Assembly: GCA_013153515.1 (NCBI GenBank)
Contig: JAADEI010000081.1
Location: forward strand, 1 to 54,091
Direction of reading: 5' to 3'
Length of the DNA: 54,091 nucleotides
Origin: Chlorobiota bacterium
Lineage (GTDB): Bacteria; Bacteroidota; Bacteroidia; JAADEI01
Part shown: positions 1 to 54,091 of the stretch, piece by piece
How positions within the stretch are numbered: the stretch's first letter is position 1
Layout: every line of letters starts with the position of its first letter
The notes under the pieces: model-generated
Told to the model about the DNA's origin: nothing
Databases searched by the model: none
What the model saw: the letters and a program-made list of their open reading frames with translations, nothing else
Translations under genes and position numbers: made by a program

Positions 1-28
1 AAGCCATCTTTGATTTTGTGCAAAAGGC

Positions 29-940
29 TCAATAAGTAAAAGACAGAGATGCACCTAATACAGTCTTGACTTGCAAATATCTGCTAAATCCTGTTCTTGC
101 GGTTTCGGGACCCGGAATGTCCATGTCATAAATGGTATGAACGAAATAACTAATCCCAAACCATTTTGTCAATTTAAGAGTGAAGAGGGTTTCCCAATTT
201 ACGTCCGGGAACACATTGGTTGTAGTATAGTTATAGAACATTTCCAATCGTGAAGAGACAGAGAAAGCGTTGTATGCCCAATTAAACTTTACGATTCCAT
301 AGGCACCGGGCTCATATCTAACGGCTGCACCTTCTGGAACGCCATATCGTTGGGTCATGGGCAGTCTATTGTTTATGAACGTAGCCTTCATGGTAAGTGG
401 GGCAAGGAAAGCTTCCCATAGTTTATGAGTTATGGAGAATCCGGCTGCACCGATGAGCCATGCGGGGGAAAAGAGAGCTGAAACAACTGCTCCCGTATCG
501 TCCTTCGTTAAAGTCAGTTGTGTTTTGAGGTCTGCCAATATAGTGAAAGCCATTTTTTCATTTATGTTTCTGCCTGCCAACACGCTAAGGGCAAGATAGT
601 CATCTGTTTTCGCCATCTCTCCATCCTTAGGTTTAACGAATCCGTAGGATGTTCTCAGGCTTGCTTTCAAGCCCCAATAATCCCACTTCTTGTTCAATTG
701 GGATAGCCACACGATATTGAATGTTGTTTGAGGTTGTCCACCTGTCGCCCAATTGTACAAATCTGTCCTGTTCAAACTTGCCACAAGGGAAGTTGAAAAA
801 CTAAAAGAGTCCATTTTTTCAACCTCTTCCTTAATCTCCTTTGCCCTTTTGTCTGCATTTTCAGGGACGTTATCTTGGGCTTTTAATTGAAATGTTGCCA
901 ATCCTGTTACAGCCATTACCAGAATGATAGCCTTTCTCAT
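29..940 (-). CDS. DUF3078-type outer-membrane beta-barrel protein
   Basis: Signal peptide MRKAIILVMAVTGLATFQLKAQ, so the likely start is ATG 940 (ORF track starts at 982). Alternating beta-strand pattern, aromatic C-terminus (LSFTY), own -7 promoter at 961-968. Confidence 0.7.
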   Translation of the reverse strand: MRKAIILVMAVTGLATFQLKAQDNVPENADKRAKEIKEEVEKMDSFSFSTSLVASLNRTDLYNWATGGQPQTTFNIVWLSQLNKKWDYWGLKASLRTSYGFVKPKDGEMAKTDDYLALSVLAGRNINEKMAFTILADLKTQLTLTKDDTGAVVSALFSPAWLIGAAGFSITHKLWEAFLAPLTMKATFINNRLPMTQRYGVPEGAAVRYEPGAYGIVKFNWAYNAFSVSSRLEMFYNYTTTNVFPDVNWETLFTLKLTKWFGISYFVHTIYDMDIPGPETARTGFSRYLQVKTVLGASLSFTY

Positions 941-960
941 ATTTCTCCTATTTTGTATTA

Positions 961-968
961 CAAAGTTA
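961..968 (-). promoter_or_regulatory. Bacteroidota sigma-70 -7 element TAACTTTG
   Basis: Plus strand CAAAGTTA is an exact TAnnTTTG match on the minus strand, 20 nt upstream of ATG 940. Confidence 0.7.
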
Positions 969-978
969 CGAACAAAAA

Positions 979-2337
979 TCAAAGTTCAGAGGAAAGAAGC
1001 GTGCAAATAGTGTTTATTCCTTTCCTAAACAGGTTTAAATTAAAATGCTCATTGGGGGCATGTATCCTGTCCGACTCCAGTCCGAATCCCATTAGGATAG
1101 GAGGCATACCTGTTTTTCGTTGCCAAGTTGCTAAGACAGGGATTGACCCACCCGTGTACAGTGGAATTGGTTTCTTTCCGAAAACTTGCTCCATTGCATT
1201 AGCGGCTTTCTGATAGCCCCAGAATTCAAGGGGGGTCTTAACTGGGTCTCCGCCATGGAAAGTCTTCACTTCAAAACGGATTCCCGGGACTTTAAATTCT
1301 TCAACAAACTTTTTGAATGCTTCATTAATTTTTTGCCATGACTGGTCGGCAACTAATCTGAATGATATTTTAGCGTGAGCCTCAGAAGGAATAATTGTTT
1401 TTGAACCCTCTCCTGTGTAGCCCCCCCAAATGCCGTTAACATCCATTGATGGTCTGATGGTTGCGGATTCAAAGGGCGAAAATCCTGCTTCGCCAATCAA
1501 TGCATCAATGCCCAGAGATTTCTTGATTTCTTCGTCGTTCCATGAGCCTTTCCGAACAAGTTCCCTCTCTTCCGGGTCCAATTCCTTAACATCGTCATAA
1601 AATCCGGGAATCATTATCCTTCCAGTGATCGGATCCCTCAAAGCAATAATCAAGTGAGCAATAGCATGAACAGGATTTTGAACGGCACCACCATAGGTCC
1701 CAGAGTGCAAGTCGTGGGATGGTCCATAAGCAGAAACTTCAAAATAGCATATTCCTCGCAGGCTAACAGTAATTCCGGGGGTCTCGGGACCGGGCAAAGC
1801 AGTGTCTGAAACAAGAACCATATCTCCTTTCATTGAGTCATGGTTCTGCAGGATATACTTCTCAAGGTTTTCAGAGCCAATCTCCTCCTCGCCTTCAATT
1901 AGAAATCTGAGATTATATTTCAGTTTTCCTACTTTGTTAAGCAGTTCAAGTGCTTTGACATACATGTATAGTTGTCCTTTATCATCACTGGCACCACGGG
2001 CATAAATAGCACCATCTCTGATGTCCGGTTCAAAAGGGGGGGTTATCCATTGGTCTAGGGGGTCAGGCGGTTGAACGTCATAGTGTCCATAAATCCATAT
2101 AGTAGGGGCATTCTCATCAACATTTTTCTCGGCATAAACAAGGGGATACTTATCTGTTGGTATTAGTTCAACCTTGTCGGCACCGGCGTCCTTGATTGCT
2201 TTAACCAACCAATCGGCACATTCAAACACATCATCTCTGAATCGTGGGTCAGCACTAACAGATGGAATCTTCAAAAATTCTTTCAATTCCTCAACAAACC
2301 TGTCAAAATTCTCTTCAATAAGACCTTCCCAAGACAT
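979..2337 (-). CDS. M20/M25/M40 family metallo-dipeptidase
   Basis: Motifs YGHYDVQP, ARGASDDKGQ, EGEEEIGS, DLHSG, IHAPNEHF. Likely start MSWEG at 2337, because the longer ORF start runs toward the repeat. Confidence 0.88.
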   Translation of the reverse strand: MSWEGLIEENFDRFVEELKEFLKIPSVSADPRFRDDVFECADWLVKAIKDAGADKVELIPTDKYPLVYAEKNVDENAPTIWIYGHYDVQPPDPLDQWITPPFEPDIRDGAIYARGASDDKGQLYMYVKALELLNKVGKLKYNLRFLIEGEEEIGSENLEKYILQNHDSMKGDMVLVSDTALPGPETPGITVSLRGICYFEVSAYGPSHDLHSGTYGGAVQNPVHAIAHLIIALRDPITGRIMIPGFYDDVKELDPEERELVRKGSWNDEEIKKSLGIDALIGEAGFSPFESATIRPSMDVNGIWGGYTGEGSKTIIPSEAHAKISFRLVADQSWQKINEAFKKFVEEFKVPGIRFEVKTFHGGDPVKTPLEFWGYQKAANAMEQVFGKKPIPLYTGGSIPVLATWQRKTGMPPILMGFGLESDRIHAPNEHFNLNLFRKGINTICTLLSSEL

Positions 2338-2400
2338 ATTCCTCTGATTTATGTTCAAAGATAAGCACTTTTGACGGGTAATGAGCAGATGCATTTTAGA

Positions 2401-2580
2401 AACACAGTGTTGTCAGAGTTTAGCACAGTGAACACAGAGTTCTTTTTTGAAACCACAATGGACACAGAGTATTAAAAAGAACCAAAAAACTAAAAAAACT
2501 CTGTGAAATTCCGTTTTTATTCTGTGCGACTCTGTGACCTAAAGAAAAACACAATACTGCAACAGTTCTACACAGTGAAA
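2401..2580. repeat. Modular palindromic CACAGAG/CTCTGTG repeat element, copy 1
   Basis: CACAG(A/T)G-like units at 2403, 2412, 2424, 2433, 2454, 2463; inverted units at 2499, 2509, 2520, 2530. Inner 8-bp stem CACAGAGT(2463-2470)/ACTCTGTG(2498-2505). 2494-2539 is 40/46 identical to the reverse complement of 53908-53953. Confidence 0.85.
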
Positions 2581-2597
2581 CCTGTTTTTGATTTGGC

Positions 2598-4823
2598 TTA
2601 GTCAAAATACTTTTCAAGAGCGGATTCATAGAGTTCCTTCCAGAAGTTAACATCGTGCCAGTCGTGTCCATTAATGCGAATTTGTTTCTCTGTAACGGTT
2701 CCAAGGGCATGTGCCGGAACTTTATATTCACGGGCCAAGTTCATCAACTTATTTAAATTATCTTCATCAATAGTTACAACTACTCTGCTTTGGATTTCTC
2801 CAAACAGGAATCCATCTATGCGACCATTTTCAGGCAATTTAATTTCAAAGCCTTTGTTTCCATAAATAGCACTTTCTATTAAGGCGATCCACAAGCCTCC
2901 TTCTGAGATGTCGTGTACAGATTTTATAAGTTGCTTTTTAATCAGCATTCCGATGAAGTTCTGAATTCTCTTTTCAAGTTCAATATCAAAAACTGGGGCG
3001 GGGCTATGCCTAATTCCATGATGGAAGATGAGATACTGTGAAGATGCAATATCGTCAATCATTGGACCAATCTGCACAATTATGTCTCCCGTTTGTTTGA
3101 AAGGCATAGACACCACTTTCTCTGGTTCGTGAACTATTCCCACTATTCCGATTACTGGCGTGGGCATTATAGGACCTTCCTCCGACTGATTATAGAAACT
3201 GACATTTCCTCCTGTGATGGGAAGTTCCCACTGCCGACAAATGTCCCTCATTCCCTGAACAGCCCTCACAAACTGCCAATAGACCCGTGGGTCATAAGGA
3301 TTACCGAAGTTAAGGCAATTAGTTACTCCTACTGGCTCTCCGCCACTACAAACTATGTTTCGGCATGCTTCGGCAACGGCAATCTGTGTCCCTATGTACG
3401 GATCTGCATAGACATAATACGGATTGCAATCTGTTGTTACAGCAATGAATTTATCATTTGAATAAGGCACTCTCATTATAGCGGCATCAAAAGGCTCCCA
3501 TGCGTTCTTGTTACCGATCTGGACCATGTGGTCATATTGCCTTATGATTGGCTTCTTAGATGCTATTGTTGGATTTGTTACTAATTCCTTAGCAATTTCA
3601 AGCATTTCGTCCCAGTCTGGAATAGGGACTTGAGCGGGATTAAACTTCAAGACTTCAAAGCGGTAGTCTGCTTCCCGCCAAGTCCTTCTGTAAACAGGGG
3701 CTCCTTCTCCGGCAGCCAGTGCATAAGATGGCAATTCAGCAACCTTCTCTCCTTTGAAATAATACTGCAAGATTGGTTCTTCAATAACTTCTCCGATTTC
3801 TGTCAGTGGAACATCCCACTTATCAAAGACTTTCTTCAATTCATCCACTTTCTCTGGCTCCGCAAGGATTAACATCCTTTCTTGCGATTCGGATAGCAAA
3901 ATCTCCCATGGTTTCATAGATGGATGCCTCAGTGGGACCTTTTCCAGATAGATAACCATTCCCTTTTTTCCTCTGGCAGCCATCTCTGAAGTGGAACACA
4001 GCAGTCCGGCGGCACCCATGTCCTGCATAGCGGCAATCAAGCCCTTCTCATTGGCTTCCAAAATGGCTTCCAACAATATCTTTTCCATAAAGGGGTCTCC
4101 TATCTGGACAGCAGGCAGGTTCTCCTCTGCCTCCTCAAGGTCAAGGTCCACGGAAGCGAAAGCCGCTCCTTTAATCCCATCTCTGCCCGTTGGGGCACCA
4201 GCAATAAACGCTTTCCAGCCTGCTTCCTTAGCAACGGCAGAAATAATTTTATCTTTTTCTACCACGCCAACGGACATGGCGTTAACAATAGGGTTGACCC
4301 TGTAAGTGTCGTCAAAATACACCTCTCCTGCGATAGTGGGCACTCCGAAACTGTTTCCATAGTCGCCTATTCCACGAACCACTCCATCCATTATCCACCT
4401 TGAACGTCGGTCTTCTGGATGTCCAAAATGCAGGGAATCAAGGGCTGCGATTGGGCGGGCTCCGGTAGTGAAAATGTCTCTGTGGATTCCTCCCACTCCC
4501 GTTGCGGCACCGTGGTATGGGGCTATTGCCGATGGATGGTTATGCGACTCTATCTTAAATGCACATGCTAAATTGTCGCCAAGGTCCACCAATCCAGCGT
4601 TCTCCTCGCCGGCACCTTTCAAAACATGCTTTCCCTCCTTGGGCAGTTGCTTGAGCCAATGTAAGGAATTCTTATAGCAGCAGTGTTCGGACCACATAAC
4701 GCCAAACAGGGCTAATTCAACGGCGTTGGGCAACCTGCCTAATATCTCAATAATCCGATCCACTTCTTCGGGCGTCAGGTTCCAGCCCATAGCAGCCTGA
4801 ATAACTTCCTCCCGCGTGTTCAT
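2598..4823 (-). CDS. purL: Phosphoribosylformylglycinamidine synthase subunit PurL (small form)
   Basis: MWSEHCCYKNS, KIESHNHPS, QDMGAAG, SESQERM, NCLNFGNP, TGGNVSFYN, HDISEGG; 741 aa. Confidence 0.97.
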   Translation of the reverse strand: MNTREEVIQAAMGWNLTPEEVDRIIEILGRLPNAVELALFGVMWSEHCCYKNSLHWLKQLPKEGKHVLKGAGEENAGLVDLGDNLACAFKIESHNHPSAIAPYHGAATGVGGIHRDIFTTGARPIAALDSLHFGHPEDRRSRWIMDGVVRGIGDYGNSFGVPTIAGEVYFDDTYRVNPIVNAMSVGVVEKDKIISAVAKEAGWKAFIAGAPTGRDGIKGAAFASVDLDLEEAEENLPAVQIGDPFMEKILLEAILEANEKGLIAAMQDMGAAGLLCSTSEMAARGKKGMVIYLEKVPLRHPSMKPWEILLSESQERMLILAEPEKVDELKKVFDKWDVPLTEIGEVIEEPILQYYFKGEKVAELPSYALAAGEGAPVYRRTWREADYRFEVLKFNPAQVPIPDWDEMLEIAKELVTNPTIASKKPIIRQYDHMVQIGNKNAWEPFDAAIMRVPYSNDKFIAVTTDCNPYYVYADPYIGTQIAVAEACRNIVCSGGEPVGVTNCLNFGNPYDPRVYWQFVRAVQGMRDICRQWELPITGGNVSFYNQSEEGPIMPTPVIGIVGIVHEPEKVVSMPFKQTGDIIVQIGPMIDDIASSQYLIFHHGIRHSPAPVFDIELEKRIQNFIGMLIKKQLIKSVHDISEGGLWIALIESAIYGNKGFEIKLPENGRIDGFLFGEIQSRVVVTIDEDNLNKLMNLAREYKVPAHALGTVTEKQIRINGHDWHDVNFWKELYESALEKYFD

Positions 4824-4848
4824 AGTAACAATCTGTTTTGTTTAATAG

Positions 4849-4856
4849 CAAACTTA
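4849..4856 (-). promoter_or_regulatory. -7 promoter element TAAGTTTG (purL)
   Basis: Plus strand CAAACTTA; exact consensus, 25 nt before the purL ATG, overlapping the GT4 stop codon. Confidence 0.65.
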
Positions 4857-6047
4857 CGCATCTTGCCATTTCCTATTTAGCAACTCAGCATACAATTCCT
4901 TTGTTTTCCTGACTAATTCAGCGACGTCAAAATGGGAAATAACAAATTGCCTTGCTTCTTCCATCACTGGATTGTTTTTTAACTGCATTGCTTTTATAAT
5001 TGCATCCCTTATGCCTTCACCATTTTGATCAACAATGAAATCTTGCAATAGTGGGCAGACTGTTTCCCTCACAGCACCCACGTCAGTAGCCACAACAGGC
5101 ACTCGCATAGCCTGTGCCTCAATGAGTGTTACGGGCGTTCCCTCATTGCGGGAAGTCAACACAACCACATCAAAAGCAGGATACAATGGCATTGCCTCCT
5201 CTACATAACCTAAAATATGAATATCGCTATCGGCAGTATATCCTACTGAAACGCCTAATTTTTTGCCTTTTTGAACTAAACTCTCAACATAGTCTTTCGG
5301 TCCATCTCCCACTATAATAGCCTTGAACTCATTATTTTGTTTTATTAATGGGGCGACTGCTTCTATAAATAATTCTGGTTGCTTGACCGATGCCACGCGT
5401 CCCACGAAAGCAATTAATTTTTTTCCTGATGGAATTCCATATCTATTCTGTAAAATTGATTTAGCCTTTTGTTCATCTGGTTTAGTGTCTTTGAGCAGGA
5501 ATCCAAGTCTGATAACGTGGACTTTTGATTCAGGGGCAATCTGAAATTTTTCCACCAATTCACGTTTTTGCAAGTTGCTTATCGCAATTATAGCGTCTGT
5601 ATGTCTGGCAAGGAATCGTTCTGTGTTAAGGACAACTTTGTTCATCAAGGGGTTGAAATATCCAGAGAAAACGTTTCCGTGGAATGTGTGAACTAATACT
5701 GACTTCTGCTTTTTTTGAGACAAATAAGCCAGTCTGGCTGTCAGTCCTGCCTTTGAAGCATGAGTGTGAATAATTTGTGGTTTGAATGTTTTTATTATAC
5801 TTCTCAACTTCCATATTGCCTTCAAATCCTTCACAGGACTAATCTCTCTAACTATCCACGGGACCATTTCTGCCTGCACTCCATGCTTCTCCGCCCAGTG
5901 GAAAGAAGGTGCTTCTCCACGAAAGGGCACTCCACCTATTAAACGGGTCTCATACTCATCGGATAAAAACTTTGTTAGATATACGGCATTATGAGTGGGA
6001 CCACCTATATTGAACCTGTTTAAGACCCTTAGGATTCTGGGTTTCAT
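4854..6047 (-). CDS. Glycosyltransferase family 4 (GT-B)
   Basis: HTHASKAG, VHTFHG, VGRVASVK, TSRNEGTPVTLIEAQA (EX7E), VATDVG. Confidence 0.9.
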   Translation of the reverse strand: MKPRILRVLNRFNIGGPTHNAVYLTKFLSDEYETRLIGGVPFRGEAPSFHWAEKHGVQAEMVPWIVREISPVKDLKAIWKLRSIIKTFKPQIIHTHASKAGLTARLAYLSQKKQKSVLVHTFHGNVFSGYFNPLMNKVVLNTERFLARHTDAIIAISNLQKRELVEKFQIAPESKVHVIRLGFLLKDTKPDEQKAKSILQNRYGIPSGKKLIAFVGRVASVKQPELFIEAVAPLIKQNNEFKAIIVGDGPKDYVESLVQKGKKLGVSVGYTADSDIHILGYVEEAMPLYPAFDVVVLTSRNEGTPVTLIEAQAMRVPVVATDVGAVRETVCPLLQDFIVDQNGEGIRDAIIKAMQLKNNPVMEEARQFVISHFDVAELVRKTKELYAELLNRKWQDA

Positions 6048-7891
6048 TCCACAGTAACACTCTTAGCAAGATTCCTCGGTTTGTCAACATCACAACCTCT
6101 CAATACAGCGATATGGTATGCCAACAACTGAAGTGGAATAACGGTCAGGATAGGGGATAGGACTTCCTCTGTCTCTGGAATTTCTATTACATATTCAGAC
6201 AATTGTTTCAATTGCTTATCTCCCTCGTTGACCACGGATATTATCCTACCATTTCTTGATTTCACTTCCATTGCATTATTGACAATTTTTTCATAAGCCG
6301 ATTGGTTAGTCGCAATTATAAGCACAGGCATGTTTTCGTCAATAAGGGCTATTGGTCCGTGTTTCATTTCAGCGGCGGGATAACCCTCTGCATGGATATA
6401 TGATATTTCTTTAAGTTTCAAGGCACCTTCAAGGGCAACAGGATAATTATAGCCTCTGCCTAAGTATAGGAAGTTGCTTGCATTTTGGAATTGTTGGGCT
6501 ATCTCTTGAACGATTGGGTCTGCTTTGTCAAGAATCATCTGGACTTTATCCGGCAGTTCTTCCAACTCAGTCAATATCTTAGCAAATTTCTCCTCTGGAA
6601 TTGTGCCCTTTTCTTTACCAAATAGCAGAGCCATCAGAGTTAACACAAGCAACTGAGCAGTGAATGCCTTAGTGGACGCAACTCCTATCTCCGGACCTGC
6701 GTGAGTGTAAACACCGGCGTCAGTCATTCGGGCAAGGGAAGACCCCACAACATTGCATATTCCCAGCACAAGGGCACCCTCCTCCTTTGCCAATTGGACG
6801 GCAGCCAATGTGTCGGCGGTCTCTCCCGATTGGCTTATGGCAATGAACACATCGTCAGGCAGAATAACTGGATTGCGATACCTGAATTCAGAAGCGTAAT
6901 CCACATAAGCGGGGATTCGTGCAAGGTCTTCAAAGAGATATTTCCCGACTAAGGCGGCGTGCCAACTGGTCCCACAGCCCAGCAGTGAAATCCTTGGGGC
7001 AGAAAGAATTCTGTCCAGATATGGCATTATGCCACCCAACCGAACCATGTTCTCTGCAACATTAACACGACCTCGCATTGAGTCCAACAAGCTCCGTGGC
7101 TGCTCATAAATTTCTTTGAGCATGAAGTGTGGATAGCCGCCCTTCTCAATGGCTTCCAATTCCCACTCCAATTCCTGCACCTCGGCAGAAACCCGCTTGT
7201 TATCAATGTTTCTCAGTTCAACACCCTCATTAATATCAATTATGGCTATTTCGCCATCGTCCATATAAATGACTTTTCGGGTATATTCAAGGATTGGCGT
7301 AGCGTCGGAAGCAACAATGTATTCACCTTCTCCCAAGCCAATGACCAGTGGGCTGCTTTGACGGGCGGCAATTAACATATCGGGATTTTCCCTATCTAAA
7401 ACCACGATAGCATAAGCACCAACTATTTCTTTAAGAGCATATAAAACAGCATCATAAGTGTCCATTCCCTTGCTTTCCATAAAATACTCAATCAGTTGAA
7501 CGACGACTTCCGTGTCCGTGTCGCTAACAAAGGAATATCCCTTCTTGGTTAGGAATGCCTTGATAACATCATAGTTTTCTATAATTCCGTTATGGACGAT
7601 TGCCAGCCTGCCGCTTTGGGAAACGTGGGGATGAGCGTTCACATCATTGGGTTCTCCATGAGTTGCCCACCTCGTGTGTCCAATTCCAATATGAGCATCA
7701 ATTTTTTGATTAGCAAGCATCTGTTTAAGGTCGGCGACCCTGCCCTTCCGCTTAAACACATGAAGGCGACCCACTGTGTCCACTACCGCAATGCCCGCAC
7801 TATCATAGCCTCTATATTCAAGGCGTTGCAAACCTTTTATTAAAACCGGAACTGCCTGCCTCGGTCCCAAATATCCCACTATTCCACACAT
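6044..7891 (-). CDS. glmS: Glutamine--fructose-6-phosphate aminotransferase
   Basis: N-terminal CGIVG nucleophile, GHTRWATHG, SQSGETADT, KLKEISYIHAEGY, PRNLAKSVTVE. Confidence 0.98.
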   Translation of the reverse strand: MCGIVGYLGPRQAVPVLIKGLQRLEYRGYDSAGIAVVDTVGRLHVFKRKGRVADLKQMLANQKIDAHIGIGHTRWATHGEPNDVNAHPHVSQSGRLAIVHNGIIENYDVIKAFLTKKGYSFVSDTDTEVVVQLIEYFMESKGMDTYDAVLYALKEIVGAYAIVVLDRENPDMLIAARQSSPLVIGLGEGEYIVASDATPILEYTRKVIYMDDGEIAIIDINEGVELRNIDNKRVSAEVQELEWELEAIEKGGYPHFMLKEIYEQPRSLLDSMRGRVNVAENMVRLGGIMPYLDRILSAPRISLLGCGTSWHAALVGKYLFEDLARIPAYVDYASEFRYRNPVILPDDVFIAISQSGETADTLAAVQLAKEEGALVLGICNVVGSSLARMTDAGVYTHAGPEIGVASTKAFTAQLLVLTLMALLFGKEKGTIPEEKFAKILTELEELPDKVQMILDKADPIVQEIAQQFQNASNFLYLGRGYNYPVALEGALKLKEISYIHAEGYPAAEMKHGPIALIDENMPVLIIATNQSAYEKIVNNAMEVKSRNGRIISVVNEGDKQLKQLSEYVIEIPETEEVLSPILTVIPLQLLAYHIAVLRGCDVDKPRNLAKSVTVE

Positions 7892-7894
7892 GAA

Positions 7895-9076
7895 CTACGT
7901 GGTTTTTTCTATGTAAAGATAAACTTTCACGTTGGAAGTATCAATTAACATTTTTGAGAATGTGCCACCTGCCTCAGGATGTCTAATCACCACAAATGGC
8001 GATCTTAGCGTTCCCTTCTGAACATATTGAATTGTTAGGGGGATAGGTATCAGGAATTGTGCGGTATCTCCCTTCACCACTCTGCTAACCGAAACTTCAA
8101 TGCCACCATTTAGGGACTCAACTAACACGAAGGTTTCGTGAGTGGCAGTGTCATATCCCAAAACCGTTAATCTATCAGGCGTTTCGGGGGTATGCTTAGC
8201 GTTTATGGCAATCCAAGCACCCAGAATAACGAAGGAATCAGGCACCTCAGGCAACCTGACCAGAATCATTGAACCCATTGGCGAAACATAAAGCAGGGAA
8301 TCGGCAGGACCTTGAACCCATTGTTCTAATCGTGAATTAGTAAAAGAATACTCATATTGAGCACCATAGCGACTGCCAATAGGAATGATCCAGTTGTTTT
8401 CTCCTTGCATTGTATCCTTACTCCAATAAATGGTCAATTGGGAACTGTTAAGCAGTCCAATTCCCACTTCCAATACCAGATTTGTGTCAAGGACTTCAAT
8501 TGCTAATCCTCCAAAATTTTGCCTGAATTCACCGACAGATTTAATAATTCCCGTGCTATGAGCATCAACCAGTTCCTGAGCCCAAGCCAAAGGAAAAGAC
8601 AACCTCCACTTCCCATCCTTCTCGCACATTACCACATCCCTGCTCTCAACCTTTTGAACACTGGTATTGCTATAGAAAACCGATGGCAATTGCTCAGTCC
8701 TATAAAGCCGAACATTGAAACAGGATTTGTTAGAAGAAAACTGACTTGCAGGGACGAATTCAAGGAAAGCGGAATCAACTGGGGACCACATCGGCGGTTC
8801 GTCGGAAACAGGTTGCAATTCAAAATGGAACACTGCTTTTAGCCTACCACGATATGGGTCTTCCCAATTAGCAACCATGGGGGTTAAATCCCTATCTGTT
8901 CGCACAACAGTTGTATCATATACAATTTTTGCAAAAGGAATAGAAAGGGTATCATTTGCTTCTCCGAAAGGCACAGAGATAGGAATATCAAGCATATCTC
9001 CATTGTAACATGCTTGTGAAAGAAACAGTAACCCCGATACCATCAGAAATACATGCTTATGAAGCGACCTCATCAT
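7895..9076 (-). CDS. DUF4270-like lipoprotein
   Basis: Lipobox LSQAC after a hydrophobic stretch; beta-rich; sits between the short glycogen-synthase-like gene and glmS, the usual DUF4270 position in Bacteroidota. Start refined from 9112. Confidence 0.6.
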   Translation of the reverse strand: MMRSLHKHVFLMVSGLLFLSQACYNGDMLDIPISVPFGEANDTLSIPFAKIVYDTTVVRTDRDLTPMVANWEDPYRGRLKAVFHFELQPVSDEPPMWSPVDSAFLEFVPASQFSSNKSCFNVRLYRTEQLPSVFYSNTSVQKVESRDVVMCEKDGKWRLSFPLAWAQELVDAHSTGIIKSVGEFRQNFGGLAIEVLDTNLVLEVGIGLLNSSQLTIYWSKDTMQGENNWIIPIGSRYGAQYEYSFTNSRLEQWVQGPADSLLYVSPMGSMILVRLPEVPDSFVILGAWIAINAKHTPETPDRLTVLGYDTATHETFVLVESLNGGIEVSVSRVVKGDTAQFLIPIPLTIQYVQKGTLRSPFVVIRHPEAGGTFSKMLIDTSNVKVYLYIEKTT

Positions 9077-9920
9077 GTTGCAACTGTCTATAAAAAGAAA
9101 TGTGTTCTTCAATGAATGGTTTCAGATCAAGGGCATCCTGCAATTTAAGGAAAGGCTTTCCTGTCTGCTCAGCATGTTCCTTAAGTCGCTTTTCAAAGGC
9201 AGGCTCTATGAATTCAGATGCTATGATTATGCCATCTGAAAGTGTTGCAGCGGCATAATATAACGCTTCATAGGTTCCTTCTTTATACATTTCTAAATCC
9301 TTATCCGTAATCGTCTCTTCCACTCTGATAACCTCTGGCCAATTCTCCTCTAATTTCTCTGGGAAGTAATCATCATAAACACTAAGGATCAATCGTGCTT
9401 TTTTGAACATTGGCTCATCGGCATATATCCTTCTGATAAATAAAGGGACGAGGGTTGAGAACCATCCGTTTATGTGGATAATATCTGGCTCCCAGCCAAG
9501 TTTCTTTAACACTTCGCAGACGCTACGTGCAAAGAAAGTCATTCTCAGCCCGTTGTTAGGCAAGAATTGACCGAATTCATCTCTGAAAACATAGTCTTTT
9601 TCGAAGATTTCCTCGTTGTCCATGAAATAAATTTGCATTCTGACTTCTGGCAACGTGGCAACTTTTATCAACAGGGAATAGTCGTCATCTCCAATGGTTA
9701 TGTTCATTCCCGAGAGCCTGACCACTTCATGCAACCTGTGTTTCTTCTCATTAATCCTGCCGAATCTGGGCATCATCACTCGGGCTTCGTAATTGTGTTG
9801 CTTGAGTTGAGCCAACAGGTCTCTAATCATCGTGCCTGCTAAGGAAACCTCCAAATATGGTTGCATTTCCTGAGTAATAATCAACACCTTGCCCTCTAAT
9901 CCTCCTGATCGCTTGTTCAT
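9057..9920 (-). CDS. Glycogen/starch synthase-like protein, N-terminal (Glyco_transf_5) domain only
   Basis: ARVMMPRFGRINEKKHRLHEVVRLSGMNI, YFMDNEEIF, PDIIHINGW; 287 aa, no C-terminal GT domain. Confidence 0.85.
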   Translation of the reverse strand: MNKRSGGLEGKVLIITQEMQPYLEVSLAGTMIRDLLAQLKQHNYEARVMMPRFGRINEKKHRLHEVVRLSGMNITIGDDDYSLLIKVATLPEVRMQIYFMDNEEIFEKDYVFRDEFGQFLPNNGLRMTFFARSVCEVLKKLGWEPDIIHINGWFSTLVPLFIRRIYADEPMFKKARLILSVYDDYFPEKLEENWPEVIRVEETITDKDLEMYKEGTYEALYYAAATLSDGIIIASEFIEPAFEKRLKEHAEQTGKPFLKLQDALDLKPFIEEHISFYRQLQHDEVAS

Positions 9921-9981
9921 ACGCCTACCGTCTGATTTTTTGGATATAACGCAAAAATGGGCTTAATTAGTGCCAGAAACC

Positions 9982-10782
9982 CTAAAAATCTACTATCAAT
10001 GAGGCATTAAGGGAATACTGCAATTGTGGATATGTAGGCACCGGTTCAGTATCGTATAATACATAAAACCCATTAACAAATTTCACTTTTTTGTAAAGCG
10101 GGAACTCAAGACCAAAATCCCAATATAGCCTCCAATCAGAGATGCTAACAAGCGAAGGTTGGAAATATAACACTGATGTAATAACGATTGAAGATTCTGA
10201 CTTTAAGGAAAATGACAAATATGTGCTATTACGAATGGTTTGTATTACCGCTGTGGCAGTGTCCCTTATCACTCCCTCTTCGTATTCATACATTATCAAT
10301 GGACCCAAGAACAGGTTCCATGTTTCCTGTCTGATTACAACAATTCGTGGACCCAACCCGGAAGTATATCTATGTTTAATTCCTGTAACAGAGTTCTTTT
10401 GATACTGAACGAAGAGTTCAGAGACCACACGTTTCTCAAGCCATTTTTCCAGATTATACCTCAAGTGAACAACCAGTTTATCCCGAATCTTATCACCATC
10501 CACCAATTGAAGCATGAAGGAATTCATAAACAGAAACATGTGATTGCCTGTTCTGTATTGTGTGTGAAGGTCCAGCCCATATTTCTGAATATCATATGTG
10601 CTTTTGTGCAGGTTAAGTGAGAGTTTAAGTCTCCCTGCCCAGCCCTCCGTCTGTTTGAGCCTCAGGGCTTCAGCGTTAAGAATCTGTGCATTAGAGTCGG
10701 TAAATATACCGGAAAGGGTAATTAAACTTAGTGGAAGCAAACTATGGATAAACTTTCGTATTGTCATACTTGCTTCCCACAT
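9982..10782 (-). CDS. DUF481-type outer-membrane beta-barrel protein
   Basis: Signal peptide ending SNAQ, amphipathic strands, C-terminal Phe (LIVDF). Start may be 10767. Confidence 0.65.
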   Translation of the reverse strand: MWEASMTIRKFIHSLLPLSLITLSGIFTDSNAQILNAEALRLKQTEGWAGRLKLSLNLHKSTYDIQKYGLDLHTQYRTGNHMFLFMNSFMLQLVDGDKIRDKLVVHLRYNLEKWLEKRVVSELFVQYQKNSVTGIKHRYTSGLGPRIVVIRQETWNLFLGPLIMYEYEEGVIRDTATAVIQTIRNSTYLSFSLKSESSIVITSVLYFQPSLVSISDWRLYWDFGLEFPLYKKVKFVNGFYVLYDTEPVPTYPQLQYSLNASLIVDF

Positions 10783-11233
10783 ATCTGGCTATTTCCTCCA
10801 AATATCGGGCATCCACGTCATCAAAGGCAGCAAGATAATCAGAATCAACATCCAAAACACACCTAAGAACTCCCTCCGAATCAATAACCGGGACAACTAT
10901 TTCCGATTTCGTGGATTCCGAACAGGCAATATATCCCGGGAACTTAGTAACATCTGGAACAACATGTGTTTTCTTTAATTCAGCAGTTTTCCCACAAACT
11001 CCTTTTCCAAAAGGGATATGCAGGCAAGCCTGATGACCTTGATAGGGACCGACAATCAGCAAATCAGGCGAAACCACTCTGTAGAACCCGGTCCAGTGAT
11101 AGTGGTCAAAGGCGTGATGCAGGATGGCGGCGGTAGTGGACAGGATGCAAATCCAATCTGATTCCGGGTCAAGAACGCTTTTTATGTCCCGCAGCACTTT
11201 TGAGTAGGTTTGTTCTTTACGAAGTCTGTCCAT
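10742..11233 (-). CDS. msrC: GAF-domain free methionine-(R)-sulfoxide reductase
   Basis: WTGFY, VGPYQG, ACLHIPFGKGVCG, YIACS, SEIVVP, LDVDS. Confidence 0.85.
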   Translation of the reverse strand: MDRLRKEQTYSKVLRDIKSVLDPESDWICILSTTAAILHHAFDHYHWTGFYRVVSPDLLIVGPYQGHQACLHIPFGKGVCGKTAELKKTHVVPDVTKFPGYIACSESTKSEIVVPVIDSEGVLRCVLDVDSDYLAAFDDVDARYLEEIARYVGSKYDNTKVYP

Positions 11234-11236
11234 TGA

Positions 11237-12493
11237 TTATGTCTTTTTCTTTTTGGGTTTAGCGGCGGGAAACAGGACATTATTAAGGATTAGCCTATAT
11301 CCGGGCGAAGTGGGGTATTGTTTCAAGTCTGTTGGAGGATCTCCCACGAAGTGTTGATAATCTTCCGGGTCGTGCCCGCCATAAAAAGCGAAGAAACCCT
11401 TTCCGTATTGGGCGTAAATGTATCGTGCTTCGCCAGCCTGCCTATTCTCAGCAAGGATAGTAACATAGGGCTTAATTTTTGTTTTGTCAAATGCAGTGGT
11501 TTGACCCATGAATCCACGGATAACGTGAGTGTGGTTCTGTGTCAGCATTGTGGGGATGGGGTCCAACTTAGCAGAGAATTCAAAGAGAGTGAAATAATCC
11601 TTTTCTCTTGGGACCTTTCTCTTATTGGTCATATCAATATCAGAAAATTCATAGACGTATGGGTTGGTAATAACTCTAAAATTCCAGAATGCTAATGTTT
11701 TAGAGAAGTCAAGTTTTTCGTTGCAATCTGGGTCTGCGGGGTCTCCATCAAAAGGCGTCTCACAAATGTCTGTGTTTTCAGCGGCAAGGGCAATATCATA
11801 AGTGTCTGTTCCAGAGCACATAGCGAATAGGTATCCGCCACCAGCGACAAACTCCTTTATTTTCTTAGCGACAGCCAATTTTAATTCTGCGACCGAAGAG
11901 AACCCATGCTTCTTAGCAATGTTTGTTAGGAACTCCACCCGGGCTTGATACCAACGAGTGTGGGCATAGGCAGCATAGAATTTTCCGAATTGTCCAGTGA
12001 AATCTTCATGATGCAGATGCAACCAGTCGTAATTAGCCAGTTCACCAGCAAGGACTTCATCATCATAAATCTTCTCATAGGGAATGTCCGTAAATTCAAG
12101 GACTAACAGGACTGCGTCATCCCAAGGCTCTATGTCAGGGGGGGCATATACCGCTATCCGGGGGGCTTTCTCAAGCCTCATAACATCCATATTCACGTCC
12201 GGACGTGCTATGTAGTCCAGAATAGCCTGTCGTTGGGCTTCCGTAATGATTTCATAATTGACACCACGAAGGTCGCAGTCCAGCCGAGCCGTTTCGTCAT
12301 AGGGCATTAAGAACGAACCTCCTCTATAGTTCAACAGCCACTCAACAATGTTTCCTCTGGCAAGGGACCGATAGACCACTCCATAGGCTTGCAAATGTTG
12401 GGTTTGTTCATCATCCATGGGGATGAAAATATAGTTCTGAGCATAAGCATAGGCAGTCCAGACTGTTACCAACATAAATAGCAGGAACCTCAC
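11237..12493 (-). CDS. Conserved exported protein with class-I-glutamine-amidotransferase-like signature (often mislabelled asparagine synthetase B)
   Basis: GTG start, signal peptide (AYAYAQ), WLHLHHEDFTGQFGKF, nucleophile-elbow-like GGYLFAMCSGTD, GGHDPEDYQH. Confidence 0.65.
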   Translation of the reverse strand: MRFLLFMLVTVWTAYAYAQNYIFIPMDDEQTQHLQAYGVVYRSLARGNIVEWLLNYRGGSFLMPYDETARLDCDLRGVNYEIITEAQRQAILDYIARPDVNMDVMRLEKAPRIAVYAPPDIEPWDDAVLLVLEFTDIPYEKIYDDEVLAGELANYDWLHLHHEDFTGQFGKFYAAYAHTRWYQARVEFLTNIAKKHGFSSVAELKLAVAKKIKEFVAGGGYLFAMCSGTDTYDIALAAENTDICETPFDGDPADPDCNEKLDFSKTLAFWNFRVITNPYVYEFSDIDMTNKRKVPREKDYFTLFEFSAKLDPIPTMLTQNHTHVIRGFMGQTTAFDKTKIKPYVTILAENRQAGEARYIYAQYGKGFFAFYGGHDPEDYQHFVGDPPTDLKQYPTSPGYRLILNNVLFPAAKPKKKKT

Positions 12494-13893
12494 GGCTTGT
12501 CTCTTTTGCCTGAAATAAGCAGTATAAAGAACGTTATGACGGCAGACAGAAGTATGTGTTCAAAACTGAATTCATATCCCAATGAGTTTTCAACAAGTTG
12601 CTCTATGCCAAGGGTTAGCACGGGCGACAGGATTATAGCCAGCCACACCCATAAGGCACGGGGCGTCTTCAGTCCAAGCAGTGCATAAACAAACAATCCT
12701 AACAAAGGACCATAGAAATATGCCGAATATCTAAATAGCATGCTTATGACCGCATCGTTATGCAAGACAAAGAACACAGTTGCCATAACTCCTATTATCA
12801 TAGCCATTGAAAAATGGACAAGTTTTCTGTTCCAGCGTCCCTCCCGGTTGAAGTCCACCATCACGGAAGTGGTCAAGCCAGTGATGGCAGAGTCGGCACT
12901 GGACAGGGCAGCAGCAATCAATCCAATCAGGAACGCTATGCCCGCTATATCAGGCATGTGATTGATAGCCAAAGAAGGGAATAGGGCATCCGATTTTTCT
13001 GGTAATGGAATGGAAAAGTGATGAGCATAGCCGATTAGCACAAGCCCAAGAAACATAAAAACTGCATTAACAACAACAAGCAAAATAGAGAAAACAAACA
13101 CGTTTTTCTGAGAATCTTGCAGCGACGGACAAGATAAGTTCTTTTGCATCATGTCTTGGTCAAGACCAGTCATTACAACAGCAAACAACGCACCACTCAC
13201 AAAATACTTCCAGAAATATGATGGGCTATTAGGGTCCCAGTTGAAAACTTTGGCATTGGGCATACTCAAAAGGTCACTAACAGACAACTCAGCAACACTA
13301 AAAGCAACCCAAATTGTTATCAATAGTGCGAGTATCATAGCAATCGTTTGAATAACATCGGTCCAGACAATTGTTTTGATTCCGCCTTGAAAAGTGTATA
13401 GCCACATTATAACAACCAGAATCAAGACAAGCAATGGGAATGGAATGGACTTTCCGATGATAAACTCATACATAACAAATGCAACGATATATAACCTCAA
13501 GGAAGCACCTATCAACCGAGCAATCAGGAACAGGACAGCACCAGCACGACGACCGCTAACACCAAGCACTGGAACAAGCACTTCATAGACAGTAGTAACC
13601 TTGTTTTTGTAGTAAATCGGTAGTAGCACAAGGGCTATAATCCAATATCCCAGAACATATCCGAAGACCATTTGCATATAGTGCCAGTTGTTGGTAAGTG
13701 TCCAGCCGGGAACAGAGATAAAAGTTATTCCGGAAAGGGTTGTTCCGACCATTCCGAAAGCCACTGCCCACCACTTGCTCCCACGACCAGCAAGATAAAA
13801 ATCCATGTTAGTGCTTCCCTTGCCAAGGAAATATCCCACAAGGGTTAAAAAGCCAAGATATAATGCAATTGCTATGAGAAAACTAAAAATCAT
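12490..13893 (-). CDS. Sodium:solute symporter family permease
   Basis: About 13 hydrophobic segments; DFYLAGR, SGITFISVPG, GGIKTIVWTD, GLDQDMMQK, AAALSSADS. Confidence 0.92.
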   Translation of the reverse strand: MIFSFLIAIALYLGFLTLVGYFLGKGSTNMDFYLAGRGSKWWAVAFGMVGTTLSGITFISVPGWTLTNNWHYMQMVFGYVLGYWIIALVLLPIYYKNKVTTVYEVLVPVLGVSGRRAGAVLFLIARLIGASLRLYIVAFVMYEFIIGKSIPFPLLVLILVVIMWLYTFQGGIKTIVWTDVIQTIAMILALLITIWVAFSVAELSVSDLLSMPNAKVFNWDPNSPSYFWKYFVSGALFAVVMTGLDQDMMQKNLSCPSLQDSQKNVFVFSILLVVVNAVFMFLGLVLIGYAHHFSIPLPEKSDALFPSLAINHMPDIAGIAFLIGLIAAALSSADSAITGLTTSVMVDFNREGRWNRKLVHFSMAMIIGVMATVFFVLHNDAVISMLFRYSAYFYGPLLGLFVYALLGLKTPRALWVWLAIILSPVLTLGIEQLVENSLGYEFSFEHILLSAVITFFILLISGKRDKP

Positions 13894-15110
13894 CTCTTTG
13901 CTATTTCTTCTTTAATAACATTTGCAATGGTCAACAAAGCATATTCCAACTGGTCGTCTTCTATGATTGCCGGGGGATAGATTCTTATGCCTGTTTCAGC
14001 GAACAGGAACCAATCAACAATTATGTTATGCTTCTCAATAATTTTCCGAATAACTCTGTCGGTAAGATTTGCGTCAGGCAGATGAATAGCACCCATTATG
14101 CCTTCAATACTGATTTTCACGTTAGGCATATCGCCCAAGGTTTGGAATAAAGTGTTTTTCATAATCGTTTCCAATTGCGGGATTCGCTTAGAGAGAATAT
14201 CTTCTTCAATAAGAACTTTAAGTGTAGTCAGTCCCGCAGCACACGACACTGGATGCCCGCCATAAGTAGTTATGTGTCCAAAAGGGGGTTCCAACAAAAC
14301 ACTCATTATTTTCCTGCTTGAGATGAACGCACCAAGCGGGAAGCCTCCTCCGAGAGCCTTTGCAAGCACTAAAACATCAGGAACAACACCATATTTTTCA
14401 AATGCGAATAAGGATCCAGCACGCCCAAACCCGGTCTGCACCTCATCAAAGACCAGTAAAGCACCCTGTTCATCACACAATTTCCTTAACTGCATTAAAA
14501 ATTCTGGCTTAGCGGGAACAACACCAGCCTCTCCCTGAATAGGCTCCACAATAACACACGCCACATCTCCCTCCATCAACCGATCAACACTCTCTATGTC
14601 GTTAAACTCAGCATGATAAACCTCTGGCAACAAAGGTTCCATTCCTTTCACTATGTCTGAGTGGGAAGCCAAAGTCCACGATCCAAATGTTGAACCGTGA
14701 TAAGCGTTTTTGAAAGCAATTATTTTCTTTTTGCCCGTGAATCGCCGGGATAACTTAATTGCTGCATCTATGGCTTCACTGCCCGAATTAGTGAAAAACA
14801 CAGTGTTTAACGATGGGGGAAGAAGCGAAGTCAACTGTTTCGCATATTCCATTTGCACATCAAGGATAAAATCTCCATAAACCATCACATGGTCGTATCT
14901 ATCCACCTGTTTTTTGACAGCCTCCACGACCCTTGGATGCCTGTGACCTAAAATGTTTACAGCAATCCCGGAAATCAGGTCTAAATACTTCTTTCCGCCA
15001 CCATAAATGAACACTCCTTCAGCACGTTCAACAGGCACATTAAGGGGATGGGGGCTTGTGGGCAACAGCCCTGCCTTCTCCCACAGTTCCAAGTGTTGCA
15101 TTCTGACCAT
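13890..15110 (-). CDS. Class-III PLP-dependent aminotransferase (acetylornithine-aminotransferase-like)
   Basis: YLDLISGIAV, SGSEAIDAA, YHGST, EPIQGEAG, FDEVQTGFGR, LAKALGGG, TTYGGHP. Confidence 0.9.
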   Translation of the reverse strand: MVRMQHLELWEKAGLLPTSPHPLNVPVERAEGVFIYGGGKKYLDLISGIAVNILGHRHPRVVEAVKKQVDRYDHVMVYGDFILDVQMEYAKQLTSLLPPSLNTVFFTNSGSEAIDAAIKLSRRFTGKKKIIAFKNAYHGSTFGSWTLASHSDIVKGMEPLLPEVYHAEFNDIESVDRLMEGDVACVIVEPIQGEAGVVPAKPEFLMQLRKLCDEQGALLVFDEVQTGFGRAGSLFAFEKYGVVPDVLVLAKALGGGFPLGAFISSRKIMSVLLEPPFGHITTYGGHPVSCAAGLTTLKVLIEEDILSKRIPQLETIMKNTLFQTLGDMPNVKISIEGIMGAIHLPDANLTDRVIRKIIEKHNIIVDWFLFAETGIRIYPPAIIEDDQLEYALLTIANVIKEEIAKR

Positions 15111-15204
15111 ATTATTACAATATTAAAGCAATGGAGCTTTTGATATATGCAACCCTTTTGCATAAAGTTACGTTTCCTAATATAGGACCGACAAATCCAT
15201 TACC

Positions 15205-15780
15205 ATGGTTAATGGACTTAAATTGATGTTATCATTCTTTATAGTAATTCCTCTTTTGTCTTTAATGCTCCCCTTCCAAAAATTCAATGTTTCCTCTTCC
15301 CGTGGAATGGTTACTCTACACTGGGAAGGATTAGAACATCTTTCTCCCAAAAGAATAATTTTACTACGCAAGAAAAAGGGAAGTGGCAAATTCAAGGAAA
15401 CTTTTTCTGCCGATGCCTCAGTGGCTTCAACATACACATTCTCTGAAACCCTTGAATCGGGAACATATGTGTATAAACTGGTTGTGATTACAGAAAAAGG
15501 CAAAAAGAAAACTGTTGGGAAACATATTGTTAACATTGAAGAGACAGGAACAGCCCTTGTCAAATGGTCTGTTTCAGGAAACACTGTTCTTGTATTCTTT
15601 GTGGAACCATCTTCCGGAACCTACACAATCAAGGACGAGTCAGGAAACATAGTAATCAGACAACCATTTGACAATAAACTATTCTTAGAACTGGTATTCC
15701 CTGAAAAGAAGGGGGAATTTTCAATAACCATAGATATTGATGGCGGCCAATCTTCCACTTTTAGCGTCTATATCAACTAA
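15205..15780 (+). CDS. Exported hypothetical protein, two beta-sandwich (Fn3/Ig-like) domains
   Basis: N-terminal hydrophobic segment; VTLHW...YTF.E....GTYVYKL pattern; convergent with ung. Confidence 0.6.
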   Translation: MVNGLKLMLSFFIVIPLLSLMLPFQKFNVSSSRGMVTLHWEGLEHLSPKRIILLRKKKGSGKFKETFSADASVASTYTFSETLESGTYVYKLVVITEKGKKKTVGKHIVNIEETGTALVKWSVSGNTVLVFFVEPSSGTYTIKDESGNIVIRQPFDNKLFLELVFPEKKGEFSITIDIDGGQSSTFSVYIN

Positions 15781-16538
15781 GGAATTCGCCAGTCTATTGG
15801 ATCTTTACCAATTGATTCCAGGTAGTGATTTGCTTTTGAAAAATGCCTACATCCAAAAAATCCATATTTAGCGGAATAAGGCGAAGGATGAGCAGCCTTT
15901 AAAATTAAATGTTTGCGAGAATCAATGAGTCTTTCTTTTTCCTGTGCAAACTTTCCCCATAGCATAAACACAACTCCCTCCTTTAGCTCGCTTATTTTCC
16001 TAATAGTTGCATCAGTAAAGATTTCCCACCCTATTCCTCTGTGACTGCCGGGTTGTCCAGCCCTAACGGTCAGGATAGCATTGAGCAGGAACACTCCTCG
16101 CTTAGCCCAAGGCGTCAGATTGCCCGTTTTAGGAATGGGAATTCCAAGGTCATCATGTAGTTCTTTATAAATGTTTTGCAATGAAGGGGGAATGGGAACA
16201 TCATCTGGAACAGAGAAGCAAAGTCCCATTGCTTGACGGGGTCCGTGATATGGGTCCTGTCCTAAAATAACCACCTTAACTTGGTCAAAAGGCGTTTGGT
16301 TATAAGCATTGAAGATCAAAGGACCCGGCGGATATATAGTGTATCCTTTCTTCTTTTCCTCAATCAGGAATTGCTTTATGCGGGCAAAATAAGGCTTTTC
16401 AAATTCTTCTTTGAGGACCTCTTTCCATGATGGATGAATCTTTGGATCAACTTTAACTTTGCTTCCTTCATCTTGGTTTCCTGAAGTGGGTCCTTCCGGT
16501 TTCTTACTCAGGAAGTCAAATAAGGTTGGTTGCTTCAC
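15777..16538 (-). CDS. ung: Uracil-DNA glycosylase family 1 with N-terminal extension
   Basis: GQDPYH, PPSLQNI, LLNAILTV, FMLWG, HPSPYS. GTG start; no ATG/GTG/TTG lies between it and the catalytic domain. Confidence 0.96.
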   Translation of the reverse strand: MKQPTLFDFLSKKPEGPTSGNQDEGSKVKVDPKIHPSWKEVLKEEFEKPYFARIKQFLIEEKKKGYTIYPPGPLIFNAYNQTPFDQVKVVILGQDPYHGPRQAMGLCFSVPDDVPIPPSLQNIYKELHDDLGIPIPKTGNLTPWAKRGVFLLNAILTVRAGQPGSHRGIGWEIFTDATIRKISELKEGVVFMLWGKFAQEKERLIDSRKHLILKAAHPSPYSAKYGFFGCRHFSKANHYLESIGKDPIDWRIP

Positions 16539-16571
16539 TGCATTGGCTTTCAGCCCAGGAGATAAATTCTC

Positions 16572-17477
16572 TTACTTAACAAATAGCCCCTTCTTTAGCT
16601 CAAAGTCACCATATCCACCAATGTGTCCATCAATATAGACTTCAACTTGATATTTGCCGGGCAAGAATTCTTGTTTTTCCGTTTCTGGCCAGACGACACA
16701 GAGGTTTTTGTCTTCTCCAGTGTAGTCAAAAGTGATTTTTGTTGTATATTGAAGTTCTGCATTCATATCCAAGTCTTTGAATCTTCCCGAACCAAGGCTT
16801 TCGTCATAGAAAATTTGTTGAGCGGGACTAATTATTCTGACATAAGCGGTTTTTGTTCCGGGTTGTACGATTGGATGTTTGAGGACATCAAAACAAACCT
16901 GAATTTCTTTTGCTTTTTTGTAATTGTAAGTTTTTATCTTCTGACCTGCTTTTTCTTTAAAGCCCCATCCTTGGATGTTTCCCACTCTTAGCATCTGGCT
17001 TTTCTGAATCTTCTCTTCCAGTTGTTGCCTTCGTTGTTGTTCCTGTTCAAGATTTTGCTTCAATTGGACATTTTCTTGTGTCAACACTTCATTTGCCTTG
17101 GCAAGTGAGTCTATCGTAGCAAGCAATTTTTCACGTTCTGCTTTGATTTCGTTATATTTCTTTTTCAAAGAGAAGTAGCTACCCTTCCATCTTTTAATTT
17201 CGTTAAGCAATGAATCTAATTGTCTCTGTTTGGCTTCAATGAGGGCATTTAGCTCTTCATTTTTGCCTTTATAGCTTTCCAGTTCTTGTTTTAAAGCAGT
17301 CAATTCGCTTTCCAGTTGAGCTTTCAACTCCATTGTTTTGGTTAACTCTTCCTGTGTCTTTTGATGTTCTTTCTTAACCTTCATATTATTATAGTAAAGC
17401 ACGCTACTTAATCCGATAAACAGAAGCAAGAGAATTATCAGGACTACCCTCCCCTTGTTGCCTTTTCCCTCAGCCAT
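16572..17477 (-). CDS. Membrane-anchored coiled-coil protein with C-terminal beta domain (conserved hypothetical)
   Basis: TM helix at residues 10-27, about 130 aa of heptad pattern, then a beta-rich domain (VCFDV, LPGKYQVEVY); own -7 promoter. Confidence 0.7.
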   Translation of the reverse strand: MAEGKGNKGRVVLIILLLLFIGLSSVLYYNNMKVKKEHQKTQEELTKTMELKAQLESELTALKQELESYKGKNEELNALIEAKQRQLDSLLNEIKRWKGSYFSLKKKYNEIKAEREKLLATIDSLAKANEVLTQENVQLKQNLEQEQQRRQQLEEKIQKSQMLRVGNIQGWGFKEKAGQKIKTYNYKKAKEIQVCFDVLKHPIVQPGTKTAYVRIISPAQQIFYDESLGSGRFKDLDMNAELQYTTKITFDYTGEDKNLCVVWPETEKQEFLPGKYQVEVYIDGHIGGYGDFELKKGLFVK

Positions 17478-17493
17478 AACTATTTCTTTTTTG

Positions 17494-17501
17494 CAAAGTT
17501 A
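17494..17501 (-). promoter_or_regulatory. -7 promoter element TAACTTTG
   Basis: Plus strand CAAAGTTA, read as TAACTTTGCA on the minus strand, 16 nt upstream of ATG 17477. Confidence 0.7.
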
Positions 17502-17521
17502 CGAAAGAAAAATTTAATGGA

Positions 17522-18370
17522 TTACCATTTTTGACGTTGTTGCCACTTCCATCTTAGGAAAATGGCTACCCCATTCAGCAAGAAAACCAATCCTAAAAGG
17601 ACGATTATTGCAGCGGCGGCGGTCACTATGAACCCATGTTGTGGTCTAGAGACCCAATTAAATATTTGCACAGGCAGGGCAGTGAAGTCGTCAAAGGGTC
17701 CCTTAGGCAAGAAAGCAATAAACCCAGCAGCACCAATGACAAGAATTGGGGCGGTCTCTCCCACTGCTCGGGACAGGGCAAGGATGACGCCAGTGGCAAT
17801 GCCGGGACCGGCAGCCGGCAGCACCTGATGCCAAACTGTTTGCCAGCGTGTTGCTCCCAAAGCCAGTGCTGCCTCCCTGATAGTATTTGGAACAGCCCGT
17901 AGTGCTTCCCTAGCAGCGACTATGACAACAGGCAGGATAAGTAAGGCTAGTGTCGCCGCTCCACTAATCAGGGTTGGTCCCCAACCAAACCATCTAACAA
18001 AGAATTGCAATCCAAGAAGACCGTAAATTACTGACGGAACACCAGAAAGGTTATAAATCGTGAATTCTATTATCGTTGCCCATTTGCCCGGTTTCATAAA
18101 CTCCTCAAGGAATATGGCGGCAGAAACACCTATTGGAACAGTAATAATTAAGGTCAAGACAAAAAGCCAGAACGTTCCCAATAATGCGGGTAAGATGCCT
18201 GCCTTCTCAGGGAATCTGGATGGATAGCCCAACAAGAAATCAAGGTTCAGACGTTCCAAGCCAAGTTTTAGAGTAACACCAATGAACAATGCCAGGATAA
18301 AAAGGCTAACAACCGTTACTGTCCATCCCATCATCCCAAAAAGCCTATCTATTATTCTTGCCTTTTTCAT
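17522..18370 (-). CDS. pstA: Phosphate ABC transporter permease PstA
   Basis: PEKAGILPALLGT, AIFLEEF, LSGVPSVIYGLLG, EALRAVP, EAALALGATRWQ, RAVGETAP. Confidence 0.95.
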   Translation of the reverse strand: MKKARIIDRLFGMMGWTVTVVSLFILALFIGVTLKLGLERLNLDFLLGYPSRFPEKAGILPALLGTFWLFVLTLIITVPIGVSAAIFLEEFMKPGKWATIIEFTIYNLSGVPSVIYGLLGLQFFVRWFGWGPTLISGAATLALLILPVVIVAAREALRAVPNTIREAALALGATRWQTVWHQVLPAAGPGIATGVILALSRAVGETAPILVIGAAGFIAFLPKGPFDDFTALPVQIFNWVSRPQHGFIVTAAAAIIVLLGLVFLLNGVAIFLRWKWQQRQKW

Positions 18371-19263
18371 CGCTTAATCATTGCCATTTTTCTTCTCACA
18401 TAGAAGCTCAGGGAAGTGGCTATGGATGTTAAAATGAACAGCACGAGAGCGGCTGCAAACACAGTGCGATATTCCAGTGAATCATGTGGGACGTCTCCCA
18501 TAGTAACCTGAACGATATAAGCAGTGATTGTTTCTACTGGTTGGCGGGGATCGAAAGTGAGGATAGGGAATTGACCAGCAGCTATAGTAACGATCATTGT
18601 TTCTCCGAATGCTCTGGCGATAGCAAGCATTATAGCGGCAACAATACCATAACTGGCAGCAGGGATTAGAACTTTGAAAGCCGTTTGGAATCTGGTTGCT
18701 CCAAGTCCATAGGCAGCTTCCCGTAGTGACCTCGGAACGCTTTTAATAGCATCATCAGTTAAACTAGCGATCATAGGAAGGATCATCATTCCCATAACTA
18801 AACCTGCGGATAAAGCGTTAAAGGATTGCAGGTCAGGGATTATTTTTTGTAATGCAGGCGTAACTATCAACAGGGCGAAATATCCATACACTACTGTTGG
18901 GACCAATGCCAACAACTCAATGATTGGTTTCACTACGTTTCTCACTCGGGAAGAAACATATTCATTTAAGAAGACGGCTATGGTTATGCCTGCCGGAATG
19001 GCTACAGCCAATGCTATAACAGAGGTTAGCAAAGTTCCGACCAATAATGGTAAAATGCCATAATGTTTTTGTGTAAATAAGGGGGTCCATTGAGTGTCGG
19101 TTAAAAACTCAATTATTGACACTTCTTTAAAGAAGGGGATCGCTTCGCTGAAGATGATATATATAATCGAAAATGTAACTATGACAGAAATGCTTGTTGC
19201 TAAAAACAGTATAAAGACTATGATTTTTTCAATAATCCTGTTTAATCGTTGTCTTCCTCCCAC
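18367..19263 (-). CDS. pstC: Phosphate ABC transporter permease PstC
   Basis: FLTDTQWTP, YGILPLLVGT, IELLALVPTVVYG, REAAYGLGATR, ARAFGETMIV; GTG start. Confidence 0.95.
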   Translation of the reverse strand: MGGRQRLNRIIEKIIVFILFLATSISVIVTFSIIYIIFSEAIPFFKEVSIIEFLTDTQWTPLFTQKHYGILPLLVGTLLTSVIALAVAIPAGITIAVFLNEYVSSRVRNVVKPIIELLALVPTVVYGYFALLIVTPALQKIIPDLQSFNALSAGLVMGMMILPMIASLTDDAIKSVPRSLREAAYGLGATRFQTAFKVLIPAASYGIVAAIMLAIARAFGETMIVTIAAGQFPILTFDPRQPVETITAYIVQVTMGDVPHDSLEYRTVFAAALVLFILTSIATSLSFYVRRKMAMIKR

Positions 19264-19281
19264 TTCCTCTTTATCTCACTG

Positions 19282-19332
19282 CAAACATAAGACGTTTTAG
19301 TTTTTTGATCGGCTTCGATTTCCCTACCTTTG
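19282..19332. promoter_or_regulatory. Divergent promoter pair: TATGTTTG (minus, 19282-19289, pstCA) and TACCTTTG (plus, 19325-19332, EEP-SBP-rgy)
   Basis: Two exact TAnnTTTG matches facing outward in the 75-nt intergenic gap. Confidence 0.7.
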
Positions 19333-19338
19333 TAAAGG

Positions 19339-20538
19339 ATGAAAATTCTGGAATCTTTAAGGTTATTCATCTTGACCCTCATCTGTTCAGGGGAATTGCT
19401 TTTTGCTCAAAGTACCATAACTATAATGCAATATAACCTTTTGCGTTATGGGGCATCACCGATCGTGGAAAAAAACCAAGTTTGCTCTGCCATAATCAAC
19501 TTTGTTAATCCGGACATTTTATGCATAAACGAAGTGTTGCCGACCTATGCAGATTCCTTAGAACTTGTGTTGAAAAGCCTTGACAGTTCTTGGACTCTGG
19601 CTCCTTGGTCTAATGTCTCAGGGGGAACAGTTGTTAATGTTCTGCTATACAGAAAAGACAGGGTTACCTTCGTCAGACAACGAACAGTAGAGACTCTTGT
19701 CAGGGATATTCCAGTATATTGGTTATTGGTCTCCGATAGCATTCCATTAGTGATTGCCGTTGCCCACTTGAAAGCAGGATCTAATTCAACCAGTGAGCAA
19801 CAACGCAGATGGATGGTTGAAGCCCTTATTGATAGCCTAACCAACTGGAATGTGGATAGATGGATCCTCGTGGGCGACCTGAATTTCTATTCTTCCGAAG
19901 ACACTTCATACAAACTGTTAATAAACCATCCAGACCCTCGCTTTAGATTGGTTGATCCTTTCCCTTCTGGGCAATGGCACAATAATGCCCTATTTGCTTC
20001 ATACCACACGCAATCCACCCGGGATACGTTGTTGTCTGATGGCGGGGCAACGGGGGGTATGGACGACCGATTTGATTTCATCTTGCCATCGGTTAGATAC
20101 TTTGAACCGCCCTATCAATGGGACACTTTCTATGTGTTTGCCCAAGACGGAAATCACTTCAACAAGTCCATCCTTGATTCTCCACCTTTACCTGTTCCAG
20201 AAACCATCGCAACTGCACTATACTTCTGCTCTGACCATTTACCTGTTTTAGCGACTCTTTCTTTACCAGATAAACCTGTTCAGGATACTGTAATATCCAC
20301 GTCGGAACCAAATGATTTACACAACTGCCAAATTATCAGTAACACCAGCCAAATCACAATTCCTCACTGTTCGCAAATCATTGCAATAACCACCATTGAG
20401 GGGAAACAAATCTTAATTAACAGTCCCATTGCTCGTTTGGCACTTAATTACACCAACAGATTAATGATTGTCAGTTATGAACAACCGCATCATGTCTCAC
20501 AAAACCACATTAAACACGTTAAATTGATTATAGAGTAA
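19339..20538 (+). CDS. Secreted endonuclease/exonuclease/phosphatase (EEP) family protein with T9SS-CTD-like tail
   Basis: Signal peptide ending FAQ; QYNLL, INEV, AHLKA, VGDLN, DRFDFI, SDHLPV; about 80-aa beta tail ending KLIIE. Confidence 0.85.
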   Translation: MKILESLRLFILTLICSGELLFAQSTITIMQYNLLRYGASPIVEKNQVCSAIINFVNPDILCINEVLPTYADSLELVLKSLDSSWTLAPWSNVSGGTVVNVLLYRKDRVTFVRQRTVETLVRDIPVYWLLVSDSIPLVIAVAHLKAGSNSTSEQQRRWMVEALIDSLTNWNVDRWILVGDLNFYSSEDTSYKLLINHPDPRFRLVDPFPSGQWHNNALFASYHTQSTRDTLLSDGGATGGMDDRFDFILPSVRYFEPPYQWDTFYVFAQDGNHFNKSILDSPPLPVPETIATALYFCSDHLPVLATLSLPDKPVQDTVISTSEPNDLHNCQIISNTSQITIPHCSQIIAITTIEGKQILINSPIARLALNYTNRLMIVSYEQPHHVSQNHIKHVKLIIE

Positions 20539-20547
20539 TCCAAAAGT

Positions 20548-22188
20548 GTGATAAGCATGAGGCGGAAGGATGACTGGATTGGTCAAATGCTAAACAAATG
20601 GGTTATATTACATTTTGGGGTTTTAGCCTCATTTATCTCAGGATGCTCGGACGACAACTCCCGAACAGATGGAAACTTCATAAGAATCAACATTCCTACT
20701 GAAGTACACACTATTGATCCGGGGTTTGCTACCACCCAAGCCAAAATGTGGGTTGTTTCTCAGATATATGAAACCCTCGTTTCCGTTGACTCAAACATGA
20801 ACCTTGTTCCTGAATTAGCAACCAGATGGGAAATCCTTGACAGTGGGAAACGATATAGGTTCTACTTAAGGCAAGGCGTTCGGTTCCACAATAGCGAAGG
20901 GGGGTTGACTGCCCATGACGTAGCAGCATCATTCTATCGGCTCATGACTCCTGAAGTGGCGGCTCCCGGGGCTTGGATATTCAACGACAGAGTCAGGAAG
21001 GATTCTCCTTTCGTTGTGATAAATGATTCCGTAATAGACATTTATCTTGAAAAGCCTTTCGCTCCATTCCTCTACATGCTCACAATGCCCTATGCAAGCA
21101 TCATCTCCCACAAAACTCTTTCAACTCACTATAAAGACCTGCACCGATATGCCGATGGGACAGGGCCCTTTCAGTTAAAAACATGGCAAGAAGAAGCATT
21201 GATACTCATCCAAAATCCTAATTACTGGAAGAGGGACAGTAATGGCAATCCATTGCCCTATATTGATGGCGTTATGTTTTCTTTTATAACCGATCCACAA
21301 GTTGAATTGCATATGTTTCTCCAGAACAATCTTGATTTTATCACCGCAGGTTCTCCCTCAGTCCTTAACAAGATAATGGATAAAAATGGCAGGATTTACA
21401 AAGACATTCTGGCAATTGCCAATCCCATCAAGCATAATTTTCTTAATACTGAATATCTCGGCTTCCTGCTTGACTCAAATGCTCTTGACCCTAATCATCA
21501 TATTCTTTTGAATCCACTTGTGAGAAAAGCCCTTTCACTTGCAATCGACCGAACACAATTGATTAACACAAGTAAATATGGCTTGGGCAGTGCCATAACT
21601 CCCGGCTTTGTCCATCCAGGCATGTGGAACTCTCCTGAAACAATCCCGTCATTTGATCCAATGCTTGCCGCCAAACTCCTTGCCAAAGCCGGCTACCCGG
21701 GCGGAAAAGGATTTCCAGAACTGACAATCCATACTCCACCCTCATATTTAGACTATATGATAATTGTCCAGAAACAATGGGAAGACCATCTGGGCATAAA
21801 GGCAAACATAGAAGTGATGCAACCAGCAACATTAAGAGAGATGATGGTTAAAGGCAGACTCCCTATATTCAGGGGGTCTTGGATAGCCGACTACCCAGAC
21901 CCTGAAACATTCTTAGTTGTTTTTTATAGCCGTATGCCTGCTCCACCCAACTACACACGATTTAAAAACGATTTATATGATAGTCTCTATAACCAAGCAT
22001 TACAAACCTTTGACGAATCCAAAAGATGGAAGTTGTATAAGAAAATGGACAGTTTAATAATTGAACATTCTCCTGTTATCGTATTATTCCATGATCAGGC
22101 TCTGAGGCTACTGTCCAAAAGGGTCAAAGGCTTCAAAATAAACGATATGGGAATGTTTAATCTTGAGTATGTTCGCATTAGCAAATAA
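20548..22188 (+). CDS. ABC transporter substrate-binding lipoprotein, family 5 (OppA/DppA-like)
   Basis: Lipobox ISGC (likely start 20587); IYETLV, PELATRW, YRFYLRQGVRFH, GTGPF, RGSWIADYPDPETFL. Confidence 0.9.
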   Translation: MISMRRKDDWIGQMLNKWVILHFGVLASFISGCSDDNSRTDGNFIRINIPTEVHTIDPGFATTQAKMWVVSQIYETLVSVDSNMNLVPELATRWEILDSGKRYRFYLRQGVRFHNSEGGLTAHDVAASFYRLMTPEVAAPGAWIFNDRVRKDSPFVVINDSVIDIYLEKPFAPFLYMLTMPYASIISHKTLSTHYKDLHRYADGTGPFQLKTWQEEALILIQNPNYWKRDSNGNPLPYIDGVMFSFITDPQVELHMFLQNNLDFITAGSPSVLNKIMDKNGRIYKDILAIANPIKHNFLNTEYLGFLLDSNALDPNHHILLNPLVRKALSLAIDRTQLINTSKYGLGSAITPGFVHPGMWNSPETIPSFDPMLAAKLLAKAGYPGGKGFPELTIHTPPSYLDYMIIVQKQWEDHLGIKANIEVMQPATLREMMVKGRLPIFRGSWIADYPDPETFLVVFYSRMPAPPNYTRFKNDLYDSLYNQALQTFDESKRWKLYKKMDSLIIEHSPVIVLFHDQALRLLSKRVKGFKINDMGMFNLEYVRISK

Positions 22189-22197
22189 GGTAACGAA

Positions 22198-25100
22198 ATG
22201 AATAAAGCAGATAAAGCACCTTTGATTAGTGTATATAAGAAACTATGTCCTGTTTGTGGGGAAGAGATAGACAACGATAGGCTCTGGTTGGGGTTGCCTT
22301 GTCGGAAATGTGTTCCAGACCCTGCTCCACTTAATGTCAGGCTCAATAGAGGCTTGTTTAAGAGGTTTTATAAAACTCAACAACTAACCACCGAATTCTC
22401 CAAATTTTTTAAGAAAGCCACGGGGTTTGATATCGCCCGTTTGCAAGTGTTATGGACAAAAAGATTTTTCTTGGGGGAATCCTTCGCTATAATGTCTCCT
22501 CCGGGACTCGGCAAGACAACGTGGGGATTGACCCTCAGCCTATTTATCGAAGGGAAAGTATTAATTCTTGTGCCGACCAGATTGCTTGGCGAACAAGTAT
22601 TAAACAGGCTTTCTGAATATGCATCAAAAACAAATTCACGAAAAAGAATTTTGTTTTACAAAAGTTCCCAAAAGATCAAGAAGCAATATGAAAATGGCGA
22701 ATATGATATATTGATTGGCACAACCAGATTCTTTTATTTGCATTTGTCCGAACTGAAAAAAGTGCCTTTCTCTTTCATCTTCATTGACGATGTTGACTCT
22801 TTCCTGAAGCAGCCACGCAGCGTGGAAAGACTAATGAATTTTCTCAACATCCCTTATAGCCTTGTTCAGAAAGCAATGGAACCGAACTTGCCACCGGAAG
22901 ATTTAAATCGGCTCTATGAACAAGCCCAACGATTCATAAACAAACAACTAATCATATCTTCTGCCACCTTAAAGCCTCGTCCCGCTCAAATAAGGCTTTT
23001 CAGACGATTGTTGGGGTTTGATATTCAAAAAAGCATAACGACCCTGAGGCAAATAACCGATGCAAAGAAGGGGCTTAATTCTTTGGAAGAGATAATGAAA
23101 AGGGCAGTTGAGATAATAAAAGAAGTTGGTAGTGGGGGACTGGTCTTCCTCTCTCCAATGCTTGGAAGCAAACATCTGGACTCTGTATTGGAACACCTAA
23201 GGAATAATGGCATAAACGCCATTTCTTATACGGAACATAGCACAGCGGAATTGATTAAGATAATGCAGTCTGGGGAATTTGATGTTGCCGTGGGGATCGC
23301 CCATGCTATGAATCCACTTGTCAGGGGAATAGACCTTCCCTCCGTGTTGAAATATGCTATATTTCTTGAACCTCCTGTTTTTATGTTTCCATTGAAGCAG
23401 GAACCTGTTCCATCCAGACTGTATGTCCTGCTAATAAACATTGTAAATGCCCTTCCGGAAGACTTGCGAACAACTGCTTTCTCTTGGATTCAATACCTGA
23501 GGGACAAACGCTATATTTCCGCCAAGGCGATAGAGGGCAATCCGACGTTAAAATCTAAACTGGAACAGATCGCTTCCACCCTCCAACAATGGCTCAATGA
23601 CCCGGGAATTCAAAGAAAATTAAATGAGTCGGACGATGTTTTCATAAAATTCATTGACGGACAGTGGTATATCATCATTGGCGACGCAACAAGTTATATC
23701 CAAGCGTCTGGACGAACCAGTCGCCTCACTCCTCACGGCTTGACGGAAGGGCTATCAATAGTCCTTTATTCAGAGCCCAAAGCAATGAGAAGCCTTGAAA
23801 AACGATTAAACATATTTTTTCCTTCTGCCCAAATTCAATTTAAAAATCTGGATGAACTGAACTTACAAGAAATTAAAAAAAGGCTTATTGAATCCCGACA
23901 GGAAACCGTTGAACGCAATAGACCATCTTTCTCCTCAACCCTTGTGATTGTTGAATCTCCCACCAAGGCAAAGACCCTTGCTTCATTCATAGGGACTCCA
24001 CAGATGCGTAAGACAGATGGCGTCATTGCTTATGAAGTGCCGGGGGCAGACAGAATGTGGATATTCACCGCTTCACTCGGACACATAACAGACCTCATCA
24101 CTGATGAAGGGTATTGGGGCGTTAGGATTGGGGGCGATGAAGGGTTCCTGCCTGTCTATAATACTATCAAGCATTGCGACACGGAAAAAGGACGGATTCA
24201 ATTCACTGATGATGACCCGCCCTCTCCCTGCTCTAAAAGACCCATATCAGACAAAAAAGAAATTATTGATGGACTGAGAAAATTAGCCTTTCAAGTTGAT
24301 GAAGTTATTATTGCAACCGACCCAGATACCGAAGGCGAAAAAATCGGATTTGATAACTGGCATGCTATAAGACCTTACCAACGTAATGTTTTGAGAAGTG
24401 AGTTTCATGAGATAACGCCCGCAGGCTTCAAGAAAGCAATTCAACAAGCCAGAATAGTTAATTTCAATTGGGTTAAGGCACAGATTGCCCGTCGGATAGC
24501 AGACAGATGGGTCGGATTCTATTTCTCACAATATCTATGGAAAAGATTTAGGAACAAGTTTTTGTCAGCGGGAAGGGTTCAAACTCCTGTCTTAAAATGG
24601 GTCATTGATCGGACGTTAAAGGCACGCACCAAAGTGCCCGTAGTAACCTTTAAAGTTCAAAATGTTCAATTTGAACTACCAGCCCAAAACAGGCAGGACG
24701 CCAATCAGAAAATTAATTTGCTCCGGAAAGCAAACATAACTCTAAGCGACGAAAAAACTACGCAAAAAAATCCCGCTCCCCCTTTCACCACAGACAAAAT
24801 TCTGCAGGAAGCCAACACCCTACTGAGAATAGATGTCAACACCACTATGAAACTACTACAAGAACTCTTTGAAAATGGCTTGATAACATATCACAGAACA
24901 GATAGTACACACGTGTCAGACACGGGGATTTATGCCGTTGCAAAGCCTTTCATCGTGGAAACAGCAGGCGAAGAATACTTTTATCCCAGGCACTGGGGAC
25001 AGGAAGGAACCCATGAAGCGATCAGACCAACCAGACCACTCACACCAGATGACTTAACAATACAAATTTCATCGGGGATATACACCTTCTCCGACAATCA

Positions 25101-25719
25101 AAAAGCCCTTCATCTGTATGATTTAATTTTCTTTTGGTTCATGGCTTCACAAGCCTCTCCAGCGAAAGTGAAGCAAGCCACCTTATCCATAATGTCGCCT
25201 GATGGCAACCTGCTAATCCAAAAACTCGTGATAACCCAGATTGAGTTTGATGGATACTTAAAATTCGCTCACAAATTTGTACGACTTGAACAAATTGACC
25301 CTTCACAACCTCTAAAACTCTCTGACATAAAAATAACCCACAAGCCTTTGGAACCTCCCTTCACACAAGGCGAACTAATCAAAACAATGAAAGAAAGGAA
25401 ACTGGGACGTCCCTCCACATACGCCAAGATAGTGGAAACCCTTCTTAACAGGAAATATGTCAGCGAACACCGTGGACGCCTATACGCCACTAAACTGGGA
25501 ATGCAAGTCTATAAATGTTTGCTTCAGGACTGTCCAATTCAACCCGAAAAACGACGCCTCCTTTCAGAAGACTTCACACGGGAATTGGAAGAACTAATGG
25601 ATAGGATAAGCGAAGGGGAAGAAAGACTAAAAAACGTGCTTAATAGATACTTCACTATATTGGAATTGAGACCTGTGCATAAACCCTTTCAACACAGTCA
25701 TAAACCAGACTCCTATTAA
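22198..25719 (+). CDS. rgy: Reverse gyrase
   Basis: N-terminal CPVC-x17-CRKC Zn finger. SF2 helicase motifs PPGLGKTT, DDVD, SAT, YIQASGRTSR. Type IA topoisomerase motifs IVESPTKA, ATDPDTEGEKI, SAGRVQTP, LITYHRTDS (catalytic Tyr), GRPSTYA. 1173 aa. Confidence 0.97.
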   Translation: MNKADKAPLISVYKKLCPVCGEEIDNDRLWLGLPCRKCVPDPAPLNVRLNRGLFKRFYKTQQLTTEFSKFFKKATGFDIARLQVLWTKRFFLGESFAIMSPPGLGKTTWGLTLSLFIEGKVLILVPTRLLGEQVLNRLSEYASKTNSRKRILFYKSSQKIKKQYENGEYDILIGTTRFFYLHLSELKKVPFSFIFIDDVDSFLKQPRSVERLMNFLNIPYSLVQKAMEPNLPPEDLNRLYEQAQRFINKQLIISSATLKPRPAQIRLFRRLLGFDIQKSITTLRQITDAKKGLNSLEEIMKRAVEIIKEVGSGGLVFLSPMLGSKHLDSVLEHLRNNGINAISYTEHSTAELIKIMQSGEFDVAVGIAHAMNPLVRGIDLPSVLKYAIFLEPPVFMFPLKQEPVPSRLYVLLINIVNALPEDLRTTAFSWIQYLRDKRYISAKAIEGNPTLKSKLEQIASTLQQWLNDPGIQRKLNESDDVFIKFIDGQWYIIIGDATSYIQASGRTSRLTPHGLTEGLSIVLYSEPKAMRSLEKRLNIFFPSAQIQFKNLDELNLQEIKKRLIESRQETVERNRPSFSSTLVIVESPTKAKTLASFIGTPQMRKTDGVIAYEVPGADRMWIFTASLGHITDLITDEGYWGVRIGGDEGFLPVYNTIKHCDTEKGRIQFTDDDPPSPCSKRPISDKKEIIDGLRKLAFQVDEVIIATDPDTEGEKIGFDNWHAIRPYQRNVLRSEFHEITPAGFKKAIQQARIVNFNWVKAQIARRIADRWVGFYFSQYLWKRFRNKFLSAGRVQTPVLKWVIDRTLKARTKVPVVTFKVQNVQFELPAQNRQDANQKINLLRKANITLSDEKTTQKNPAPPFTTDKILQEANTLLRIDVNTTMKLLQELFENGLITYHRTDSTHVSDTGIYAVAKPFIVETAGEEYFYPRHWGQEGTHEAIRPTRPLTPDDLTIQISSGIYTFSDNQKALHLYDLIFFWFMASQASPAKVKQATLSIMSPDGNLLIQKLVITQIEFDGYLKFAHKFVRLEQIDPSQPLKLSDIKITHKPLEPPFTQGELIKTMKERKLGRPSTYAKIVETLLNRKYVSEHRGRLYATKLGMQVYKCLLQDCPIQPEKRRLLSEDFTRELEELMDRISEGEERLKNVLNRYFTILELRPVHKPFQHSHKPDSY

Positions 25720-25799
25720 ATTTAATTTGACCTATGAATAAACCCGAATCACATACTAAAACCTTTTAGATAGACAACGGAACAAAAGAGTCAACGGGC

Positions 25800-27137
25800 T
25801 TAATCGGGTTTATTGTGTATGTATGGAATCGTGTTCTTTCTGGGATTGGGCACCTCCCTCTCGTCCTCTGCATCACCACCAACACCAAAAAATAATCCCG
25901 GAATGCTTCTCTGCTGCCTTAAATAGGAAGGTTCCTCTTTTCTGAGTTTCCTCCTGTCTTGTGGGCTAACGCTTTCCTGCCCCCTTGATCTTTGCTTTTC
26001 AACTTGATTTTCAGGCTCATATATTGGCTCTTTCTTAGGAATATAGTGTGCATCTGCATAACCCGAACTAATTTCCACATCCTTTGGCTCAACTAAACTA
26101 GTTGGTTTCTGATTCCACAATACAGGTTTCTCTTCTTCCTCCTCTATCTCCCGCTTATCAACAACTTCAATAATCAATAGCATAGCACTTTTCTCAGGCA
26201 AGTGAGATGTTGAACCCAAGGCAACAAGGAACTCAGCATCGGGCGACTCCTTCTCTAATCTCTTCTTCAATGTGTGAATGAGACTTCCAGTAATGTCAAC
26301 GGAAGGATGCCAGAGGAACGACACGAACAAAGCAGACGCATTCTTCAAAGTCAAAATATGTTTCAAATATGGATGGGAACTGATTTGCTCAAACATCTCA
26401 TCAAGGTCAGGCTTGTCTATTTTCGTTTGAATGCTTATTCCCACATGTGCCTCCTTACCCTGTCCAAACAACATTCCCAACTCTCCCGGCTTAATGGAAA
26501 AATATAATCCCGGATTGCATGAATAAATAATACCCTGAATAATGTTTTTAATAAAATTATTCCTGTCTTTTAAAATATCTTCAAATCGCCTATCTGCAAC
26601 CGCTATATTGTCATTATCCACAACTATTACCGCACTGACGTGTTTCTTAATCTCTTCAATGGCTTCATCCGCTATCTGTCTCACCCGTTTGCCTGCAGGA
26701 CTAAAAGGATAGAGTAATATGGCAATTGACGACACATTTGTCTTCCCCTTTAACAATTCCTCTGCAATGACGGGCAATGCACCACTGCCAGTGCCCTCCC
26801 CAACTCCAGCGATAAAAAAGACCATTTCAGTATCATCACCCACTAACTTCTTCAAGTCTTCTATGGATTCCTTAGCGGCAGCCCTCCCTTTCTCAGGGTC
26901 TCTCATACAGCCCCTCCCCTGAGTTACACTCTCTCCCAAAAGAACTTTATGTATGTTCGCCACCCCATCCAATGCGTCAGCGTCCGTGTCGCAAGAAATA
27001 GCCATCACGGATTGAGGCATGTCTTTGAAAATGTAGTTAACCACTTGGATTCCAGCAGTTCCAACCCCTATCAATTTAATGCGTCCCTTTCCCCAAGACG
27101 CCTTCTCCCTAACAACAGGAACTATTTCGGTAGTCAT
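25800..27137 (-). CDS. ftsZ: Cell division protein FtsZ, highly divergent
   Basis: Last gene of dcw after ftsA. IKLIGVG, DTD, PEKGRAAAKES, MVFFIAGVGEGTGSGALPVIAE, DND; Bacteroidota-like tail (EPSYLRQ ... YIHNKPD). Catalytic loops altered. Confidence 0.85.
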   Translation of the reverse strand: MTTEIVPVVREKASWGKGRIKLIGVGTAGIQVVNYIFKDMPQSVMAISCDTDADALDGVANIHKVLLGESVTQGRGCMRDPEKGRAAAKESIEDLKKLVGDDTEMVFFIAGVGEGTGSGALPVIAEELLKGKTNVSSIAILLYPFSPAGKRVRQIADEAIEEIKKHVSAVIVVDNDNIAVADRRFEDILKDRNNFIKNIIQGIIYSCNPGLYFSIKPGELGMLFGQGKEAHVGISIQTKIDKPDLDEMFEQISSHPYLKHILTLKNASALFVSFLWHPSVDITGSLIHTLKKRLEKESPDAEFLVALGSTSHLPEKSAMLLIIEVVDKREIEEEEEKPVLWNQKPTSLVEPKDVEISSGYADAHYIPKKEPIYEPENQVEKQRSRGQESVSPQDRRKLRKEEPSYLRQQRSIPGLFFGVGGDAEDEREVPNPRKNTIPYIHNKPD

Positions 27138-27139
27138 GG

Positions 27140-28636
27140 CTAAAATGTTTCGTCGTTATCTGTTTCTCCTTCACTACTTAAAAACCCCTTAAACCATTGC
27201 TTTATTGATTGAATCAGTTTTGACTCTCCTAAATCGTCTTTAGTTGTTTTGCTCTGTCCTGAATAAACAATATCAACAACCCTCTCCTGAATATAGTGGA
27301 CTATCATTCCCACGGCGGTTGAATGGATCAACAAGTTAGAATTGTCCCCTTTAGGAATTTGAACAGTTGATTGTTTCACATCTATCCACATATCAGGACC
27401 TTTCTTTCTCACTTGCACATTATTTCTGAACACCCCTGATATTTTCGTCTGTCCGAAACACTGTGCAGCCAAAACCTCAATGCCCTTCAAATTACTACCT
27501 CCGCCAGTTAGAATAACATTAGAAATCTCCCCGCTATCATATAGACCCGTGTTGGTCTTGTAATTCTGCATATTAACAATTCTTGCCAGACTTCTCAATG
27601 CCTCCGGAATGTCTTCTGAAAACAATTCTGCATATCGGGCGGCTATAATACCTATAAGTTGATTTACCTTCACCGAAACCGGATGACTCTTGTCATCAAA
27701 GAAAATATCTATTCTGTCATCTTTCCTCACGTTTTTAGAAATCACCAATGAACCAACTTTCTCCTTCAATCTACGGGCTTCTTGCAGGGTAATGTTAAGC
27801 AGTTGTTTTATATCGTGATCCACGGTATTTCCCGCAATATCTATACTATTAACTTCAATGATGCTATGATTTTTCATATACAACAAATCTGTTGTTCCTC
27901 CCCCTATGTCTATCACCAAAACCCCTATTTCTTGGTCTGCGGGCGTGGCGGTAGCCATCGTCGACGCCAATGGTTGCAAGATGACCTCATCAGGACTCAA
28001 TCCCGCCCATTCAATAGCCATTTTGAGAGTGTTAACATTCGTTTGGTCTATGGAAACAAGGGTAAATTTCCCGATCAGGGCATCCCCAACAGCCCCAATG
28101 ATTTCATTAACTATCGGCTTTAGTGGAACATCCTTATTACCCTGCTTAACATAAAACTCTGTTGGAATAACATGGATCACATTACTACTATTAGTAGCAC
28201 TATTCTTCGCTCTGGCAAACAGCCTCCTCACATCTTCCCTAGTTATTATATGTCCTGTGTCTTCAAAACTTATTGACTGAGAAATATCCTCCTTCCTCAA
28301 CGCAACACCGGCAACACTAAACAACACACGTTGGAAATTCGTATTCCCTTCAATCCCAACCTGAGTCTTGGCGAGATCCATCGCCCTTTTTATAGAACTG
28401 CTCACCTTGTTTATGTTATAAATACTTCCTTCTCTCATACCGAAAGAGGGCGTTACACCCATGCCATCAACTATCAGCCTGAGGTTGCGAGGCGTAATCA
28501 TTCCTTCAGCAAGATATTGATCCACATTGAAGGATGCCCGAGCAATGATAACTGAGATTTTGGTTGTCCCTACGTCTATAGCAACAATCGGCTTCCTTTC
28601 CAATTCCGTCGCCAGTTCAAGCAATTCCTGTTTCAT
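27140..28636 (-). CDS. ftsA: Cell division protein FtsA (divergent, with insertions)
   Basis: IDVGTTK, GSIYNINKV, IHVIPTEF, LQPLAS, IDIGGGTTD, LTGGGSNL, STAVGM, amphipathic IKQWFKGFL. Confidence 0.93.
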   Translation of the reverse strand: MKQELLELATELERKPIVAIDVGTTKISVIIARASFNVDQYLAEGMITPRNLRLIVDGMGVTPSFGMREGSIYNINKVSSSIKRAMDLAKTQVGIEGNTNFQRVLFSVAGVALRKEDISQSISFEDTGHIITREDVRRLFARAKNSATNSSNVIHVIPTEFYVKQGNKDVPLKPIVNEIIGAVGDALIGKFTLVSIDQTNVNTLKMAIEWAGLSPDEVILQPLASTMATATPADQEIGVLVIDIGGGTTDLLYMKNHSIIEVNSIDIAGNTVDHDIKQLLNITLQEARRLKEKVGSLVISKNVRKDDRIDIFFDDKSHPVSVKVNQLIGIIAARYAELFSEDIPEALRSLARIVNMQNYKTNTGLYDSGEISNVILTGGGSNLKGIEVLAAQCFGQTKISGVFRNNVQVRKKGPDMWIDVKQSTVQIPKGDNSNLLIHSTAVGMIVHYIQERVVDIVYSGQSKTTKDDLGESKLIQSIKQWFKGFLSSEGETDNDETF

Positions 28637-28644
28637 GGTTCACA

Positions 28645-29370
28645 CTATTTACCTGCCACAAGTTGGTTTTCGTATCTCAAATCAATCGTTTTGTAAGTCT
28701 GCCACAATCCATGTTTTTTGATGAATTTGAAGAATTTGCGTAATTTATTTAGTTTTCCATCCAAGCGGTCATCAACCTCCCCGATTATTATTTTTTGCCT
28801 GTCAACCCTGCTTATTAAGACCCATCCGTGCGAGGAAGAGTAAGTTATGTGCCCGATTATTGATGTTAGAAACTTGTTTTTATTTATATGTTTAATTAAA
28901 GTTTTTAAGTCGTTTATTTTCTCACTGATTGTATAGGCATCTGTGTATAAGAGAACAACTGGGACATATACAGGCTTTGAAACCTCTGTAATAAGGAAAA
29001 TGGTTCCGTCCTCCGCCATGTAATAGCTCTCTCCGCCGAAAGTGATGATTCTGGCTATTGGCACGTGTTCCTCAATCCTTACAACAAGGGTTGAATCGTG
29101 GGATATGAACAAGTGGGCTTCTCTGATTGGCTCCAATTCTTCCAGTTTGCTTTCTATCTCTTCCAAACGTTGTGGCTTGATAGAATCAGCGTTTCCAAGT
29201 ATCTGGAAAATAACTGTTGAATCCACAAACCGCAAATCCCCCTCCACTCTCAGTTTGTTAAAAGTTGGTTTCCACGAGAAGGCACTGGCAAGCAAAACAA
29301 TAAGTGTCGCAACTAAGAAAACCAAATATGCCCAATCCTTCACCATTTTCTTAAACTCCTGCACTCTCAT
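28645..29370 (-). CDS. ftsQ: Cell division protein FtsQ/DivIB
   Basis: One TM, POTRA-like IESKLEELEPIREAHL, VRIEEHVPIARI, IDLRYENQLV; position between murC/B and ftsA. Confidence 0.85.
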   Translation of the reverse strand: MRVQEFKKMVKDWAYLVFLVATLIVLLASAFSWKPTFNKLRVEGDLRFVDSTVIFQILGNADSIKPQRLEEIESKLEELEPIREAHLFISHDSTLVVRIEEHVPIARIITFGGESYYMAEDGTIFLITEVSKPVYVPVVLLYTDAYTISEKINDLKTLIKHINKNKFLTSIIGHITYSSSHGWVLISRVDRQKIIIGEVDDRLDGKLNKLRKFFKFIKKHGLWQTYKTIDLRYENQLVAGK

Positions 29371-31684
29371 CGGGAACAAATTTTCCTATTTTCTGAACCT
29401 CCATCTGTAACAAAACACCACGTCTGTTAAACACTTCATTGCGAACATGCTCAATTAACCGAAGCATATCAAGTGCAGTAGCATTATTAGCGTTAATCAG
29501 GAAATTAGCGTGTTTAGGGCTAACCATTACCCCTCCCACAGAAAACCCCTTTAAGCCCAATTCATCAATCAATTTGCCGGCAGGCAATTCAATAGACGGG
29601 TTTTTAAATATGCATCCTGCATTAGGCTTATTAAGCGGTTGCGACGTGTTACGCTTCTTCAACAAGTTCCTTCTCCTTTCCAATGCCTCCTCTATGTCAT
29701 CAATTGGTTTCAATTTCAGGACAGCCTCCAGAATGATTGAGTCATAAAGGTCTGTATAGCGATAGGCATATCTAACCTGTCCCTTTCTTAGTCGTTGGAT
29801 TCTACCATCCCTGAACACCTCAACCTCCTCTATGAAATCAAATATCTCAGCCCCATAAGCCCCGGCATTCATCAGGACAGCACCCCCCACCGTCCCGGGA
29901 ATCCCAGCCAATGGTTCCAATCCCCCCAGCCCGGCTTTAATCATCTTCAAGACGAAGGCGGGCAGGTCAACGCCGGCACCCACCACAACACGCCCATCAC
30001 CCAAAATCTCATAGTAATTCAATGCTTTGCCTACATTCATAACTATGGCATCCATACCATAGTCCCCCACCAATAAGTTGGAACCACGTCCCAGAACGAA
30101 ATATGGCAGGTCTTCCTTGGCAATAAATTCAAGCAAGTTCAATAATTCTTGTTTGTCCTGTGGATTGACGAAGAACAGTGCTTCCCCACCAATTCGCAGA
30201 GTTGTATGTTTTGATAATGGCTCCCTTTCCTTGACATTTTGGGTTATTTCATAGAGTTTTTGTCGTGTGGTCTCTTGTTTCAATTTCCTAACGCCCTCTT
30301 TCATAAACCACCTGTCCAACAGCACTTCCTTAAAGCGGTCTGCCAGTTTGTTTATGTCTCCGGCACCGAGAATAACCAGCACCCTTGGTCTCCTCCGTCG
30401 CACAAACTCAACAAGGGAATCAAAGGGAATGTAGAACTTATCTGGATGTTCCACATGCTTGAGAATCAAATAAGGGTCAACGCCGGCAATGGGCTTTTCC
30501 CGTGCAGGATAGATGTCTGTAACGACCACGGCATCCGCCTCACTAAGCGACTTCCCGAATTCCTCAGCGAAGGCTTGCGTCCGACTATATAAATGCGGAT
30601 GGAATATCACAGTTATTTTTTCGTCTGGGTATAGGGTTCTGACCGTTTTAAGGGCTTCCTTCACCTCAGTGGGATGATGGGCATAGTCATCAATGAATGC
30701 CCTGAAATAATCAGCATAATAAATCTGGAACCTTCTTTCAATGCCCTGAAATTCCACTAACTCATTGCCCGATAAGGTCAATCCCTGAGCATAAAGGGTT
30801 GTCACAGCACCCGTTATGTTTGAAGCATTATGTTTTCCTGGCAAAGAAATGGGTTGTTTAAACTCAATGTTTCCATAAGGCAAATCAATAAGAAAGGAAA
30901 ATTCAGGTAATTCAAGTGGTTTTCTGACCATACGGAACGAATGCCCCCGCACATCAGCGTAGTCCTCAATGCCATACGTAATCACTTCAATATCGTCTCT
31001 GTGAATGGAAAGCAAGTTTCTGACTGTGGCATTGATTATTAATTTCCCTCCCGGCTTTATATTCCCCACAAACTGGTTAAAAGCATCTATGAAATCCTCA
31101 AAAGTCGGATAAATATCCGTGTGATCCCATTCTATGTGAGTGATTACTGCCACGGTCGGTTTCAGCAACAGGAAAGACCGGTCATATTCATCTGCTTCCA
31201 CAACAAAAGTCCGGTTGTCTCCTGCAACATAGTTGGAACCATAGTTCAATGGGATTGCTCCAAGGAAAGCCGTCGGTCGCCTCCCCGCTTTATCCATCAA
31301 ATAGGTTATCAACGTGGAAGTCGTTGATTTTCCGTGTGTTCCGGCGACGGCAATCAGGTCTCCTTGGTTAACTATTTGTGCCAGCAGTTCAGCCCGTTTG
31401 ATTAAGGGAATCCCACGGTCTATCACTCCTTTGAGCAATGGGTCTTCAAGGGACAGGGCGGGCGTCCACACAACAAGCCCGGGCATCTCCCGGTCAATCA
31501 GTTCAAGAGCCTCCCGTTCGGAATGCACAATAGTCATTCCTTCTCTGGAAAGCGTTTCGGTCAGTTGGGTTCTTGCCCTGTCATAGCCATAAATAGAGTG
31601 TCCCTGTGAGTTCAGGAAGCGAGCCAAGGCACTCATACCTATCCCGCCAATCCCAGCAAAAAATATCTTTTCAGGCAAGTTCAT
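29351..31684 (-). CDS. murC/murB: MurC-MurB fusion (UDP-MurNAc--L-Ala ligase + UDP-N-acetylenolpyruvoylglucosamine reductase)
   Basis: MurC: GIGGIGMSALA, GTHGKSTT, EADEYDRSFL, DDYAHHPTE. MurB: HTTLRIGG, LGRGSNLL, GIPGTVGGAVLMNAGAYG, QPLNKPNAGCIFKNP, SPKHANFLIN. Single ORF (track start 31708; likely start 31684). Confidence 0.92.
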   Translation of the reverse strand: MNLPEKIFFAGIGGIGMSALARFLNSQGHSIYGYDRARTQLTETLSREGMTIVHSEREALELIDREMPGLVVWTPALSLEDPLLKGVIDRGIPLIKRAELLAQIVNQGDLIAVAGTHGKSTTSTLITYLMDKAGRRPTAFLGAIPLNYGSNYVAGDNRTFVVEADEYDRSFLLLKPTVAVITHIEWDHTDIYPTFEDFIDAFNQFVGNIKPGGKLIINATVRNLLSIHRDDIEVITYGIEDYADVRGHSFRMVRKPLELPEFSFLIDLPYGNIEFKQPISLPGKHNASNITGAVTTLYAQGLTLSGNELVEFQGIERRFQIYYADYFRAFIDDYAHHPTEVKEALKTVRTLYPDEKITVIFHPHLYSRTQAFAEEFGKSLSEADAVVVTDIYPAREKPIAGVDPYLILKHVEHPDKFYIPFDSLVEFVRRRRPRVLVILGAGDINKLADRFKEVLLDRWFMKEGVRKLKQETTRQKLYEITQNVKEREPLSKHTTLRIGGEALFFVNPQDKQELLNLLEFIAKEDLPYFVLGRGSNLLVGDYGMDAIVMNVGKALNYYEILGDGRVVVGAGVDLPAFVLKMIKAGLGGLEPLAGIPGTVGGAVLMNAGAYGAEIFDFIEEVEVFRDGRIQRLRKGQVRYAYRYTDLYDSIILEAVLKLKPIDDIEEALERRRNLLKKRNTSQPLNKPNAGCIFKNPSIELPAGKLIDELGLKGFSVGGVMVSPKHANFLINANNATALDMLRLIEHVRNEVFNRRGVLLQMEVQKIGKFVPDESAGV

Positions 31685-32798
31685 CACTATATTTTTTAGC
31701 CTGTTCAACTATTATTTCCGCAATCCTTTCAGTTGCCTGCGGATTACCAAACTGCTTTATCCTCTCTGCAAGGGCTTGCCTCCTGCTTTCATCACCCAAC
31801 AATTCAAGCACTGTCGGAATGAGCTTGTCCTTCTCATGTTCCTCAACCATCACTATGGCACCCTGTTGAGCGAGAGACTCTGCATTCTTCCGTTGATGGT
31901 CATCGGCAACATTGGGCGAAGGAACTATAACCGCCGGCTTCCCAGCAACAGCCAATTCAGACAGGGCACTGGCACCAGCCCTTGACACAACCACATCAGC
32001 AACCCGATAGGCATAATCCATTCTGTCTATGAATTGTCCCTGCCAGACCCTTCCCCTCCATTCCTCAGGATTCCATTTCATCTGTGGAACTTCCTGCTTG
32101 CCGGTCTGCCAGATTATCTGATAGCCTTTCTGCAAAATCTTCTCCCCTTCCTCAGCAATAATTTGATTGAAAAATGCCGAACCAAGACTACCCCCCGTTA
32201 CCAACACAGTGGGTCTGTCTTCCAAGCCGAAGTATTCCAATGCCTCAGACCGTGGAATCTTATCATAATTCAAAATGCTTTGTCTAACCGGATTGCCCGT
32301 GTAAACATGATTATACTTCTCCAATTCTTTCGCCGGCAACACAAGGGTTATGACCGATGCCTTCGGCGCCAACAGCCTGACGGCAAGTCCCGGAACAGCA
32401 TTCTGTTCGTGCAACACAACGGGAATGTTATTTGCAAAGCGTCCCCACACAACAGGAACGCTCACATAAGCCCCAAGAGAGAAGATAACATCCGGCTTGA
32501 AATCAGAAATAATGTTATAAGCCTGAATTATGCTAACAAACATTTTTATGGGAAGCAAGATGTTATCCCACCATTTGGTTCGTTGCAACCCACTTATCCA
32601 AACCGTTTTAATTGGAAAGCCATATTTAGGCACAATTTCCGTTTCCATCCTGTCCTTCGCACCGACAAACAGCACCTCAGCACCATAGTTATCACGCAGA
32701 TGTTGAGCCACCGCTATTGCAGGGAATATATGTCCACCTGTTCCGCCCGCAGAAACCAACACTCTAAGCCGTCTGTCCATCCCCTTCGCTTTGTTCAA
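31671..32798 (-). CDS. murG: Lipid II GlcNAc transferase MurG
   Basis: GGTGGHIFPA, HEQNAVPG, GNPVR, GGSLG, SRAGASALSE, ADDHQRKNA. Confidence 0.97.
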   Translation of the reverse strand: MNKAKGMDRRLRVLVSAGGTGGHIFPAIAVAQHLRDNYGAEVLFVGAKDRMETEIVPKYGFPIKTVWISGLQRTKWWDNILLPIKMFVSIIQAYNIISDFKPDVIFSLGAYVSVPVVWGRFANNIPVVLHEQNAVPGLAVRLLAPKASVITLVLPAKELEKYNHVYTGNPVRQSILNYDKIPRSEALEYFGLEDRPTVLVTGGSLGSAFFNQIIAEEGEKILQKGYQIIWQTGKQEVPQMKWNPEEWRGRVWQGQFIDRMDYAYRVADVVVSRAGASALSELAVAGKPAVIVPSPNVADDHQRKNAESLAQQGAIVMVEEHEKDKLIPTVLELLGDESRRQALAERIKQFGNPQATERIAEIIVEQAKKYSDELA

Positions 32799-33945
32799 TT
32801 ACCACCGCACTGGAACCCAGCAACATGCCCAGCATAAAAAATGTGAACAGGATTGATGTTCCTCCCATGCTAATCAATGGCAGTGGCAAACCTGTTGCGG
32901 GAAACAGCCCGCTCACCACCCCAATGTGCAACAATGCCTGAAAAGTGATGCTAAGCCCAATGCCCAGAATCAATAGCCCTATGAACCGATTGTTCGCCTT
33001 TGTAAACAATTTGATGCTCCGCCACATTATAGTGAAATACAGAATCAATATGAAAATCCCCACTATCAAGCCATATTCCTCAATTATGATGGCATAAACG
33101 TAGTCTGAATATGGATGTGGCAGGAAATATCTCTGAACACTTTTGCCTATTCCTCTGCCAAACAGTCCACCGTTTGCAATGGCTATTTGTGCTTGCAGAA
33201 CCTGATAGGACGGCTCCCCTTTAATGTAGCGTTCTATCCTGTTTTTCCAAGTCTCAGCCCGTCCAACCTTCAAAATCATCACTGCCCCAATGAAAAGAGC
33301 AAGAACTAAAGTTACAACCGCCCCAATCCGGATTATGTATTTAAAAGGCAAGAGAGAAACGAACAACATAATGAATGTGATTGTTGCCAGCATCAGAGCA
33401 GTTGACAGGTCTGCATAGGCTATAAGCAATATGACCACCGAAGATGGAATAATAACCTTAATCATAAGTTCCCTAAGGGAAAAGGCGTCTTCCGGTTTCC
33501 GTCCATCCTGAAGGGCTTTCTTAATGCGACCCAAGAGATGAGACAATTGAGCAGCGAGATAGATGAGCAGAGCCACTTGAGCGAAGGCGGAAGTCTGGAA
33601 GGTCAACCCAGTGAATGGAATGACGAGCCAGCGACGTGCCTGATTAATGCTTGCACCATGGACAAGCGTTATCACAAGCAAAACAATAGCCAACAAAAGG
33701 GCTATGTTAGCCGCCTTCCTGAACACATGCGGATTTATCCTGTGGACAACATAGGCAACTCCAAAACCCATCACTAAAAAAATGATGTGTTTGAACATAT
33801 AGGAAGACACTTCCCCTCCCTTATATCTGATTCCCAGCACGCCTACCGCACTGGCAACAACAAGCATTGAGAACAGAGTGAGTGTAATGATGGCGAACCA
33901 TAGAGCCCTGTCGCCCCTCAACCTTCTGAACAATCCTGTCATCAT
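32764..33945 (-). CDS. ftsW: Peptidoglycan glycosyltransferase FtsW
   Basis: ARRWL, QTSAFAQ, GGLFGRG, LPHPYSDYVYAII, PATGLPLPLISMGGTS. Confidence 0.95.
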   Translation of the reverse strand: MMTGLFRRLRGDRALWFAIITLTLFSMLVVASAVGVLGIRYKGGEVSSYMFKHIIFLVMGFGVAYVVHRINPHVFRKAANIALLLAIVLLVITLVHGASINQARRWLVIPFTGLTFQTSAFAQVALLIYLAAQLSHLLGRIKKALQDGRKPEDAFSLRELMIKVIIPSSVVILLIAYADLSTALMLATITFIMLFVSLLPFKYIIRIGAVVTLVLALFIGAVMILKVGRAETWKNRIERYIKGEPSYQVLQAQIAIANGGLFGRGIGKSVQRYFLPHPYSDYVYAIIIEEYGLIVGIFILILYFTIMWRSIKLFTKANNRFIGLLILGIGLSITFQALLHIGVVSGLFPATGLPLPLISMGGTSILFTFFMLGMLLGSSAVVIEQSEGDGQTA

Positions 33946-35264
33946 TCCCCTTCTTGTTCAACAGTTTCTTTCAATTCCATTACTGCCTTCCGGAACGCCT
34001 CCCCACGCTCTGCATAATTGTTGAACAAGTCAAAACTGGCACAAGCGGGCGAGAGCAAAACCGTTGTTCCTTCACTGGACAGGTCAAATGCCCTCCTAAC
34101 GGCTCCCTCCATGCTTGTAACATGATAGACAGGCACAATGCCTTCAAACGCTCTCTTAATGGGCGTGCAATCCTTAGCCAGACACACGATAGCCTTGACT
34201 TTTTCCTCAACAAGCGGAATCAATGGCGAGTAGTCATTTCCCTTATCCACTCCCCCCGCTATCCACACAATTGGTTTGGGAACTGTTTCAAGGGCATACC
34301 AAGCCGAGTTGACATTCGTCGCTTTGGAATCATTGATGAAGACAACGCCTTTTATTTCAGCCACTGGTTCCAGCCTGTGTGGCGGTCTCTTGAATGTTCG
34401 CATCGCCCCTTTGATCTGGTCTTCCGGGATGTTAGCGATTCGGGCAGTGATGGCAGCAGCCATTGTGGAAGCCGGATGGGCTATGTTCTCAGCCTGTTGG
34501 TCTATCTCCATCATCCTTCCGGTTATTGGGTCTCTGTATCTCATGGGTCTCTTATTTGGAAAGAATGGATGTTTTTTAGCGTTAATCGTAAGTTTTTTCA
34601 TCCACTTGATAATTATTTGGTCATTGGCATTAAAGACGAAATGGTCATCAATTGTTTGGTTCTTGGTTATGTTGAACTTTGACTGGATGTAGTCTTCCAT
34701 TGAAGGATGCCAATCCAAATGGTCTTTGGCTATGTTGAGCAATATGGCAATGTGTGGTCTGAATCGCTTGACATATCTCAATTGGAAACTACTTACTTCA
34801 ACGACGTGCCATTGAGCATCCCGCTCATACAACTGCCTACAGAAACTCTTGCCTATGTTCCCGGACAAAGCGACGTCATAACCACTTTGCTTAAAGATGT
34901 GATAGATGAGCGATGAGGTAGTTGTCTTCCCATCGGTTCCCGTAACGGCAATTATCTTGCCTCCTGCGAAGCGGAAACCGAATTCTATATCCGAGATTAC
35001 TGGTATATCCCGATTTTCCAATTCTTTTATGATACTGGCAGACGGCGGAATTCCCGGACTCTTAACAACTTCCTTTGTTTGGAAGACCTTTTCTGTGTGT
35101 CCCCCTTCCTCATATTCAATTTCTAACTGGTCAAACAATTTCTTTGTTTCGTTGTCTATAGTTCCTTGCTCAGAAACAAATACACTATACCTGTTTTTGG
35201 CGGCTAACAGGGCGGTTCCAACGCCGCTCTCCCCTGAACCCAATATGACAACGTCGTATCTCAT
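33942..35264 (-). CDS. murD: UDP-MurNAc-L-Ala--D-Glu ligase
   Basis: VKSPGIP, TGTDGKTTT, EVSSFQL, DHLDWH, HRLE, NDSKATN, LSPACASFDLF. Confidence 0.97.
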   Translation of the reverse strand: MRYDVVILGSGESGVGTALLAAKNRYSVFVSEQGTIDNETKKLFDQLEIEYEEGGHTEKVFQTKEVVKSPGIPPSASIIKELENRDIPVISDIEFGFRFAGGKIIAVTGTDGKTTTSSLIYHIFKQSGYDVALSGNIGKSFCRQLYERDAQWHVVEVSSFQLRYVKRFRPHIAILLNIAKDHLDWHPSMEDYIQSKFNITKNQTIDDHFVFNANDQIIIKWMKKLTINAKKHPFFPNKRPMRYRDPITGRMMEIDQQAENIAHPASTMAAAITARIANIPEDQIKGAMRTFKRPPHRLEPVAEIKGVVFINDSKATNVNSAWYALETVPKPIVWIAGGVDKGNDYSPLIPLVEEKVKAIVCLAKDCTPIKRAFEGIVPVYHVTSMEGAVRRAFDLSSEGTTVLLSPACASFDLFNNYAERGEAFRKAVMELKETVEQEGE

Positions 35265-36493
35265 CGCAATTTAAGTGTTATAAGGGTTAGTGCCGCCAGA
35301 AAAAGGCTAATTATCCAAAATCTTACAACTATTTTGTTTTCATGCCAGCCTTTCTTCTGGAAGTGATGATGGATTGGTGCCATCAGGAAGATTCTTCTGC
35401 CCTGTCCGTATCTACGCTTTGTCCATTTGAAATATGCCACTTGGATGATCACAGACAATGCCTCTATTAAGAAAACTCCGCATAGCAACGGCAACAATAA
35501 TTCCTTTCGCAAGATCACAGCAAGAGTTCCAATGACCGACCCAAGCATCAGGCTACCAGTGTCGCCCATAAAAACAGAAGCAGGATAGGCATTATACCAC
35601 AGGAATCCGATTGCGGAACCCACTATGGCAGCAGTGAAAATGGTTACTTCGGCAATGTCTGGGATATACATAATGTTCAGGTAGTCAGCCAGCAGGATAT
35701 GTCCCGAGACGTAAGCAAACACGGCAAGGGTTGACAGGACTATTGCCGAGACCCCCGCCGCCAAGCCATCCAACCCATCAGTGAGATTAGCAGCATTTGA
35801 AACAGCAGTGTTTATAAAGATTACCACTATTGTAAACACAATCCACGTCAGGGAAACTGGAATTCCGATAGCCTTCGCTATCCACTCATACCTGAATTCA
35901 TTGTTTTTCACAAAGGGTATGGTAGTAGAGAATTCCTTGGCATCGTAATATCTGTATGTATCACTTTCATGCGTTGAATTTTGTTGATAGACCTCCAAAG
36001 GCTCATCAATGAAATATCTAACTCTGACGTCTGGATGGAATGCGAGAGTTAAGCCTATGAGCAAGCCCAGTCCGACCTGTGCCATAATCTTAAACTTTCC
36101 ACGCAAGCCCCCTTTGTCCCTCAACTTCACTTTGATGTAATCATCAACAAACCCCCAGAATCCCATCCATAACGTCGCTACTACAAGCAGCCACACATAA
36201 ACATTGTCCCATTTAGCGAGCAACAGGGTAGGCACTACCGTCCCCGCTATTATCATCAAGCCTCCCATTGTTGGTGTCTGTGCTTTCCGTTGTTGTTCAG
36301 GCAGGTCTAAGTCCCTTTGTGGGTCGGTTATTTGCCATCGCTTCAGCCAAGCAATGATATATTTCCCCAACCACATAGTAATTATAAGGGCTATGATAAT
36401 GGACATAAGAGCCCTGAAGGATATGAACTGGAAGACTCCAGCCCCCGGAACATCAAACTCCCTGTCCAAATATGTGAATATGTAATAAAGCAT
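35261..36493 (-). CDS. mraY: Phospho-MurNAc-pentapeptide transferase
   Basis: TPTMGG, GFVDDY, SNAANLTDGLDGL, FMGDTGSL, MAPIHHHF. Confidence 0.98.
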   Translation of the reverse strand: MLYYIFTYLDREFDVPGAGVFQFISFRALMSIIIALIITMWLGKYIIAWLKRWQITDPQRDLDLPEQQRKAQTPTMGGLMIIAGTVVPTLLLAKWDNVYVWLLVVATLWMGFWGFVDDYIKVKLRDKGGLRGKFKIMAQVGLGLLIGLTLAFHPDVRVRYFIDEPLEVYQQNSTHESDTYRYYDAKEFSTTIPFVKNNEFRYEWIAKAIGIPVSLTWIVFTIVVIFINTAVSNAANLTDGLDGLAAGVSAIVLSTLAVFAYVSGHILLADYLNIMYIPDIAEVTIFTAAIVGSAIGFLWYNAYPASVFMGDTGSLMLGSVIGTLAVILRKELLLPLLCGVFLIEALSVIIQVAYFKWTKRRYGQGRRIFLMAPIHHHFQKKGWHENKIVVRFWIISLFLAALTLITLKLR

Positions 36494-37972
36494 TTATGAA
36501 TGTTTTGCCGGTTTGCGTTCTTTTAGTGCTTTAACCACTTCCTCAAAGTCCGAAAAGGGAATCCGTTTCCCCTTTATCTCTTGGTATTCCTCATGCCCTT
36601 TACCTGCAATAACTATTATGTCTCCCTGATGAGCCATTGCCACAGCGGTTCTAATCGCTTCCCTACGGTCGGGAATGGACAGTGTTTTTCTGCGATAGAT
36701 AGCATTCAAGTCGGTGAGCATATCCCGGATAATGTCCTGTGGGTCTTCACTGCGTGGGTTGTCAGAAGTGATTATTGCTATGTCTGCGAGTTGAGCCCCT
36801 ATCCTGCCCAACAGCGGTCTTTTCTCTTTGTCCCTGTCTCCGCCCGCTCCAAACACAAGAATTATTTTCTGCTCAGGAATTCTAACCTGCTTAATTGTTT
36901 CAAGCAGTTTTTTCAATGCGTCTGGTGTGTGTGCATAGTCAATGACTGCGGTGATTCCAGCCTCTTTGATAATGTTCATTCTGCCTTTTGGTGCAGGAAC
37001 CTTTGAGAGAGCCTGCAAGATGACTTCATCTTCAAAATCTGTGCTTAACTTCAATCCTCCATAAGCAGCAAGGAAATTATAGACGTTAAATATCCCCGGA
37101 AGCAAGATGTGGATGCTTCTGCCTTCAATATCAATATGCGTCCCGAAAATGTCCATTTCCAGTATTTTACATGTGAAGTCGGCAGCCCTCCTGATTCCAT
37201 AAGTGTAAACTTTCGCCTTGGTGGACGCAATCATTTGCTTGTGATAGCGGTCATCAACATTCACAAGTGCCCATGCATCCTCAGAAAGCATATCAAACAG
37301 TTTCTTTTTGGCATTGATATAATTCTGCATTGTTTGGTGATAGTCCAGATGGTCGTGGCTTATGTTCGTGAAGATTGCCCCTGAGAACCTTATTGCCGAA
37401 ACCCTATCTTGATCCAATGCATGACTGCTTACTTCCATAAAAACATGGGACACTCCGGCATCTGCCATCCTGCGAAGAACACTGAAAAGTGTGATAGGGT
37501 CTGGTGTGGTGTGCGTGGCTTTCTCAAACTCATCAGCCCATTCATATCCAATGGTGCCTATGCGTCCTGTCCGAAGACCCAATGCCTTAGAACCCTCATA
37601 AAGCAGATGGACAACTGTTGTTTTACCATTTGTTCCCGTTACGCCAACGATTGTTAATTCTTCGTCCGGCTTGTCATAGTAGTTTTTTGCTATGAATGAG
37701 AGAGCCCGCCTTGAATTATCAACCTGAATCCAGAACACTTGCTCAGGAACCTGACTTTGTGGTTCCCGTTCCGACACTATTACCCTTGCCCCTCTCTGGA
37801 TAGCGTCCGGGATAAAATCATGTCCGTCAACAGATGTGCCTTTGATGGCTATGAACATAGAGTTTTCCGTGCACTGTCTGGAATCCATACAGATGTGGCT
37901 AATTGTGGCAACAGGCTTTCCATATTTACCCACGACCCTGACTCCTTCTAATAGTTGATTAATTTCTTTCAT
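36494..37972 (-). CDS. murE: UDP-MurNAc-tripeptide synthetase (meso-DAP-type DNPR motif)
   Basis: GTNGKTT, HTTPD, MEVSSHAL, DHLDYH, DYAHTPDAL, TSDNPRSE, AGKGHE. Confidence 0.97.
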   Translation of the reverse strand: MKEINQLLEGVRVVGKYGKPVATISHICMDSRQCTENSMFIAIKGTSVDGHDFIPDAIQRGARVIVSEREPQSQVPEQVFWIQVDNSRRALSFIAKNYYDKPDEELTIVGVTGTNGKTTVVHLLYEGSKALGLRTGRIGTIGYEWADEFEKATHTTPDPITLFSVLRRMADAGVSHVFMEVSSHALDQDRVSAIRFSGAIFTNISHDHLDYHQTMQNYINAKKKLFDMLSEDAWALVNVDDRYHKQMIASTKAKVYTYGIRRAADFTCKILEMDIFGTHIDIEGRSIHILLPGIFNVYNFLAAYGGLKLSTDFEDEVILQALSKVPAPKGRMNIIKEAGITAVIDYAHTPDALKKLLETIKQVRIPEQKIILVFGAGGDRDKEKRPLLGRIGAQLADIAIITSDNPRSEDPQDIIRDMLTDLNAIYRRKTLSIPDRREAIRTAVAMAHQGDIIVIAGKGHEEYQEIKGKRIPFSDFEEVVKALKERKPAKHS

Positions 37973-40062
37973 CGCAGGATAATTTTAGCCACTGAATAGT
38001 TGTCCACTGGTTTGCCGGGTTCCGGATGTTGCCATACTACAAGCCCTCCCGACGGGTTGCCCTCCACAACAACCTTTAAGCCAACTGTATTGAGCAGGAA
38101 GATAGCGTCTGAGAGAGCCAACCCTCTCACGTCAGGAACTATGTTTGGATTGATGGCATCCATTGACAGTGCGGAATCTGCTTTGACGGTTATCCACTTT
38201 CCTTCCACTGTCGGGAACTCAGCCCATTCAAGCAACTGGCTCACTTCATCGCCATATCCCCCGGCAATCAAAGGCATTTTCCGTGTCGTGTCCTTTTTCA
38301 ACACTGCTATGGCGTCCACAATGGGATATTCAGCGTTATATCTGGCGATTAGCCTGTCTGCTATTTTTCGGACTGCCGGTGCCGCTACCTGACTGCCGTA
38401 ATAGCCCCGTCTGGGCTTGTTAACCACAACAATAACACTATAGATTGGGTTGTCAGCGGGAAAGAATGCTACGAAACTGGACTGGTAAACTTTCTTATAC
38501 CCGCTTTTGTCTTCTGCGATAAGGGCAGTTCCTGTTTTGCCGGCAATTGGGAAATAAGGGTTTTTGATATGCTTTGCAGTGCCACTCTCCACTACCTCCT
38601 TCAGTGCTTCAACGGCTTTTTCTATGCTTTCAGAAGATGCTATGTCATCAACCAAAACTTCTGGTTCAAATTCCTTGACGACCATTCCCTCTTTTGCAAT
38701 AGCGGAAACCAGCATTGGCTTCATTATTCGTCCGCCGTTAGCCACGCCGTTATAGAAGGTTAAGGTTTGCAGTGGTGTCAACTTGACTTCGTATCCTACA
38801 GCCATCCACGGCAGCGTTGTTCCGCTCCACGTCGGGTCATTGACGTTTTTGATAATGGGTTCTGGCTCTCCAAGGATGGTAACACCTGTTTTCTTGGTTA
38901 GTCCGAACCTTTTGAGATATGAGATGAACTGTTGTGGGTCGTCGCCAAACTCCCTGTAGATAAGCCTGCTAATGCCCACGTTTGAAGACTGTGCAATGGC
39001 TTCTTTCAGTGTGATAATGCCTTTTTTTACTCCCGGTGCGTCTTTCATTAATCTATTGTAGAACTTATATGTGCCATTGAAGACGTTTACCGTGTCATCA
39101 AGGGAATAGCCCTGTTCCAAGAGTGCAAGCAGTGAAGCCAATTTGAATGTTGAGCCGGGTTCGTTCCTCTCTCCAACGCAGTAGTTATATAGTTCCCAAT
39201 ATGAACCATCTTCTGTCCTGCCCAGATTAGCCATTGCCCTAATCTTTCCAGTGGCTACTTCCATAACTATGGCACAGCCGTGGTCTGCTTCGTGTTTCTG
39301 AAGAGTTTGCAGAAGGACGTCTTCAACGATGTCTTGAATGTTAGGGTCTATTGTAGTGATTATGTCATAGCCATTTTCGGGATGTTCCAGTTCTCTGAAG
39401 GGAATCCATGTTCCGCCGGGAATCAACTGCATTATTTCTTTCCCGGGCTTTCCTCTTAGATAGTTGTCAAAATAGCCTTCAATTCCGACTGGTGGAATGC
39501 CGTCCCTGACATAGCCAAGTGTTCTGTGGGCAAGAATTCCGAATGGATAGAAACGCTTGTTTTGTGTTATAACAATCATTCCGCCTTTATACCTGCCTCT
39601 GCGAAGGATTGGGCATTGCTTCAATTGTTTTAGTTGCAGAAAATCCAGTTTCTTACCAATAAGGACATATCTATTCCCTTTTTTGCGAGCCTGCTCAAGC
39701 CTTTGTTTTATGCGAACAGGGTCTTCATCCGTTACCGATGCTATGCACATGGCAAGCGAATCCAGTTTTGAGTAGAACAGTTCTTGAGAGATGCCTTCCG
39801 CCAATGGGTCCATACGGACTTCAAACCGAGGGATTGACGCCACGAGTAGGGATCCGTCCTCTGAGTAAATGTTTCCACGTTCTGGCTCTACAATCTTTTC
39901 CTTGAAATAGACTTTTTGGGCTTTCTGTCGCAACTCATCTCCTTTGATTAAGGTTATATCAATTAGTTTCCATATTATAGCGATGGACAGCAAGATTAGG
40001 AACACGTTCACAATTATCACTCTTCTATAGATGAGCCGTTTCAATGTAGACGCCTGCTCCAT
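37969..40062 (-). CDS. ftsI: Class B penicillin-binding protein FtsI with C-terminal PASTA
   Basis: RGNIYS, EPGSTFK (SxxK), SSN, GKTGTA, PDVRGL...QHPEPG. Confidence 0.93.
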   Translation of the reverse strand: MEQASTLKRLIYRRVIIVNVFLILLSIAIIWKLIDITLIKGDELRQKAQKVYFKEKIVEPERGNIYSEDGSLLVASIPRFEVRMDPLAEGISQELFYSKLDSLAMCIASVTDEDPVRIKQRLEQARKKGNRYVLIGKKLDFLQLKQLKQCPILRRGRYKGGMIVITQNKRFYPFGILAHRTLGYVRDGIPPVGIEGYFDNYLRGKPGKEIMQLIPGGTWIPFRELEHPENGYDIITTIDPNIQDIVEDVLLQTLQKHEADHGCAIVMEVATGKIRAMANLGRTEDGSYWELYNYCVGERNEPGSTFKLASLLALLEQGYSLDDTVNVFNGTYKFYNRLMKDAPGVKKGIITLKEAIAQSSNVGISRLIYREFGDDPQQFISYLKRFGLTKKTGVTILGEPEPIIKNVNDPTWSGTTLPWMAVGYEVKLTPLQTLTFYNGVANGGRIMKPMLVSAIAKEGMVVKEFEPEVLVDDIASSESIEKAVEALKEVVESGTAKHIKNPYFPIAGKTGTALIAEDKSGYKKVYQSSFVAFFPADNPIYSVIVVVNKPRRGYYGSQVAAPAVRKIADRLIARYNAEYPIVDAIAVLKKDTTRKMPLIAGGYGDEVSQLLEWAEFPTVEGKWITVKADSALSMDAINPNIVPDVRGLALSDAIFLLNTVGLKVVVEGNPSGGLVVWQHPEPGKPVDNYSVAKIILR

Positions 40063-40067
40063 CGTGC

Positions 40068-40349
40068 TTACTCAATTACCAATGGTGGTTTTCTCTGCGG
40101 TTTAATCCCTGTTTGTTGAACTCTATGGGCGATTGTTGATTCTTTGCTTTGTTGCATCCATCTGGACAATGTTGTTAGGTATTCCCATCTTTTCTCTTGC
40201 AACTGGATTCTTTTCTTTTGCAGAAGGGCAAGTTTCTGAACTGTTTCATGCACGACCCAAATCCTGATAAGCAAAAGGATTCCGAGGAATAGTAGGAATG
40301 GTGCATAAGCGAAACCAAGCCTTTCCAACCTTCTGACAAGGACTCTCAT
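40068..40349 (-). CDS. ftsL: FtsL-like cell division protein
   Basis: 93 aa; TM followed by coiled coil; between rsmH and ftsI. Confidence 0.75.
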   Translation of the reverse strand: MRVLVRRLERLGFAYAPFLLFLGILLLIRIWVVHETVQKLALLQKKRIQLQEKRWEYLTTLSRWMQQSKESTIAHRVQQTGIKPQRKPPLVIE

Positions 40350-41206
40350 TCTTTTATTTTTTCGGCTATTCTCAATTTAGCACTTCTTGCCCTCCTGTTG
40401 TTTCGGATTTCTTCCTTTGTGGGTATGATGGGTGATTCGTCCAGTTCCCTTAATTTCTCTGAGTTGGCAAAGAACTGCTTTACTATTCTGTCTTCCAATG
40501 AGTGGAACGTAATGATTAAGAGTCTTCCGCCGGGCGAAAGAACCTCCTCGGATTGCTTTAACAAATCTTTAAGGGCATTGAGTTCATCATTAACGGCTAT
40601 TCGCAAAGCCTGAAAGAGCCTTGAATAGAAGCGATTTGGGTTTCCTCTGGCAAATCGTTTGGTTACGGCAACGAGGTCTGCACTGGACACAATGGGTTGT
40701 TTCCGACGAGCCTCAACGATTGCCGTAGCGATAGCCTTAGCAGGCTCTAACTCTCCATATTCAGACAGGATTTCAGCCAATTGGTCAACGGAATACTTTC
40801 TGACTATGTCCTGTGCCTTAATGGACAGGCCTTTATCCATGCGTAGGTCAAGCGGTGCAGGTGTCCTGTAAGTGAATCCTTGAGATACAACATCTAACTG
40901 TGGAGAAGAAACGCCGAGGTCTGCAAGGATTCCATCAACGGGAATCAGTCCAAGGAAATCAAGCCAATTTTTCAGGTATCGGAAGTTGCTTTTTACGAAT
41001 GTGAATCGGTCATCGTCAATAAGGTGTTGTTCGGCAATTGGCGAGACGTCAAAAGCCACGAGCCTCCCTTCCCGACCAAGCCTCTCAAGAATCATACGGG
41101 AATGCCCGCCCAAGCCATAGGTTGCATCTACATAAGTGCCATCAGGCTTAATGTTCATATATTCAATTACCTCTTTTGCCAACACTGGCTTATGCTCCAT
41201 CTCCAT
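40346..41206 (-). CDS. rsmH: 16S rRNA m4C1402 methyltransferase
   Basis: HKPVL, DATYGLGGHS, DLGVSSPQLD, LDLRMD, FQALRIAVNDEL, FHSLEDRIVK, RARSAKLR. Confidence 0.98.
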   Translation of the reverse strand: MEMEHKPVLAKEVIEYMNIKPDGTYVDATYGLGGHSRMILERLGREGRLVAFDVSPIAEQHLIDDDRFTFVKSNFRYLKNWLDFLGLIPVDGILADLGVSSPQLDVVSQGFTYRTPAPLDLRMDKGLSIKAQDIVRKYSVDQLAEILSEYGELEPAKAIATAIVEARRKQPIVSSADLVAVTKRFARGNPNRFYSRLFQALRIAVNDELNALKDLLKQSEEVLSPGGRLLIITFHSLEDRIVKQFFANSEKLRELDESPIIPTKEEIRNNRRARSAKLRIAEKIKE

Positions 41207-41651
41207 TTGATTTGGTCATTACCTCTTCGGCGAGTTTAGCCAGTTCATCAGCGGGAATGTTGAGTGCTTGTTCGTATCTCTCTGGCGACCAAACCTCTAT
41301 TTGCCCGAAGTGTGCGAATAAAACGGCTTCGTTTGTTATTCCAGCATAGTCAAGCAAATGTTTGGGAATAAGGATTCTCTGCATTTTGTCTGGTTGGACG
41401 ACTGTTGCTCCACGAAAGAAATTCCTAATGAACATGCGATGTTTCTGCGAGAAGGGATTAGTGTTTTCTTTGATTTGTTGGACGAGCCTGTTCCATTCGT
41501 CATAGGGATATATAGTCAAGCACTGTTCAAAGCCTCTGTTAATAACGAAGCGAGGGTCTGCACCCTCTGGCAGTTGGCGAAGCAGAGCCACAGGAAGGGT
41601 AAGACGACCCTTGGAATCCAACTTAACCCTATATTCTCCAATCAAGTTCAC
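41190..41651 (-). CDS. mraZ: Division/cell wall cluster transcriptional repressor MraZ
   Basis: LDSKGRLTLP, RGFEQCLTIYP, DKMQRILIP, IEVWS. Likely GTG start at 41651, downstream of the promoter. Confidence 0.95.
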   Translation of the reverse strand: MNLIGEYRVKLDSKGRLTLPVALLRQLPEGADPRFVINRGFEQCLTIYPYDEWNRLVQQIKENTNPFSQKHRMFIRNFFRGATVVQPDKMQRILIPKHLLDYAGITNEAVLFAHFGQIEVWSPERYEQALNIPADELAKLAEEVMTKSNGDGA

Positions 41652-41676
41652 GGTATAATATTTTCCTGTGGCAATA

Positions 41677-41684
41677 CAAAGATA
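41677..41684 (-). promoter_or_regulatory. dcw promoter -7 element TATCTTTG
   Basis: Plus strand CAAAGATA; exact consensus, 25 nt upstream of the mraZ GTG. Confidence 0.75.
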
Positions 41685-41693
41685 AGGTATTTT

Positions 41694-41729
41694 TACCACA
41701 TACTACCACAATATACCACAATATACCAC
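41694..41729 (-). promoter_or_regulatory. Four MraZ-binding direct repeats (GTGGTA, 10-bp period)
   Basis: TACCAC at 41694, 41704, 41714 and 41724 on the plus strand, covering the -33 region of the mraZ promoter. Confidence 0.85.
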
Positions 41730-41742
41730 TAGCCCGCCTAAC

Positions 41743-42756
41743 TCACTGATTCACAAAGACATTCCTGCTTCTTAAAGACCATGCATCCTTTCTAACCTCC
41801 TTTTTGTATCGTTCCAACTTAATGCTCAGAGTTCGTTTGTTATGAGCCGTGTCCACAGCCACCCTCCACCGTCCTTTGCTTTTAAGGATTGTTGCGGAAG
41901 CATATCTCTGTTTGTGAAGTTTGCCAACGTGTTTCTGAGCAGAAGGCGAATCTGGATACGACCCAACAATGATGTAATAGACAAATTCTGGTTCTGTGGA
42001 TGGTTGTTGTTTGGGTTCCTGCTTGATTGCCTCTGCAGTGTCTCCAGTTATTGGTTCTGAAGCAAGCGAGTCAGGTTGCCCGATAGAGTCTGTATGCAAG
42101 GAATCTGGTTTAAGTGCGAGGGAATCTGAGATAGAGTCAGCGATGAGTGAATCCATAACTGCATCAAGGGAATCTTCTGTTTGTTGAAGCAAGACATTTA
42201 TCATTGAATCCACGAACCGAGGGTCAAGGGAAGGCGAGTCAACTTTGGGTTCTTCCAAGCCAAGTAACACCTTCCAAGAAGTGTTATAATTCTTGAATTG
42301 CCAAGCGAGAAGCCCAACAAGGGCAAGCAGAATCAGGAATAAAAATGTTTTGAACCAAGGGAATCCCGAGCGAGATGGCTTAACCACTGGCAACTCCTTG
42401 GCTTGGGGCAGGAATGCCTGTTCAATAGCAACTAATGGGGCTTCCTGAATAAATTCAATCTTTTTTCCAGTTCTTCGTAGGATTCCTATTGACCCGACAG
42501 GGATGGGTTCCTTCTGAATTTGCTCAAGGACTTCGTTTATCTCCTGTTCAATTATTTTTTTAGCGGTTTCCACACCGATGCCTCCCTTCGCCAGCACCTT
42601 GATTAGTTCAGGGGAAGTTTCGGCGTTGGGGTCGTAGTCGAACTGCACGATAATCTGTCCGCCTTTCCTAACAGGTTGGAAGGAACCCAAACCTTTGATG
42701 GATACTGTCTTCTCTTGCTTCAATAAAAACTCCAGTGCAGTAAATGTTACTTTCAT
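41743..42756 (-). CDS. SPOR-domain protein with N-terminal HU-CCDC81-like domain
   Basis: N-terminal TVSIKGLGSF, one TM, acidic/Pro linker, C-terminal YYIIVGSY...A..L......A......GRWRVAV SPOR pattern. Confidence 0.8.
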   Translation of the reverse strand: MKVTFTALEFLLKQEKTVSIKGLGSFQPVRKGGQIIVQFDYDPNAETSPELIKVLAKGGIGVETAKKIIEQEINEVLEQIQKEPIPVGSIGILRRTGKKIEFIQEAPLVAIEQAFLPQAKELPVVKPSRSGFPWFKTFLFLILLALVGLLAWQFKNYNTSWKVLLGLEEPKVDSPSLDPRFVDSMINVLLQQTEDSLDAVMDSLIADSISDSLALKPDSLHTDSIGQPDSLASEPITGDTAEAIKQEPKQQPSTEPEFVYYIIVGSYPDSPSAQKHVGKLHKQRYASATILKSKGRWRVAVDTAHNKRTLSIKLERYKKEVRKDAWSLRSRNVFVNQ

Positions 42757-42757
42757 A

Positions 42758-44398
42758 TCAGAAAGATAGGGCAAGTCCACCAATCACACGGGTTCCAAAT
42801 GCCTTGAAGGGATACCAAGTGTAATACTTGCCAGAGATAAAGTTTTCCAGTTTGAGGTATATGCCACCGTTCTCAAAGACTTTGATGTCTGCTTTAAGCA
42901 GTGAAGTGAAAGCGATGGGGTCAATGATTAGTTTCCCAGTGGGGTCGTATCCCAAATAGCGTTGCCCGAGGACTTTAACTTCAGTGGAAATGGCGAGCCA
43001 CTGGGGGATTGGCTCAGTGGAAGCGAGGAAAGAGACTGTCCATCTGGGATGAGAGAAGGGCAGTGTGTCGCTCATCCGATAGTCAAAATACTCACCTTTG
43101 ATTTCAAAGTAGTTATATGAAGTCCATTGATAGGTTGCTTTGACGGCGAAGTTGAGCACATCGGCTTTTGAGTCATATATAATTTTTTGTTTGAGTTGGT
43201 TGTCCACATAAGTCCAGTGCCATGTTCGGAAGTTCCTATATCGTCTGAAAGTGAATGTTCCTTCCAGTTTGAGAGCGTCCAGAGGGAAGAATCTGAGTGA
43301 AGCGATGCTTGTGATGTAGTCAGTTGGTTTAAGGGGCATGTTGATGTCAAAATAGGGGTTTTCAAGAAAGAGGTCTTCCAGAGCGTTTGGTTCAACGGCA
43401 CCACCGAAATAGGCATAATAAGAAAGTCGGTCGTTAATAAGGATTTGTTCGCTATAAATGTCAGGGATTAGATACACTGTGTCGCCAATAACTGGTTTTA
43501 TTCCCACGTGCAGAATGATGCCCTTTCTTCCTCTGAATTCGTAATACGGATTGATTTGCCAAAAGATTCTCTGTTGCCTTGGGACACCGACCAGAACGTC
43601 AAAGTATGTTCCCAAGCCGAAGTAGTGTCCCTTATTGATGTGTCTAATCCCACGGGCACCTACCTGAGCCCTAAACTCTGTTTTCTGGGAAGCGAACAGG
43701 CTTATTCTGGCGGGCATCTGCAGGGTTGTCCAAGAAAGTGGGATTGATGCTCTTGCCGAGGCGTCCCACCTGTGCACTAACGGTCGCTTGACAAACTGGG
43801 ATGCTTGTATTGTGTCGCCAAGGGCTTTAATGAAGGTTGTGTCATAGGGGTATGGCACGTAGTGGGCGATGTAGTTAGTTCGTGTCCACAGGTCGGCGGA
43901 AGCAAATAGGTTCTGGAAGTAGTGTCCGCCAGAGATTCTGAATTGAGTGTTTTTCTGCAAGGGATAATCTTTTCCAGAGGCGGAAGAGAGACCTGCTTCT
44001 GCGAACCAGTATTCATCGCCTTTTCGGGGCGTCGCTACGCCGACAAGGACTTCATAGGACGAGAGGTTTCCGAATCCAGCCCGAGCATAGAACGTTTTTG
44101 CTTTGGGTAGTTTCTCACGGGGGGCACGCAACGGCGGTAATGTGTCTGGTCTGAAATCTATTTCCATATCGTGTTTTGCCTGTCTGTATCGGGCATCTAC
44201 CGGCGGGGGCTTTATAGGCGTGATTCGTGGACTGAACGATAGGCGTTTTGACTCAGCGACCCAAGGTCTGTATTCCTTTACTATGTCCACTTGGACACCG
44301 GGAATTGTGTCCTTTTGTTGGGCATATAGGGGGACGAGCAAAGGAAAGAAGAATCCAATCAGCAGGTTTATTAACCAACTTTTCTGTTCATCCTTCAT
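42758..44398 (-). CDS. Outer-membrane beta-barrel protein (TonB-dependent-receptor-like, no clear plug)
   Basis: Signal peptide ending YAQ; VDIVKEYRP N-terminus typical of this Bacteroidota family; amphipathic strands; C-terminal Phe. Confidence 0.7.
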   Translation of the reverse strand: MKDEQKSWLINLLIGFFFPLLVPLYAQQKDTIPGVQVDIVKEYRPWVAESKRLSFSPRITPIKPPPVDARYRQAKHDMEIDFRPDTLPPLRAPREKLPKAKTFYARAGFGNLSSYEVLVGVATPRKGDEYWFAEAGLSSASGKDYPLQKNTQFRISGGHYFQNLFASADLWTRTNYIAHYVPYPYDTTFIKALGDTIQASQFVKRPLVHRWDASARASIPLSWTTLQMPARISLFASQKTEFRAQVGARGIRHINKGHYFGLGTYFDVLVGVPRQQRIFWQINPYYEFRGRKGIILHVGIKPVIGDTVYLIPDIYSEQILINDRLSYYAYFGGAVEPNALEDLFLENPYFDINMPLKPTDYITSIASLRFFPLDALKLEGTFTFRRYRNFRTWHWTYVDNQLKQKIIYDSKADVLNFAVKATYQWTSYNYFEIKGEYFDYRMSDTLPFSHPRWTVSFLASTEPIPQWLAISTEVKVLGQRYLGYDPTGKLIIDPIAFTSLLKADIKVFENGGIYLKLENFISGKYYTWYPFKAFGTRVIGGLALSF

Positions 44399-47300
44399 CT
44401 ATGGGAATTTCTGTTTCCTGTTCAATGTTTTGTTGTTCCTGTTGTTCAATTTGTTGAAGATAGAAGCGAGCCTCTTGCTTGAGGTCTTCACCGGGATAGT
44501 TATCGATGATGCTTTGCAGGGTTGCCTTGGCTTGTGGGATGTTGCCCTGTTCGGCAAAGATTCTTCCCAGCAGGATGAATGACTTGGCTATCCAGTAGTC
44601 GCTTGCCGGAACGTGGTTGATTAATTCATAGGCTTTGTCATATGCTTTATCTAATTCGCCTTTTCGGAACAGAATTTCTGCAATCATATATCTGGCTTCA
44701 ATTCCGGGTTCCATCTCTGTCTGGTCGGCAACGAATTGGAAGTAGTGAAGGGCACTGTCCAGTTCGCCTTTCTGCCAAAATGATTTAGCGAGCACATATG
44801 AAGCAAGGACTTTATCGTCTGATGTGGCGGCGGAATGTTTGAGCAGGGTTCTGGCAGCAAGGATTGCCGAATCAGGATTATGATTTATCGGGGCTATTTC
44901 CACTGCTTTCCTCAGCAACTGCATAAATTTCTCTTCATCAGAAGCCACTGAGAGGGCATTAACAAGGAGATGGAAGGCTTTCAGTGAATCGCCGGCACCC
45001 AAAGCGGCATCAGCAGCGTTAATCAAACTAATTGAATAGTATGGGTTAGGCTTTCTGGATATGAGGAATTCATAATCTTTCAAAGCATCGCCATACCTGC
45101 CGAGTTTCCTGAGGCACTCAGCCCGATAGAAACGAGCAGTGAGGAAATATCTGCCATTGGGAAATTGTTGTAAATATCTATTAAGGGCATCCACTGCTTG
45201 GTCGCATCTGTCTTGACTGACCAACCACTCTGCCTGTTCAAACAATAAACTTTCTTTGCTTGTGGTATCCATCTTTCCTTTGCCGGGAATCTTCTCAAGG
45301 AAAGCCATATAGCCTTCTGGATTATTCCAATGGAAGTAAATGTCTTTAACTATGGCGAGTGCAGGTTGTGCTTCCGGAGCATCGGGGAAATTGAGCAGTA
45401 GTTGTTCCATGTGATGAAGTGAGGAGTCATAATTACCCAATTGATAATAGATTAACCCGAGATGAGCGAGTGCAGAAGGATATCTTTTATGTGAAGGATA
45501 CTTAAGCACCTTATGGAAAAACTTTTTAGCGAGGGAATAGTTACCCATGTCAAAGGCGTCCTTGCCGAGTTGATAAGCGGCTTCTGGGGCATAGGGACTT
45601 TCTGGGTATTCGTCTAATAGTCTGGTCAGAGCGTTGAATTTCTTTTCAGGCATGTCTTCCTTTCCAGCAATGATTCCGTATTGAAGGAGTGCGTAGTCTT
45701 TCGGAGGAGGTCCTTCCCGAACATAATTTTCAAATGTTTTCAGTGCACGTTTCCACTTCTTTTGAAGGAGTAGGACGTCGCCAAGCCTGAGCCACGCATC
45801 CCTTAAAACCTTTTGCTCATCAGACCCAAGGATTCGCTTTCTGAACAGAGACACGGATTGTTCAAAGTGGGATTCTGCACCCACGAGATTATCGTGTTCA
45901 TAATAAGTGTATGCGATGTTGTAGTGAGCGTTTGCACGGGTAGCGGGAAATGACAATGTGTCTTTGGCTAATTTAGCCAATTGGATGAATGTTGTCCAGT
46001 AGTCTCTTGCCAGAGTGTAATTGTTTTGTTTATATGCCAGTTCGCCGAGCCAGTAGTAAGCCAATGCTTTGAGCCTTATGTTAGCGGATTGAGTAAGGTT
46101 TTGTAGTAGGCGAGCCGCTTCTTTATGCTTCCCTTCGGCAATTAATTGCATAGCGTAATTAAAGGCAACCTGTTCATATATCCGTTCCAATTGTGGATTC
46201 CCGGCTTTCACCTGTTCAAGGAGTGCTATAGCCCTTTGGTAATCGCCCGTGTGTAGCAGTATAAGAGGCAAAAGCCGCTTTAATTCCGTCAGTTCCTTAT
46301 AGTCTGGTTTAAGTGAATCAAGGTAATAAGCCAAAACTTTGACTGCTTCGTTGTATTGTTTAAGGTTGATGAGTGCTTGGAGGAGGTCATAAGAAGCATC
46401 TTTAGCGATTTGTTTGTTTTGTCCTTTTTGTGCTTTGCGTAGCCAGATAAGTGCTTTTTCGGGTTGGTCAGTGGCTATGTAGCATTGCCCGATGTAATAA
46501 GCGGCATATTGAGCGATTGTGTCCTTCTTGTCAGTTACAGGACCCAGATATTCTTCCGCTTCCTTGCATTTTTTGGCTTTGTAGGCGAGGAATCCGGCGA
46601 CAAGCGATTCATAAGGAGCCATTTGCTTGAGATATTTCACATATTCGGATAGATACACAAGTCCTGAATCAGGCTTATTACTAAGCAGGTAGGCATAGGC
46701 AAGCAACCTGTTGGTTTCCCGTCTGAACAGATGATGAACACCCTTTCGGTCTGCCAAGGGACGGGCATAAGAGATGAATTCCGAGAAGTCCCGCTGCTTG
46801 TAGCCTTCAATGAATTTTATCTGTGCAATGTAGAAGGGAACATATTTAGAGAGCCGTGGGTCATTATTGAGTTCTGAGAAGTAGTATAGTGCTTCTTTGT
46901 ATTTGCCTTGTAAGTAGGCTATATAGCCGAGGTAGAATGTTGCAAGTGGGTAATACTCTTTGTTTGCAGGGAATTTTTCATATATCATATAGAACCACTG
47001 CCAAGCGGAACCGAAATTTTTGAGTTTAAAGTAGGAATATCCCATTTTGAAGTAGTATTCGGGCAAGAGGTCATAAGGGAGGAACCGAGGGTTGAGCCGT
47101 TCAAAATATCTAATTGCTTCTGCCCATTGTCTTTTGTAATAATAGACGTCGCCGGCGTAGAAGTGTGCTGAGGCGTGCAACGGCGGGTCTTCTGAATAGG
47201 TTTGGGAGAAGTTGAGGAAGTCTGCTATTGTAGCGGTTTGCTTATGTCTAATACTATGTGCAGATTTCAACACGTCCCGCCTGTAAACAGGGCAATACGA

Positions 47301-47471
47301 TGGCGGTTGTTCCAGTTCGCACGGTTCAAGGATGAGAGGCATATCTGCCAGATGGCGATAGAACACCTGCATTAATTCCCAAGATTCAATGTCATCAAAA
47401 GATGAGGGCAACCTGTGTTGGGCAATCAATCCAAAAGCAACGAACCACAATACGACCAGACGCAATTTCAT
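44388..47471 (-). CDS. Large exported tetratricopeptide-repeat protein
   Basis: 1027 aa, signal peptide, many TPR-like units (AHFYAGDVYY, ATFYLGYIAY, AYYWLGELAY, ARYMIAEILF). Confidence 0.9.
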   Translation of the reverse strand: MKLRLVVLWFVAFGLIAQHRLPSSFDDIESWELMQVFYRHLADMPLILEPCELEQPPSYCPVYRRDVLKSAHSIRHKQTATIADFLNFSQTYSEDPPLHASAHFYAGDVYYYKRQWAEAIRYFERLNPRFLPYDLLPEYYFKMGYSYFKLKNFGSAWQWFYMIYEKFPANKEYYPLATFYLGYIAYLQGKYKEALYYFSELNNDPRLSKYVPFYIAQIKFIEGYKQRDFSEFISYARPLADRKGVHHLFRRETNRLLAYAYLLSNKPDSGLVYLSEYVKYLKQMAPYESLVAGFLAYKAKKCKEAEEYLGPVTDKKDTIAQYAAYYIGQCYIATDQPEKALIWLRKAQKGQNKQIAKDASYDLLQALINLKQYNEAVKVLAYYLDSLKPDYKELTELKRLLPLILLHTGDYQRAIALLEQVKAGNPQLERIYEQVAFNYAMQLIAEGKHKEAARLLQNLTQSANIRLKALAYYWLGELAYKQNNYTLARDYWTTFIQLAKLAKDTLSFPATRANAHYNIAYTYYEHDNLVGAESHFEQSVSLFRKRILGSDEQKVLRDAWLRLGDVLLLQKKWKRALKTFENYVREGPPPKDYALLQYGIIAGKEDMPEKKFNALTRLLDEYPESPYAPEAAYQLGKDAFDMGNYSLAKKFFHKVLKYPSHKRYPSALAHLGLIYYQLGNYDSSLHHMEQLLLNFPDAPEAQPALAIVKDIYFHWNNPEGYMAFLEKIPGKGKMDTTSKESLLFEQAEWLVSQDRCDQAVDALNRYLQQFPNGRYFLTARFYRAECLRKLGRYGDALKDYEFLISRKPNPYYSISLINAADAALGAGDSLKAFHLLVNALSVASDEEKFMQLLRKAVEIAPINHNPDSAILAARTLLKHSAATSDDKVLASYVLAKSFWQKGELDSALHYFQFVADQTEMEPGIEARYMIAEILFRKGELDKAYDKAYELINHVPASDYWIAKSFILLGRIFAEQGNIPQAKATLQSIIDNYPGEDLKQEARFYLQQIEQQEQQNIEQETEIPIDEG

Positions 47472-47526
47472 ATTACGAAATTAAGAATGTTTGTCGTGGT
47501 TTTGGATATTATAACGAAAAAACTGC

Positions 47527-47760
47527 TTACTTGTTATTGGGCTCTCTTGACTCTTTGCTTTTTCTGGCAATCTTTTTCCTGAGTTTATATTCACGTTGGA
47601 AAGAAGAGACGAGGGAATCAATGTATTGGGCTTGGTCCTGTTCAAGATATGCGTCATAGTGTAAGGGTTGTTTAAGCACCTGTCGGGCATAGTATTCCAT
47701 CAAAGCACGAACAATAGGTCTAATGCGACGTCCTAACCTTCGTGATACAATAATGCTCAT
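47527..47760 (-). CDS. Small basic hypothetical protein
   Basis: 77-aa ORF heading the TPR operon; near-consensus TATCTTTA a few nt upstream of the ATG. Confidence 0.5.
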   Translation of the reverse strand: MSIIVSRRLGRRIRPIVRALMEYYARQVLKQPLHYDAYLEQDQAQYIDSLVSSFQREYKLRKKIARKSKESREPNNK

Positions 47761-47890
47761 TGTTAGTAAAGATATAACATTTTCGGCAATTGCGGAAAGA
47801 GATTAATGCAACAAACGATTCAAATTATACATTTCTTATAAGGAAAGTGCGTTTTGCTTAATATATTAGCATCCAGAAAACCACATAATA

Positions 47891-48202
47891 ATGGAGAAGA
47901 AGCAAGAAATTCAACAACAGATAAACATTGAGTTGCCCAAGGAAGTGGCAGAGGGAATCTATGTCAACTTGGTAGTTGTTACCCATTCACCGGCGGAATT
48001 CATTTTTGATTTCATAACCATAATGCCGGGAGTTCCTCAGGCACGGGTCAGGTCAAGGCTCATCATGAGTCCTGTTCACGCAAAGAGGTTTTTGCAAGTG
48101 TTGAAGGAGAACATAGCGAGGTATGAAGCGATGCATGGCGAAATACCCACTTCGGAACAGTTTTTGCCTGATTCATTCATGGGACCAAGCGGAAAGGCTT
48201 GA
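47891..48202 (+). CDS. DUF3467-family protein
   Basis: QINIELPKEVAEGIYVNLVVVTHSPAEFIFDF...VRSRLIMSPVHAKRF...LKENIARYE. Confidence 0.88.
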   Translation: MEKKQEIQQQINIELPKEVAEGIYVNLVVVTHSPAEFIFDFITIMPGVPQARVRSRLIMSPVHAKRFLQVLKENIARYEAMHGEIPTSEQFLPDSFMGPSGKA

Positions 48203-48230
48203 ACCATTAACCTTGAAAAATCTGAGAACA

Positions 48231-48446
48231 ATGAGGAAAGTGATAATTGGGATTGTTTTGATGGCTGGCTTGACATTCGGAGCATGCCAGAAATGTGCTC
48301 AATGCACCGCCGTTGACCAACAAACAGGAGAGGTTGTGTCACAGAACGACATTTGCGGTAGCGACCAAGAGATTCAGGCATACGAGGAGGACTGCCAAAG
48401 TCAATACAGTGTTGTGGGAGCCAATTGCACATGCCAATATCAGTAA
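48231..48446 (+). CDS. Small cysteine-rich lipoprotein
   Basis: MRKVIIGIVLMAGLTFGA-C lipobox; six more Cys in the 53-aa mature chain. Confidence 0.75.
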   Translation: MRKVIIGIVLMAGLTFGACQKCAQCTAVDQQTGEVVSQNDICGSDQEIQAYEEDCQSQYSVVGANCTCQYQ

Positions 48447-48463
48447 AAGCATCACACAGTTAG

Positions 48464-49213
48464 TTGGACTCTGAAAGACTAATGGAGGTTGTTCATTCGT
48501 GGCGGGAGTGGTTTGAGCGTCCAGAGTATTCCCTGCTATATTCTCACAGGAATGAACAAGAGGCTCTTCAAATCGTGAAATTAATTTATGCCTCAGGACT
48601 ATTGCCAGACAATTCTCTTGTCTTAGATGCGGGTTGCGGGTATGGACGCCTTTCATATTGGCTTGTGAAGAAGGGTTTGCGGGTTGTGGGAGTGGACATT
48701 TCGCAGAGAATGATTTTGGAGGCAGGGAGGCGTGTTCCAGAAGCCACTTTTTTAAGGCACGACCTTCGTTTTCCTTATTGGGACTCTCTGTTTGATTCCG
48801 CAACAAGCATATTTTCCAGTTTTGGATACTGGGAGGACGACCTGCATAATTTTTCAATGTTAACAAGCATTAGCAGGGCTCTTCGTGTTGGCGGACTGTT
48901 TGTTCTGGACTATTTGAATCCCTACTTTGTCAAGAGCAATCTAACACAACAAGAAATTATATCCAAGAACGGCAAGACATTCCACATCAAGAGATGGATA
49001 GCCAATAACATGGTTTATAAGGAGATTGTATGGGAAGAAAGGAACACCACATGGAGATTTAGGGAACAATTGAAATTATTTGACTACCCTACTCTAACCG
49101 GAATGCTTGAATCCGCCGGATTAATTCCCGTTCAAGTTTATGGAGGATATTCCGGCAAGCCTTTTAACGCTAAATCTTCTGAAAGAACAATTATTTTTAG
49201 TATAAAGGCTTAG
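48464..49213 (+). CDS. Class I SAM-dependent methyltransferase
   Basis: VLDAGCGYGR, VGVDIS, HDLR, SIFSSFGY, GGLFVLDYLN. Confidence 0.9.
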   Translation: MDSERLMEVVHSWREWFERPEYSLLYSHRNEQEALQIVKLIYASGLLPDNSLVLDAGCGYGRLSYWLVKKGLRVVGVDISQRMILEAGRRVPEATFLRHDLRFPYWDSLFDSATSIFSSFGYWEDDLHNFSMLTSISRALRVGGLFVLDYLNPYFVKSNLTQQEIISKNGKTFHIKRWIANNMVYKEIVWEERNTTWRFREQLKLFDYPTLTGMLESAGLIPVQVYGGYSGKPFNAKSSERTIIFSIKA

Positions 49214-50076
49214 GAGAGTTTGTCTTTAACGAACTTAATCACCTTCCACGCTTCATCCACATTCCTTTGTTCCAACAAGTCTGCAATATATTTAAGAATT
49301 TCTTGCTTAGCATTTTGCGAATTCATAATTGCGACCACCACCGCCTTGCTCTGCGGTTCACCCTCTGGAACGTGAGGTTGCATAGACAATAACGCTTTGT
49401 GATTTAATGATAACTCTTCGCTTTCCCTAACAAAATCAGGCAACCCGTCTATTCCAATGCCTAAGCCCTTAGGAACCGGCACGTCCAACACATTTGACTT
49501 ATTAATGGTAGCATACCAGAGTCTGCCGAGTCGTGCTATGGGCTTTACTTTCCGAGGGTCAGGTCGTTTGCCTTTAAATAGCATATTTTCCCTAATGTGC
49601 CACACGACAACTTTGCCAATAACCATAAAATTCCTATCAGATAACTGTTTCACTTCCAATAATTCGCATTCAATATGAATAGGGCTTTCTTCAACCCGTG
49701 GAGTCCTGAGTTTTTCCGACGGAATCAAAGTCAATCCTGCTTTTTCCACTTCACTGACGCCATAAGGGAAGGGTTGGGAGGTCAATGCCATGGGATATAA
49801 GAGTTCTTCCGAAACCACGTTAACCACAAATTCCTTTGTTCTTTGAATGTTAATTAATGTGTCCTTCTGCGAACCATCTGGTTTGAGTGCTATTCCCACT
49901 GCTACTATTGGAGGATGGGAACTGAATGCATTGAAGAAACTGAAAGGAGCGAGATTGACCGAGCCGTCTTCATTGAGGGTTGTTATCCACGCTATTGGTC
50001 GTGGCACCACAGACCCTATGTTCCACTGATGCCTGTCCACCGGGCTCTCTTGTTCTGGGAAGATGGTTCGCCACAT
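49210..50076 (-). CDS. Flavin reductase-like (DIM6/NTAB) FMN-binding protein
   Basis: VVPRPIAWITT, NLAPFSFFN, KDTLINI, EFVVNVV, ESPIHIECEL, IARLG. Confidence 0.9.
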   Translation of the reverse strand: MWRTIFPEQESPVDRHQWNIGSVVPRPIAWITTLNEDGSVNLAPFSFFNAFSSHPPIVAVGIALKPDGSQKDTLINIQRTKEFVVNVVSEELLYPMALTSQPFPYGVSEVEKAGLTLIPSEKLRTPRVEESPIHIECELLEVKQLSDRNFMVIGKVVVWHIRENMLFKGKRPDPRKVKPIARLGRLWYATINKSNVLDVPVPKGLGIGIDGLPDFVRESEELSLNHKALLSMQPHVPEGEPQSKAVVVAIMNSQNAKQEILKYIADLLEQRNVDEAWKVIKFVKDKLS

Positions 50077-50078
50077 GG

Positions 50079-51032
50079 TCAGTCTAATTTCCTGACTATA
50101 TTCCTGAGCCTGCCAATGTTCTCAACTTCAAGGATTATCTCATCATCTGGTTGGAGCCACCTGTCGTATAACCCTTCTTGCCTCAGTTCAACGAGGCAAC
50201 CCAGTCCCACAGTGCCTGAACCAAACACCTCACCGGGATATAGCGTTACGCCTTGGGAAGCCCTTGCAAGCACTTCGCCAAAGGTCCAGGTCTGGTTCCT
50301 GAATGTCCCTTCGCTTACTTTATTGCCATTAATAAATATTCGGAAATTGAGATTAAAAACTTTTCCTGTGTGTCCGGGCTCTAACGTATCAATGAGATAA
50401 GGCTCAAATTCATCCATAGTAACGAGGATTGGACCCATTGACGATGCGAATTCCTTGCCATGATGAGGTCCCATATTCATTTTCATTTCCCGACGCTGGA
50501 TATGTCTTGCAGTGAAGTCATTCCAGATGGTTACGCCAAAGACAACGTCAGTAAAGTCAGTTGGTTGCAAATCCCTGCATTCCTTTCCAATAACGATAGC
50601 CAATTCCAGTTCAAAGTCCAGTTCGTCCCAGAACGGCGAAGCAATGTGTAGGTCGCCGGGTCCCAAGACGGTAAGCGGGTTGCTATAATAATAAACAGGG
50701 AACATATCGTATTCGGGAGGGACATCCTGCCCTCTGGATGCTCTGGCTCTACGGACGTGTTCCCTGAATGTGTAGGCATCCCTGAGTGTCAACGGTTTGA
50801 GTGGCGGAAGAATTTTAAGTCCTTGAATGATGGGAATGCCTTTTTTATATAACTTTCCTGATTTAAGATTAGCAAACTGTTCTCTCAAGATTGCCTGACT
50901 ATCTGGGTTTAAGACAACATCAATGAGTCTGGAAGGCAATTGAGAATGGAGGTCTGTAAAAGGGATTGCTTCGGCACCCCACAATAAACCACTGACTTCT
51001 TCACCACTGTCTTCCCAAGTCAAAAGCCTCAT
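50079..51032 (-). CDS. Fumarylacetoacetate hydrolase family protein
   Basis: RDAYTFREHV, LDFELELAIVIG, TIWNDFTAR, GKEFASSMGP, GEVFGSGTVG. Confidence 0.92.
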   Translation of the reverse strand: MRLLTWEDSGEEVSGLLWGAEAIPFTDLHSQLPSRLIDVVLNPDSQAILREQFANLKSGKLYKKGIPIIQGLKILPPLKPLTLRDAYTFREHVRRARASRGQDVPPEYDMFPVYYYSNPLTVLGPGDLHIASPFWDELDFELELAIVIGKECRDLQPTDFTDVVFGVTIWNDFTARHIQRREMKMNMGPHHGKEFASSMGPILVTMDEFEPYLIDTLEPGHTGKVFNLNFRIFINGNKVSEGTFRNQTWTFGEVLARASQGVTLYPGEVFGSGTVGLGCLVELRQEGLYDRWLQPDDEIILEVENIGRLRNIVRKLD

Positions 51033-51098
51033 GGAATCACACGATTGTTATAGTTAAAAACCTAATATCAGTAAGACAAAACGCTAAGTCTTTGAATC

Positions 51099-51494
51099 TC
51101 ACTTACATTCCACCATCTTAGCCATAGCCTGATAGAGGGCTTGTTTCTCTTGTGGGTTTTCCACTGCTTCATAAATTTTATCTAACTCTTCCTGCAATTC
51201 CTTCAAGCGAGGGTATATCTTTTCTTTCTCATCGGCAGGAGTGTTATCGTTTGAATACTTACACCACAATTGGTTGTATTCCTCAACTAAGTTGTTCCAT
51301 TCGTAGTTTGCTGAAACATTTGTTTCGGCTGGTTGAACCACGACTTCCCCCTGTGTTTCCTGAGGCTGTTCCTGTTCCACCGATTCTGTATTGGCTTTTT
51401 CTTCTTCACCACCGACTGGTTCCTCTGTGGATTCGGATTGGCAAGCCCCAATGACCAATCCTGCAACCATAATCAATGTGAACAATTTCTTCAT
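51099..51494 (-). CDS. Acidic lipoprotein, hypothetical
   Basis: MKKLFTLIMVAGLVIGA-C lipobox (ATG 51494), acidic linker, helical C-terminal domain with 2 Cys; TATCTTTG promoter at 51511-51518. Confidence 0.75.
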   Translation of the reverse strand: MKKLFTLIMVAGLVIGACQSESTEEPVGGEEEKANTESVEQEQPQETQGEVVVQPAETNVSANYEWNNLVEEYNQLWCKYSNDNTPADEKEKIYPRLKELQEELDKIYEAVENPQEKQALYQAMAKMVECK

Positions 51495-51510
51495 AAACCC
51501 ATTTTTTTGC

Positions 51511-51518
51511 CAAAGATA
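51511..51518 (-). promoter_or_regulatory. -7 promoter element TATCTTTG
   Basis: Plus strand CAAAGATA, 16 nt upstream of ATG 51494. Confidence 0.65.
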
Positions 51519-51534
51519 AAGCAAGTTAATCATT

Positions 51535-51864
51535 TTATAATGACTTGATTATCTCTTTAAGATTGACGAAAAATTCTTCTATTTCGCCAAGCCTATCATA
51601 CATCTCAATCAGTTTCTTCCTTTGTTTGTCCTTTCCTGCCAACATCAAGTTCACTTGTTTGAGCGGAACCTTCAATTCTTCAACTAACCGCTTTACTTCC
51701 CTGAATTTCTGCACCTGTTCGTAAGTGTATAATCTATGTCCGCCACGGGTCCGCCGTGCCTTCAAAAATGGTAGATGCCTTTCCCAATATCTGATTCTGG
51801 CTATTGAAACGCCGATAAGCGATGCCACCTCACCAATCCTGAAATATCTTTTCTTATCACTCAT
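51535..51864 (-). CDS. MerR-family HTH transcriptional regulator (short)
   Basis: YFRIGEVASLIGVSIARIRYWE...RTRGGHRLY. Confidence 0.9.
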   Translation of the reverse strand: MSDKKRYFRIGEVASLIGVSIARIRYWERHLPFLKARRTRGGHRLYTYEQVQKFREVKRLVEELKVPLKQVNLMLAGKDKQRKKLIEMYDRLGEIEEFFVNLKEIIKSL

Positions 51865-53020
51865 AGTAAAGCCACTTGTTGTCTGGACTTCTGATGATTA
51901 CCTGTGGTTGCTTGCTGGAAGCGACATATCCCACCACCCGTGCTGATATATCAAACTCAGATGCCATCTCAATTATTTTTTGTGCTGTGTCGCCATCAGT
52001 GTATATCTCAAGACGCCATCCCATATTAAACACTTGATACATTTCTTTCCAAGATATATTGCCAGTTTCCTGAATCAACCTAAAGACGATAGGCGGAGCA
52101 AAGGGACTGTCTTTGACTACTTTCAACGGCTTGTTTTTAATGAAATTGAACACTTTGGTTTGCCCACCGCCCGTGCAGTGGATAATAGCATCAATCTTTT
52201 TACGGAATTTCTGCAACACCTGAACCATCAACGGCAGATAGGTCCTTGTGGGAGCAAGGAGGACATCCGCAACAGTCAAATCACAACTAACTTTTGAGCC
52301 AAGGTAATAGGGTCCCTGATAAACAAGGCTGAAGGGCAATGTGTCATCAACAGTTTCAGGATATTTTTCCGCATATTGCTTATTGAGAAGCGTATGTCTG
52401 GCAAGGGTTATTCCATTTGAACCAATGCCACTGTTATACGAGGTTTCGTAAGTGGTCATTCCGAAGGAAGCCAGTCCCACAATGACGTTCCCTTCCCGTG
52501 GCTGGGTCGGAATAACTTCTTCCTTTGAGGCTTCTGAATACACTGAAAAACCGACATCTATTGTTCTGATGAGGTCGCCCACGTCGGCTGTCTCACCACC
52601 CAAATGCCTTATCTCAACACCATGTTCCTTCATTTGATTAATAAAATTCATTGTGCCTTCAATAAGTGCTTCAAGCACCGATCCCGAAATCCTATGTTTG
52701 TTCCTTGCAATGTTGTTGACGATAGCGAATTTAGTTGAGAACCCATTGCATAACAGGTCGTCTGTGTTCATAACAAGGGCATCTACTGATATGGACTGCC
52801 ACACGTTCAAATTGCCTGTTTCCTTCCACATCAGGTAAGCCAGAATGGGTTTTGTGCCTGCCGTGTCCGTATGCAAGGACATATATGCATCTGGATTGCT
52901 AAAGTGCTTGGCGACACGCACAAAAGACCCTTCTATTTCCGACGGAGGCAATTGAGTTATCGCCTTATGAACCTCTTCCTTGGTTGCCGACACACCAAGT
53001 TGGTTATATCTCTCACTCAT
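51857..53020 (-). CDS. purM: Phosphoribosylformylglycinamidine cyclo-ligase (AIR synthase), long Bacteroidota form
   Basis: GVSATKEEVH, HTDTAGTK, VMNTDDL, GGETADVGD, GIGSNG, IHCTGGGQTK, EMYQVFNMG. Confidence 0.93.
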   Translation of the reverse strand: MSERYNQLGVSATKEEVHKAITQLPPSEIEGSFVRVAKHFSNPDAYMSLHTDTAGTKPILAYLMWKETGNLNVWQSISVDALVMNTDDLLCNGFSTKFAIVNNIARNKHRISGSVLEALIEGTMNFINQMKEHGVEIRHLGGETADVGDLIRTIDVGFSVYSEASKEEVIPTQPREGNVIVGLASFGMTTYETSYNSGIGSNGITLARHTLLNKQYAEKYPETVDDTLPFSLVYQGPYYLGSKVSCDLTVADVLLAPTRTYLPLMVQVLQKFRKKIDAIIHCTGGGQTKVFNFIKNKPLKVVKDSPFAPPIVFRLIQETGNISWKEMYQVFNMGWRLEIYTDGDTAQKIIEMASEFDISARVVGYVASSKQPQVIIRSPDNKWLYYE

Positions 53021-53084
53021 AGCATAGGCTAAATTAAGCCTTTTAAACTATAAGGTTGAAACAAAACGACAACAAAAATTCAAA

Positions 53085-53217
53085 TGCAGAGTTTCACAGA
53101 GTAGGGACGGAGTCCCACAGAGTTTTTGTTATATTTTCTAATTCTTACTCTGTGTAGACTGTGCATAACTCCGTGCGACACTGTGGTTTAAAAGAACTCT
53201 GAGTACACTGTGGTTTC
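53085..53217. repeat. Modular palindromic CACAGAG/CTCTGTG repeat element, copy 2 (inverted relative to copy 1)
   Basis: Units at 53085, 53095, 53106, 53116; inner stem CACAGAGT(53116-53123)/ACTCTGTG(53147-53154). 53196-53217 matches the reverse complement of 2449-2470 at 19/22. Confidence 0.85.
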
Positions 53218-53219
53218 TT

Positions 53220-53256
53220 AAAAAGAAACACTCTCAAATTCCGTATGAAGAGTGTT
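53220..53256 (-). terminator. Intrinsic terminator (minus strand)
   Basis: 8-bp stem AACACTCT(53227-53234)/AGAGTGTT(53249-53256) followed on the minus strand by TCTTTTT. Confidence 0.65.
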
Positions 53257-53340
53257 GAGGGCGGCATCATCGTTGTGATAATAGGGTTTTCAATAGCCAG
53301 AGGGCTATCTTAGGAGTCTGTGTGATACCGCCCTGCCCTT
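53220..53340 (-). ncRNA. Candidate structured small RNA / arsR 3' structured element
   Basis: 12-bp closing stem (53258-53269/53323-53334; its one irregular pair is G-U only on the minus strand), internal bubble, apical ATAGCC/GGCTAT hairpin, downstream terminator. Confidence 0.35.
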
Positions 53341-53375
53341 AAAGTCAAAAACTTAACAATTGTCCGAGAAGGCTA

Positions 53376-53732
53376 TTATTTCCCTGAGAGGTCTGCCATC
53401 ATCTTAAAGAACTTCTTGAAGAACTTCTTCCATTCTGGCTTCAGGGAATAATAAACTGTTCTGCCTTCACGCCTTGTGTTCACCACGCCCCAAGTTCTTA
53501 GTCTGGACAGATGGTCGCTAACTGTCTGCATTGTATAACCCAAAATTTCACTAATGTCGCAGGGAGTCAATTCGTCAAAGTGAGTGAGCAAGAGAAACAC
53601 TCTGAGGCGGGCTTCCCTGCCCACAGTGGCGTTAAACCGAGCCACCTCCTGTAACAACCTTTCGTTTTTCTCAACCAAATCGCGTCCTTTCAAAATCAAC
53701 TTTTGATCCACGCTATCTTTCTTGCAACTCAT
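53376..53732 (-). CDS. ArsR/SmtB-family transcriptional repressor
   Basis: RLRVFLLL...ELTPCDISEILG...VSDHLSRLR...GVV..RREGRTVYYSL winged HTH. Likely start MSCKK at 53732 (track start 53777). Confidence 0.9.
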   Translation of the reverse strand: MSCKKDSVDQKLILKGRDLVEKNERLLQEVARFNATVGREARLRVFLLLTHFDELTPCDISEILGYTMQTVSDHLSRLRTWGVVNTRREGRTVYYSLKPEWKKFFKKFFKMMADLSGK

Positions 53733-53861
53733 TGTCGTTTTTATTTTAGGTTTCATTAAATTAACGTAATGAGACAAAATAGTAGTTCCATAATAATTAC
53801 ATAACTAGCAAGTGTTAATTAATTACCCGTAGTATGCCTATGGAACTTATTCGCCGATTAT

Positions 53862-53979
53862 GGGTCACGGAGTCGCCAGAGTTAAAATAGAACTGTTGTT
53901 TCTTTTAGGTCACAGTGTTGCACAGAGTAAAAACGGAGTCCCACAGAGTTTTTATTAAATTCGTTGCTCTTCAATACTC
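53862..53979. repeat. CACAGAG repeat element, copy 3, truncated mid-motif
   Basis: 53921-53953 is 30/33 identical to 53095-53127. A 26-nt spacer is followed by ACTC (53976-53979), where intact copies read ACTCTGTG. Confidence 0.8.
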
Positions 53980-54091
53980 GTATGTTGCATTTAATGATGC
54001 TTGTGCTAACTTTAGGAGACATGAGAGAGGGACGGTTGCTGAGGCAGAATGTAGGGATAGATGTTAGCAAGTCCAGTTTTGAGGCTTGTTA
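53980..54091 (+). mobile_element. IS110-family insertion sequence, left end (runs off the window)
   Basis: Repeat homology stops at 53979; about 41-nt left end with AGGAG RBS, then the transposase start. Confidence 0.65.
54021..54091 (+). CDS. IS110-family transposase/recombinase, N-terminal fragment (partial)
   Basis: Translates MREGRLLRQNVGIDVSKSSFEAC. VGIDVSK is the first motif of the IS110 DEDD RuvC-like domain. AGGAG at 54014-54018. Too short for the ORF track. Confidence 0.75.
   Translation, partial: MREGRLLRQNVGIDVSKSSFEAC

What the first reader, a model, noticed from the sequence alone, without database searches (positions are those of the whole stretch)
16449..16538. Family-1 UNG with an N-terminal sliding-clamp/PIP-like motif (QPTLFDFL)
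Seen: a ~30-aa extension MKQPTLFDFLSKKPEGPTSGNQDEGSK precedes the catalytic domain; the GTG is the only standard start codon available. Known: bacterial beta-clamp motifs follow QL[S/D]LF or QxxLF. Human UNG2 starts with the PIP box QKTLYSFF on a disordered arm, and some archaeal UDGs bind PCNA. Typical bacterial Ung begins at the catalytic domain. Inference: replication-fork-coupled uracil repair in a bacterium, plausibly an adaptation to heat-driven cytosine deamination (rgy lies 6 kb away).
Basis: partly seen in the sequence, partly recalled or inferred. Interest (0 to 1): 0.66.

Follow-up and report, generated by a model that had tools for sequence, protein, structure and literature searches.

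The report
Bacterial Ung with N-terminal clamp-binding motif
A heat-vent Bacteroidota uracil-DNA glycosylase carries a short, strongly conserved N-terminal "QPTLF" peptide on a floppy linker that looks like a sliding-clamp docking motif, suggesting that some bacteria tether uracil repair to the replication clamp as humans do with UNG2 and PCNA; binding itself is not shown.

Summary
GTG at 16538 is the only ATG/GTG/TTG between the upstream stop (16574..16572) and the catalytic domain, which starts near residue 31-33.

The roughly 30-aa extension is translated and under selection. In six relatives, residues 2-10 (KQPTLFDFL) have pN/pS 0.07, close to the catalytic core at 0.06. The linker has pN/pS 0.56 and carries in-frame indels. 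AlphaFold2 predicts residues 1-26 as disordered.

The same layout recurs in other Ung lineages from three phyla. It consists of Met, then an x-L-F motif within the first 9 residues, then a polar or proline-rich linker. Examples are QLELF, QLALF, QG[ND]LF, PDLF, NDLF and QFGIF in Bacteroidota, QPDLF in Deinococcus (PDB 2BOO chain), and HPDLF in Lentisphaeria. QPDLF and an N-terminal QHDLF are experimentally validated beta-clamp motifs in phage Mu MuC.

The best reading is an N-terminal beta-clamp-binding motif. Binding is inferred, not shown. The proposed link to heat adaptation is not supported: mesophile lineages carry the motif and other thermophilic Bacteroidota lack it. I found no paper describing a clamp motif on bacterial Ung. 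I rate this a new variant of a known kind.

The parts
16536..16538 (-). GTG start codon of ung
   Evidence: It is the only ATG/GTG/TTG in frame between the stop at 16574..16572 and codon 74. A GTG sits at the same place in all six clade members. JGI/IMG calls the 253-aa product (P0273).
16518..16532 (-). Codons 3-7, QPTLF: candidate beta-clamp-binding pentapeptide
   Evidence: It matches Qxx[L/M]F. It is invariant in 5 distinct clade sequences, and TLF is kept in L002. The Deinococcus UNG N-terminus carries QPDLF, and QPDLF/QHDLF are validated clamp motifs in MuC. It is the only strict QxxLF at a terminus among the 44 window ORFs of at least 150 aa.
16509..16535 (-). Codons 2-10, KQPTLFDFL: the conserved motif block
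   Evidence: pN/pS is 0.07, against 0.06 for the core and 0.56 for the linker. Pairwise identity is 0.96. AF2 gives a short helical turn at residues 7-10 at low confidence.
16458..16508 (-). Codons 11-27: hypervariable polar linker (SKKPEGPTSGNQDEGSK)
   Evidence: Pairwise identity is 0.50, with in-frame indels and pN/pS 0.56. pLDDT is below 50 for residues 1-26.
15777..16448 (-). Family-1 uracil-DNA glycosylase catalytic domain (codons 31-253 plus stop)
   Evidence: NCBIfam Ung equivalogs cover residues 33-252 and Pfam PF03167 matches. PDB Ung chains align at E 4e-83. AF2 pLDDT is above 90 from about residue 31. The GQDPYHG and HPSPYS motifs are present.
16539..16571 (-). 33-nt intergenic spacer between the upstream gene and ung
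   Evidence: It has no strong Shine-Dalgarno sequence. A GGCTGAAAG..GCCAAT block is conserved in relatives.
16572..17477 (-). Upstream co-oriented gene: membrane-anchored coiled-coil protein (DUF8428/DUF8429)
   Evidence: The order DUF8428/8429 then ung is conserved in the window clade and in the loci of P0005, P0277 and P0004. In L248 its end (4004) overlaps the ung start (4001) by 4 nt.

Best explanation
The gene encodes an ordinary, presumably active family-1 uracil-DNA glycosylase. It has acquired an intrinsically disordered N-terminal arm of about 30 residues. The tip of the arm (residues 3-7, QPTLF, within the conserved block KQPTLFDFL) is a short linear motif. Its most likely function is to insert into the hydrophobic protein-binding pocket of the beta sliding clamp (DnaN). 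The variable linker of about 20 residues would act as a tether, letting the catalytic domain scan DNA next to a loaded clamp. This could happen at or behind the replication fork or at repair patches, and could help hand the abasic product to other clamp clients.

Shown here: the arm is translated, the motif is under purifying selection as strong as that on the catalytic core while the linker is nearly free, the arm is predicted disordered, and the same architecture recurs in Ungs of Bacteroidota, Deinococcota and Lentisphaerota.

Inferred: the partner is DnaN, and the consequence is clamp-coupled uracil repair. That would be a bacterial counterpart of human UNG2-PCNA, arising by convergence.
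For: (1) Start and translation. GTG is the only standard start. The ancestral start position is a Val codon in the clade. GTG is conserved in 6/6 relatives. pN/pS is 0.07 for the motif, 0.56 for the linker and 0.06 for the core.

(2) Signature of a short linear motif. QPTLFDFL is invariant while the linker has 50% identity and in-frame indels. AF2 pLDDT is below 50 for residues 1-26.

(3) Orthologous extensions. Ungs that share the DUF8428/8429 synteny have diverged to MSQLELF, MCP[RK]TLPLF and MALLF, keeping only xLF.

(4) Independent lineages. These are MPDLF (L008/P0074/P0113), MNDLF (L080), MQG[ND]LF (P0028/P0278), MPDQLALF (P0125), MKQFGIF (L122), MTDQPDLF and MSDQPDLF (PDB 2BOO chain; Deinococcus arenicola L250) and MSDHPDLF (Lentisphaeria L256).

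(5) Enrichment against background: p about 4e-9 for Qxx[LIM]F and 3e-6 for LF.

(6) Fit to the published motif definition. The consensus is Q-phi-x-[L/M]-[F/L], position 3 is free, and a clamp motif at a disordered N-terminus has a precedent in Hda. MuC has N-terminal QHDLF and C-terminal QPDLF, shown to bind DnaN by two-hybrid and point mutants.
Against: - No binding data and no co-fold are available; dnaN is not in the window.
- Position 2 is Pro rather than an aliphatic residue. Leu at that position contributes to affinity in E. coli peptides.
- L002 lacks the Gln (MRTLFDFL), as do several other lineages (PDLF, NDLF, ALLF). Gln is an important affinity determinant.
- About 13 Ung lineages with short N-terminal extensions have no LF, so an extension does not by itself imply a motif.
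- In the bacteria studied so far (E. coli, M. tuberculosis, B. subtilis), Ung is linked to forks through the SSB C-terminal tail, so a clamp link is not required.
- The lineage grouping used for the statistics was done by hand.
Confidence: 0.6

Rival explanations
1. The N-terminal arm is translated and its motif is functional, but the partner is not DnaN. It could dock onto another hub protein such as a polymerase, ligase or nucleoid protein. It could fold back on the catalytic domain to regulate DNA binding. It could act as a degradation or localisation signal.
For: Selection on the motif says nothing about the partner. The conserved block in the window clade is longer than a clamp pentapeptide (TLFDFL). 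Gln is dispensable in several lineages. The conserved co-oriented membrane coiled-coil neighbour hints at some other association.
Against: Across phyla the common denominator is exactly the clamp-type core [Q/x]-x-x-L-F at a disordered terminus. Several instances (QLELF, QLALF, QPDLF) are canonical or experimentally validated clamp motifs. No other bacterial hub is known to me that reads this motif.
Confidence: 0.2
2. The extension is a selectively neutral leader created when the ancestral ATG was lost and an upstream GTG was recruited. On this view the resemblance to a clamp motif is chance.
For: The ancestral start is mutated to Val in the clade. The linker evolves almost freely, with pN/pS 0.56. 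Most relatives work without any extension.
Against: Motif pN/pS is 0.07, equal to that of the catalytic core. The motif recurs in unrelated lineages far above background.
Confidence: 0.08
3. Translation starts downstream, for example at ATT codon 34 as in the 220-aa gene call P0002, and the motif is never made.
For: One annotation of this very window uses that start. No clear Shine-Dalgarno sequence precedes the GTG.
Against: Amino-acid-level conservation with synonymous changes upstream of codon 34. The frame is open with in-frame indels in all relatives. GTG is conserved in 6/6. Other annotators call the long form (P0001, P0273). Bacteroidota generally do not rely on Shine-Dalgarno sequences (general knowledge).
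Confidence: 0.04
4. The arm is a PCNA-type PIP box acquired with the gene from a eukaryote, archaeon or virus.
For: QPTLFDFL resembles eukaryote-type UNG N-termini recovered in the search, namely P0231 MKSQQKTLDSFLGKPKK and P0189 MQTSLSSFF. It also resembles human UNG2 QKTLYSFF (from memory).
Against: The catalytic domain is about 70% identical to Chitinophagaceae Ungs and sits in conserved Bacteroidota synteny. Canonical PIP position 8 (F/Y) is Leu. The closest motif relatives are bacterial (Deinococcus QPDLF).
Confidence: 0.03

Closest known systems
Human UNG2 N-terminal PIP box (QKTLYSFF) binding PCNA
   Same: It is a family-1 UNG catalytic domain preceded by a disordered N-terminal arm whose extreme tip is a Q-x-T-L-x-x-F-x clamp-docking peptide. 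The proposed role is the same: coupling uracil removal to the sliding clamp. Eukaryote-type examples were seen here in P0189 and P0231.
   Different: The clamp would be the bacterial DnaN dimer, not PCNA. The arm is only about 30 aa and has no RPA-binding region. The motif fits the bacterial pentapeptide QxxLF and fails canonical PIP position 8. The origin is probably independent. The UNG2 facts are from general knowledge and were not tested here.
Bacterial clamp-binding motifs at a disordered N-terminus: Hda (QLSLPL) and phage Mu MuC/Mor (QHDLF; C-terminal QPDLF)
   Same: The position (first 10 residues, disordered) is the same. So is the core pattern Q-x-x-[L/M]-F, including Pro or His at position 2.
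   Different: Those proteins are a replication-initiation regulator and transcription factors, and their binding has been demonstrated. Here the client would be a DNA glycosylase and binding is only inferred.
Deinococcus radiodurans UNG (PDB 2BOO, 4UQM, 3UFM)
   Same: The architecture is the same: MTDQPDLF, then a Pro-rich linker, then the catalytic domain. QPDLF differs from the window's QPTLF by one residue. It is conserved in D. arenicola.
   Different: It belongs to a different phylum, the linker is shorter, and the organism is a mesophile. The papers I could read on drUNG and on the D. radiodurans beta clamp do not mention a clamp motif. The assignment of these PDB codes to D. radiodurans is from memory plus the review.
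SSB C-terminal-tail recruitment of Ung (E. coli, M. tuberculosis, B. subtilis)
   Same: It gives a bacterial Ung access to replication forks through a hub protein.
   Different: In that case the motif is on SSB and the pocket is on Ung. Here the motif is on Ung and the pocket would be on the clamp. The two mechanisms are not mutually exclusive.
Archaeal UDG-PCNA and bacterial BER-clamp partners (M. tuberculosis XthA and Nei2, S. aureus Nfo, LigA)
   Same: These are base-excision-repair enzymes that use the sliding clamp as a platform.
   Different: The archaeal UDGs belong to other UDG families and bind PCNA. The bacterial examples are AP endonucleases, Nei or ligase, not Ung. A 2024 beta-clamp review does not mention uracil, Ung or glycosylases at all.

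Membership tests
Family-1 uracil-DNA glycosylase (Ung/UNG) | Whole-protein match to curated Ung equivalog models above the cutoff | tested here: met
   NF003589 scores 346.6 bits (cutoff 223) and TIGR00628 scores 273.5 bits (cutoff 185.75), over residues 33-252. Pfam PF03167 matches.
Family-1 uracil-DNA glycosylase (Ung/UNG) | Motif A GQDPY (catalytic Asp loop) and motif B HPSPLS (His and the intercalation loop) | tested here: met
   GQDPYHG is at residues 93-99. Motif B is present as HPSPYS at 217-222, with the His conserved and Tyr in place of the usual Leu.
Family-1 uracil-DNA glycosylase (Ung/UNG) | Ung fold | tested here: met
   The AF2 model has pTM 0.83 and core pLDDT above 90. Sequence matches to 43 solved Ung chains reach E down to 4e-83. 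No separate fold search was run.
Family-1 uracil-DNA glycosylase (Ung/UNG) | Uracil excision activity, Ugi-sensitive | not testable with these tools
   This needs an enzyme assay.
Beta-clamp-binding motif (CBM) clients | Peptide fitting Q-phi-x-[L/M]-[F/L] or Q-phi-x-[L/M]-x-[F/L] | tested here: inconclusive
   In QPTLF, the Gln at position 1, Leu at 4 and Phe at 5 fit, and position 3 is free. Position 2 is Pro, not aliphatic. Pro at position 2 occurs in the validated MuC motif QPDLF. Related Ungs carry fully canonical QLELF and QLALF.
Beta-clamp-binding motif (CBM) clients | Motif lies in an accessible disordered terminus or loop | tested here: met
   pLDDT is below 50 for residues 1-26. The motif is at residues 3-7 of the protein.
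Beta-clamp-binding motif (CBM) clients | Motif conserved as an island in a fast-evolving region | tested here: met
   pN/pS is 0.07 for the motif and 0.56 for the linker. Identity is 0.96 against 0.50. The motif recurs across three phyla.
Beta-clamp-binding motif (CBM) clients | Physical, motif-dependent binding to the DnaN pocket | not testable with these tools
   dnaN is absent from the window. The structure tool folds single chains only.
PIP-box PCNA clients | Q-x-x-[ILM]-x-x-[FY]-[FY] | tested here: not met
   In QPTLFDFL, positions 1, 4 and 7 fit, but position 8 is Leu. A eukaryote-type UNG, P0231, also has Leu there (QKTLDSFL).
PIP-box PCNA clients | Host encodes PCNA | not tested
   The genome is a Bacteroidota MAG. 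Bacteria use DnaN (general knowledge). The full genome was not available.

The most novel reading that the evidence does not exclude
A scattered but recurrent subset of bacterial family-1 Ung enzymes, in Bacteroidota, Deinococcota (including the crystallised D. radiodurans UNG) and Lentisphaerota, are direct clients of the beta sliding clamp through an N-terminal QxxLF peptide. On this reading, clamp-coupled uracil excision has evolved convergently in bacteria and eukaryotes on the same enzyme, at the same end and with almost the same peptide. The clamp link would be an alternative or an addition to the SSB-tail route.
Probability: 0.55. Interest if true: 0.7.

Novelty: new variant of a known kind. 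Interest (0 to 1): 0.6.

Why it matters
Bacterial Ung is usually treated as a stand-alone enzyme whose only known replisome link is the SSB tail. The beta-clamp reviews I could read list no glycosylase of this family as a client.

If the motif binds DnaN, it adds uracil excision to the bacterial clamp "tool-belt". It would also be a clean case of convergent evolution with human UNG2-PCNA. It would explain an unremarked N-terminal tail on a crystallised enzyme (D. radiodurans UNG). And it would mean that gene callers or annotators who trim such starts, as one did for this window, discard functional information.

The hypothesis is cheap to test, because both Deinococcus proteins have already been purified and crystallised.

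Tried and rejected
- I looked for dnaN in the window so that a cognate clamp could be co-folded. It is absent: the neighbours are dcw-cluster genes, ABC transporter genes, pur genes and rgy. The structure tool folds single chains only, so no complex was attempted.
- The metagenome scan found no further members of the window clade; the best match was 70% identical.
- The N-terminus-focused profile search of 1.84 billion representatives returned mostly fragments and short-form Ungs. It added only P0125 and two eukaryote-type UNGs.
- The genome scan seeded with P0007 did not recover its own clade.
- The thermophily link was rejected for the reasons given in the first-reader verdict.
- The EEP-family gene at 19339..20538 was considered as a possible Xth partner. 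It was rejected because it has a signal-peptide-like N-terminus and no NCBIfam match.
- Nine literature searches found no report of a clamp motif on bacterial Ung. That is absence from this library only.
- The two remaining large homologue searches were not spent, because they would mainly re-find the same lineages.

Full report
**What is there**

The finding sits on the minus strand. The ORF 15777..16538 encodes a 253-aa protein beginning (GTG)KQPTLFDFLSKKPEGPTSGNQDEGSKVKVDPKIHPSWKE. Pfam UDG and five NCBIfam Ung equivalog models match well above their cutoffs, but only from residue 30-36 onward. Every solved Ung chain likewise aligns from residue 33-37. The N-terminal extension of about 30 residues is therefore real.

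The in-frame stop upstream (TAA, 16574..16572) is also the stop of the preceding gene. Between it and the catalytic domain, GTG at 16538 is the only ATG/GTG/TTG. The next ones are at codons 74, 89 and 104, inside the conserved core.

Close relatives that lack an extension start MDVKIE.SWK. At that position the window and its relatives L001 and L002 have a Val codon, GTT or GTA. An upstream start is therefore obligatory in this clade.

Two gene calls exist for this very window. One is 253 aa (P0273, JGI/IMG). The other is 220 aa and begins at ATT codon 34 (P0002).

**Who it is**

The closest genomes are uncultured Bacteroidetes MAGs: Dive100_bin10.107 at 92% and S141_62 at 88%. The catalytic domain is about 70% identical to Chitinophagaceae Ungs. 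Reverse gyrase is confirmed at 22198..25719. dnaN is not in the window.

**Is the extension translated and selected?**

I collected six coding sequences of the clade: the window, L001, L002, L241, L243 and L246.
- All six start with GTG at the same place.
- Residues 2-10 are K/R-QPTLFDFL in five of them and MRTLFDFL in L002. Synonymous differences occur inside the L-F-D-F-L codons.
- Residues 11-27 are hypervariable and carry in-frame indels.
- Nei-Gojobori counts summed over pairs give pN/pS 0.07 for the motif block, 0.56 for the linker and 0.06 for the catalytic core.
- Pairwise identities are 0.96, 0.50 and 0.94 respectively.

A conserved island in a fast-evolving segment is the signature of a short linear motif. 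It also argues strongly against a downstream start. AlphaFold2 with a 46-sequence alignment gives pLDDT below 50 for residues 1-26, a low-confidence helical turn at 7-10, and a confident Ung fold from about residue 31.

**Is the motif conserved beyond the clade?**

Most Ungs are short. Across about 320 loci taken from four scans and read at the DNA level, nearly all start 5-13 residues before the conserved Trp. A minority carry an N-terminal arm, and many of those place an x-L-F peptide within the first nine residues.

Three further lineages share with the window clade the conserved gene order DUF8428/8429 coiled-coil gene then ung. They are probably orthologous arms. They read MSQLELF... (P0007/P0277), MCP[RK]TLPLFGSEF... 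(P0005/P0276) and MALLF... (P0004). Only the xLF core is retained.

The following lineages lack that gene order where the locus could be checked (L008, L080, L122), or belong to other phyla; P0028/P0278 and P0125 are short contigs or fragments and were not checked:
- MPDLFSQP... in a Chitinophagales MAG (L008/P0113, P0074)
- MNDLFNQ... in a Bacteroidales MAG (L080)
- MQG[ND]LFETP... (P0028/P0278)
- MPDQLALFEDN... (P0125)
- MKQFGIFGTQ... in a groundwater contig (L122)

A lead from memory was then tested. The PDB chains 2BOO, 4UQM and 3UFM begin MTDQPDLFGLAPDAPRPIIPANLPEDW. From memory, and from the review read, these are D. radiodurans UNG. Deinococcus arenicola has MSDQPDLFGNAPDAARPIIP... (L250). 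A Lentisphaeria MAG has MSDHPDLFSAPEPSPPPK... (L256), with a degenerate relative (L254). The architecture therefore occurs in at least three phyla.

About 13 extension-bearing lineages have no LF, for example Acaryochloris MTTEATPT..., P0011 and L063. The motif is thus a specific class of arm, not a by-product of any extension.

Against an empirical background of 1033 ORFs, LF occurs in residues 2-9 in 3.3% and Qxx[LIM]F in the first ten residues in 0.29%. Lineage-level enrichments are about 3e-6 and 4e-9. The grouping was conservative but done by hand.

**What it most likely does**

The 2024 beta-clamp review defines clamp-binding motifs as Q-phi-x-[L/M]-[F/L] or Q-phi-x-[L/M]-x-[F/L], located in disordered termini or loops. 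Hda is its N-terminal example, position 3 is free, and Gln is important but not essential.

QPTLF fits this definition except for Pro at position 2. A 2026 study of phage Mu showed by two-hybrid and point mutants that MuC binds DnaN through an N-terminal QHDLF (residues 2-6) and a C-terminal QPDLF. It also found Qx[D/E][L/M]F and QPDLF to be the family consensus. QPDLF is exactly the Deinococcus UNG peptide and is one residue from the window's QPTLF. Related Ungs carry fully canonical QLELF and QLALF.

I therefore think the arm most likely docks Ung on the beta clamp, with the linker acting as a leash. Binding, and any effect on repair, remain inferred. The window clade conserves a longer block (TLFDFL), so extra contacts or another partner cannot be excluded.

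**Comparison with what is known**

Functionally the closest analogue is human UNG2. Its extreme N-terminus is a PIP box on a disordered arm. Eukaryote-type UNGs recovered here show the same design, for example MKSQQKTLDSFLGKPKK in P0231. The window peptide fails the canonical PIP pattern at position 8, and the catalytic domain is clearly of Bacteroidota type, so this is convergence rather than transfer.

In the bacteria studied, Ung is tied to forks through the SSB C-terminal tail. Known bacterial BER clients of the clamp are AP endonucleases, Nei2 and ligase. In the library available to me, neither the clamp reviews nor the drUNG or D. radiodurans clamp papers mention a clamp motif on Ung. 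Nine full-text searches found none.

**The heat hypothesis**

Reverse gyrase nearby suggests a thermophile. However, the motif is found in Deinococcus and in soil and groundwater MAGs. It is absent from Thermoflavifilum and Anaerophaga thermohalophila Ungs. There is no specific link to temperature.

**Verdict**

The clamp-motif interpretation is well supported by comparative evidence but unproven biochemically, and the heat-adaptation inference is not supported. I rate it a new variant of a known kind, of moderate to good interest, and readily testable with the already crystallised Deinococcus UNG and clamp.

Noticed in passing
window 16572..17477 (-); L247, L248, L249, L241, L243: A membrane-anchored coiled-coil protein (precomputed Pfam DUF8428/DUF8429; no significant hit in the local Pfam copy) sits immediately upstream of ung on the same strand. 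This holds in the window clade and in three more distant Ung lineages that also carry N-terminal arms. In L248 its end (4004) overlaps the ung start (4001) by 4 nt. Its function and any link to Ung are unknown.
   Followed up: partly
window 15873..15890 (-), Ung residues 217-222: The Ung motif B reads HPSPYS. A Tyr replaces the Leu that aligns with it in solved Ungs (the DNA-intercalating Leu of HPSPLS). Tyr or Phe at this position is common among the Bacteroidota homologues recovered.
   Followed up: no
PDB chains 2BOO/4UQM/3UFM; L250; L256; L254: The crystallised Deinococcus UNG begins MTDQPDLF followed by a Pro-rich linker, and D. arenicola has the same. A Lentisphaeria MAG has MSDHPDLF and a relative has the degenerate MPDHHDPF. 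The drUNG and D. radiodurans clamp papers I could read do not comment on this tail.
   Followed up: partly
window 16437..16439 (ATT, codon 34) versus 16536..16538 (GTG): There are two conflicting gene calls for the same window: a 220-aa product starting at a non-standard ATT (P0002) and a 253-aa product from the GTG (P0273). The short call removes the whole motif and linker.
   Followed up: yes
window 29351..31708 (-): A single 785-aa ORF combines the Mur ligase (MurC-type) domains with the MurB FAD-binding and C-terminal domains. It is an apparent MurC-MurB fusion within the dcw cluster.
   Followed up: no
window 22198..25719 (+): A full-length reverse gyrase (zinc finger, helicase, Toprim and topoisomerase IA domains) occurs in a Bacteroidota MAG. 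This is consistent with a thermophilic lifestyle.
   Followed up: partly
window 15205..15780 (+): A 191-aa ORF with no family match converges on ung and overlaps its stop codon by 4 nt. A gene of 191-207 aa is called at the same place in relatives L241-L243.
   Followed up: no
window 16535..16543 (-): A two-codon mini-ORF (ATG CAG TGA) overlaps the GTG start in another frame. Its ATG is not conserved in L001 or L241, so it is probably meaningless.
   Followed up: partly
P0003 (361 aa, ENA): This Ung homologue has an internal tandem duplication of about 140 residues of the catalytic domain (KELHDDLGCYIPDNGY... appears twice). It is possibly an assembly artefact.
   Followed up: no

What the first reader, a model, noticed from the sequence alone, without database searches (positions are those of the whole stretch)
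22198..25719. Intact reverse gyrase in a Bacteroidota genome
Seen: all helicase and topoisomerase IA motifs, including the catalytic Tyr (codon 24889-24891). The gene is 9 nt after the SBP gene, so it is likely co-transcribed from a Bacteroidota-type promoter at 19325, embedded among Bacteroidota genes. Known: rgy is the hallmark of hyperthermophiles and some thermophiles, spreads by HGT, and is not a typical Bacteroidota gene. Inference: a hot-environment Bacteroidia lineage that acquired rgy and integrated it into a host operon.
Basis: partly seen in the sequence, partly recalled or inferred. Interest (0 to 1): 0.7.

Follow-up and report, generated by a model that had tools for sequence, protein, structure and literature searches.

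The report
Reverse gyrase in vent-dwelling basal Bacteroidia
The window carries an intact, selectively maintained reverse gyrase (the DNA-overwinding enzyme typical of heat-loving microbes) inside the core chromosome of a little-known Bacteroidota lineage from deep-sea hydrothermal chimneys; it is a new host group for a well-known enzyme rather than a new kind of system.

Summary
ORF 22198-25719 (+, 1173 aa) is a full-length reverse gyrase: TIGR01054 scores 1110 bits against a 471.7 cutoff. All helicase and topo IA motifs are present, and the catalytic Tyr898 is codon 24889-24891.

It is not an assembly chimera. The SBP->rgy and rgy/ftsZ junctions recur in five independent assemblies.

The host is Bacteroidota, branching at the base of class Bacteroidia. 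The evidence is a MurE tree (90% bootstrap), conserved TAnnTTTG promoter boxes, and MAG labels.

The only other member of this RG clade (51% identity) is in a Tui Malila vent MAG that GTDB places in Bacteroidia, order SpSt-205. The clade nests among bacterial RGs (Aquificaceae, WOR-3, Thermodesulfobacteriota). It therefore does not share the crenarchaeal origin reported for Ca. Kryptonia.

The acquisition is old:
- GC and codon usage match the host.
- dN/dS is about 0.05.
- Divergence tracks the host genes.
- There are no mobile-element scars.

Co-transcription with the upstream phosphatase/SBP genes is plausible but only inferred. How thermophilic the host is remains unresolved: the composition index is noisy, and this RG clade has the least thermophile-like composition of the RGs sampled.

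Verdict: a new member of a known kind, of moderate interest.

The parts
22198..25719 (+). rgy: reverse gyrase, 1173 aa, N-terminal helicase-like module fused to a C-terminal type IA topoisomerase
   Evidence: ORF. Pfam domains. TIGR01054 at 1110 bits against a 471.7 cutoff. Full-length match to T. maritima RG 4DDT (E 1e-176) and A. fulgidus RG 1GL9 (query residues 12-1151).
22246..22311 (+). N-terminal zinc finger (Cys17, Cys20, Cys35, Cys38)
   Evidence: PF17915 zf_Rg hit. Four Cys positions, all invariant in alignment A1. 81 of 84 RGs have 4 Cys in this region.
22504..22518 (+). Helicase motif I / Walker A, GLGKT (residues 103-107)
   Evidence: G103, G105, K106 and T107 invariant.
22786..22797 (+). 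Helicase motif II, DDVD (residues 197-200)
22960..22968 (+). Helicase motif III, SAT (residues 255-257)
23701..23724 (+). Helicase motif VI, QASGRTSR (residues 502-509)
23953..23955 (+). Toprim catalytic Glu586, within VIVESPTKA
   Evidence: E586 invariant.
24175..24231 (+). Remnant of the second (Toprim-inserted) zinc finger; only Cys660 and Cys678 remain of the four
   Evidence: The same 2-Cys form occurs in the Aquificaceae, WOR-3 and Thermodesulfobacteriales RGs. The 4-Cys form occurs in archaeal and other clades.
24319..24339 (+). Toprim DxD motif, DPDTEGE (residues 708-714)
24889..24891 (+). Catalytic tyrosine Tyr898 (codon TAT) within GLITYHRTDS
   Evidence: Y898, H899, R900, T901, D902 and S903 invariant.
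20548..22188 (+). Family-5 ABC substrate-binding protein gene (peptide/nickel type); it ends 9 nt before rgy
   Evidence: PF00496 at 243 bits. The junction is conserved in L001 and L084 (9 nt) and in L002 (4-nt overlap).
19339..20538 (+). Endonuclease/exonuclease/phosphatase-family gene, first gene of the putative three-gene transcription unit
   Evidence: PF03372. Same position in L002 and L084.
19304..19332 (+). Bacteroidota-type promoter-like site: TTTG, 21 nt, then TACCTTTG (-7 box at 19325-19332)
   Evidence: Only match in the window. The -7 box TAC[CT]TTTG is conserved 6-7 nt before the ATG in L084 and L002. It is one of four intergenic TAnnTTTG boxes, all oriented toward a downstream gene.
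19282..19289 (-). Divergent -7 box TATGTTTG facing the two ABC permease genes (17522-19263, - strand)
   Evidence: It lies in the block CTGCAAACATA, conserved in three lineages.
25720..25799 (.). 80-nt convergent spacer between the rgy stop and the ftsZ stop, with no convincing terminator
   Evidence: Fold z-score of -0.09. No terminator-like site. In L001, L002 and L182 the two genes overlap by 4 nt instead.
25800..27137 (-). ftsZ, last gene of the host dcw cluster, convergent with rgy
   Evidence: Tubulin domain. TIGR00065 at 133.9 bits, below its 295.2 cutoff. The ftsZ/rgy junction is seen in five assemblies.

Best explanation
The gene encodes a functional reverse gyrase. A helicase-like ATPase module drives a type IA topoisomerase, which cleaves one strand through Tyr898 and passes the other strand through the break. 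The result is ATP-dependent positive supercoiling and protection of DNA against heat.

The gene entered an ancestor of a small group of hydrothermal-vent Bacteroidota from a bacterial thermophile donor. This group branches at the base of class Bacteroidia, in or near GTDB order SpSt-205. The donor's RG was related to those of Aquificaceae, WOR-3 and Thermodesulfobacteriota.

Since then the gene has been inherited vertically in the window's lineage. There it sits between a peptide-type ABC transporter locus and the end of the dcw cluster. It is most likely transcribed by read-through from the Bacteroidota-type promoter at 19304-19332, together with the phosphatase-family and SBP genes.

Shown: gene identity, intact motifs, the host's phylum, conserved synteny, purifying selection, and the RG's phylogenetic position.

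Inferred: enzymatic activity, co-transcription, the direction and timing of the transfer, and the host's growth temperature.
For: Identity:
- TIGR01054 scores 1110 bits against a 471.7 cutoff.
- The Pfam architecture fits reverse gyrase.
- All catalytic motifs are present and invariant.
- The protein matches both crystallised RGs over its full length.

Not a chimera: the same gene order and junctions occur in L001, L002/L183, L084 and L182.

Host:
- MurE groups with Bacteroidia at 90% bootstrap, as the basal branch.
- The sister MAGs are labelled Bacteroidetes.
- Conserved and correctly oriented TAnnTTTG boxes are present.

Habitat:
- S141 is a Brothers volcano NW/Upper Caldera Wall chimney, where fluids reach about 320 C.
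- T2 is from Tui Malila on the ELSC.

Origin:
- The window clade plus P0005 has 100% bootstrap support. It lies inside a 44-sequence bacterial clade that also has 100% support.
- It shares the 2-Cys Zn2 state of that clade.
- P0005's host is Bacteroidia; SpSt-205; JAADEI01.

Old and maintained:
- GC and GC3 z-scores are about -0.5, and the codon-usage (RSCU) correlation ranks 34 of 38.
- dN is 0.10-0.16 with saturated dS, so dN/dS is about 0.05. RG identity (78-83%) tracks the host genes.
- There are no tRNAs or flanking repeats.

Operon:
- The gap is 9 nt, or a 4-nt overlap in L002.
- No TAnnTTTG box lies within 600 nt upstream of rgy in four lineages.
- No terminator-like site lies between the SBP gene and rgy.
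Against: - No activity or expression data exist.
- The trees are neighbour-joining only. The sister relation to Thermodesulfobacteriota/Ammonifex has only 78% bootstrap support, so the donor is not pinned down.
- The promoter motif count is not significant by itself.
- The -7 box ends 6 nt before the annotated ATG, which implies a nearly leaderless mRNA or a mis-called start.
- Gene context differs completely in P0005's genome. Single acquisition with vertical descent across both lineages is therefore not demonstrated; transfer between two Bacteroidia lineages fits equally well.
- The thermophily index (about 60 C) is unreliable. The matched control on dcw loci of presumed mesophiles spans 24-70 C.
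- The RG itself has a mesophile-like composition.
Confidence: 0.8

Rival explanations
1. Recent horizontal acquisition: rgy, alone or with the SBP gene, is a recently inserted island in an otherwise ordinary Bacteroidota chromosome.
For: RG is known to spread by HGT among vent thermophiles (PMC6878951). The RG clade nests among non-Bacteroidota sequences.
Against: GC, GC3 and codon usage cannot be told apart from the host's. The same insertion context occurs in genomes whose housekeeping genes have saturated synonymous divergence. No tRNA, integrase or flanking repeats are present. The nearest non-Bacteroidota RG is only 46% identical.
Confidence: 0.05
2. Assembly or binning artefact: the rgy segment comes from a co-occurring Aquificota or Thermodesulfobacteriota genome and was joined to Bacteroidota DNA.
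For: Such thermophiles are abundant in the same samples, for example the S141 Aquificaceae and Thermovibrio MAGs.
Against: Both junctions are reproduced in five independent assemblies from different samples and projects. Composition is uniform. The protein is at most 46% identical to any RG from those phyla.
Confidence: 0.01
3. Ancestral Bacteroidota gene: rgy was present in the phylum's ancestor and lost almost everywhere.
For: Two divergent Bacteroidia lineages share one RG clade. Ca. Kryptonia, another FCB lineage, also has RG (PMC4737851).
Against: The Kryptonia RG is reported to be of crenarchaeal (Thermoproteales) origin, whereas this clade is nested in bacterial RGs. No other Bacteroidota appear among the closest 120 homologs or the 80 labelled genome hits. 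The clade-specific metagenome scan found no further members.
Confidence: 0.04
4. Same enzyme, different physiological role. The organism is a moderate thermophile or thermotolerant organism, and the RG acts mainly as a heat-stress DNA protectant during temperature swings in chimney walls, rather than as a constitutive supercoiling enzyme of a hyperthermophile.
For: Nautilia profundicola (optimum about 45 C) has rgy that is induced more than 100-fold at 65 C (PMC2628731). The window-clade RGs have the lowest IVYWREL (0.40-0.41) and charged-minus-polar (CvP) values (0.03-0.04) of the RGs compared. The window proteome's CvP is only 0.046.
Against: Composition indices on 38 proteins are noisy. The apparent operon with transport genes and the lack of an own promoter argue against dedicated heat induction.
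Confidence: 0.3

Closest known systems
Reverse gyrase of Thermotoga maritima (PDB 4DDT-4DDX) and Archaeoglobus fulgidus (PDB 1GKU/1GL9)
   Same: Full-length collinear match (E 1e-176 and 6e-175). Same order of Zn finger, helicase-like module with latch region, Toprim and topo IA domains. Identical catalytic motifs.
   Different: The window protein has only 2 of the 4 Cys of the T. maritima second zinc finger. Its composition is markedly less charged and more polar.
Reverse gyrases of Aquificaceae (e.g. Aquifex aeolicus VF5), WOR-3 and Thermodesulfobacteriota
   Same: These are the nearest named relatives, at 42-46% identity over 97% of the length. They fall in the same 100%-supported NJ clade and share the 2-Cys Zn2 state.
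   Different: The window clade sits on a long separate branch together with P0005. Its hosts are Bacteroidia rather than these phyla.
Reverse gyrase of Candidatus Kryptonia (FCB superphylum; a class of Bacteroidota in GTDB, by my recollection)
   Same: It is a precedent for RG in a relative of Bacteroidetes living in geothermal habitats, with acquisition attributed to HGT (PMC4737851; PMC6878951).
   Different: The Kryptonia RG is reported as derived from Thermoproteales (archaeal), whereas the window's RG nests among bacterial RGs. The two are therefore independent acquisitions. I did not have a Kryptonia sequence in my tree, so this rests on the papers' statement plus my tree.
Reverse gyrase of Nautilia profundicola and other vent Campylobacterota
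   Same: RG in a non-hyperthermophilic vent bacterium, proposed as an adaptation to fluctuating temperature (PMC2628731).
   Different: A different phylum and a different RG lineage. No expression data exist for the window's gene.

Membership tests
Reverse gyrase (TIGR01054 / EC 5.6.2.2-type RG) | Single polypeptide fusing an N-terminal SF2 helicase-like module to a C-terminal type IA topoisomerase | tested here: met
   Pfam DEAD (92-259), Toprim (581-739) and Topoisom_bac (755-1148) in one 1173-aa ORF. Collinear with the 4DDT and 1GL9 chains.
Reverse gyrase (TIGR01054 / EC 5.6.2.2-type RG) | Score above the curated equivalog cutoff over the full model | tested here: met
   1110.3 bits against 471.7, model positions 4-1167 of 1172. 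The topA_bact model scores only 311.9 against its 456.4 cutoff.
Reverse gyrase (TIGR01054 / EC 5.6.2.2-type RG) | Helicase ATPase motifs I, II, III and VI | tested here: met
   GLGKT, DDVD, SAT and QASGRTSR are present and invariant in A1.
Reverse gyrase (TIGR01054 / EC 5.6.2.2-type RG) | Topo IA catalytic tyrosine and Toprim acidic residues (Glu, DxD) | tested here: met
   Y898 in TYHRTDS, E586, and D708/D710.
Reverse gyrase (TIGR01054 / EC 5.6.2.2-type RG) | N-terminal RG-type zinc finger | tested here: met
   PF17915 at 40.4 bits against a 25.5 cutoff. Four Cys present.
Reverse gyrase (TIGR01054 / EC 5.6.2.2-type RG) | Second, Toprim-inserted 4-Cys zinc finger. This is a variable feature of the family, not a defining one. 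| tested here: inconclusive
   Only C660 and C678 are present. Among 84 RGs, 22 have 0 Cys here, 35 have 2, 3 have 3 and 24 have 4. The 2-Cys form is therefore normal for this part of the tree.
Reverse gyrase (TIGR01054 / EC 5.6.2.2-type RG) | Latch insertion in the second RecA-like domain | tested here: met
   Residues of about 395-495 align with the consensus of 12 other RGs. They correspond to the segment between the two phmmer domains on 4DDT. No 3-D model was made.
Reverse gyrase (TIGR01054 / EC 5.6.2.2-type RG) | ATP-dependent positive supercoiling of DNA | not testable with these tools
   Needs a purified-protein assay.
Reverse gyrase (TIGR01054 / EC 5.6.2.2-type RG) | Host is a thermophile or hyperthermophile (the empirical association of the family) | tested here: inconclusive
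   The samples are high-temperature chimneys. The IVYWREL index gives about 60 C, but the matched control is noisy.
Phylum Bacteroidota (host assignment) | Housekeeping-gene phylogeny groups with Bacteroidota | tested here: met
   In the MurE NJ tree, the window and its sisters form the basal branch of a clade with Bacteroidales, Flavobacteriales, Cytophagales and Saprospiraceae at 90% bootstrap, outside Chlorobia and Ignavibacteria. This is a single gene and an NJ tree only.
Phylum Bacteroidota (host assignment) | Bacteroidota-type promoters with a TAnnTTTG -7 element. That this element defines the phylum's promoters is my own knowledge of sigma-AB promoters. | tested here: met
   Four intergenic boxes against 1.5 expected, all oriented toward downstream genes. 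Two are conserved across three lineages.
Phylum Bacteroidota (host assignment) | Public taxonomy of the orthologous genomes | tested here: met
   The record titles read 'Bacteroidetes bacterium' for JAJRPU, WFXT and JALWYU. The GTDB string for T2_metabat1_scaf2bin.034 is Bacteroidota; Bacteroidia; SpSt-205; JAADEI01. The GTDB string for the window's own lineage was not found.

The most novel reading that the evidence does not exclude
The window-clade enzyme is a reverse gyrase adapted to the lowest temperature range yet seen for the family. It would be maintained under strong selection in a moderately thermophilic, or merely thermotolerant, basal Bacteroidia lineage. It would be expressed constitutively as part of a nutrient-uptake operon rather than as a heat-shock gene. 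If so, RG presence would not be a reliable marker of (hyper)thermophily in genome-based temperature inference. The clade would also offer a natural RG variant active well below 60 C.
Probability: 0.2. Interest if true: 0.6.

Novelty: new member of a known kind. Interest (0 to 1): 0.4.

Why it matters
Reverse gyrase is used as a presence/absence marker of life at high temperature, including in arguments about the temperature of ancestral organisms (PMC6878951).

Class Bacteroidia is regarded as essentially mesophilic. I found no paper in the searchable library that reports RG in it or describes order SpSt-205.

This finding shows that a basal, vent-restricted Bacteroidia group has kept an RG of bacterial origin under purifying selection for a long time. 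That has three consequences:
- It adds a host class to the RG distribution.
- It gives a second RG gain within the FCB group that is independent of the Kryptonia gain.
- It supports thermophily, or at least thermotolerance, at the base of Bacteroidia.

The unusually mesophile-like composition of this RG clade also makes it a useful candidate for biochemical work on the temperature dependence of positive supercoiling.

Tried and rejected
1. Occupied versus empty site test. I searched for intermediate relatives of the adjacent ftsZ. None exist between 64% identity and about 39% partial identity, so the test could not be run.

2. GTDB taxonomy of the window's own lineage. No text supplements are held for PMC7768687. 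S141_62, WFXT, JAJRPU and Dive100 are absent from the supplements of PMC9793634. Only the taxonomy of P0005's MAG was recovered.

3. Growth-temperature inference from IVYWREL. It gave about 60 C. A matched control on dcw loci of other genomes gave 24-70 C for presumed mesophilic Bacteroidota, so I do not rely on it.

4. Survey of RG across GTDB species with a profile.

5. Clade-specific scan of JGI metagenomes. Only distant RGs (41% identity or less) were found, with no new clade members.

6. Thermophile-type uracil-DNA glycosylase. The neighbouring UDG is an ordinary family-1 Ung, so it is not a thermophily marker.

7. Sigma-70 promoter and intrinsic terminator scans gave counts equal to the shuffled expectation. 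The 80-nt rgy/ftsZ spacer does not fold better than shuffles.

8. Flanking direct or inverted repeats as island scars. Only short, chance-level matches were found.

9. Exact look-up of the window's RG in the contig collection. It is not on record.

10. Structure prediction was not run. The sequence-level matches to two crystal structures already settle the fold.


Full report
**1. The observation**

The window has one ORF at 22198-25719 on the + strand (ATG start, 1173 aa). Pfam finds the reverse-gyrase zinc finger (residues 11-43), a DEAD-type helicase domain (92-259), Toprim (581-739) and the bacterial topoisomerase I core (755-1148). The NCBIfam equivalog model for reverse gyrase, TIGR01054, scores 1110.3 bits against a cutoff of 471.7 and covers model positions 4-1167 of 1172. 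The plain topoisomerase I model stays below its own cutoff.

- GLGKT at residues 103-107
- DDVD at 197-200
- SAT at 255-257
- QASGRTSR at 502-509
- Toprim Glu586
- DPDTEGE at 708-714
- The catalytic tyrosine Tyr898, encoded by TAT at 24889-24891, exactly the coordinate given

All of these are invariant columns in an alignment with 12 diverse reverse gyrases. The protein matches both crystallised reverse gyrases end to end: T. maritima 4DDT at E 1e-176, and A. fulgidus 1GL9 at E 6e-175 with query residues 12-1151 aligned.

**2. The surroundings**

On the + strand, upstream of rgy, lie an endonuclease/exonuclease/phosphatase-family gene (19339-20538) and a family-5 ABC substrate-binding protein gene (20548-22188). 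The latter ends 9 nt before rgy. Two ABC permease genes (17522-19263) are transcribed divergently from them.

Downstream, rgy converges on ftsZ (25800-27137). This is the last gene of a complete division/cell-wall cluster running mraZ, rsmH, ftsI, murE, mraY, murD, ftsW, murG, a murC-murB fusion, ftsQ, ftsA, ftsZ. The gene therefore lies in core chromosome. The window contains no tRNA or Rfam RNA. There are no repeats flanking the block beyond chance-level matches, and no integrase-like ORFs appear among the annotated genes.

**3. Not a chimera**

Orthologs of the protein at 78-83% identity exist in other assemblies. Gene order is identical in each of the following:
- WFXT01000177, 'Bacteroidetes bacterium S141_62': symporter through murD, 23.5 kb examined.
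- JAJRPU010000065, 'Bacteroidetes bacterium Dive100_bin10.107': SBP, rgy, ftsZ.
- An ENA contig from ERZ27262642: ung through ftsA.
- A contig from BioSample SAMN12239301.
- GCA_054017355.1: the contig ends 122 codons into the 3' end of rgy, which is 86% identical to the window's.

Both junctions are thus reproduced in five independent assemblies. Base composition is flat across the region.

**4. The host**

The window's MurE is 94% and 80% identical to MurE of the same two 'Bacteroidetes bacterium' MAGs. The next best hits in 185,579 species genomes are only 43-46% identical and belong to Bacteroidales, Saprospiraceae, Cytophagales, Flavobacterium and Myroides.

In a neighbour-joining MurE tree, the window and its sisters form the basal branch of a clade containing those Bacteroidia lineages. 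That clade has 90% bootstrap support and lies outside Chlorobia and Ignavibacteria.

Promoter grammar agrees. Of 17 TAnnTTTG octamers in the window, four are fully intergenic (1.5 expected), and all four point toward a downstream gene. The boxes at 19325 (+) and 19282 (-) sit back to back between the divergent operons. Both are conserved in two other lineages. That TAnnTTTG is the Bacteroidota -7 element is my own knowledge.

The host is therefore a deep-branching member of Bacteroidota, at or near the base of class Bacteroidia. I could not retrieve the GTDB string for its own lineage.

**5. Where the enzyme comes from**

After the four close orthologs, the next homolog is P0005 at 51% identity. 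Everything else is at most 46% identical and comes from Aquificota, Thermodesulfobacteriota and similar groups.

In a bootstrapped NJ tree of 84 reverse gyrases:
- The window clade plus P0005 is supported at 100%.
- This clade lies inside a 100%-supported bacterial clade made of Aquificaceae, WOR-3, Aminicenantes, Caldipriscus, Thermodesulfobacteriota and Ammonifex/Thermanaeromonas.
- Its sister relation to the Thermodesulfobacteriota/Ammonifex part has only 78% support.

A shared character fits this placement. The second zinc finger has the 2-Cys form in the window clade and in most of that bacterial clade. Archaeal and other RGs have the 4-Cys form.

P0005 lies on a contig of 'Bacteroidetes bacterium T2_metabat1_scaf2bin.034'. 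This MAG comes from a Tui Malila deposit on the Eastern Lau Spreading Centre. The source study classifies it as Bacteroidota; Bacteroidia; o__SpSt-205; f__JAADEI01. In that study's tree, SpSt-205 and an unnamed sister order consist of vent MAGs and branch at the base of Bacteroidia. On that contig rgy is flanked by SprB-, peptidase M43- and PKD-domain genes, not by ftsZ or an SBP gene.

A scan of JGI metagenomes with clade-specific peptides found no further members. The only published precedent I found in a relative of Bacteroidetes is Ca. Kryptonia, whose RG is reported to derive from Thermoproteales (PMC4737851; PMC6878951). The present clade has bacterial affinity, so it represents a separate gain.

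**6. Age and selection**

GC (0.421) and GC3 (0.417) of rgy lie within the spread of the other 37 ORFs (z about -0.5). Its codon usage correlates with the rest of the window better than most genes do, ranking 34 of 38.

Against the orthologous loci, rgy has dN of 0.10-0.16 with saturated dS, giving dN/dS of about 0.05. Its amino-acid identity (78% to L002, 82-83% to L084 and L001) sits in the middle of the host genes:
- Higher than ftsZ, ftsA, ftsQ and the phosphatase-family gene
- Similar to the SBP gene
- Slightly below murD and murCB, and well below the permeases

The gene has therefore co-diverged with the chromosome under purifying selection. Whether the gain predates the split from the P0005 lineage cannot be decided here.

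**7. Transcription**

The spacing between the SBP gene and rgy is 9 nt in three lineages and a 4-nt overlap in the fourth. No TAnnTTTG box lies within 600 nt upstream of rgy in any of the four. No terminator-like site separates the genes. Read-through from the promoter at 19304-19332 is therefore the simplest reading.

It remains an inference, for three reasons:
- The full motif occurs once in the window against 2.4 expected by chance.
- Its -7 box ends only 6 nt before the annotated ATG.
- There are no expression data.

I see no functional link between a peptide-type transporter and reverse gyrase. The different context in P0005's genome suggests the adjacency is historical accident.

**8. 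Temperature**

The samples are high-temperature deposits. S141 is a chimney from the Brothers volcano NW/Upper Caldera Wall sites, whose fluids reach about 320 C.

The organism's own optimum is not established. The IVYWREL index over 38 ORFs gives about 60 C. The same index on dcw loci of presumably mesophilic Bacteroidota ranges from 24 to 70 C, so I give it little weight.

The window-clade reverse gyrases have IVYWREL of 0.40-0.41 and a charged-minus-polar (CvP) value of 0.03-0.04. These are well below the 15 other RGs whose composition I computed (0.44-0.50 and 0.09-0.18), including P0005. With the Nautilia profundicola precedent (optimum near 45 C, rgy induced at 65 C; PMC2628731), a moderately thermophilic or thermotolerant lifestyle is a live possibility.

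**9. Verdict**

The corrections are these:
- The gain is ancient and ameliorated.
- The gene may be inherited vertically within a small basal Bacteroidia group.
- The operon and the thermophily are inferences.

This is a known enzyme in a host class where I found no published report of it, so it is a new member of a known kind. Interest is moderate. It extends the distribution of a marker gene, adds an independent gain in the FCB group, and points to an RG variant with unusual composition. It does not reveal a new mechanism.

Noticed in passing
window 25800-27137 (-): FtsZ of this lineage is extremely divergent. It scores 133.9 bits on TIGR00065 (cutoff 295.2) and has no FtsZ_C (PF12327) hit. 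Outside the four sister genomes (64-73% identity), the best database hits are at most 39% identical, most of them over only a third to half of the protein. It evolves faster than the neighbouring reverse gyrase.
   Followed up: partly
window 29351-31708 (-): A single 785-aa ORF fuses MurC (TIGR01082, residues 13-457) and MurB (residues 479-776). The fusion is conserved in L002 (786 aa) and L182 (778 aa).
   Followed up: partly
window 22198-25719, and P0002-P0004 and P0123: The RGs of this clade have the least thermophile-like amino-acid composition of the RGs compared: IVYWREL 0.40-0.41 and CvP 0.03-0.04, against 0.44-0.50 and 0.09-0.18 elsewhere.
   Followed up: partly
loci L011, L012, L014, L015 (Patescibacteria MurE): In the MurE tree, four Patescibacteria sequences nest inside the Bacteroidia clade next to Blattabacterium. 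They align only from about residue 79-92 onward. This hints at horizontal transfer of murE or at long-branch attraction.
   Followed up: no
window 16572-17477 (-): A conserved 301-aa coiled-coil protein (weak SMC-like hits; DUF8428/DUF8429 in the precomputed Pfam of its L084 ortholog). It has its own TAACTTTG box at 17494 and is 87-90% identical in the sister genomes, which is more conserved than most neighbours. Its function is unknown.
   Followed up: no
window 47472-49209 and 51033-51856: Two long stretches (1738 and 824 nt) have no accepted gene in my list. The first holds only two overlapping ORFs on opposite strands (48339-48866 on the - strand, 48464-49213 on the + strand) with no family hit for the - strand one. 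Rfam finds nothing there.
   Followed up: no
window 40063-40345: A 283-nt gap lies between ftsI and rsmH. A small ftsL gene would be expected there in a dcw cluster, but no ORF of 150 aa or more is listed.
   Followed up: no
window 15777-16538 (-): An ordinary family-1 uracil-DNA glycosylase (Ung, 346 bits) lies in the same conserved block and is 89-93% identical in the sister genomes. It is not the family-4 type common in thermophiles.
   Followed up: yes

What the first reader, a model, noticed from the sequence alone, without database searches (positions are those of the whole stretch)
25800..27137. The dcw-cluster FtsZ has eroded nearly every GTPase motif
Seen, against the canonical E. coli motifs: T1 GGGGGN>GTAGIQ; T2 NTD>DTD; T3 GLGAGANP>GRGCMRDP; signature GGGTGTG>GEGTGSG (26781-26801); T5 PFNFEGKKR>PFSPAGKRV; T7 synergy loop NVDFADV>SIKPGEL (26478-26498). 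The ORF is intact, follows ftsA, and keeps Bacteroidota-like tail motifs (EPSYLRQ, YIHNKPD), so it looks like the true orthologue, not a pseudogene. Known: FtsZ is highly conserved, and T7 Asp residues are needed for polymerisation-coupled GTP hydrolysis and treadmilling. Inference: division by a GTPase-poor or non-treadmilling FtsZ, a changed nucleotide preference, or an FtsZ freed by a second paralogue or another division system. Caveat: the last T7 position is Glu, as in alpha-tubulin, so residual catalysis is possible.
Basis: partly seen in the sequence, partly recalled or inferred. Interest (0 to 1): 0.9.

Follow-up and report, generated by a model that had tools for sequence, protein, structure and literature searches.

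The report
Remodelled FtsZ in vent Bacteroidota
A small group of heat-loving Bacteroidota from deep-sea vents keeps its cell-division gene ftsZ in the usual place and under selection, but has replaced most of the residues that normal FtsZ needs to hydrolyse GTP, so it may divide with a slow, rewired or GTPase-dead Z-ring.

Summary
ORF 25800-27137(-) is an intact 445-aa FtsZ-fold protein. It is the last gene of a complete dcw cluster (mraZ to ftsQ-ftsA-ftsZ). All six quoted motif changes are present at the stated coordinates. They are not assembly errors. The same derived motifs are fixed in four other protein clusters and a fifth locus from independent assemblies with the same synteny. dN/dS is about 0.07, and the loops are as conserved as the rest of the core.

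"Nearly every motif eroded" overstates it. Of 44 near-invariant FtsZ positions, 26 are kept, including the Gly skeleton of T1 and T4. Eighteen are changed. Five of these (Q47, R142, N207, D209, D212) belong to a set of six residues reported as individually inactivating in E. coli FtsZ.

The post-CTP tail length and pairwise similarity point to Bacteroidota descent. FtsA and FtsQ diverged alongside FtsZ. A more distant sister (P0085, same ftsQ-ftsA-ftsZ context) has lost T3 and the GGGTGSG signature entirely.

Best reading: this is the lineage's division FtsZ, with the canonical catalytic site dismantled or rewired. GTP turnover is probably low or absent.

I could not test for a second FtsZ elsewhere in the genome. 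No biochemistry exists.

The parts
25800..27137 (-). ftsZ, 445 aa: a strongly derived FtsZ orthologue
   Evidence: Pfam PF00091 E=8e-30. TIGR00065 134 bits vs cutoff 295. AF2 core pLDDT above 90. Foldseek top hits are all FtsZ, with target-normalised TM 0.81-0.89 over about 313 columns.
27084..27137 (-). N-terminal peptide (residues 1-18, MTTEIVPVV.E.ASWGKG), conserved in the clade
   Evidence: 12 of 18 residues are invariant in the 5 clade proteins. S-W-G-x-G is also kept in P0085. The AF2 model is disordered here. The function is unknown; this is a gain of constraint specific to the clade.
27045..27068 (-). T1 loop GVGTAGIQ (E. coli G20T, G21A, G23I, N24Q)
   Evidence: T at position 20 occurs in 1 of 129 canonical FtsZs. 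The loop is invariant in the clade and is shared with P0085 and with Lentisphaeraceae/Kiritimatiellia FtsZ.
26976..26993 (-). T2/H2 CDTDAD (N43D, Q47D; D45 kept)
   Evidence: N43D and Q47D/E occur in 0 of 129 canonical FtsZs. The S. aureus equivalents N44, D46 and Q48 organise the Mg2+ waters and the K+ site (PMC8936486).
26895..26918 (-). T3 loop GRGCMRDP (A70C, G71M, A72R)
   Evidence: G71M occurs in 0 of 129. The backbone of S. aureus G72 holds the catalytic water. Relatives have GRGCMGDP; R79 is specific to the window sequence.
26781..26801 (-). T4 'tubulin signature' GEGTGSG (G106E)
   Evidence: G106 is invariant in 129 of 129 canonical FtsZs. The clade has K, the window has E and P0085 has R.
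26679..26708 (-). T5 PFSPAGKRVR (F137P, E138A, R142V)
   Evidence: E138 is invariant in 129 of 129 and R142 is present in 124 of 129. S. aureus R143 acts like an arginine finger, and R143Q abolishes assembly.
26547..26582 (-). Top of H7, EDILKDRNNFIK (F182L, D187N)
   Evidence: F182 is present in 124 of 129. The clade has L or W.
26478..26498 (-). T7 synergy loop SIKPGEL (N207S, D209K, F210P, D212E)
   Evidence: K at 209 and E at 212 occur in 0 of 129. MAFFT and HMMER agree on the register. In the AF2 model helix H8 starts at P217, which matches F210.
26148..26465 (-). C-terminal (GTPase-activating) domain, residues 225-330
   Evidence: Pfam FtsZ_C is not detected. The region is confidently modelled and superposes on FtsZ structures. 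Identity within the clade is 72-86%.
25941..26147 (-). Disordered variable linker, residues 331-399
   Evidence: pLDDT below 50. Identity within the clade is 14-26%.
25911..25937 (-). Conserved C-terminal peptide EEPSYLRQQ (FtsA-binding CTP)
   Evidence: P403, Y405 and R407 are invariant in the clade and in P0085. It matches the Bacteroidota ENEPAYLRRG motif. It is modelled as a short helix.
25803..25910 (-). Post-CTP extension ending TIPYIHNKPD
   Evidence: There are 38 residues after the CTP. The clade has 37-44, Bacteroidota have a median of 40 and other phyla a median of 7. Bacteroidota tails end NSFLHDNVD.
27140..28636 (-). ftsA, 498 aa, co-diverged partner
   Evidence: TIGR01174 191 bits vs cutoff 176. 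The DVGTTK, DIGGGTTD and LTGGGS segments align identically or near-identically with the FtsA structure; that these are the actin-fold nucleotide-binding motifs is my own knowledge. It scores 0.24 bits/aa against Bacteroidia, vs 0.64-0.86 for controls.
28645..29379 (-). ftsQ, 244 aa, also strongly diverged
   Evidence: No Pfam hit in the window copy. A weak FtsQ_DivIB_C hit is found in the relatives. It scores 0.21 bits/aa vs 0.30-0.34 for controls.
29351..41699 (-). Rest of the dcw cluster, conserved at normal levels: murC-murB fusion, murG, ftsW, murD, mraY, murE, ftsI, ftsL-like, rsmH, mraZ
   Evidence: MraY, MurE and MurD match Bacteroidia as well as the control Bacteroidota do.

Best explanation
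This is the vertically inherited division FtsZ, sitting at the dcw position, of a small and deep lineage of thermophilic Bacteroidota from deep-sea hydrothermal deposits.

On the stem of this lineage the nucleotide pocket and the T7 synergy loop were remodelled, and FtsA and FtsQ changed alongside. The new state has since been held by purifying selection.

Shown: the protein is predicted to keep the two-domain FtsZ fold, the disordered linker, the FtsA-binding C-terminal peptide and the Bacteroidota-type tail. I infer that it still forms an FtsA-tethered scaffold at the septum for a normal FtsW/FtsI/FtsQ peptidoglycan machine.

The Gly-rich backbone of T1 and T4, which grips the phosphates, is largely retained. 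Nucleotide binding is therefore plausible in the window's clade (inferred).

The canonical catalytic and interface network cannot form as in other FtsZs (shown at sequence level). That network consists of N43 and Q47 on the bottom subunit, G71, the Arg142 'finger', the K+ site built by N207, and the water-activating D209 and D212 on the top subunit.

Instead, T7 carries Lys216 and Glu219, and the facing T2/H2 has gained Asp50 and Asp/Glu54. I infer a direct salt-bridged longitudinal contact that replaces the Mg2+/K+/water-bridged one. Hydrolysis would then be slow or absent: a stable, weakly dynamic or non-treadmilling polymer.
For: Identity and descent:
- Pfam Tubulin domain, AF2 model and Foldseek hits to FtsZ structures.
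- Last gene of a complete dcw cluster.
- The order dcw-ftsQ-ftsA-ftsZ followed by a convergent reverse gyrase recurs in L005, L006, L007 and L010/L090.
- Post-CTP tail length matches Bacteroidota.
- Pairwise BLAST of FtsZ, FtsA and FtsQ is best to Bacteroidota.

Not a pseudogene or artefact:
- Five protein clusters plus a sixth locus share the derived motifs.
- Core identity within the clade is 72-87%, against 14-26% in the linker.
- dN/dS is about 0.07.
- T-loop positions are 73% invariant, against 64% for the rest of the core. Canonical Bacteroidota show 69% against 52%.

Loss of the canonical site:
- 18 of 44 near-invariant positions are changed.
- Q47, R142, N207, D209 and D212 are all replaced. 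D46, Q48, R143, N208, D210 and D213 of S. aureus FtsZ are described as the key residues. Their E. coli equivalents inactivate the protein in vivo. R143Q, N208L, D210N and D213N abolish assembly in vitro (PMC8936486).

GTP turnover looks dispensable in the wider group:
- The sister P0085, in the same ftsQ-ftsA-ftsZ context, has a deleted T3 and GRTTTPI in place of GGGTGSG. It still has a confident FtsZ-fold model and keeps the CTP and tail.
- P0085 keeps E138, R142, F182 and N207, which the window clade lost. Decay was therefore independent on the two branches.

Charge pattern:
- A basic residue gained on T7 together with an acidic residue gained at T2/H2 is seen in the window clade, in P0085 and, convergently, in Lentisphaeraceae/Kiritimatiellia FtsZ.

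Co-divergence: FtsA and FtsQ are specifically accelerated while the Mur enzymes are not.
Against: There is no biochemical evidence.

Within the window's own clade the derived loops are strictly conserved, and the T1/T4 glycines, T108 and D45 are retained. That also fits a fully active, rewired GTPase: a Lys216 finger in trans replacing Arg142, with Glu219 acting as the base as Glu254 does in alpha-tubulin.

The salt-bridge idea rests on sequence and on the published S. aureus interface. I could not model a dimer.

dS is saturated, so dN/dS is only approximate.

A canonical second FtsZ elsewhere in these fragmentary MAGs cannot be excluded.

K114E and G79R are specific to the window sequence, so its behaviour may differ from its relatives.
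Confidence: 0.6

Rival explanations
1. Rewired but fully competent GTPase. The substitutions form a coherent alternative active site: a tubulin-like T1 (GTAGIQ), Asp50 and Asp54, Lys216 as a trans finger or tethered cation replacing Arg142 and K+, and Glu219 as the base. The protein would still assemble with GTP, hydrolyse it and treadmill.
For: The derived loops are invariant or nearly so within the clade. The Gly skeleton, T108 and D45 are kept. T1 GTAG and T2 DTD, together with basic T7 residues, recur in the FtsZs of Lentisphaeraceae and Kiritimatiellia, which retain normal T3/T4/T5. From my own knowledge: alpha-tubulin uses Glu254 at the D212 position, and tubulin T1 is GQ[AC]G[NV]Q.
Against: G71M sits where the backbone holds the catalytic water. 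The swinging catalytic Asp (D209) is replaced by Lys. E138, described from my own knowledge as the ribose contact, is lost. K and E interchange at position 114, next to the phosphates, within the clade. The sister P0085 lost T3 and T4 altogether.
Confidence: 0.22
2. Redundant relic. Division is driven by a second, canonical FtsZ/tubulin paralogue or by a different system elsewhere in the genome. This copy has been freed for another, or a reduced, role, like the degenerate FtsZ of Nitrosopumilus, which uses Cdv.
For: There is a precedent. N. maritimus FtsZ lacks the GTP motif and T7, does not polymerise, and the authors conclude that Cdv proteins are likely the division machinery (PMC3684127). 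The further decay seen in P0085 fits loss of the ancestral function.
Against: The gene stays at the end of the dcw cluster next to ftsA in every relative. It keeps the FtsA-binding CTP and the tail. It is under purifying selection. FtsA and FtsQ co-diverged with it, as expected for interacting partners. No other FtsZ/tubulin homologue is found in the about 154 kb held from this lineage. FtsW, FtsI and FtsQ are all present.
Confidence: 0.1
3. Xenologous replacement. The ftsZ, perhaps with ftsA and ftsQ, was acquired from a PVC-like lineage whose FtsZ already carried GTAG/DTD. It would not have been derived in situ.
For: T1 LIGVGTAG and T2 CDTDA are shared with Lentisphaeraceae/Kiritimatiellia FtsZ. 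The NJ tree places the clade next to the PVC FtsZs.
Against: That grouping has only 28% bootstrap and joins the two longest branches. Pairwise scores of FtsZ, FtsA and FtsQ are highest to Bacteroidota and lowest to the PVC type: 94 vs 42 bits, and 140 vs 56 bits. The long post-CTP tail is Bacteroidota-like, whereas in the three PVC-type sequences printed the CTP lies a few residues from the C-terminus.
Confidence: 0.05
4. Artefact: frameshifts, chimeric assembly or mis-binning produced the odd motifs.
For: None found. All of the sequences come from MAGs or metagenomes.
Against: The ORF is intact. The same motifs appear in independent assemblies from different samples and pipelines. Flanking genes are collinear and 80-97% identical.
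Confidence: 0.01

Closest known systems
Canonical bacterial FtsZ (TIGR00065 equivalog; e.g. E. coli, S. aureus and Bacteroidota FtsZ)
   Same: It shares homology, the predicted two-domain fold (target-normalised TM 0.81-0.89), the disordered linker, the FtsA-binding C-terminal peptide, the position after ftsA in the dcw cluster, and the Bacteroidota-type post-CTP tail.
   Different: It scores 134 bits against a cutoff of 295. The signature glycine G106 is E. The T7 NxDxxD is SxKxxE. R142, E138, Q47, N43, G71 and F182 are replaced. It has gained a conserved N-terminal peptide.
Divergent FtsZ of Lentisphaeraceae and Kiritimatiellia (loci L092-L094)
   Same: It shares T1 GVGTAG, T2 DTD, F182 changed to an aliphatic residue, a T7 loop that has lost D212 and gained basic residues, and a TIGR00065 score far below the cutoff (113 bits for the one scored, L094).
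   Different: The PVC proteins keep normal T3, GGGTGGG, PFxFEG, R142 and D209, and their CTP lies a few residues from the C-terminus. The resemblance appears convergent.
Thaumarchaeal FtsZ-like protein (Nitrosopumilus maritimus Nmar_1262)
   Same: It is a natural FtsZ homologue that lacks the conserved GTP-binding motif and the T7 loop (PMC3684127).
   Different: It is archaeal. The organism divides with Cdv. The protein did not polymerise when expressed in yeast. Here the gene sits in a bacterial dcw operon with FtsA, FtsQ, FtsW and FtsI, keeps the CTP, and no alternative division system is known.
Alpha/beta-tubulin (from my own knowledge; not tested here)
   Same: T1 GTAGIQ resembles GQAGVQ and GQCGNQ. 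There is an acidic residue at the first T2 position. The Glu at the D212 position matches alpha-tubulin E254. A Lys in T7 recalls the non-catalytic beta-tubulin K254. The N-site of the tubulin dimer holds GTP without hydrolysing it.
   Different: There is no sequence-level affinity to tubulin: PDB and Foldseek hits are all FtsZ or CetZ. Tubulin keeps an intact GGGTGSG.
Laboratory FtsZ mutants in D209, D212, R142 and N207
   Same: The same positions are altered. Single mutants lose GTPase and assembly (PMC8936486).
   Different: Here five such positions are changed together, with candidate compensating changes, and the combination is maintained by selection in nature.

Membership tests
FtsZ (tubulin/FtsZ superfamily, bacterial division orthologue) | Tubulin/FtsZ GTPase-domain homology | tested here: met
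   PF00091 E=8e-30, 105 bits vs cutoff 33. phmmer against PDB FtsZ gives E=1e-27.
FtsZ (tubulin/FtsZ superfamily, bacterial division orthologue) | Two-domain FtsZ fold, including the C-terminal domain | tested here: met
   AF2 core pLDDT above 90. The top 50 Foldseek hits are all FtsZ, with target-normalised TM 0.81-0.89 over about 313 columns. The Pfam FtsZ_C model itself does not hit.
FtsZ (tubulin/FtsZ superfamily, bacterial division orthologue) | Gene position at the 3' end of the dcw cluster, directly after ftsA | tested here: met
   The position is conserved in L005, L007, L010/L090 and L089.
FtsZ (tubulin/FtsZ superfamily, bacterial division orthologue) | C-terminal conserved peptide for FtsA/ZipA binding, after a disordered linker | tested here: met
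   EEPSYLRQQ, with P403, Y405 and R407 invariant in the clade and in P0085. The linker has pLDDT below 50. Actual binding to FtsA was not tested.
FtsZ equivalog (TIGR00065: functionally equivalent GTP-hydrolysing FtsZ) | Score at or above the curated cutoff (295.2 bits) | tested here: not met
   133.9 bits. Relatives score 135-136 and P0085 scores 56. Syntenic Bacteroidota FtsZs score 373-381.
FtsZ equivalog (TIGR00065: functionally equivalent GTP-hydrolysing FtsZ) | Tubulin signature [SAG]-G-G-T-G-[SA]-G in T4 | tested here: not met
   The sequence is G-E-G-T-G-S-G. G106 is invariant in 129 of 129 canonical FtsZs.
FtsZ equivalog (TIGR00065: functionally equivalent GTP-hydrolysing FtsZ) | T7 synergy loop N-x-D-x-x-D (N207, D209, D212) | tested here: not met
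   The sequence is S-I-K-P-G-E.
FtsZ equivalog (TIGR00065: functionally equivalent GTP-hydrolysing FtsZ) | Bottom-face catalytic and interface residues D45, Q47 and R142 | tested here: not met
   D45 is kept. Q47 is D and R142 is V. The roles of these residues come from PMC8936486.
FtsZ equivalog (TIGR00065: functionally equivalent GTP-hydrolysing FtsZ) | GTP binding, GTP-dependent polymerisation and GTPase activity | not testable with these tools
   This needs biochemistry.
Sole FtsZ of the genome | No other FtsZ/tubulin homologue in the genome | not testable with these tools
   There is only one hit in the window and in the about 154 kb held from the lineage. The remaining contigs of the MAGs could not be queried.
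Bacteroidota FtsZ subfamily | Extension of about 40 residues after the CTP, ending in an aromatic-x-x-[DN]-x-x-D motif | tested here: inconclusive
   The length matches (38 vs median 40; other phyla median 7). The end, IPYIHNKPD, resembles NSFLHDNVD. However, a tail HMM does not score the clade above non-Bacteroidota controls, and the NJ tree does not place the core with Bacteroidota.

The most novel reading that the evidence does not exclude
A peptidoglycan-walled bacterial lineage with a complete divisome (FtsA, FtsQ, FtsL-like, FtsW, FtsI) divides using an FtsZ that no longer turns over GTP. It would be a static, salt-bridge-locked and FtsA-tethered scaffold rather than a treadmilling filament. 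The sister lineage, which has lost the tubulin signature and T3 altogether, would show the end point of this path. That would be a natural experiment showing that FtsZ treadmilling is dispensable for septal wall synthesis. It would also show a route by which a cytomotive filament becomes a passive one.
Probability: 0.35. Interest if true: 0.85.

Novelty: new variant of a known kind. Interest (0 to 1): 0.68.

Why it matters
FtsZ is among the most conserved bacterial proteins. The current model of division (my own knowledge of the field) holds that GTP-hydrolysis-driven treadmilling of FtsZ filaments distributes and paces septal peptidoglycan synthesis.

This lineage has an otherwise ordinary dcw cluster, yet its FtsZ lacks five residues from a set of six reported as individually inactivating in E. 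coli FtsZ. Its sister has lost the GTP signature itself. That gives a natural test of how much of FtsZ's function needs GTP turnover.

It also offers a set of co-adapted substitutions (T7 Lys/Glu, T2/H2 Asp, loss of Arg142 and of the K+ site). These could show how the composite active site of tubulin-family filaments can be rewired.

FtsA and FtsQ co-diverged, so this is also a system for studying divisome co-evolution.

If the protein proves to be a normal GTPase, it would still define a second catalytic solution within FtsZ. That solution would converge on tubulin and on Lentisphaeraceae/Kiritimatiellia FtsZ.

Tried and rejected
1. Assembly or sequencing error. Rejected: the same motifs appear in independent assemblies.

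2. Pseudogene or neutral decay in the window's clade. Rejected: the ORFs are intact, core identity is 72-87%, the derived loops are conserved and dN/dS is about 0.07.

3. 'FtsZ evolves much faster than its neighbours between close relatives'. My first reading was 69% identity for FtsZ against 90-97% for the Mur enzymes. This is mostly the disordered linker (14-26% identity). The core is 83-87% identical in the nearer relatives.

4. Recombination boundary. dS is also higher for ftsQAZ and reverse gyrase (1.6-2.6) than for the mur genes (0.5-0.9), so a boundary is possible. NG86 is saturated at these values and I left this open.

5. HGT from PVC bacteria. The shared GTAG/DTD states and the NJ placement suggested it. 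The grouping has 28% bootstrap, joins long branches, and pairwise scores favour Bacteroidota.

6. Statistical test of the 'Bacteroidota-like tail' with a tail HMM. It did not discriminate, because controls score through the universal CTP. I replaced it with the architecture measure.

7. A group-specific HMM comparison of the core gave no Bacteroidota signal. This is expected for a long branch, and the comparison set was biased.

8. A literature search for these MAGs or for any earlier description found nothing. There was no hit for JAJRPU, and Pilhofer 2008 is not held.

9. A search for a second FtsZ in the same genomes was not feasible. The collection scans cannot be restricted to one assembly and are capped by rows.

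11. tRNA and Rfam scans of the window found nothing.
Full report
**What is there.** The ORF at 25800-27137 on the minus strand is intact (445 aa, ATG start). It starts 2 bases after ftsA (27140-28636), which follows ftsQ (28645-29379). Upstream on the same strand lies a complete dcw cluster:
- a murC-murB fusion (29351-31708);
- murG, ftsW, murD, mraY and murE;
- ftsI (37969-40062);
- a 93-aa ftsL-like ORF (40068-40349);
- rsmH and mraZ.

A reverse gyrase gene (22198-25719, plus strand) converges on ftsZ. This points to a thermophile.

The protein hits Pfam Tubulin/FtsZ (E=8e-30) but not FtsZ_C. It scores 133.9 bits on the NCBIfam FtsZ equivalog, whose cutoff is 295.2. An AlphaFold2 model built on a 45-sequence alignment has pLDDT above 90 across residues 20-330. 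Its best PDB matches are all FtsZ structures. Target-normalised TM is 0.81-0.89 over about 313 columns, which covers both domains.

**Checking the observation.** I aligned the protein with E. coli FtsZ and 129 canonical FtsZs. The canonical set combines 79 database hits with FtsZs I extracted from syntenic loci of Bacteroidota and other phyla.

All six quoted motif changes are reproduced. Several positions that are invariant or nearly so in canonical FtsZ carry residues seen in 0-1 of the 129 sequences:
- G20T, N43D, Q47D, G71M, G106E;
- T132L, F137P, E138A, R142V, F182L;
- N207S, D209K, F210P, D212E.

Of the 44 positions at least 90% conserved in canonical FtsZ, the window changes 18. Canonical sequences change a median of 1, with a 95th percentile of 9.

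26 of the 44 positions survive. They include the glycine skeleton of T1 (G17, G19, G22) and T4 (G103, G105, G107, T108, G109, G111), plus T44/D45, G67/P74 and P134/F135/G139. Established FtsZ structures show these positions gripping the phosphates through backbone amides. What is lost is mainly the set of side chains that do chemistry or make the longitudinal contact.

**Not an artefact and not a pseudogene.** A search of 5.8 billion proteins found only four close relatives (P0002-P0005, 64-73% identity). The next hits fall to about 41% identity over 42% of the query. An exhaustive profile search of 1.84 billion cluster representatives added one more distant member, P0085. A profile search that included P0085 found nothing further.

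The relatives come from independent NCBI, ENA and Logan assemblies. Two are GTDB species representatives titled 'Bacteroidetes bacterium' (Dive100_bin10.107 and S141_62). All of them show the same gene order: dcw, ftsQ, ftsA, ftsZ, then a convergent reverse gyrase.

The derived motifs are fixed across the clade: GVGTAGIQ, CD[TS]D, GRG[CS]MGDP, G[KE]GTGSG, PFSP[AS]G[KR]R, SIKP[GA]EL.

Within the clade, identity to the window protein is 77-87% in the GTPase domain and 72-86% in the C-terminal domain. In the linker it is only 14-26%. The linker explains the low overall identity.

dN/dS against L005 is about 0.07. This is similar to the neighbouring Mur enzymes, but dS is saturated.

T-loop positions are 73% invariant in the clade, against 64% for the rest of the core (p=0.13). 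Groups of canonical Bacteroidota FtsZs at a somewhat lower identity (mean pairwise 0.74 vs 0.83) show 69% against 52%. The remodelled loops are therefore still under constraint.

**Whose gene is it?** MraY, MurE and MurD of the window match Bacteroidia exactly as well as a control Bacteroidota family does. For example, MraY is 53.9% identical against 53.8% for the control. The organism is therefore a deep Bacteroidota lineage.

At the same syntenic position, Bacteroidia carry canonical FtsZs. They score 320-425 bits on my canonical HMM and 373-381 bits on TIGR00065. Many of them end in ENEPAYLRRG, then about 40 residues, then NSFLHDNVD.

The window protein has EEPSYLRQQ, then 38 residues, then TIPYIHNKPD. 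The length after the CTP is 37-44 residues in the clade, a median of 40 in Bacteroidota and a median of 7 in other phyla. A tail HMM did not discriminate, because the universal CTP dominates its score.

An NJ tree places the clade plus P0085 together (100% bootstrap) on a very long branch near PVC FtsZs. That placement has only 28% support. Pairwise scores of FtsZ, FtsA and FtsQ are all highest to Bacteroidota and lowest to the PVC type.

I conclude that the gene descended vertically and went through a burst of change on the stem of the lineage. Horizontal transfer is unlikely.

**Partners changed too.** Against Bacteroidia, the window scores as follows:

| Protein | Window (bits/aa) | Control Bacteroidota (bits/aa) |
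|---|---|---|
| FtsZ | 0.17 | 0.60-0.62 |
| FtsA | 0.24 | 0.64-0.86 |
| FtsQ | 0.21 | 0.30-0.34 |

The Mur enzymes, MraY and FtsW are roughly normal by the same measure.

FtsA just passes its equivalog cutoff. Its DVGTTK, DIGGGTTD and LTGGGS segments align identically or near-identically with the FtsA structure. That these are the actin-fold nucleotide motifs is my own knowledge. The cytoskeletal core of the divisome therefore co-diverged, while the wall-synthesis part did not.

**What the substitutions mean.** High-resolution S. aureus filament structures (PMC8936486; S. aureus numbering is E. coli numbering plus 1) assign these roles:
- N44 and D46 hold the waters that coordinate Mg2+.
- N208 coordinates a K+ ion in T7 and hydrogen-bonds to D46 and Q48 of the subunit below.
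- D210, D213 and the backbone of G72 hold the catalytic water.
- R143 acts like an arginine finger.

D46A, R143Q, N208L, D210N and D213N each abolish assembly. Q48A and R143K cut GTPase activity about six-fold. The paper states that mutations at these six positions inactivate E. coli FtsZ in vivo.

In the window protein only D46 (D52) survives. The other positions read N44 to D, Q48 to D (E in relatives), G72 to M, R143 to V, N208 to S, D210 to K and D213 to E. The canonical composite active site and its two-cation interface cannot exist in this protein. That follows directly from the sequence.

The pattern of change is not random. T7 loses two acidic residues and gains a lysine. The facing T2/H2 surface gains two acidic residues. 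The cis arginine is lost.

P0085 also has a lysine in T7 (at the D212 position) together with N43D and Q47D. The FtsZs of Lentisphaeraceae and Kiritimatiellia, found through the shared LIGVGTAG pattern, have T1 GTAG, T2 DTD and a T7 of R-L-D-x-E-R.

From this I infer a direct charge pairing across the longitudinal interface in place of the metal- and water-bridged one. An alternative is that the lysine acts as a trans finger.

**The sister lineage.** P0085 (435 aa; GCA_027014915.1) sits in the same ftsQ-ftsA-ftsZ context. It is 30% identical to the window FtsZ, and its FtsA (494 aa) is 32% identical.
- It shares T1 GVGTAG, CDSD, the N-terminal S-W-G-x-G peptide, the CTP and the tail.
- Its T3 is deleted, and the signature GGGTGSG reads GRTTTPI.
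- It scores 56 bits on TIGR00065, yet still gives a confident FtsZ-fold model (pLDDT 81).
- It retains E138, R142, F182 and N207, which the window clade lost.

The two branches therefore lost different parts of the site after a shared first step. This is what relaxed selection on GTP chemistry in their common ancestor would produce. It is my main reason for favouring 'GTPase low or absent' over 'fully rewired enzyme'. The conservation of the derived loops within the window's own clade keeps the rewired-enzyme rival alive.

**Features specific to the window sequence.** The window alone has E114 where its relatives have K and P0085 has R. It alone has R79 in T3 where its relatives have G. This is a paired charge change flanking the gamma-phosphate site. 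Either those side chains do not touch a nucleotide or the pocket is partly self-filled. This is speculation.

**What remains open.**
- I could not test whether another FtsZ or tubulin homologue, or another division system, lies elsewhere in these genomes. Only one homologue occurs in the window and in the about 154 kb held from the lineage.
- I could not model a dimer.
- No biochemistry exists.
- I found no earlier description of this lineage's FtsZ in the searchable literature.
- The nearest natural precedent is the degenerate, non-polymerising FtsZ of Nitrosopumilus. That archaeon divides with Cdv (PMC3684127).

**Verdict.** This is the lineage's own dcw FtsZ, held under selection, with the canonical GTPase and interface machinery dismantled or rewired. 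It is a new variant of a known kind, and it is directly testable.

Noticed in passing
window 27140-28636 (ftsA) and 28645-29379 (ftsQ): FtsA and FtsQ are as unusually diverged as FtsZ. FtsA scores 0.24 bits/aa against Bacteroidia, vs 0.64-0.86 for controls. Between close relatives whose Mur enzymes are 90-97% identical, FtsA is only 53-62% identical and FtsQ 60-72%. FtsA is long (498 aa). Its DVGTTK, DIGGGTTD and LTGGGS segments (nucleotide motifs, from my own knowledge) align well with an FtsA structure.
   Followed up: partly
window 29351-31708: A 785-aa protein combines Mur ligase N/M/C domains with FAD_binding_4 and MurB_C. It appears to be a MurC-MurB fusion. It is conserved in L005 (778 aa) and L010.
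   Followed up: partly
window 22198-25719: Reverse gyrase (zf_Rg, DEAD, Toprim and Topoisom_bac domains) lies in a Bacteroidota genome and converges on ftsZ. This arrangement is conserved in L001, L006, L007 and L090. It implies a thermophilic lifestyle, which is rare in this phylum.
   Followed up: partly
window 25800-41699 vs L005 and L009: Synonymous divergence is uneven. The mur genes, ftsW and mraY have dS of 0.5-0.96, while ftsQ, ftsA, ftsZ and reverse gyrase have dS of 1.6-2.6 between the same pair of genomes. This could be a recombination boundary at murC-B/ftsQ or a saturation artefact of the NG86 method.
   Followed up: no
window 27084-27137 (FtsZ residues 1-18): The N-terminal peptide MTTEIVPVV.E.ASWGKG is strongly conserved in the clade, and S-W-G-x-G is also present in P0085. 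It is modelled as disordered. It may be a new interaction motif.
   Followed up: no
L092 (Lentisphaeraceae), L093 and L094 (Kiritimatiellia), FtsZ ORFs near 5.9-7.1 kb and 9.6-11.1 kb: These PVC FtsZs carry T1 GVGTAG, T2 DTD, F182L/M and a T7 of R-L-D-x-E-R (D212 replaced by R). The one scored on TIGR00065 (L094) reaches only 113 bits, but all three keep normal T3/T4/T5. This looks like a second, convergent non-canonical FtsZ active-site type.
   Followed up: partly
P0086, P0087, P0088 (representative search): These proteins of 731-840 aa contain two complete FtsZ modules in tandem on one chain. In P0088 both modules carry atypical T7 loops.
   Followed up: no
L034 and L039 (Mariniphaga), ORFs at about 18.3-19.6 kb and 19.7-21.1 kb: Two adjacent FtsZ genes each score about 400 bits. 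The upstream copy ends in an acidic tail (MFDDEDQSMDEE) without the CTP. The downstream copy has the Bacteroidota CTP and tail. This is a tandem FtsZ duplication in a canonical Bacteroidota genus.
   Followed up: no
window 41743-42783: A 346-aa ORF just upstream of mraZ has weak SPOR-domain (E=8e-4) and HU-CCDC81 hits. It may be a septal peptidoglycan-binding protein.
   Followed up: no
window 42758-44398, 7895-9112, 11237-12493, 48339-48866: Four ORFs (546, 405, 418 and 175 aa) have no Pfam family at E<=0.05. The 546-aa ORF lies between the SPOR-like gene and a 1027-aa TPR protein (44388-47471).
   Followed up: no
window 1-54091: No tRNA, tmRNA or Rfam family was found at gathering score anywhere in the 54 kb.
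   Followed up: yes
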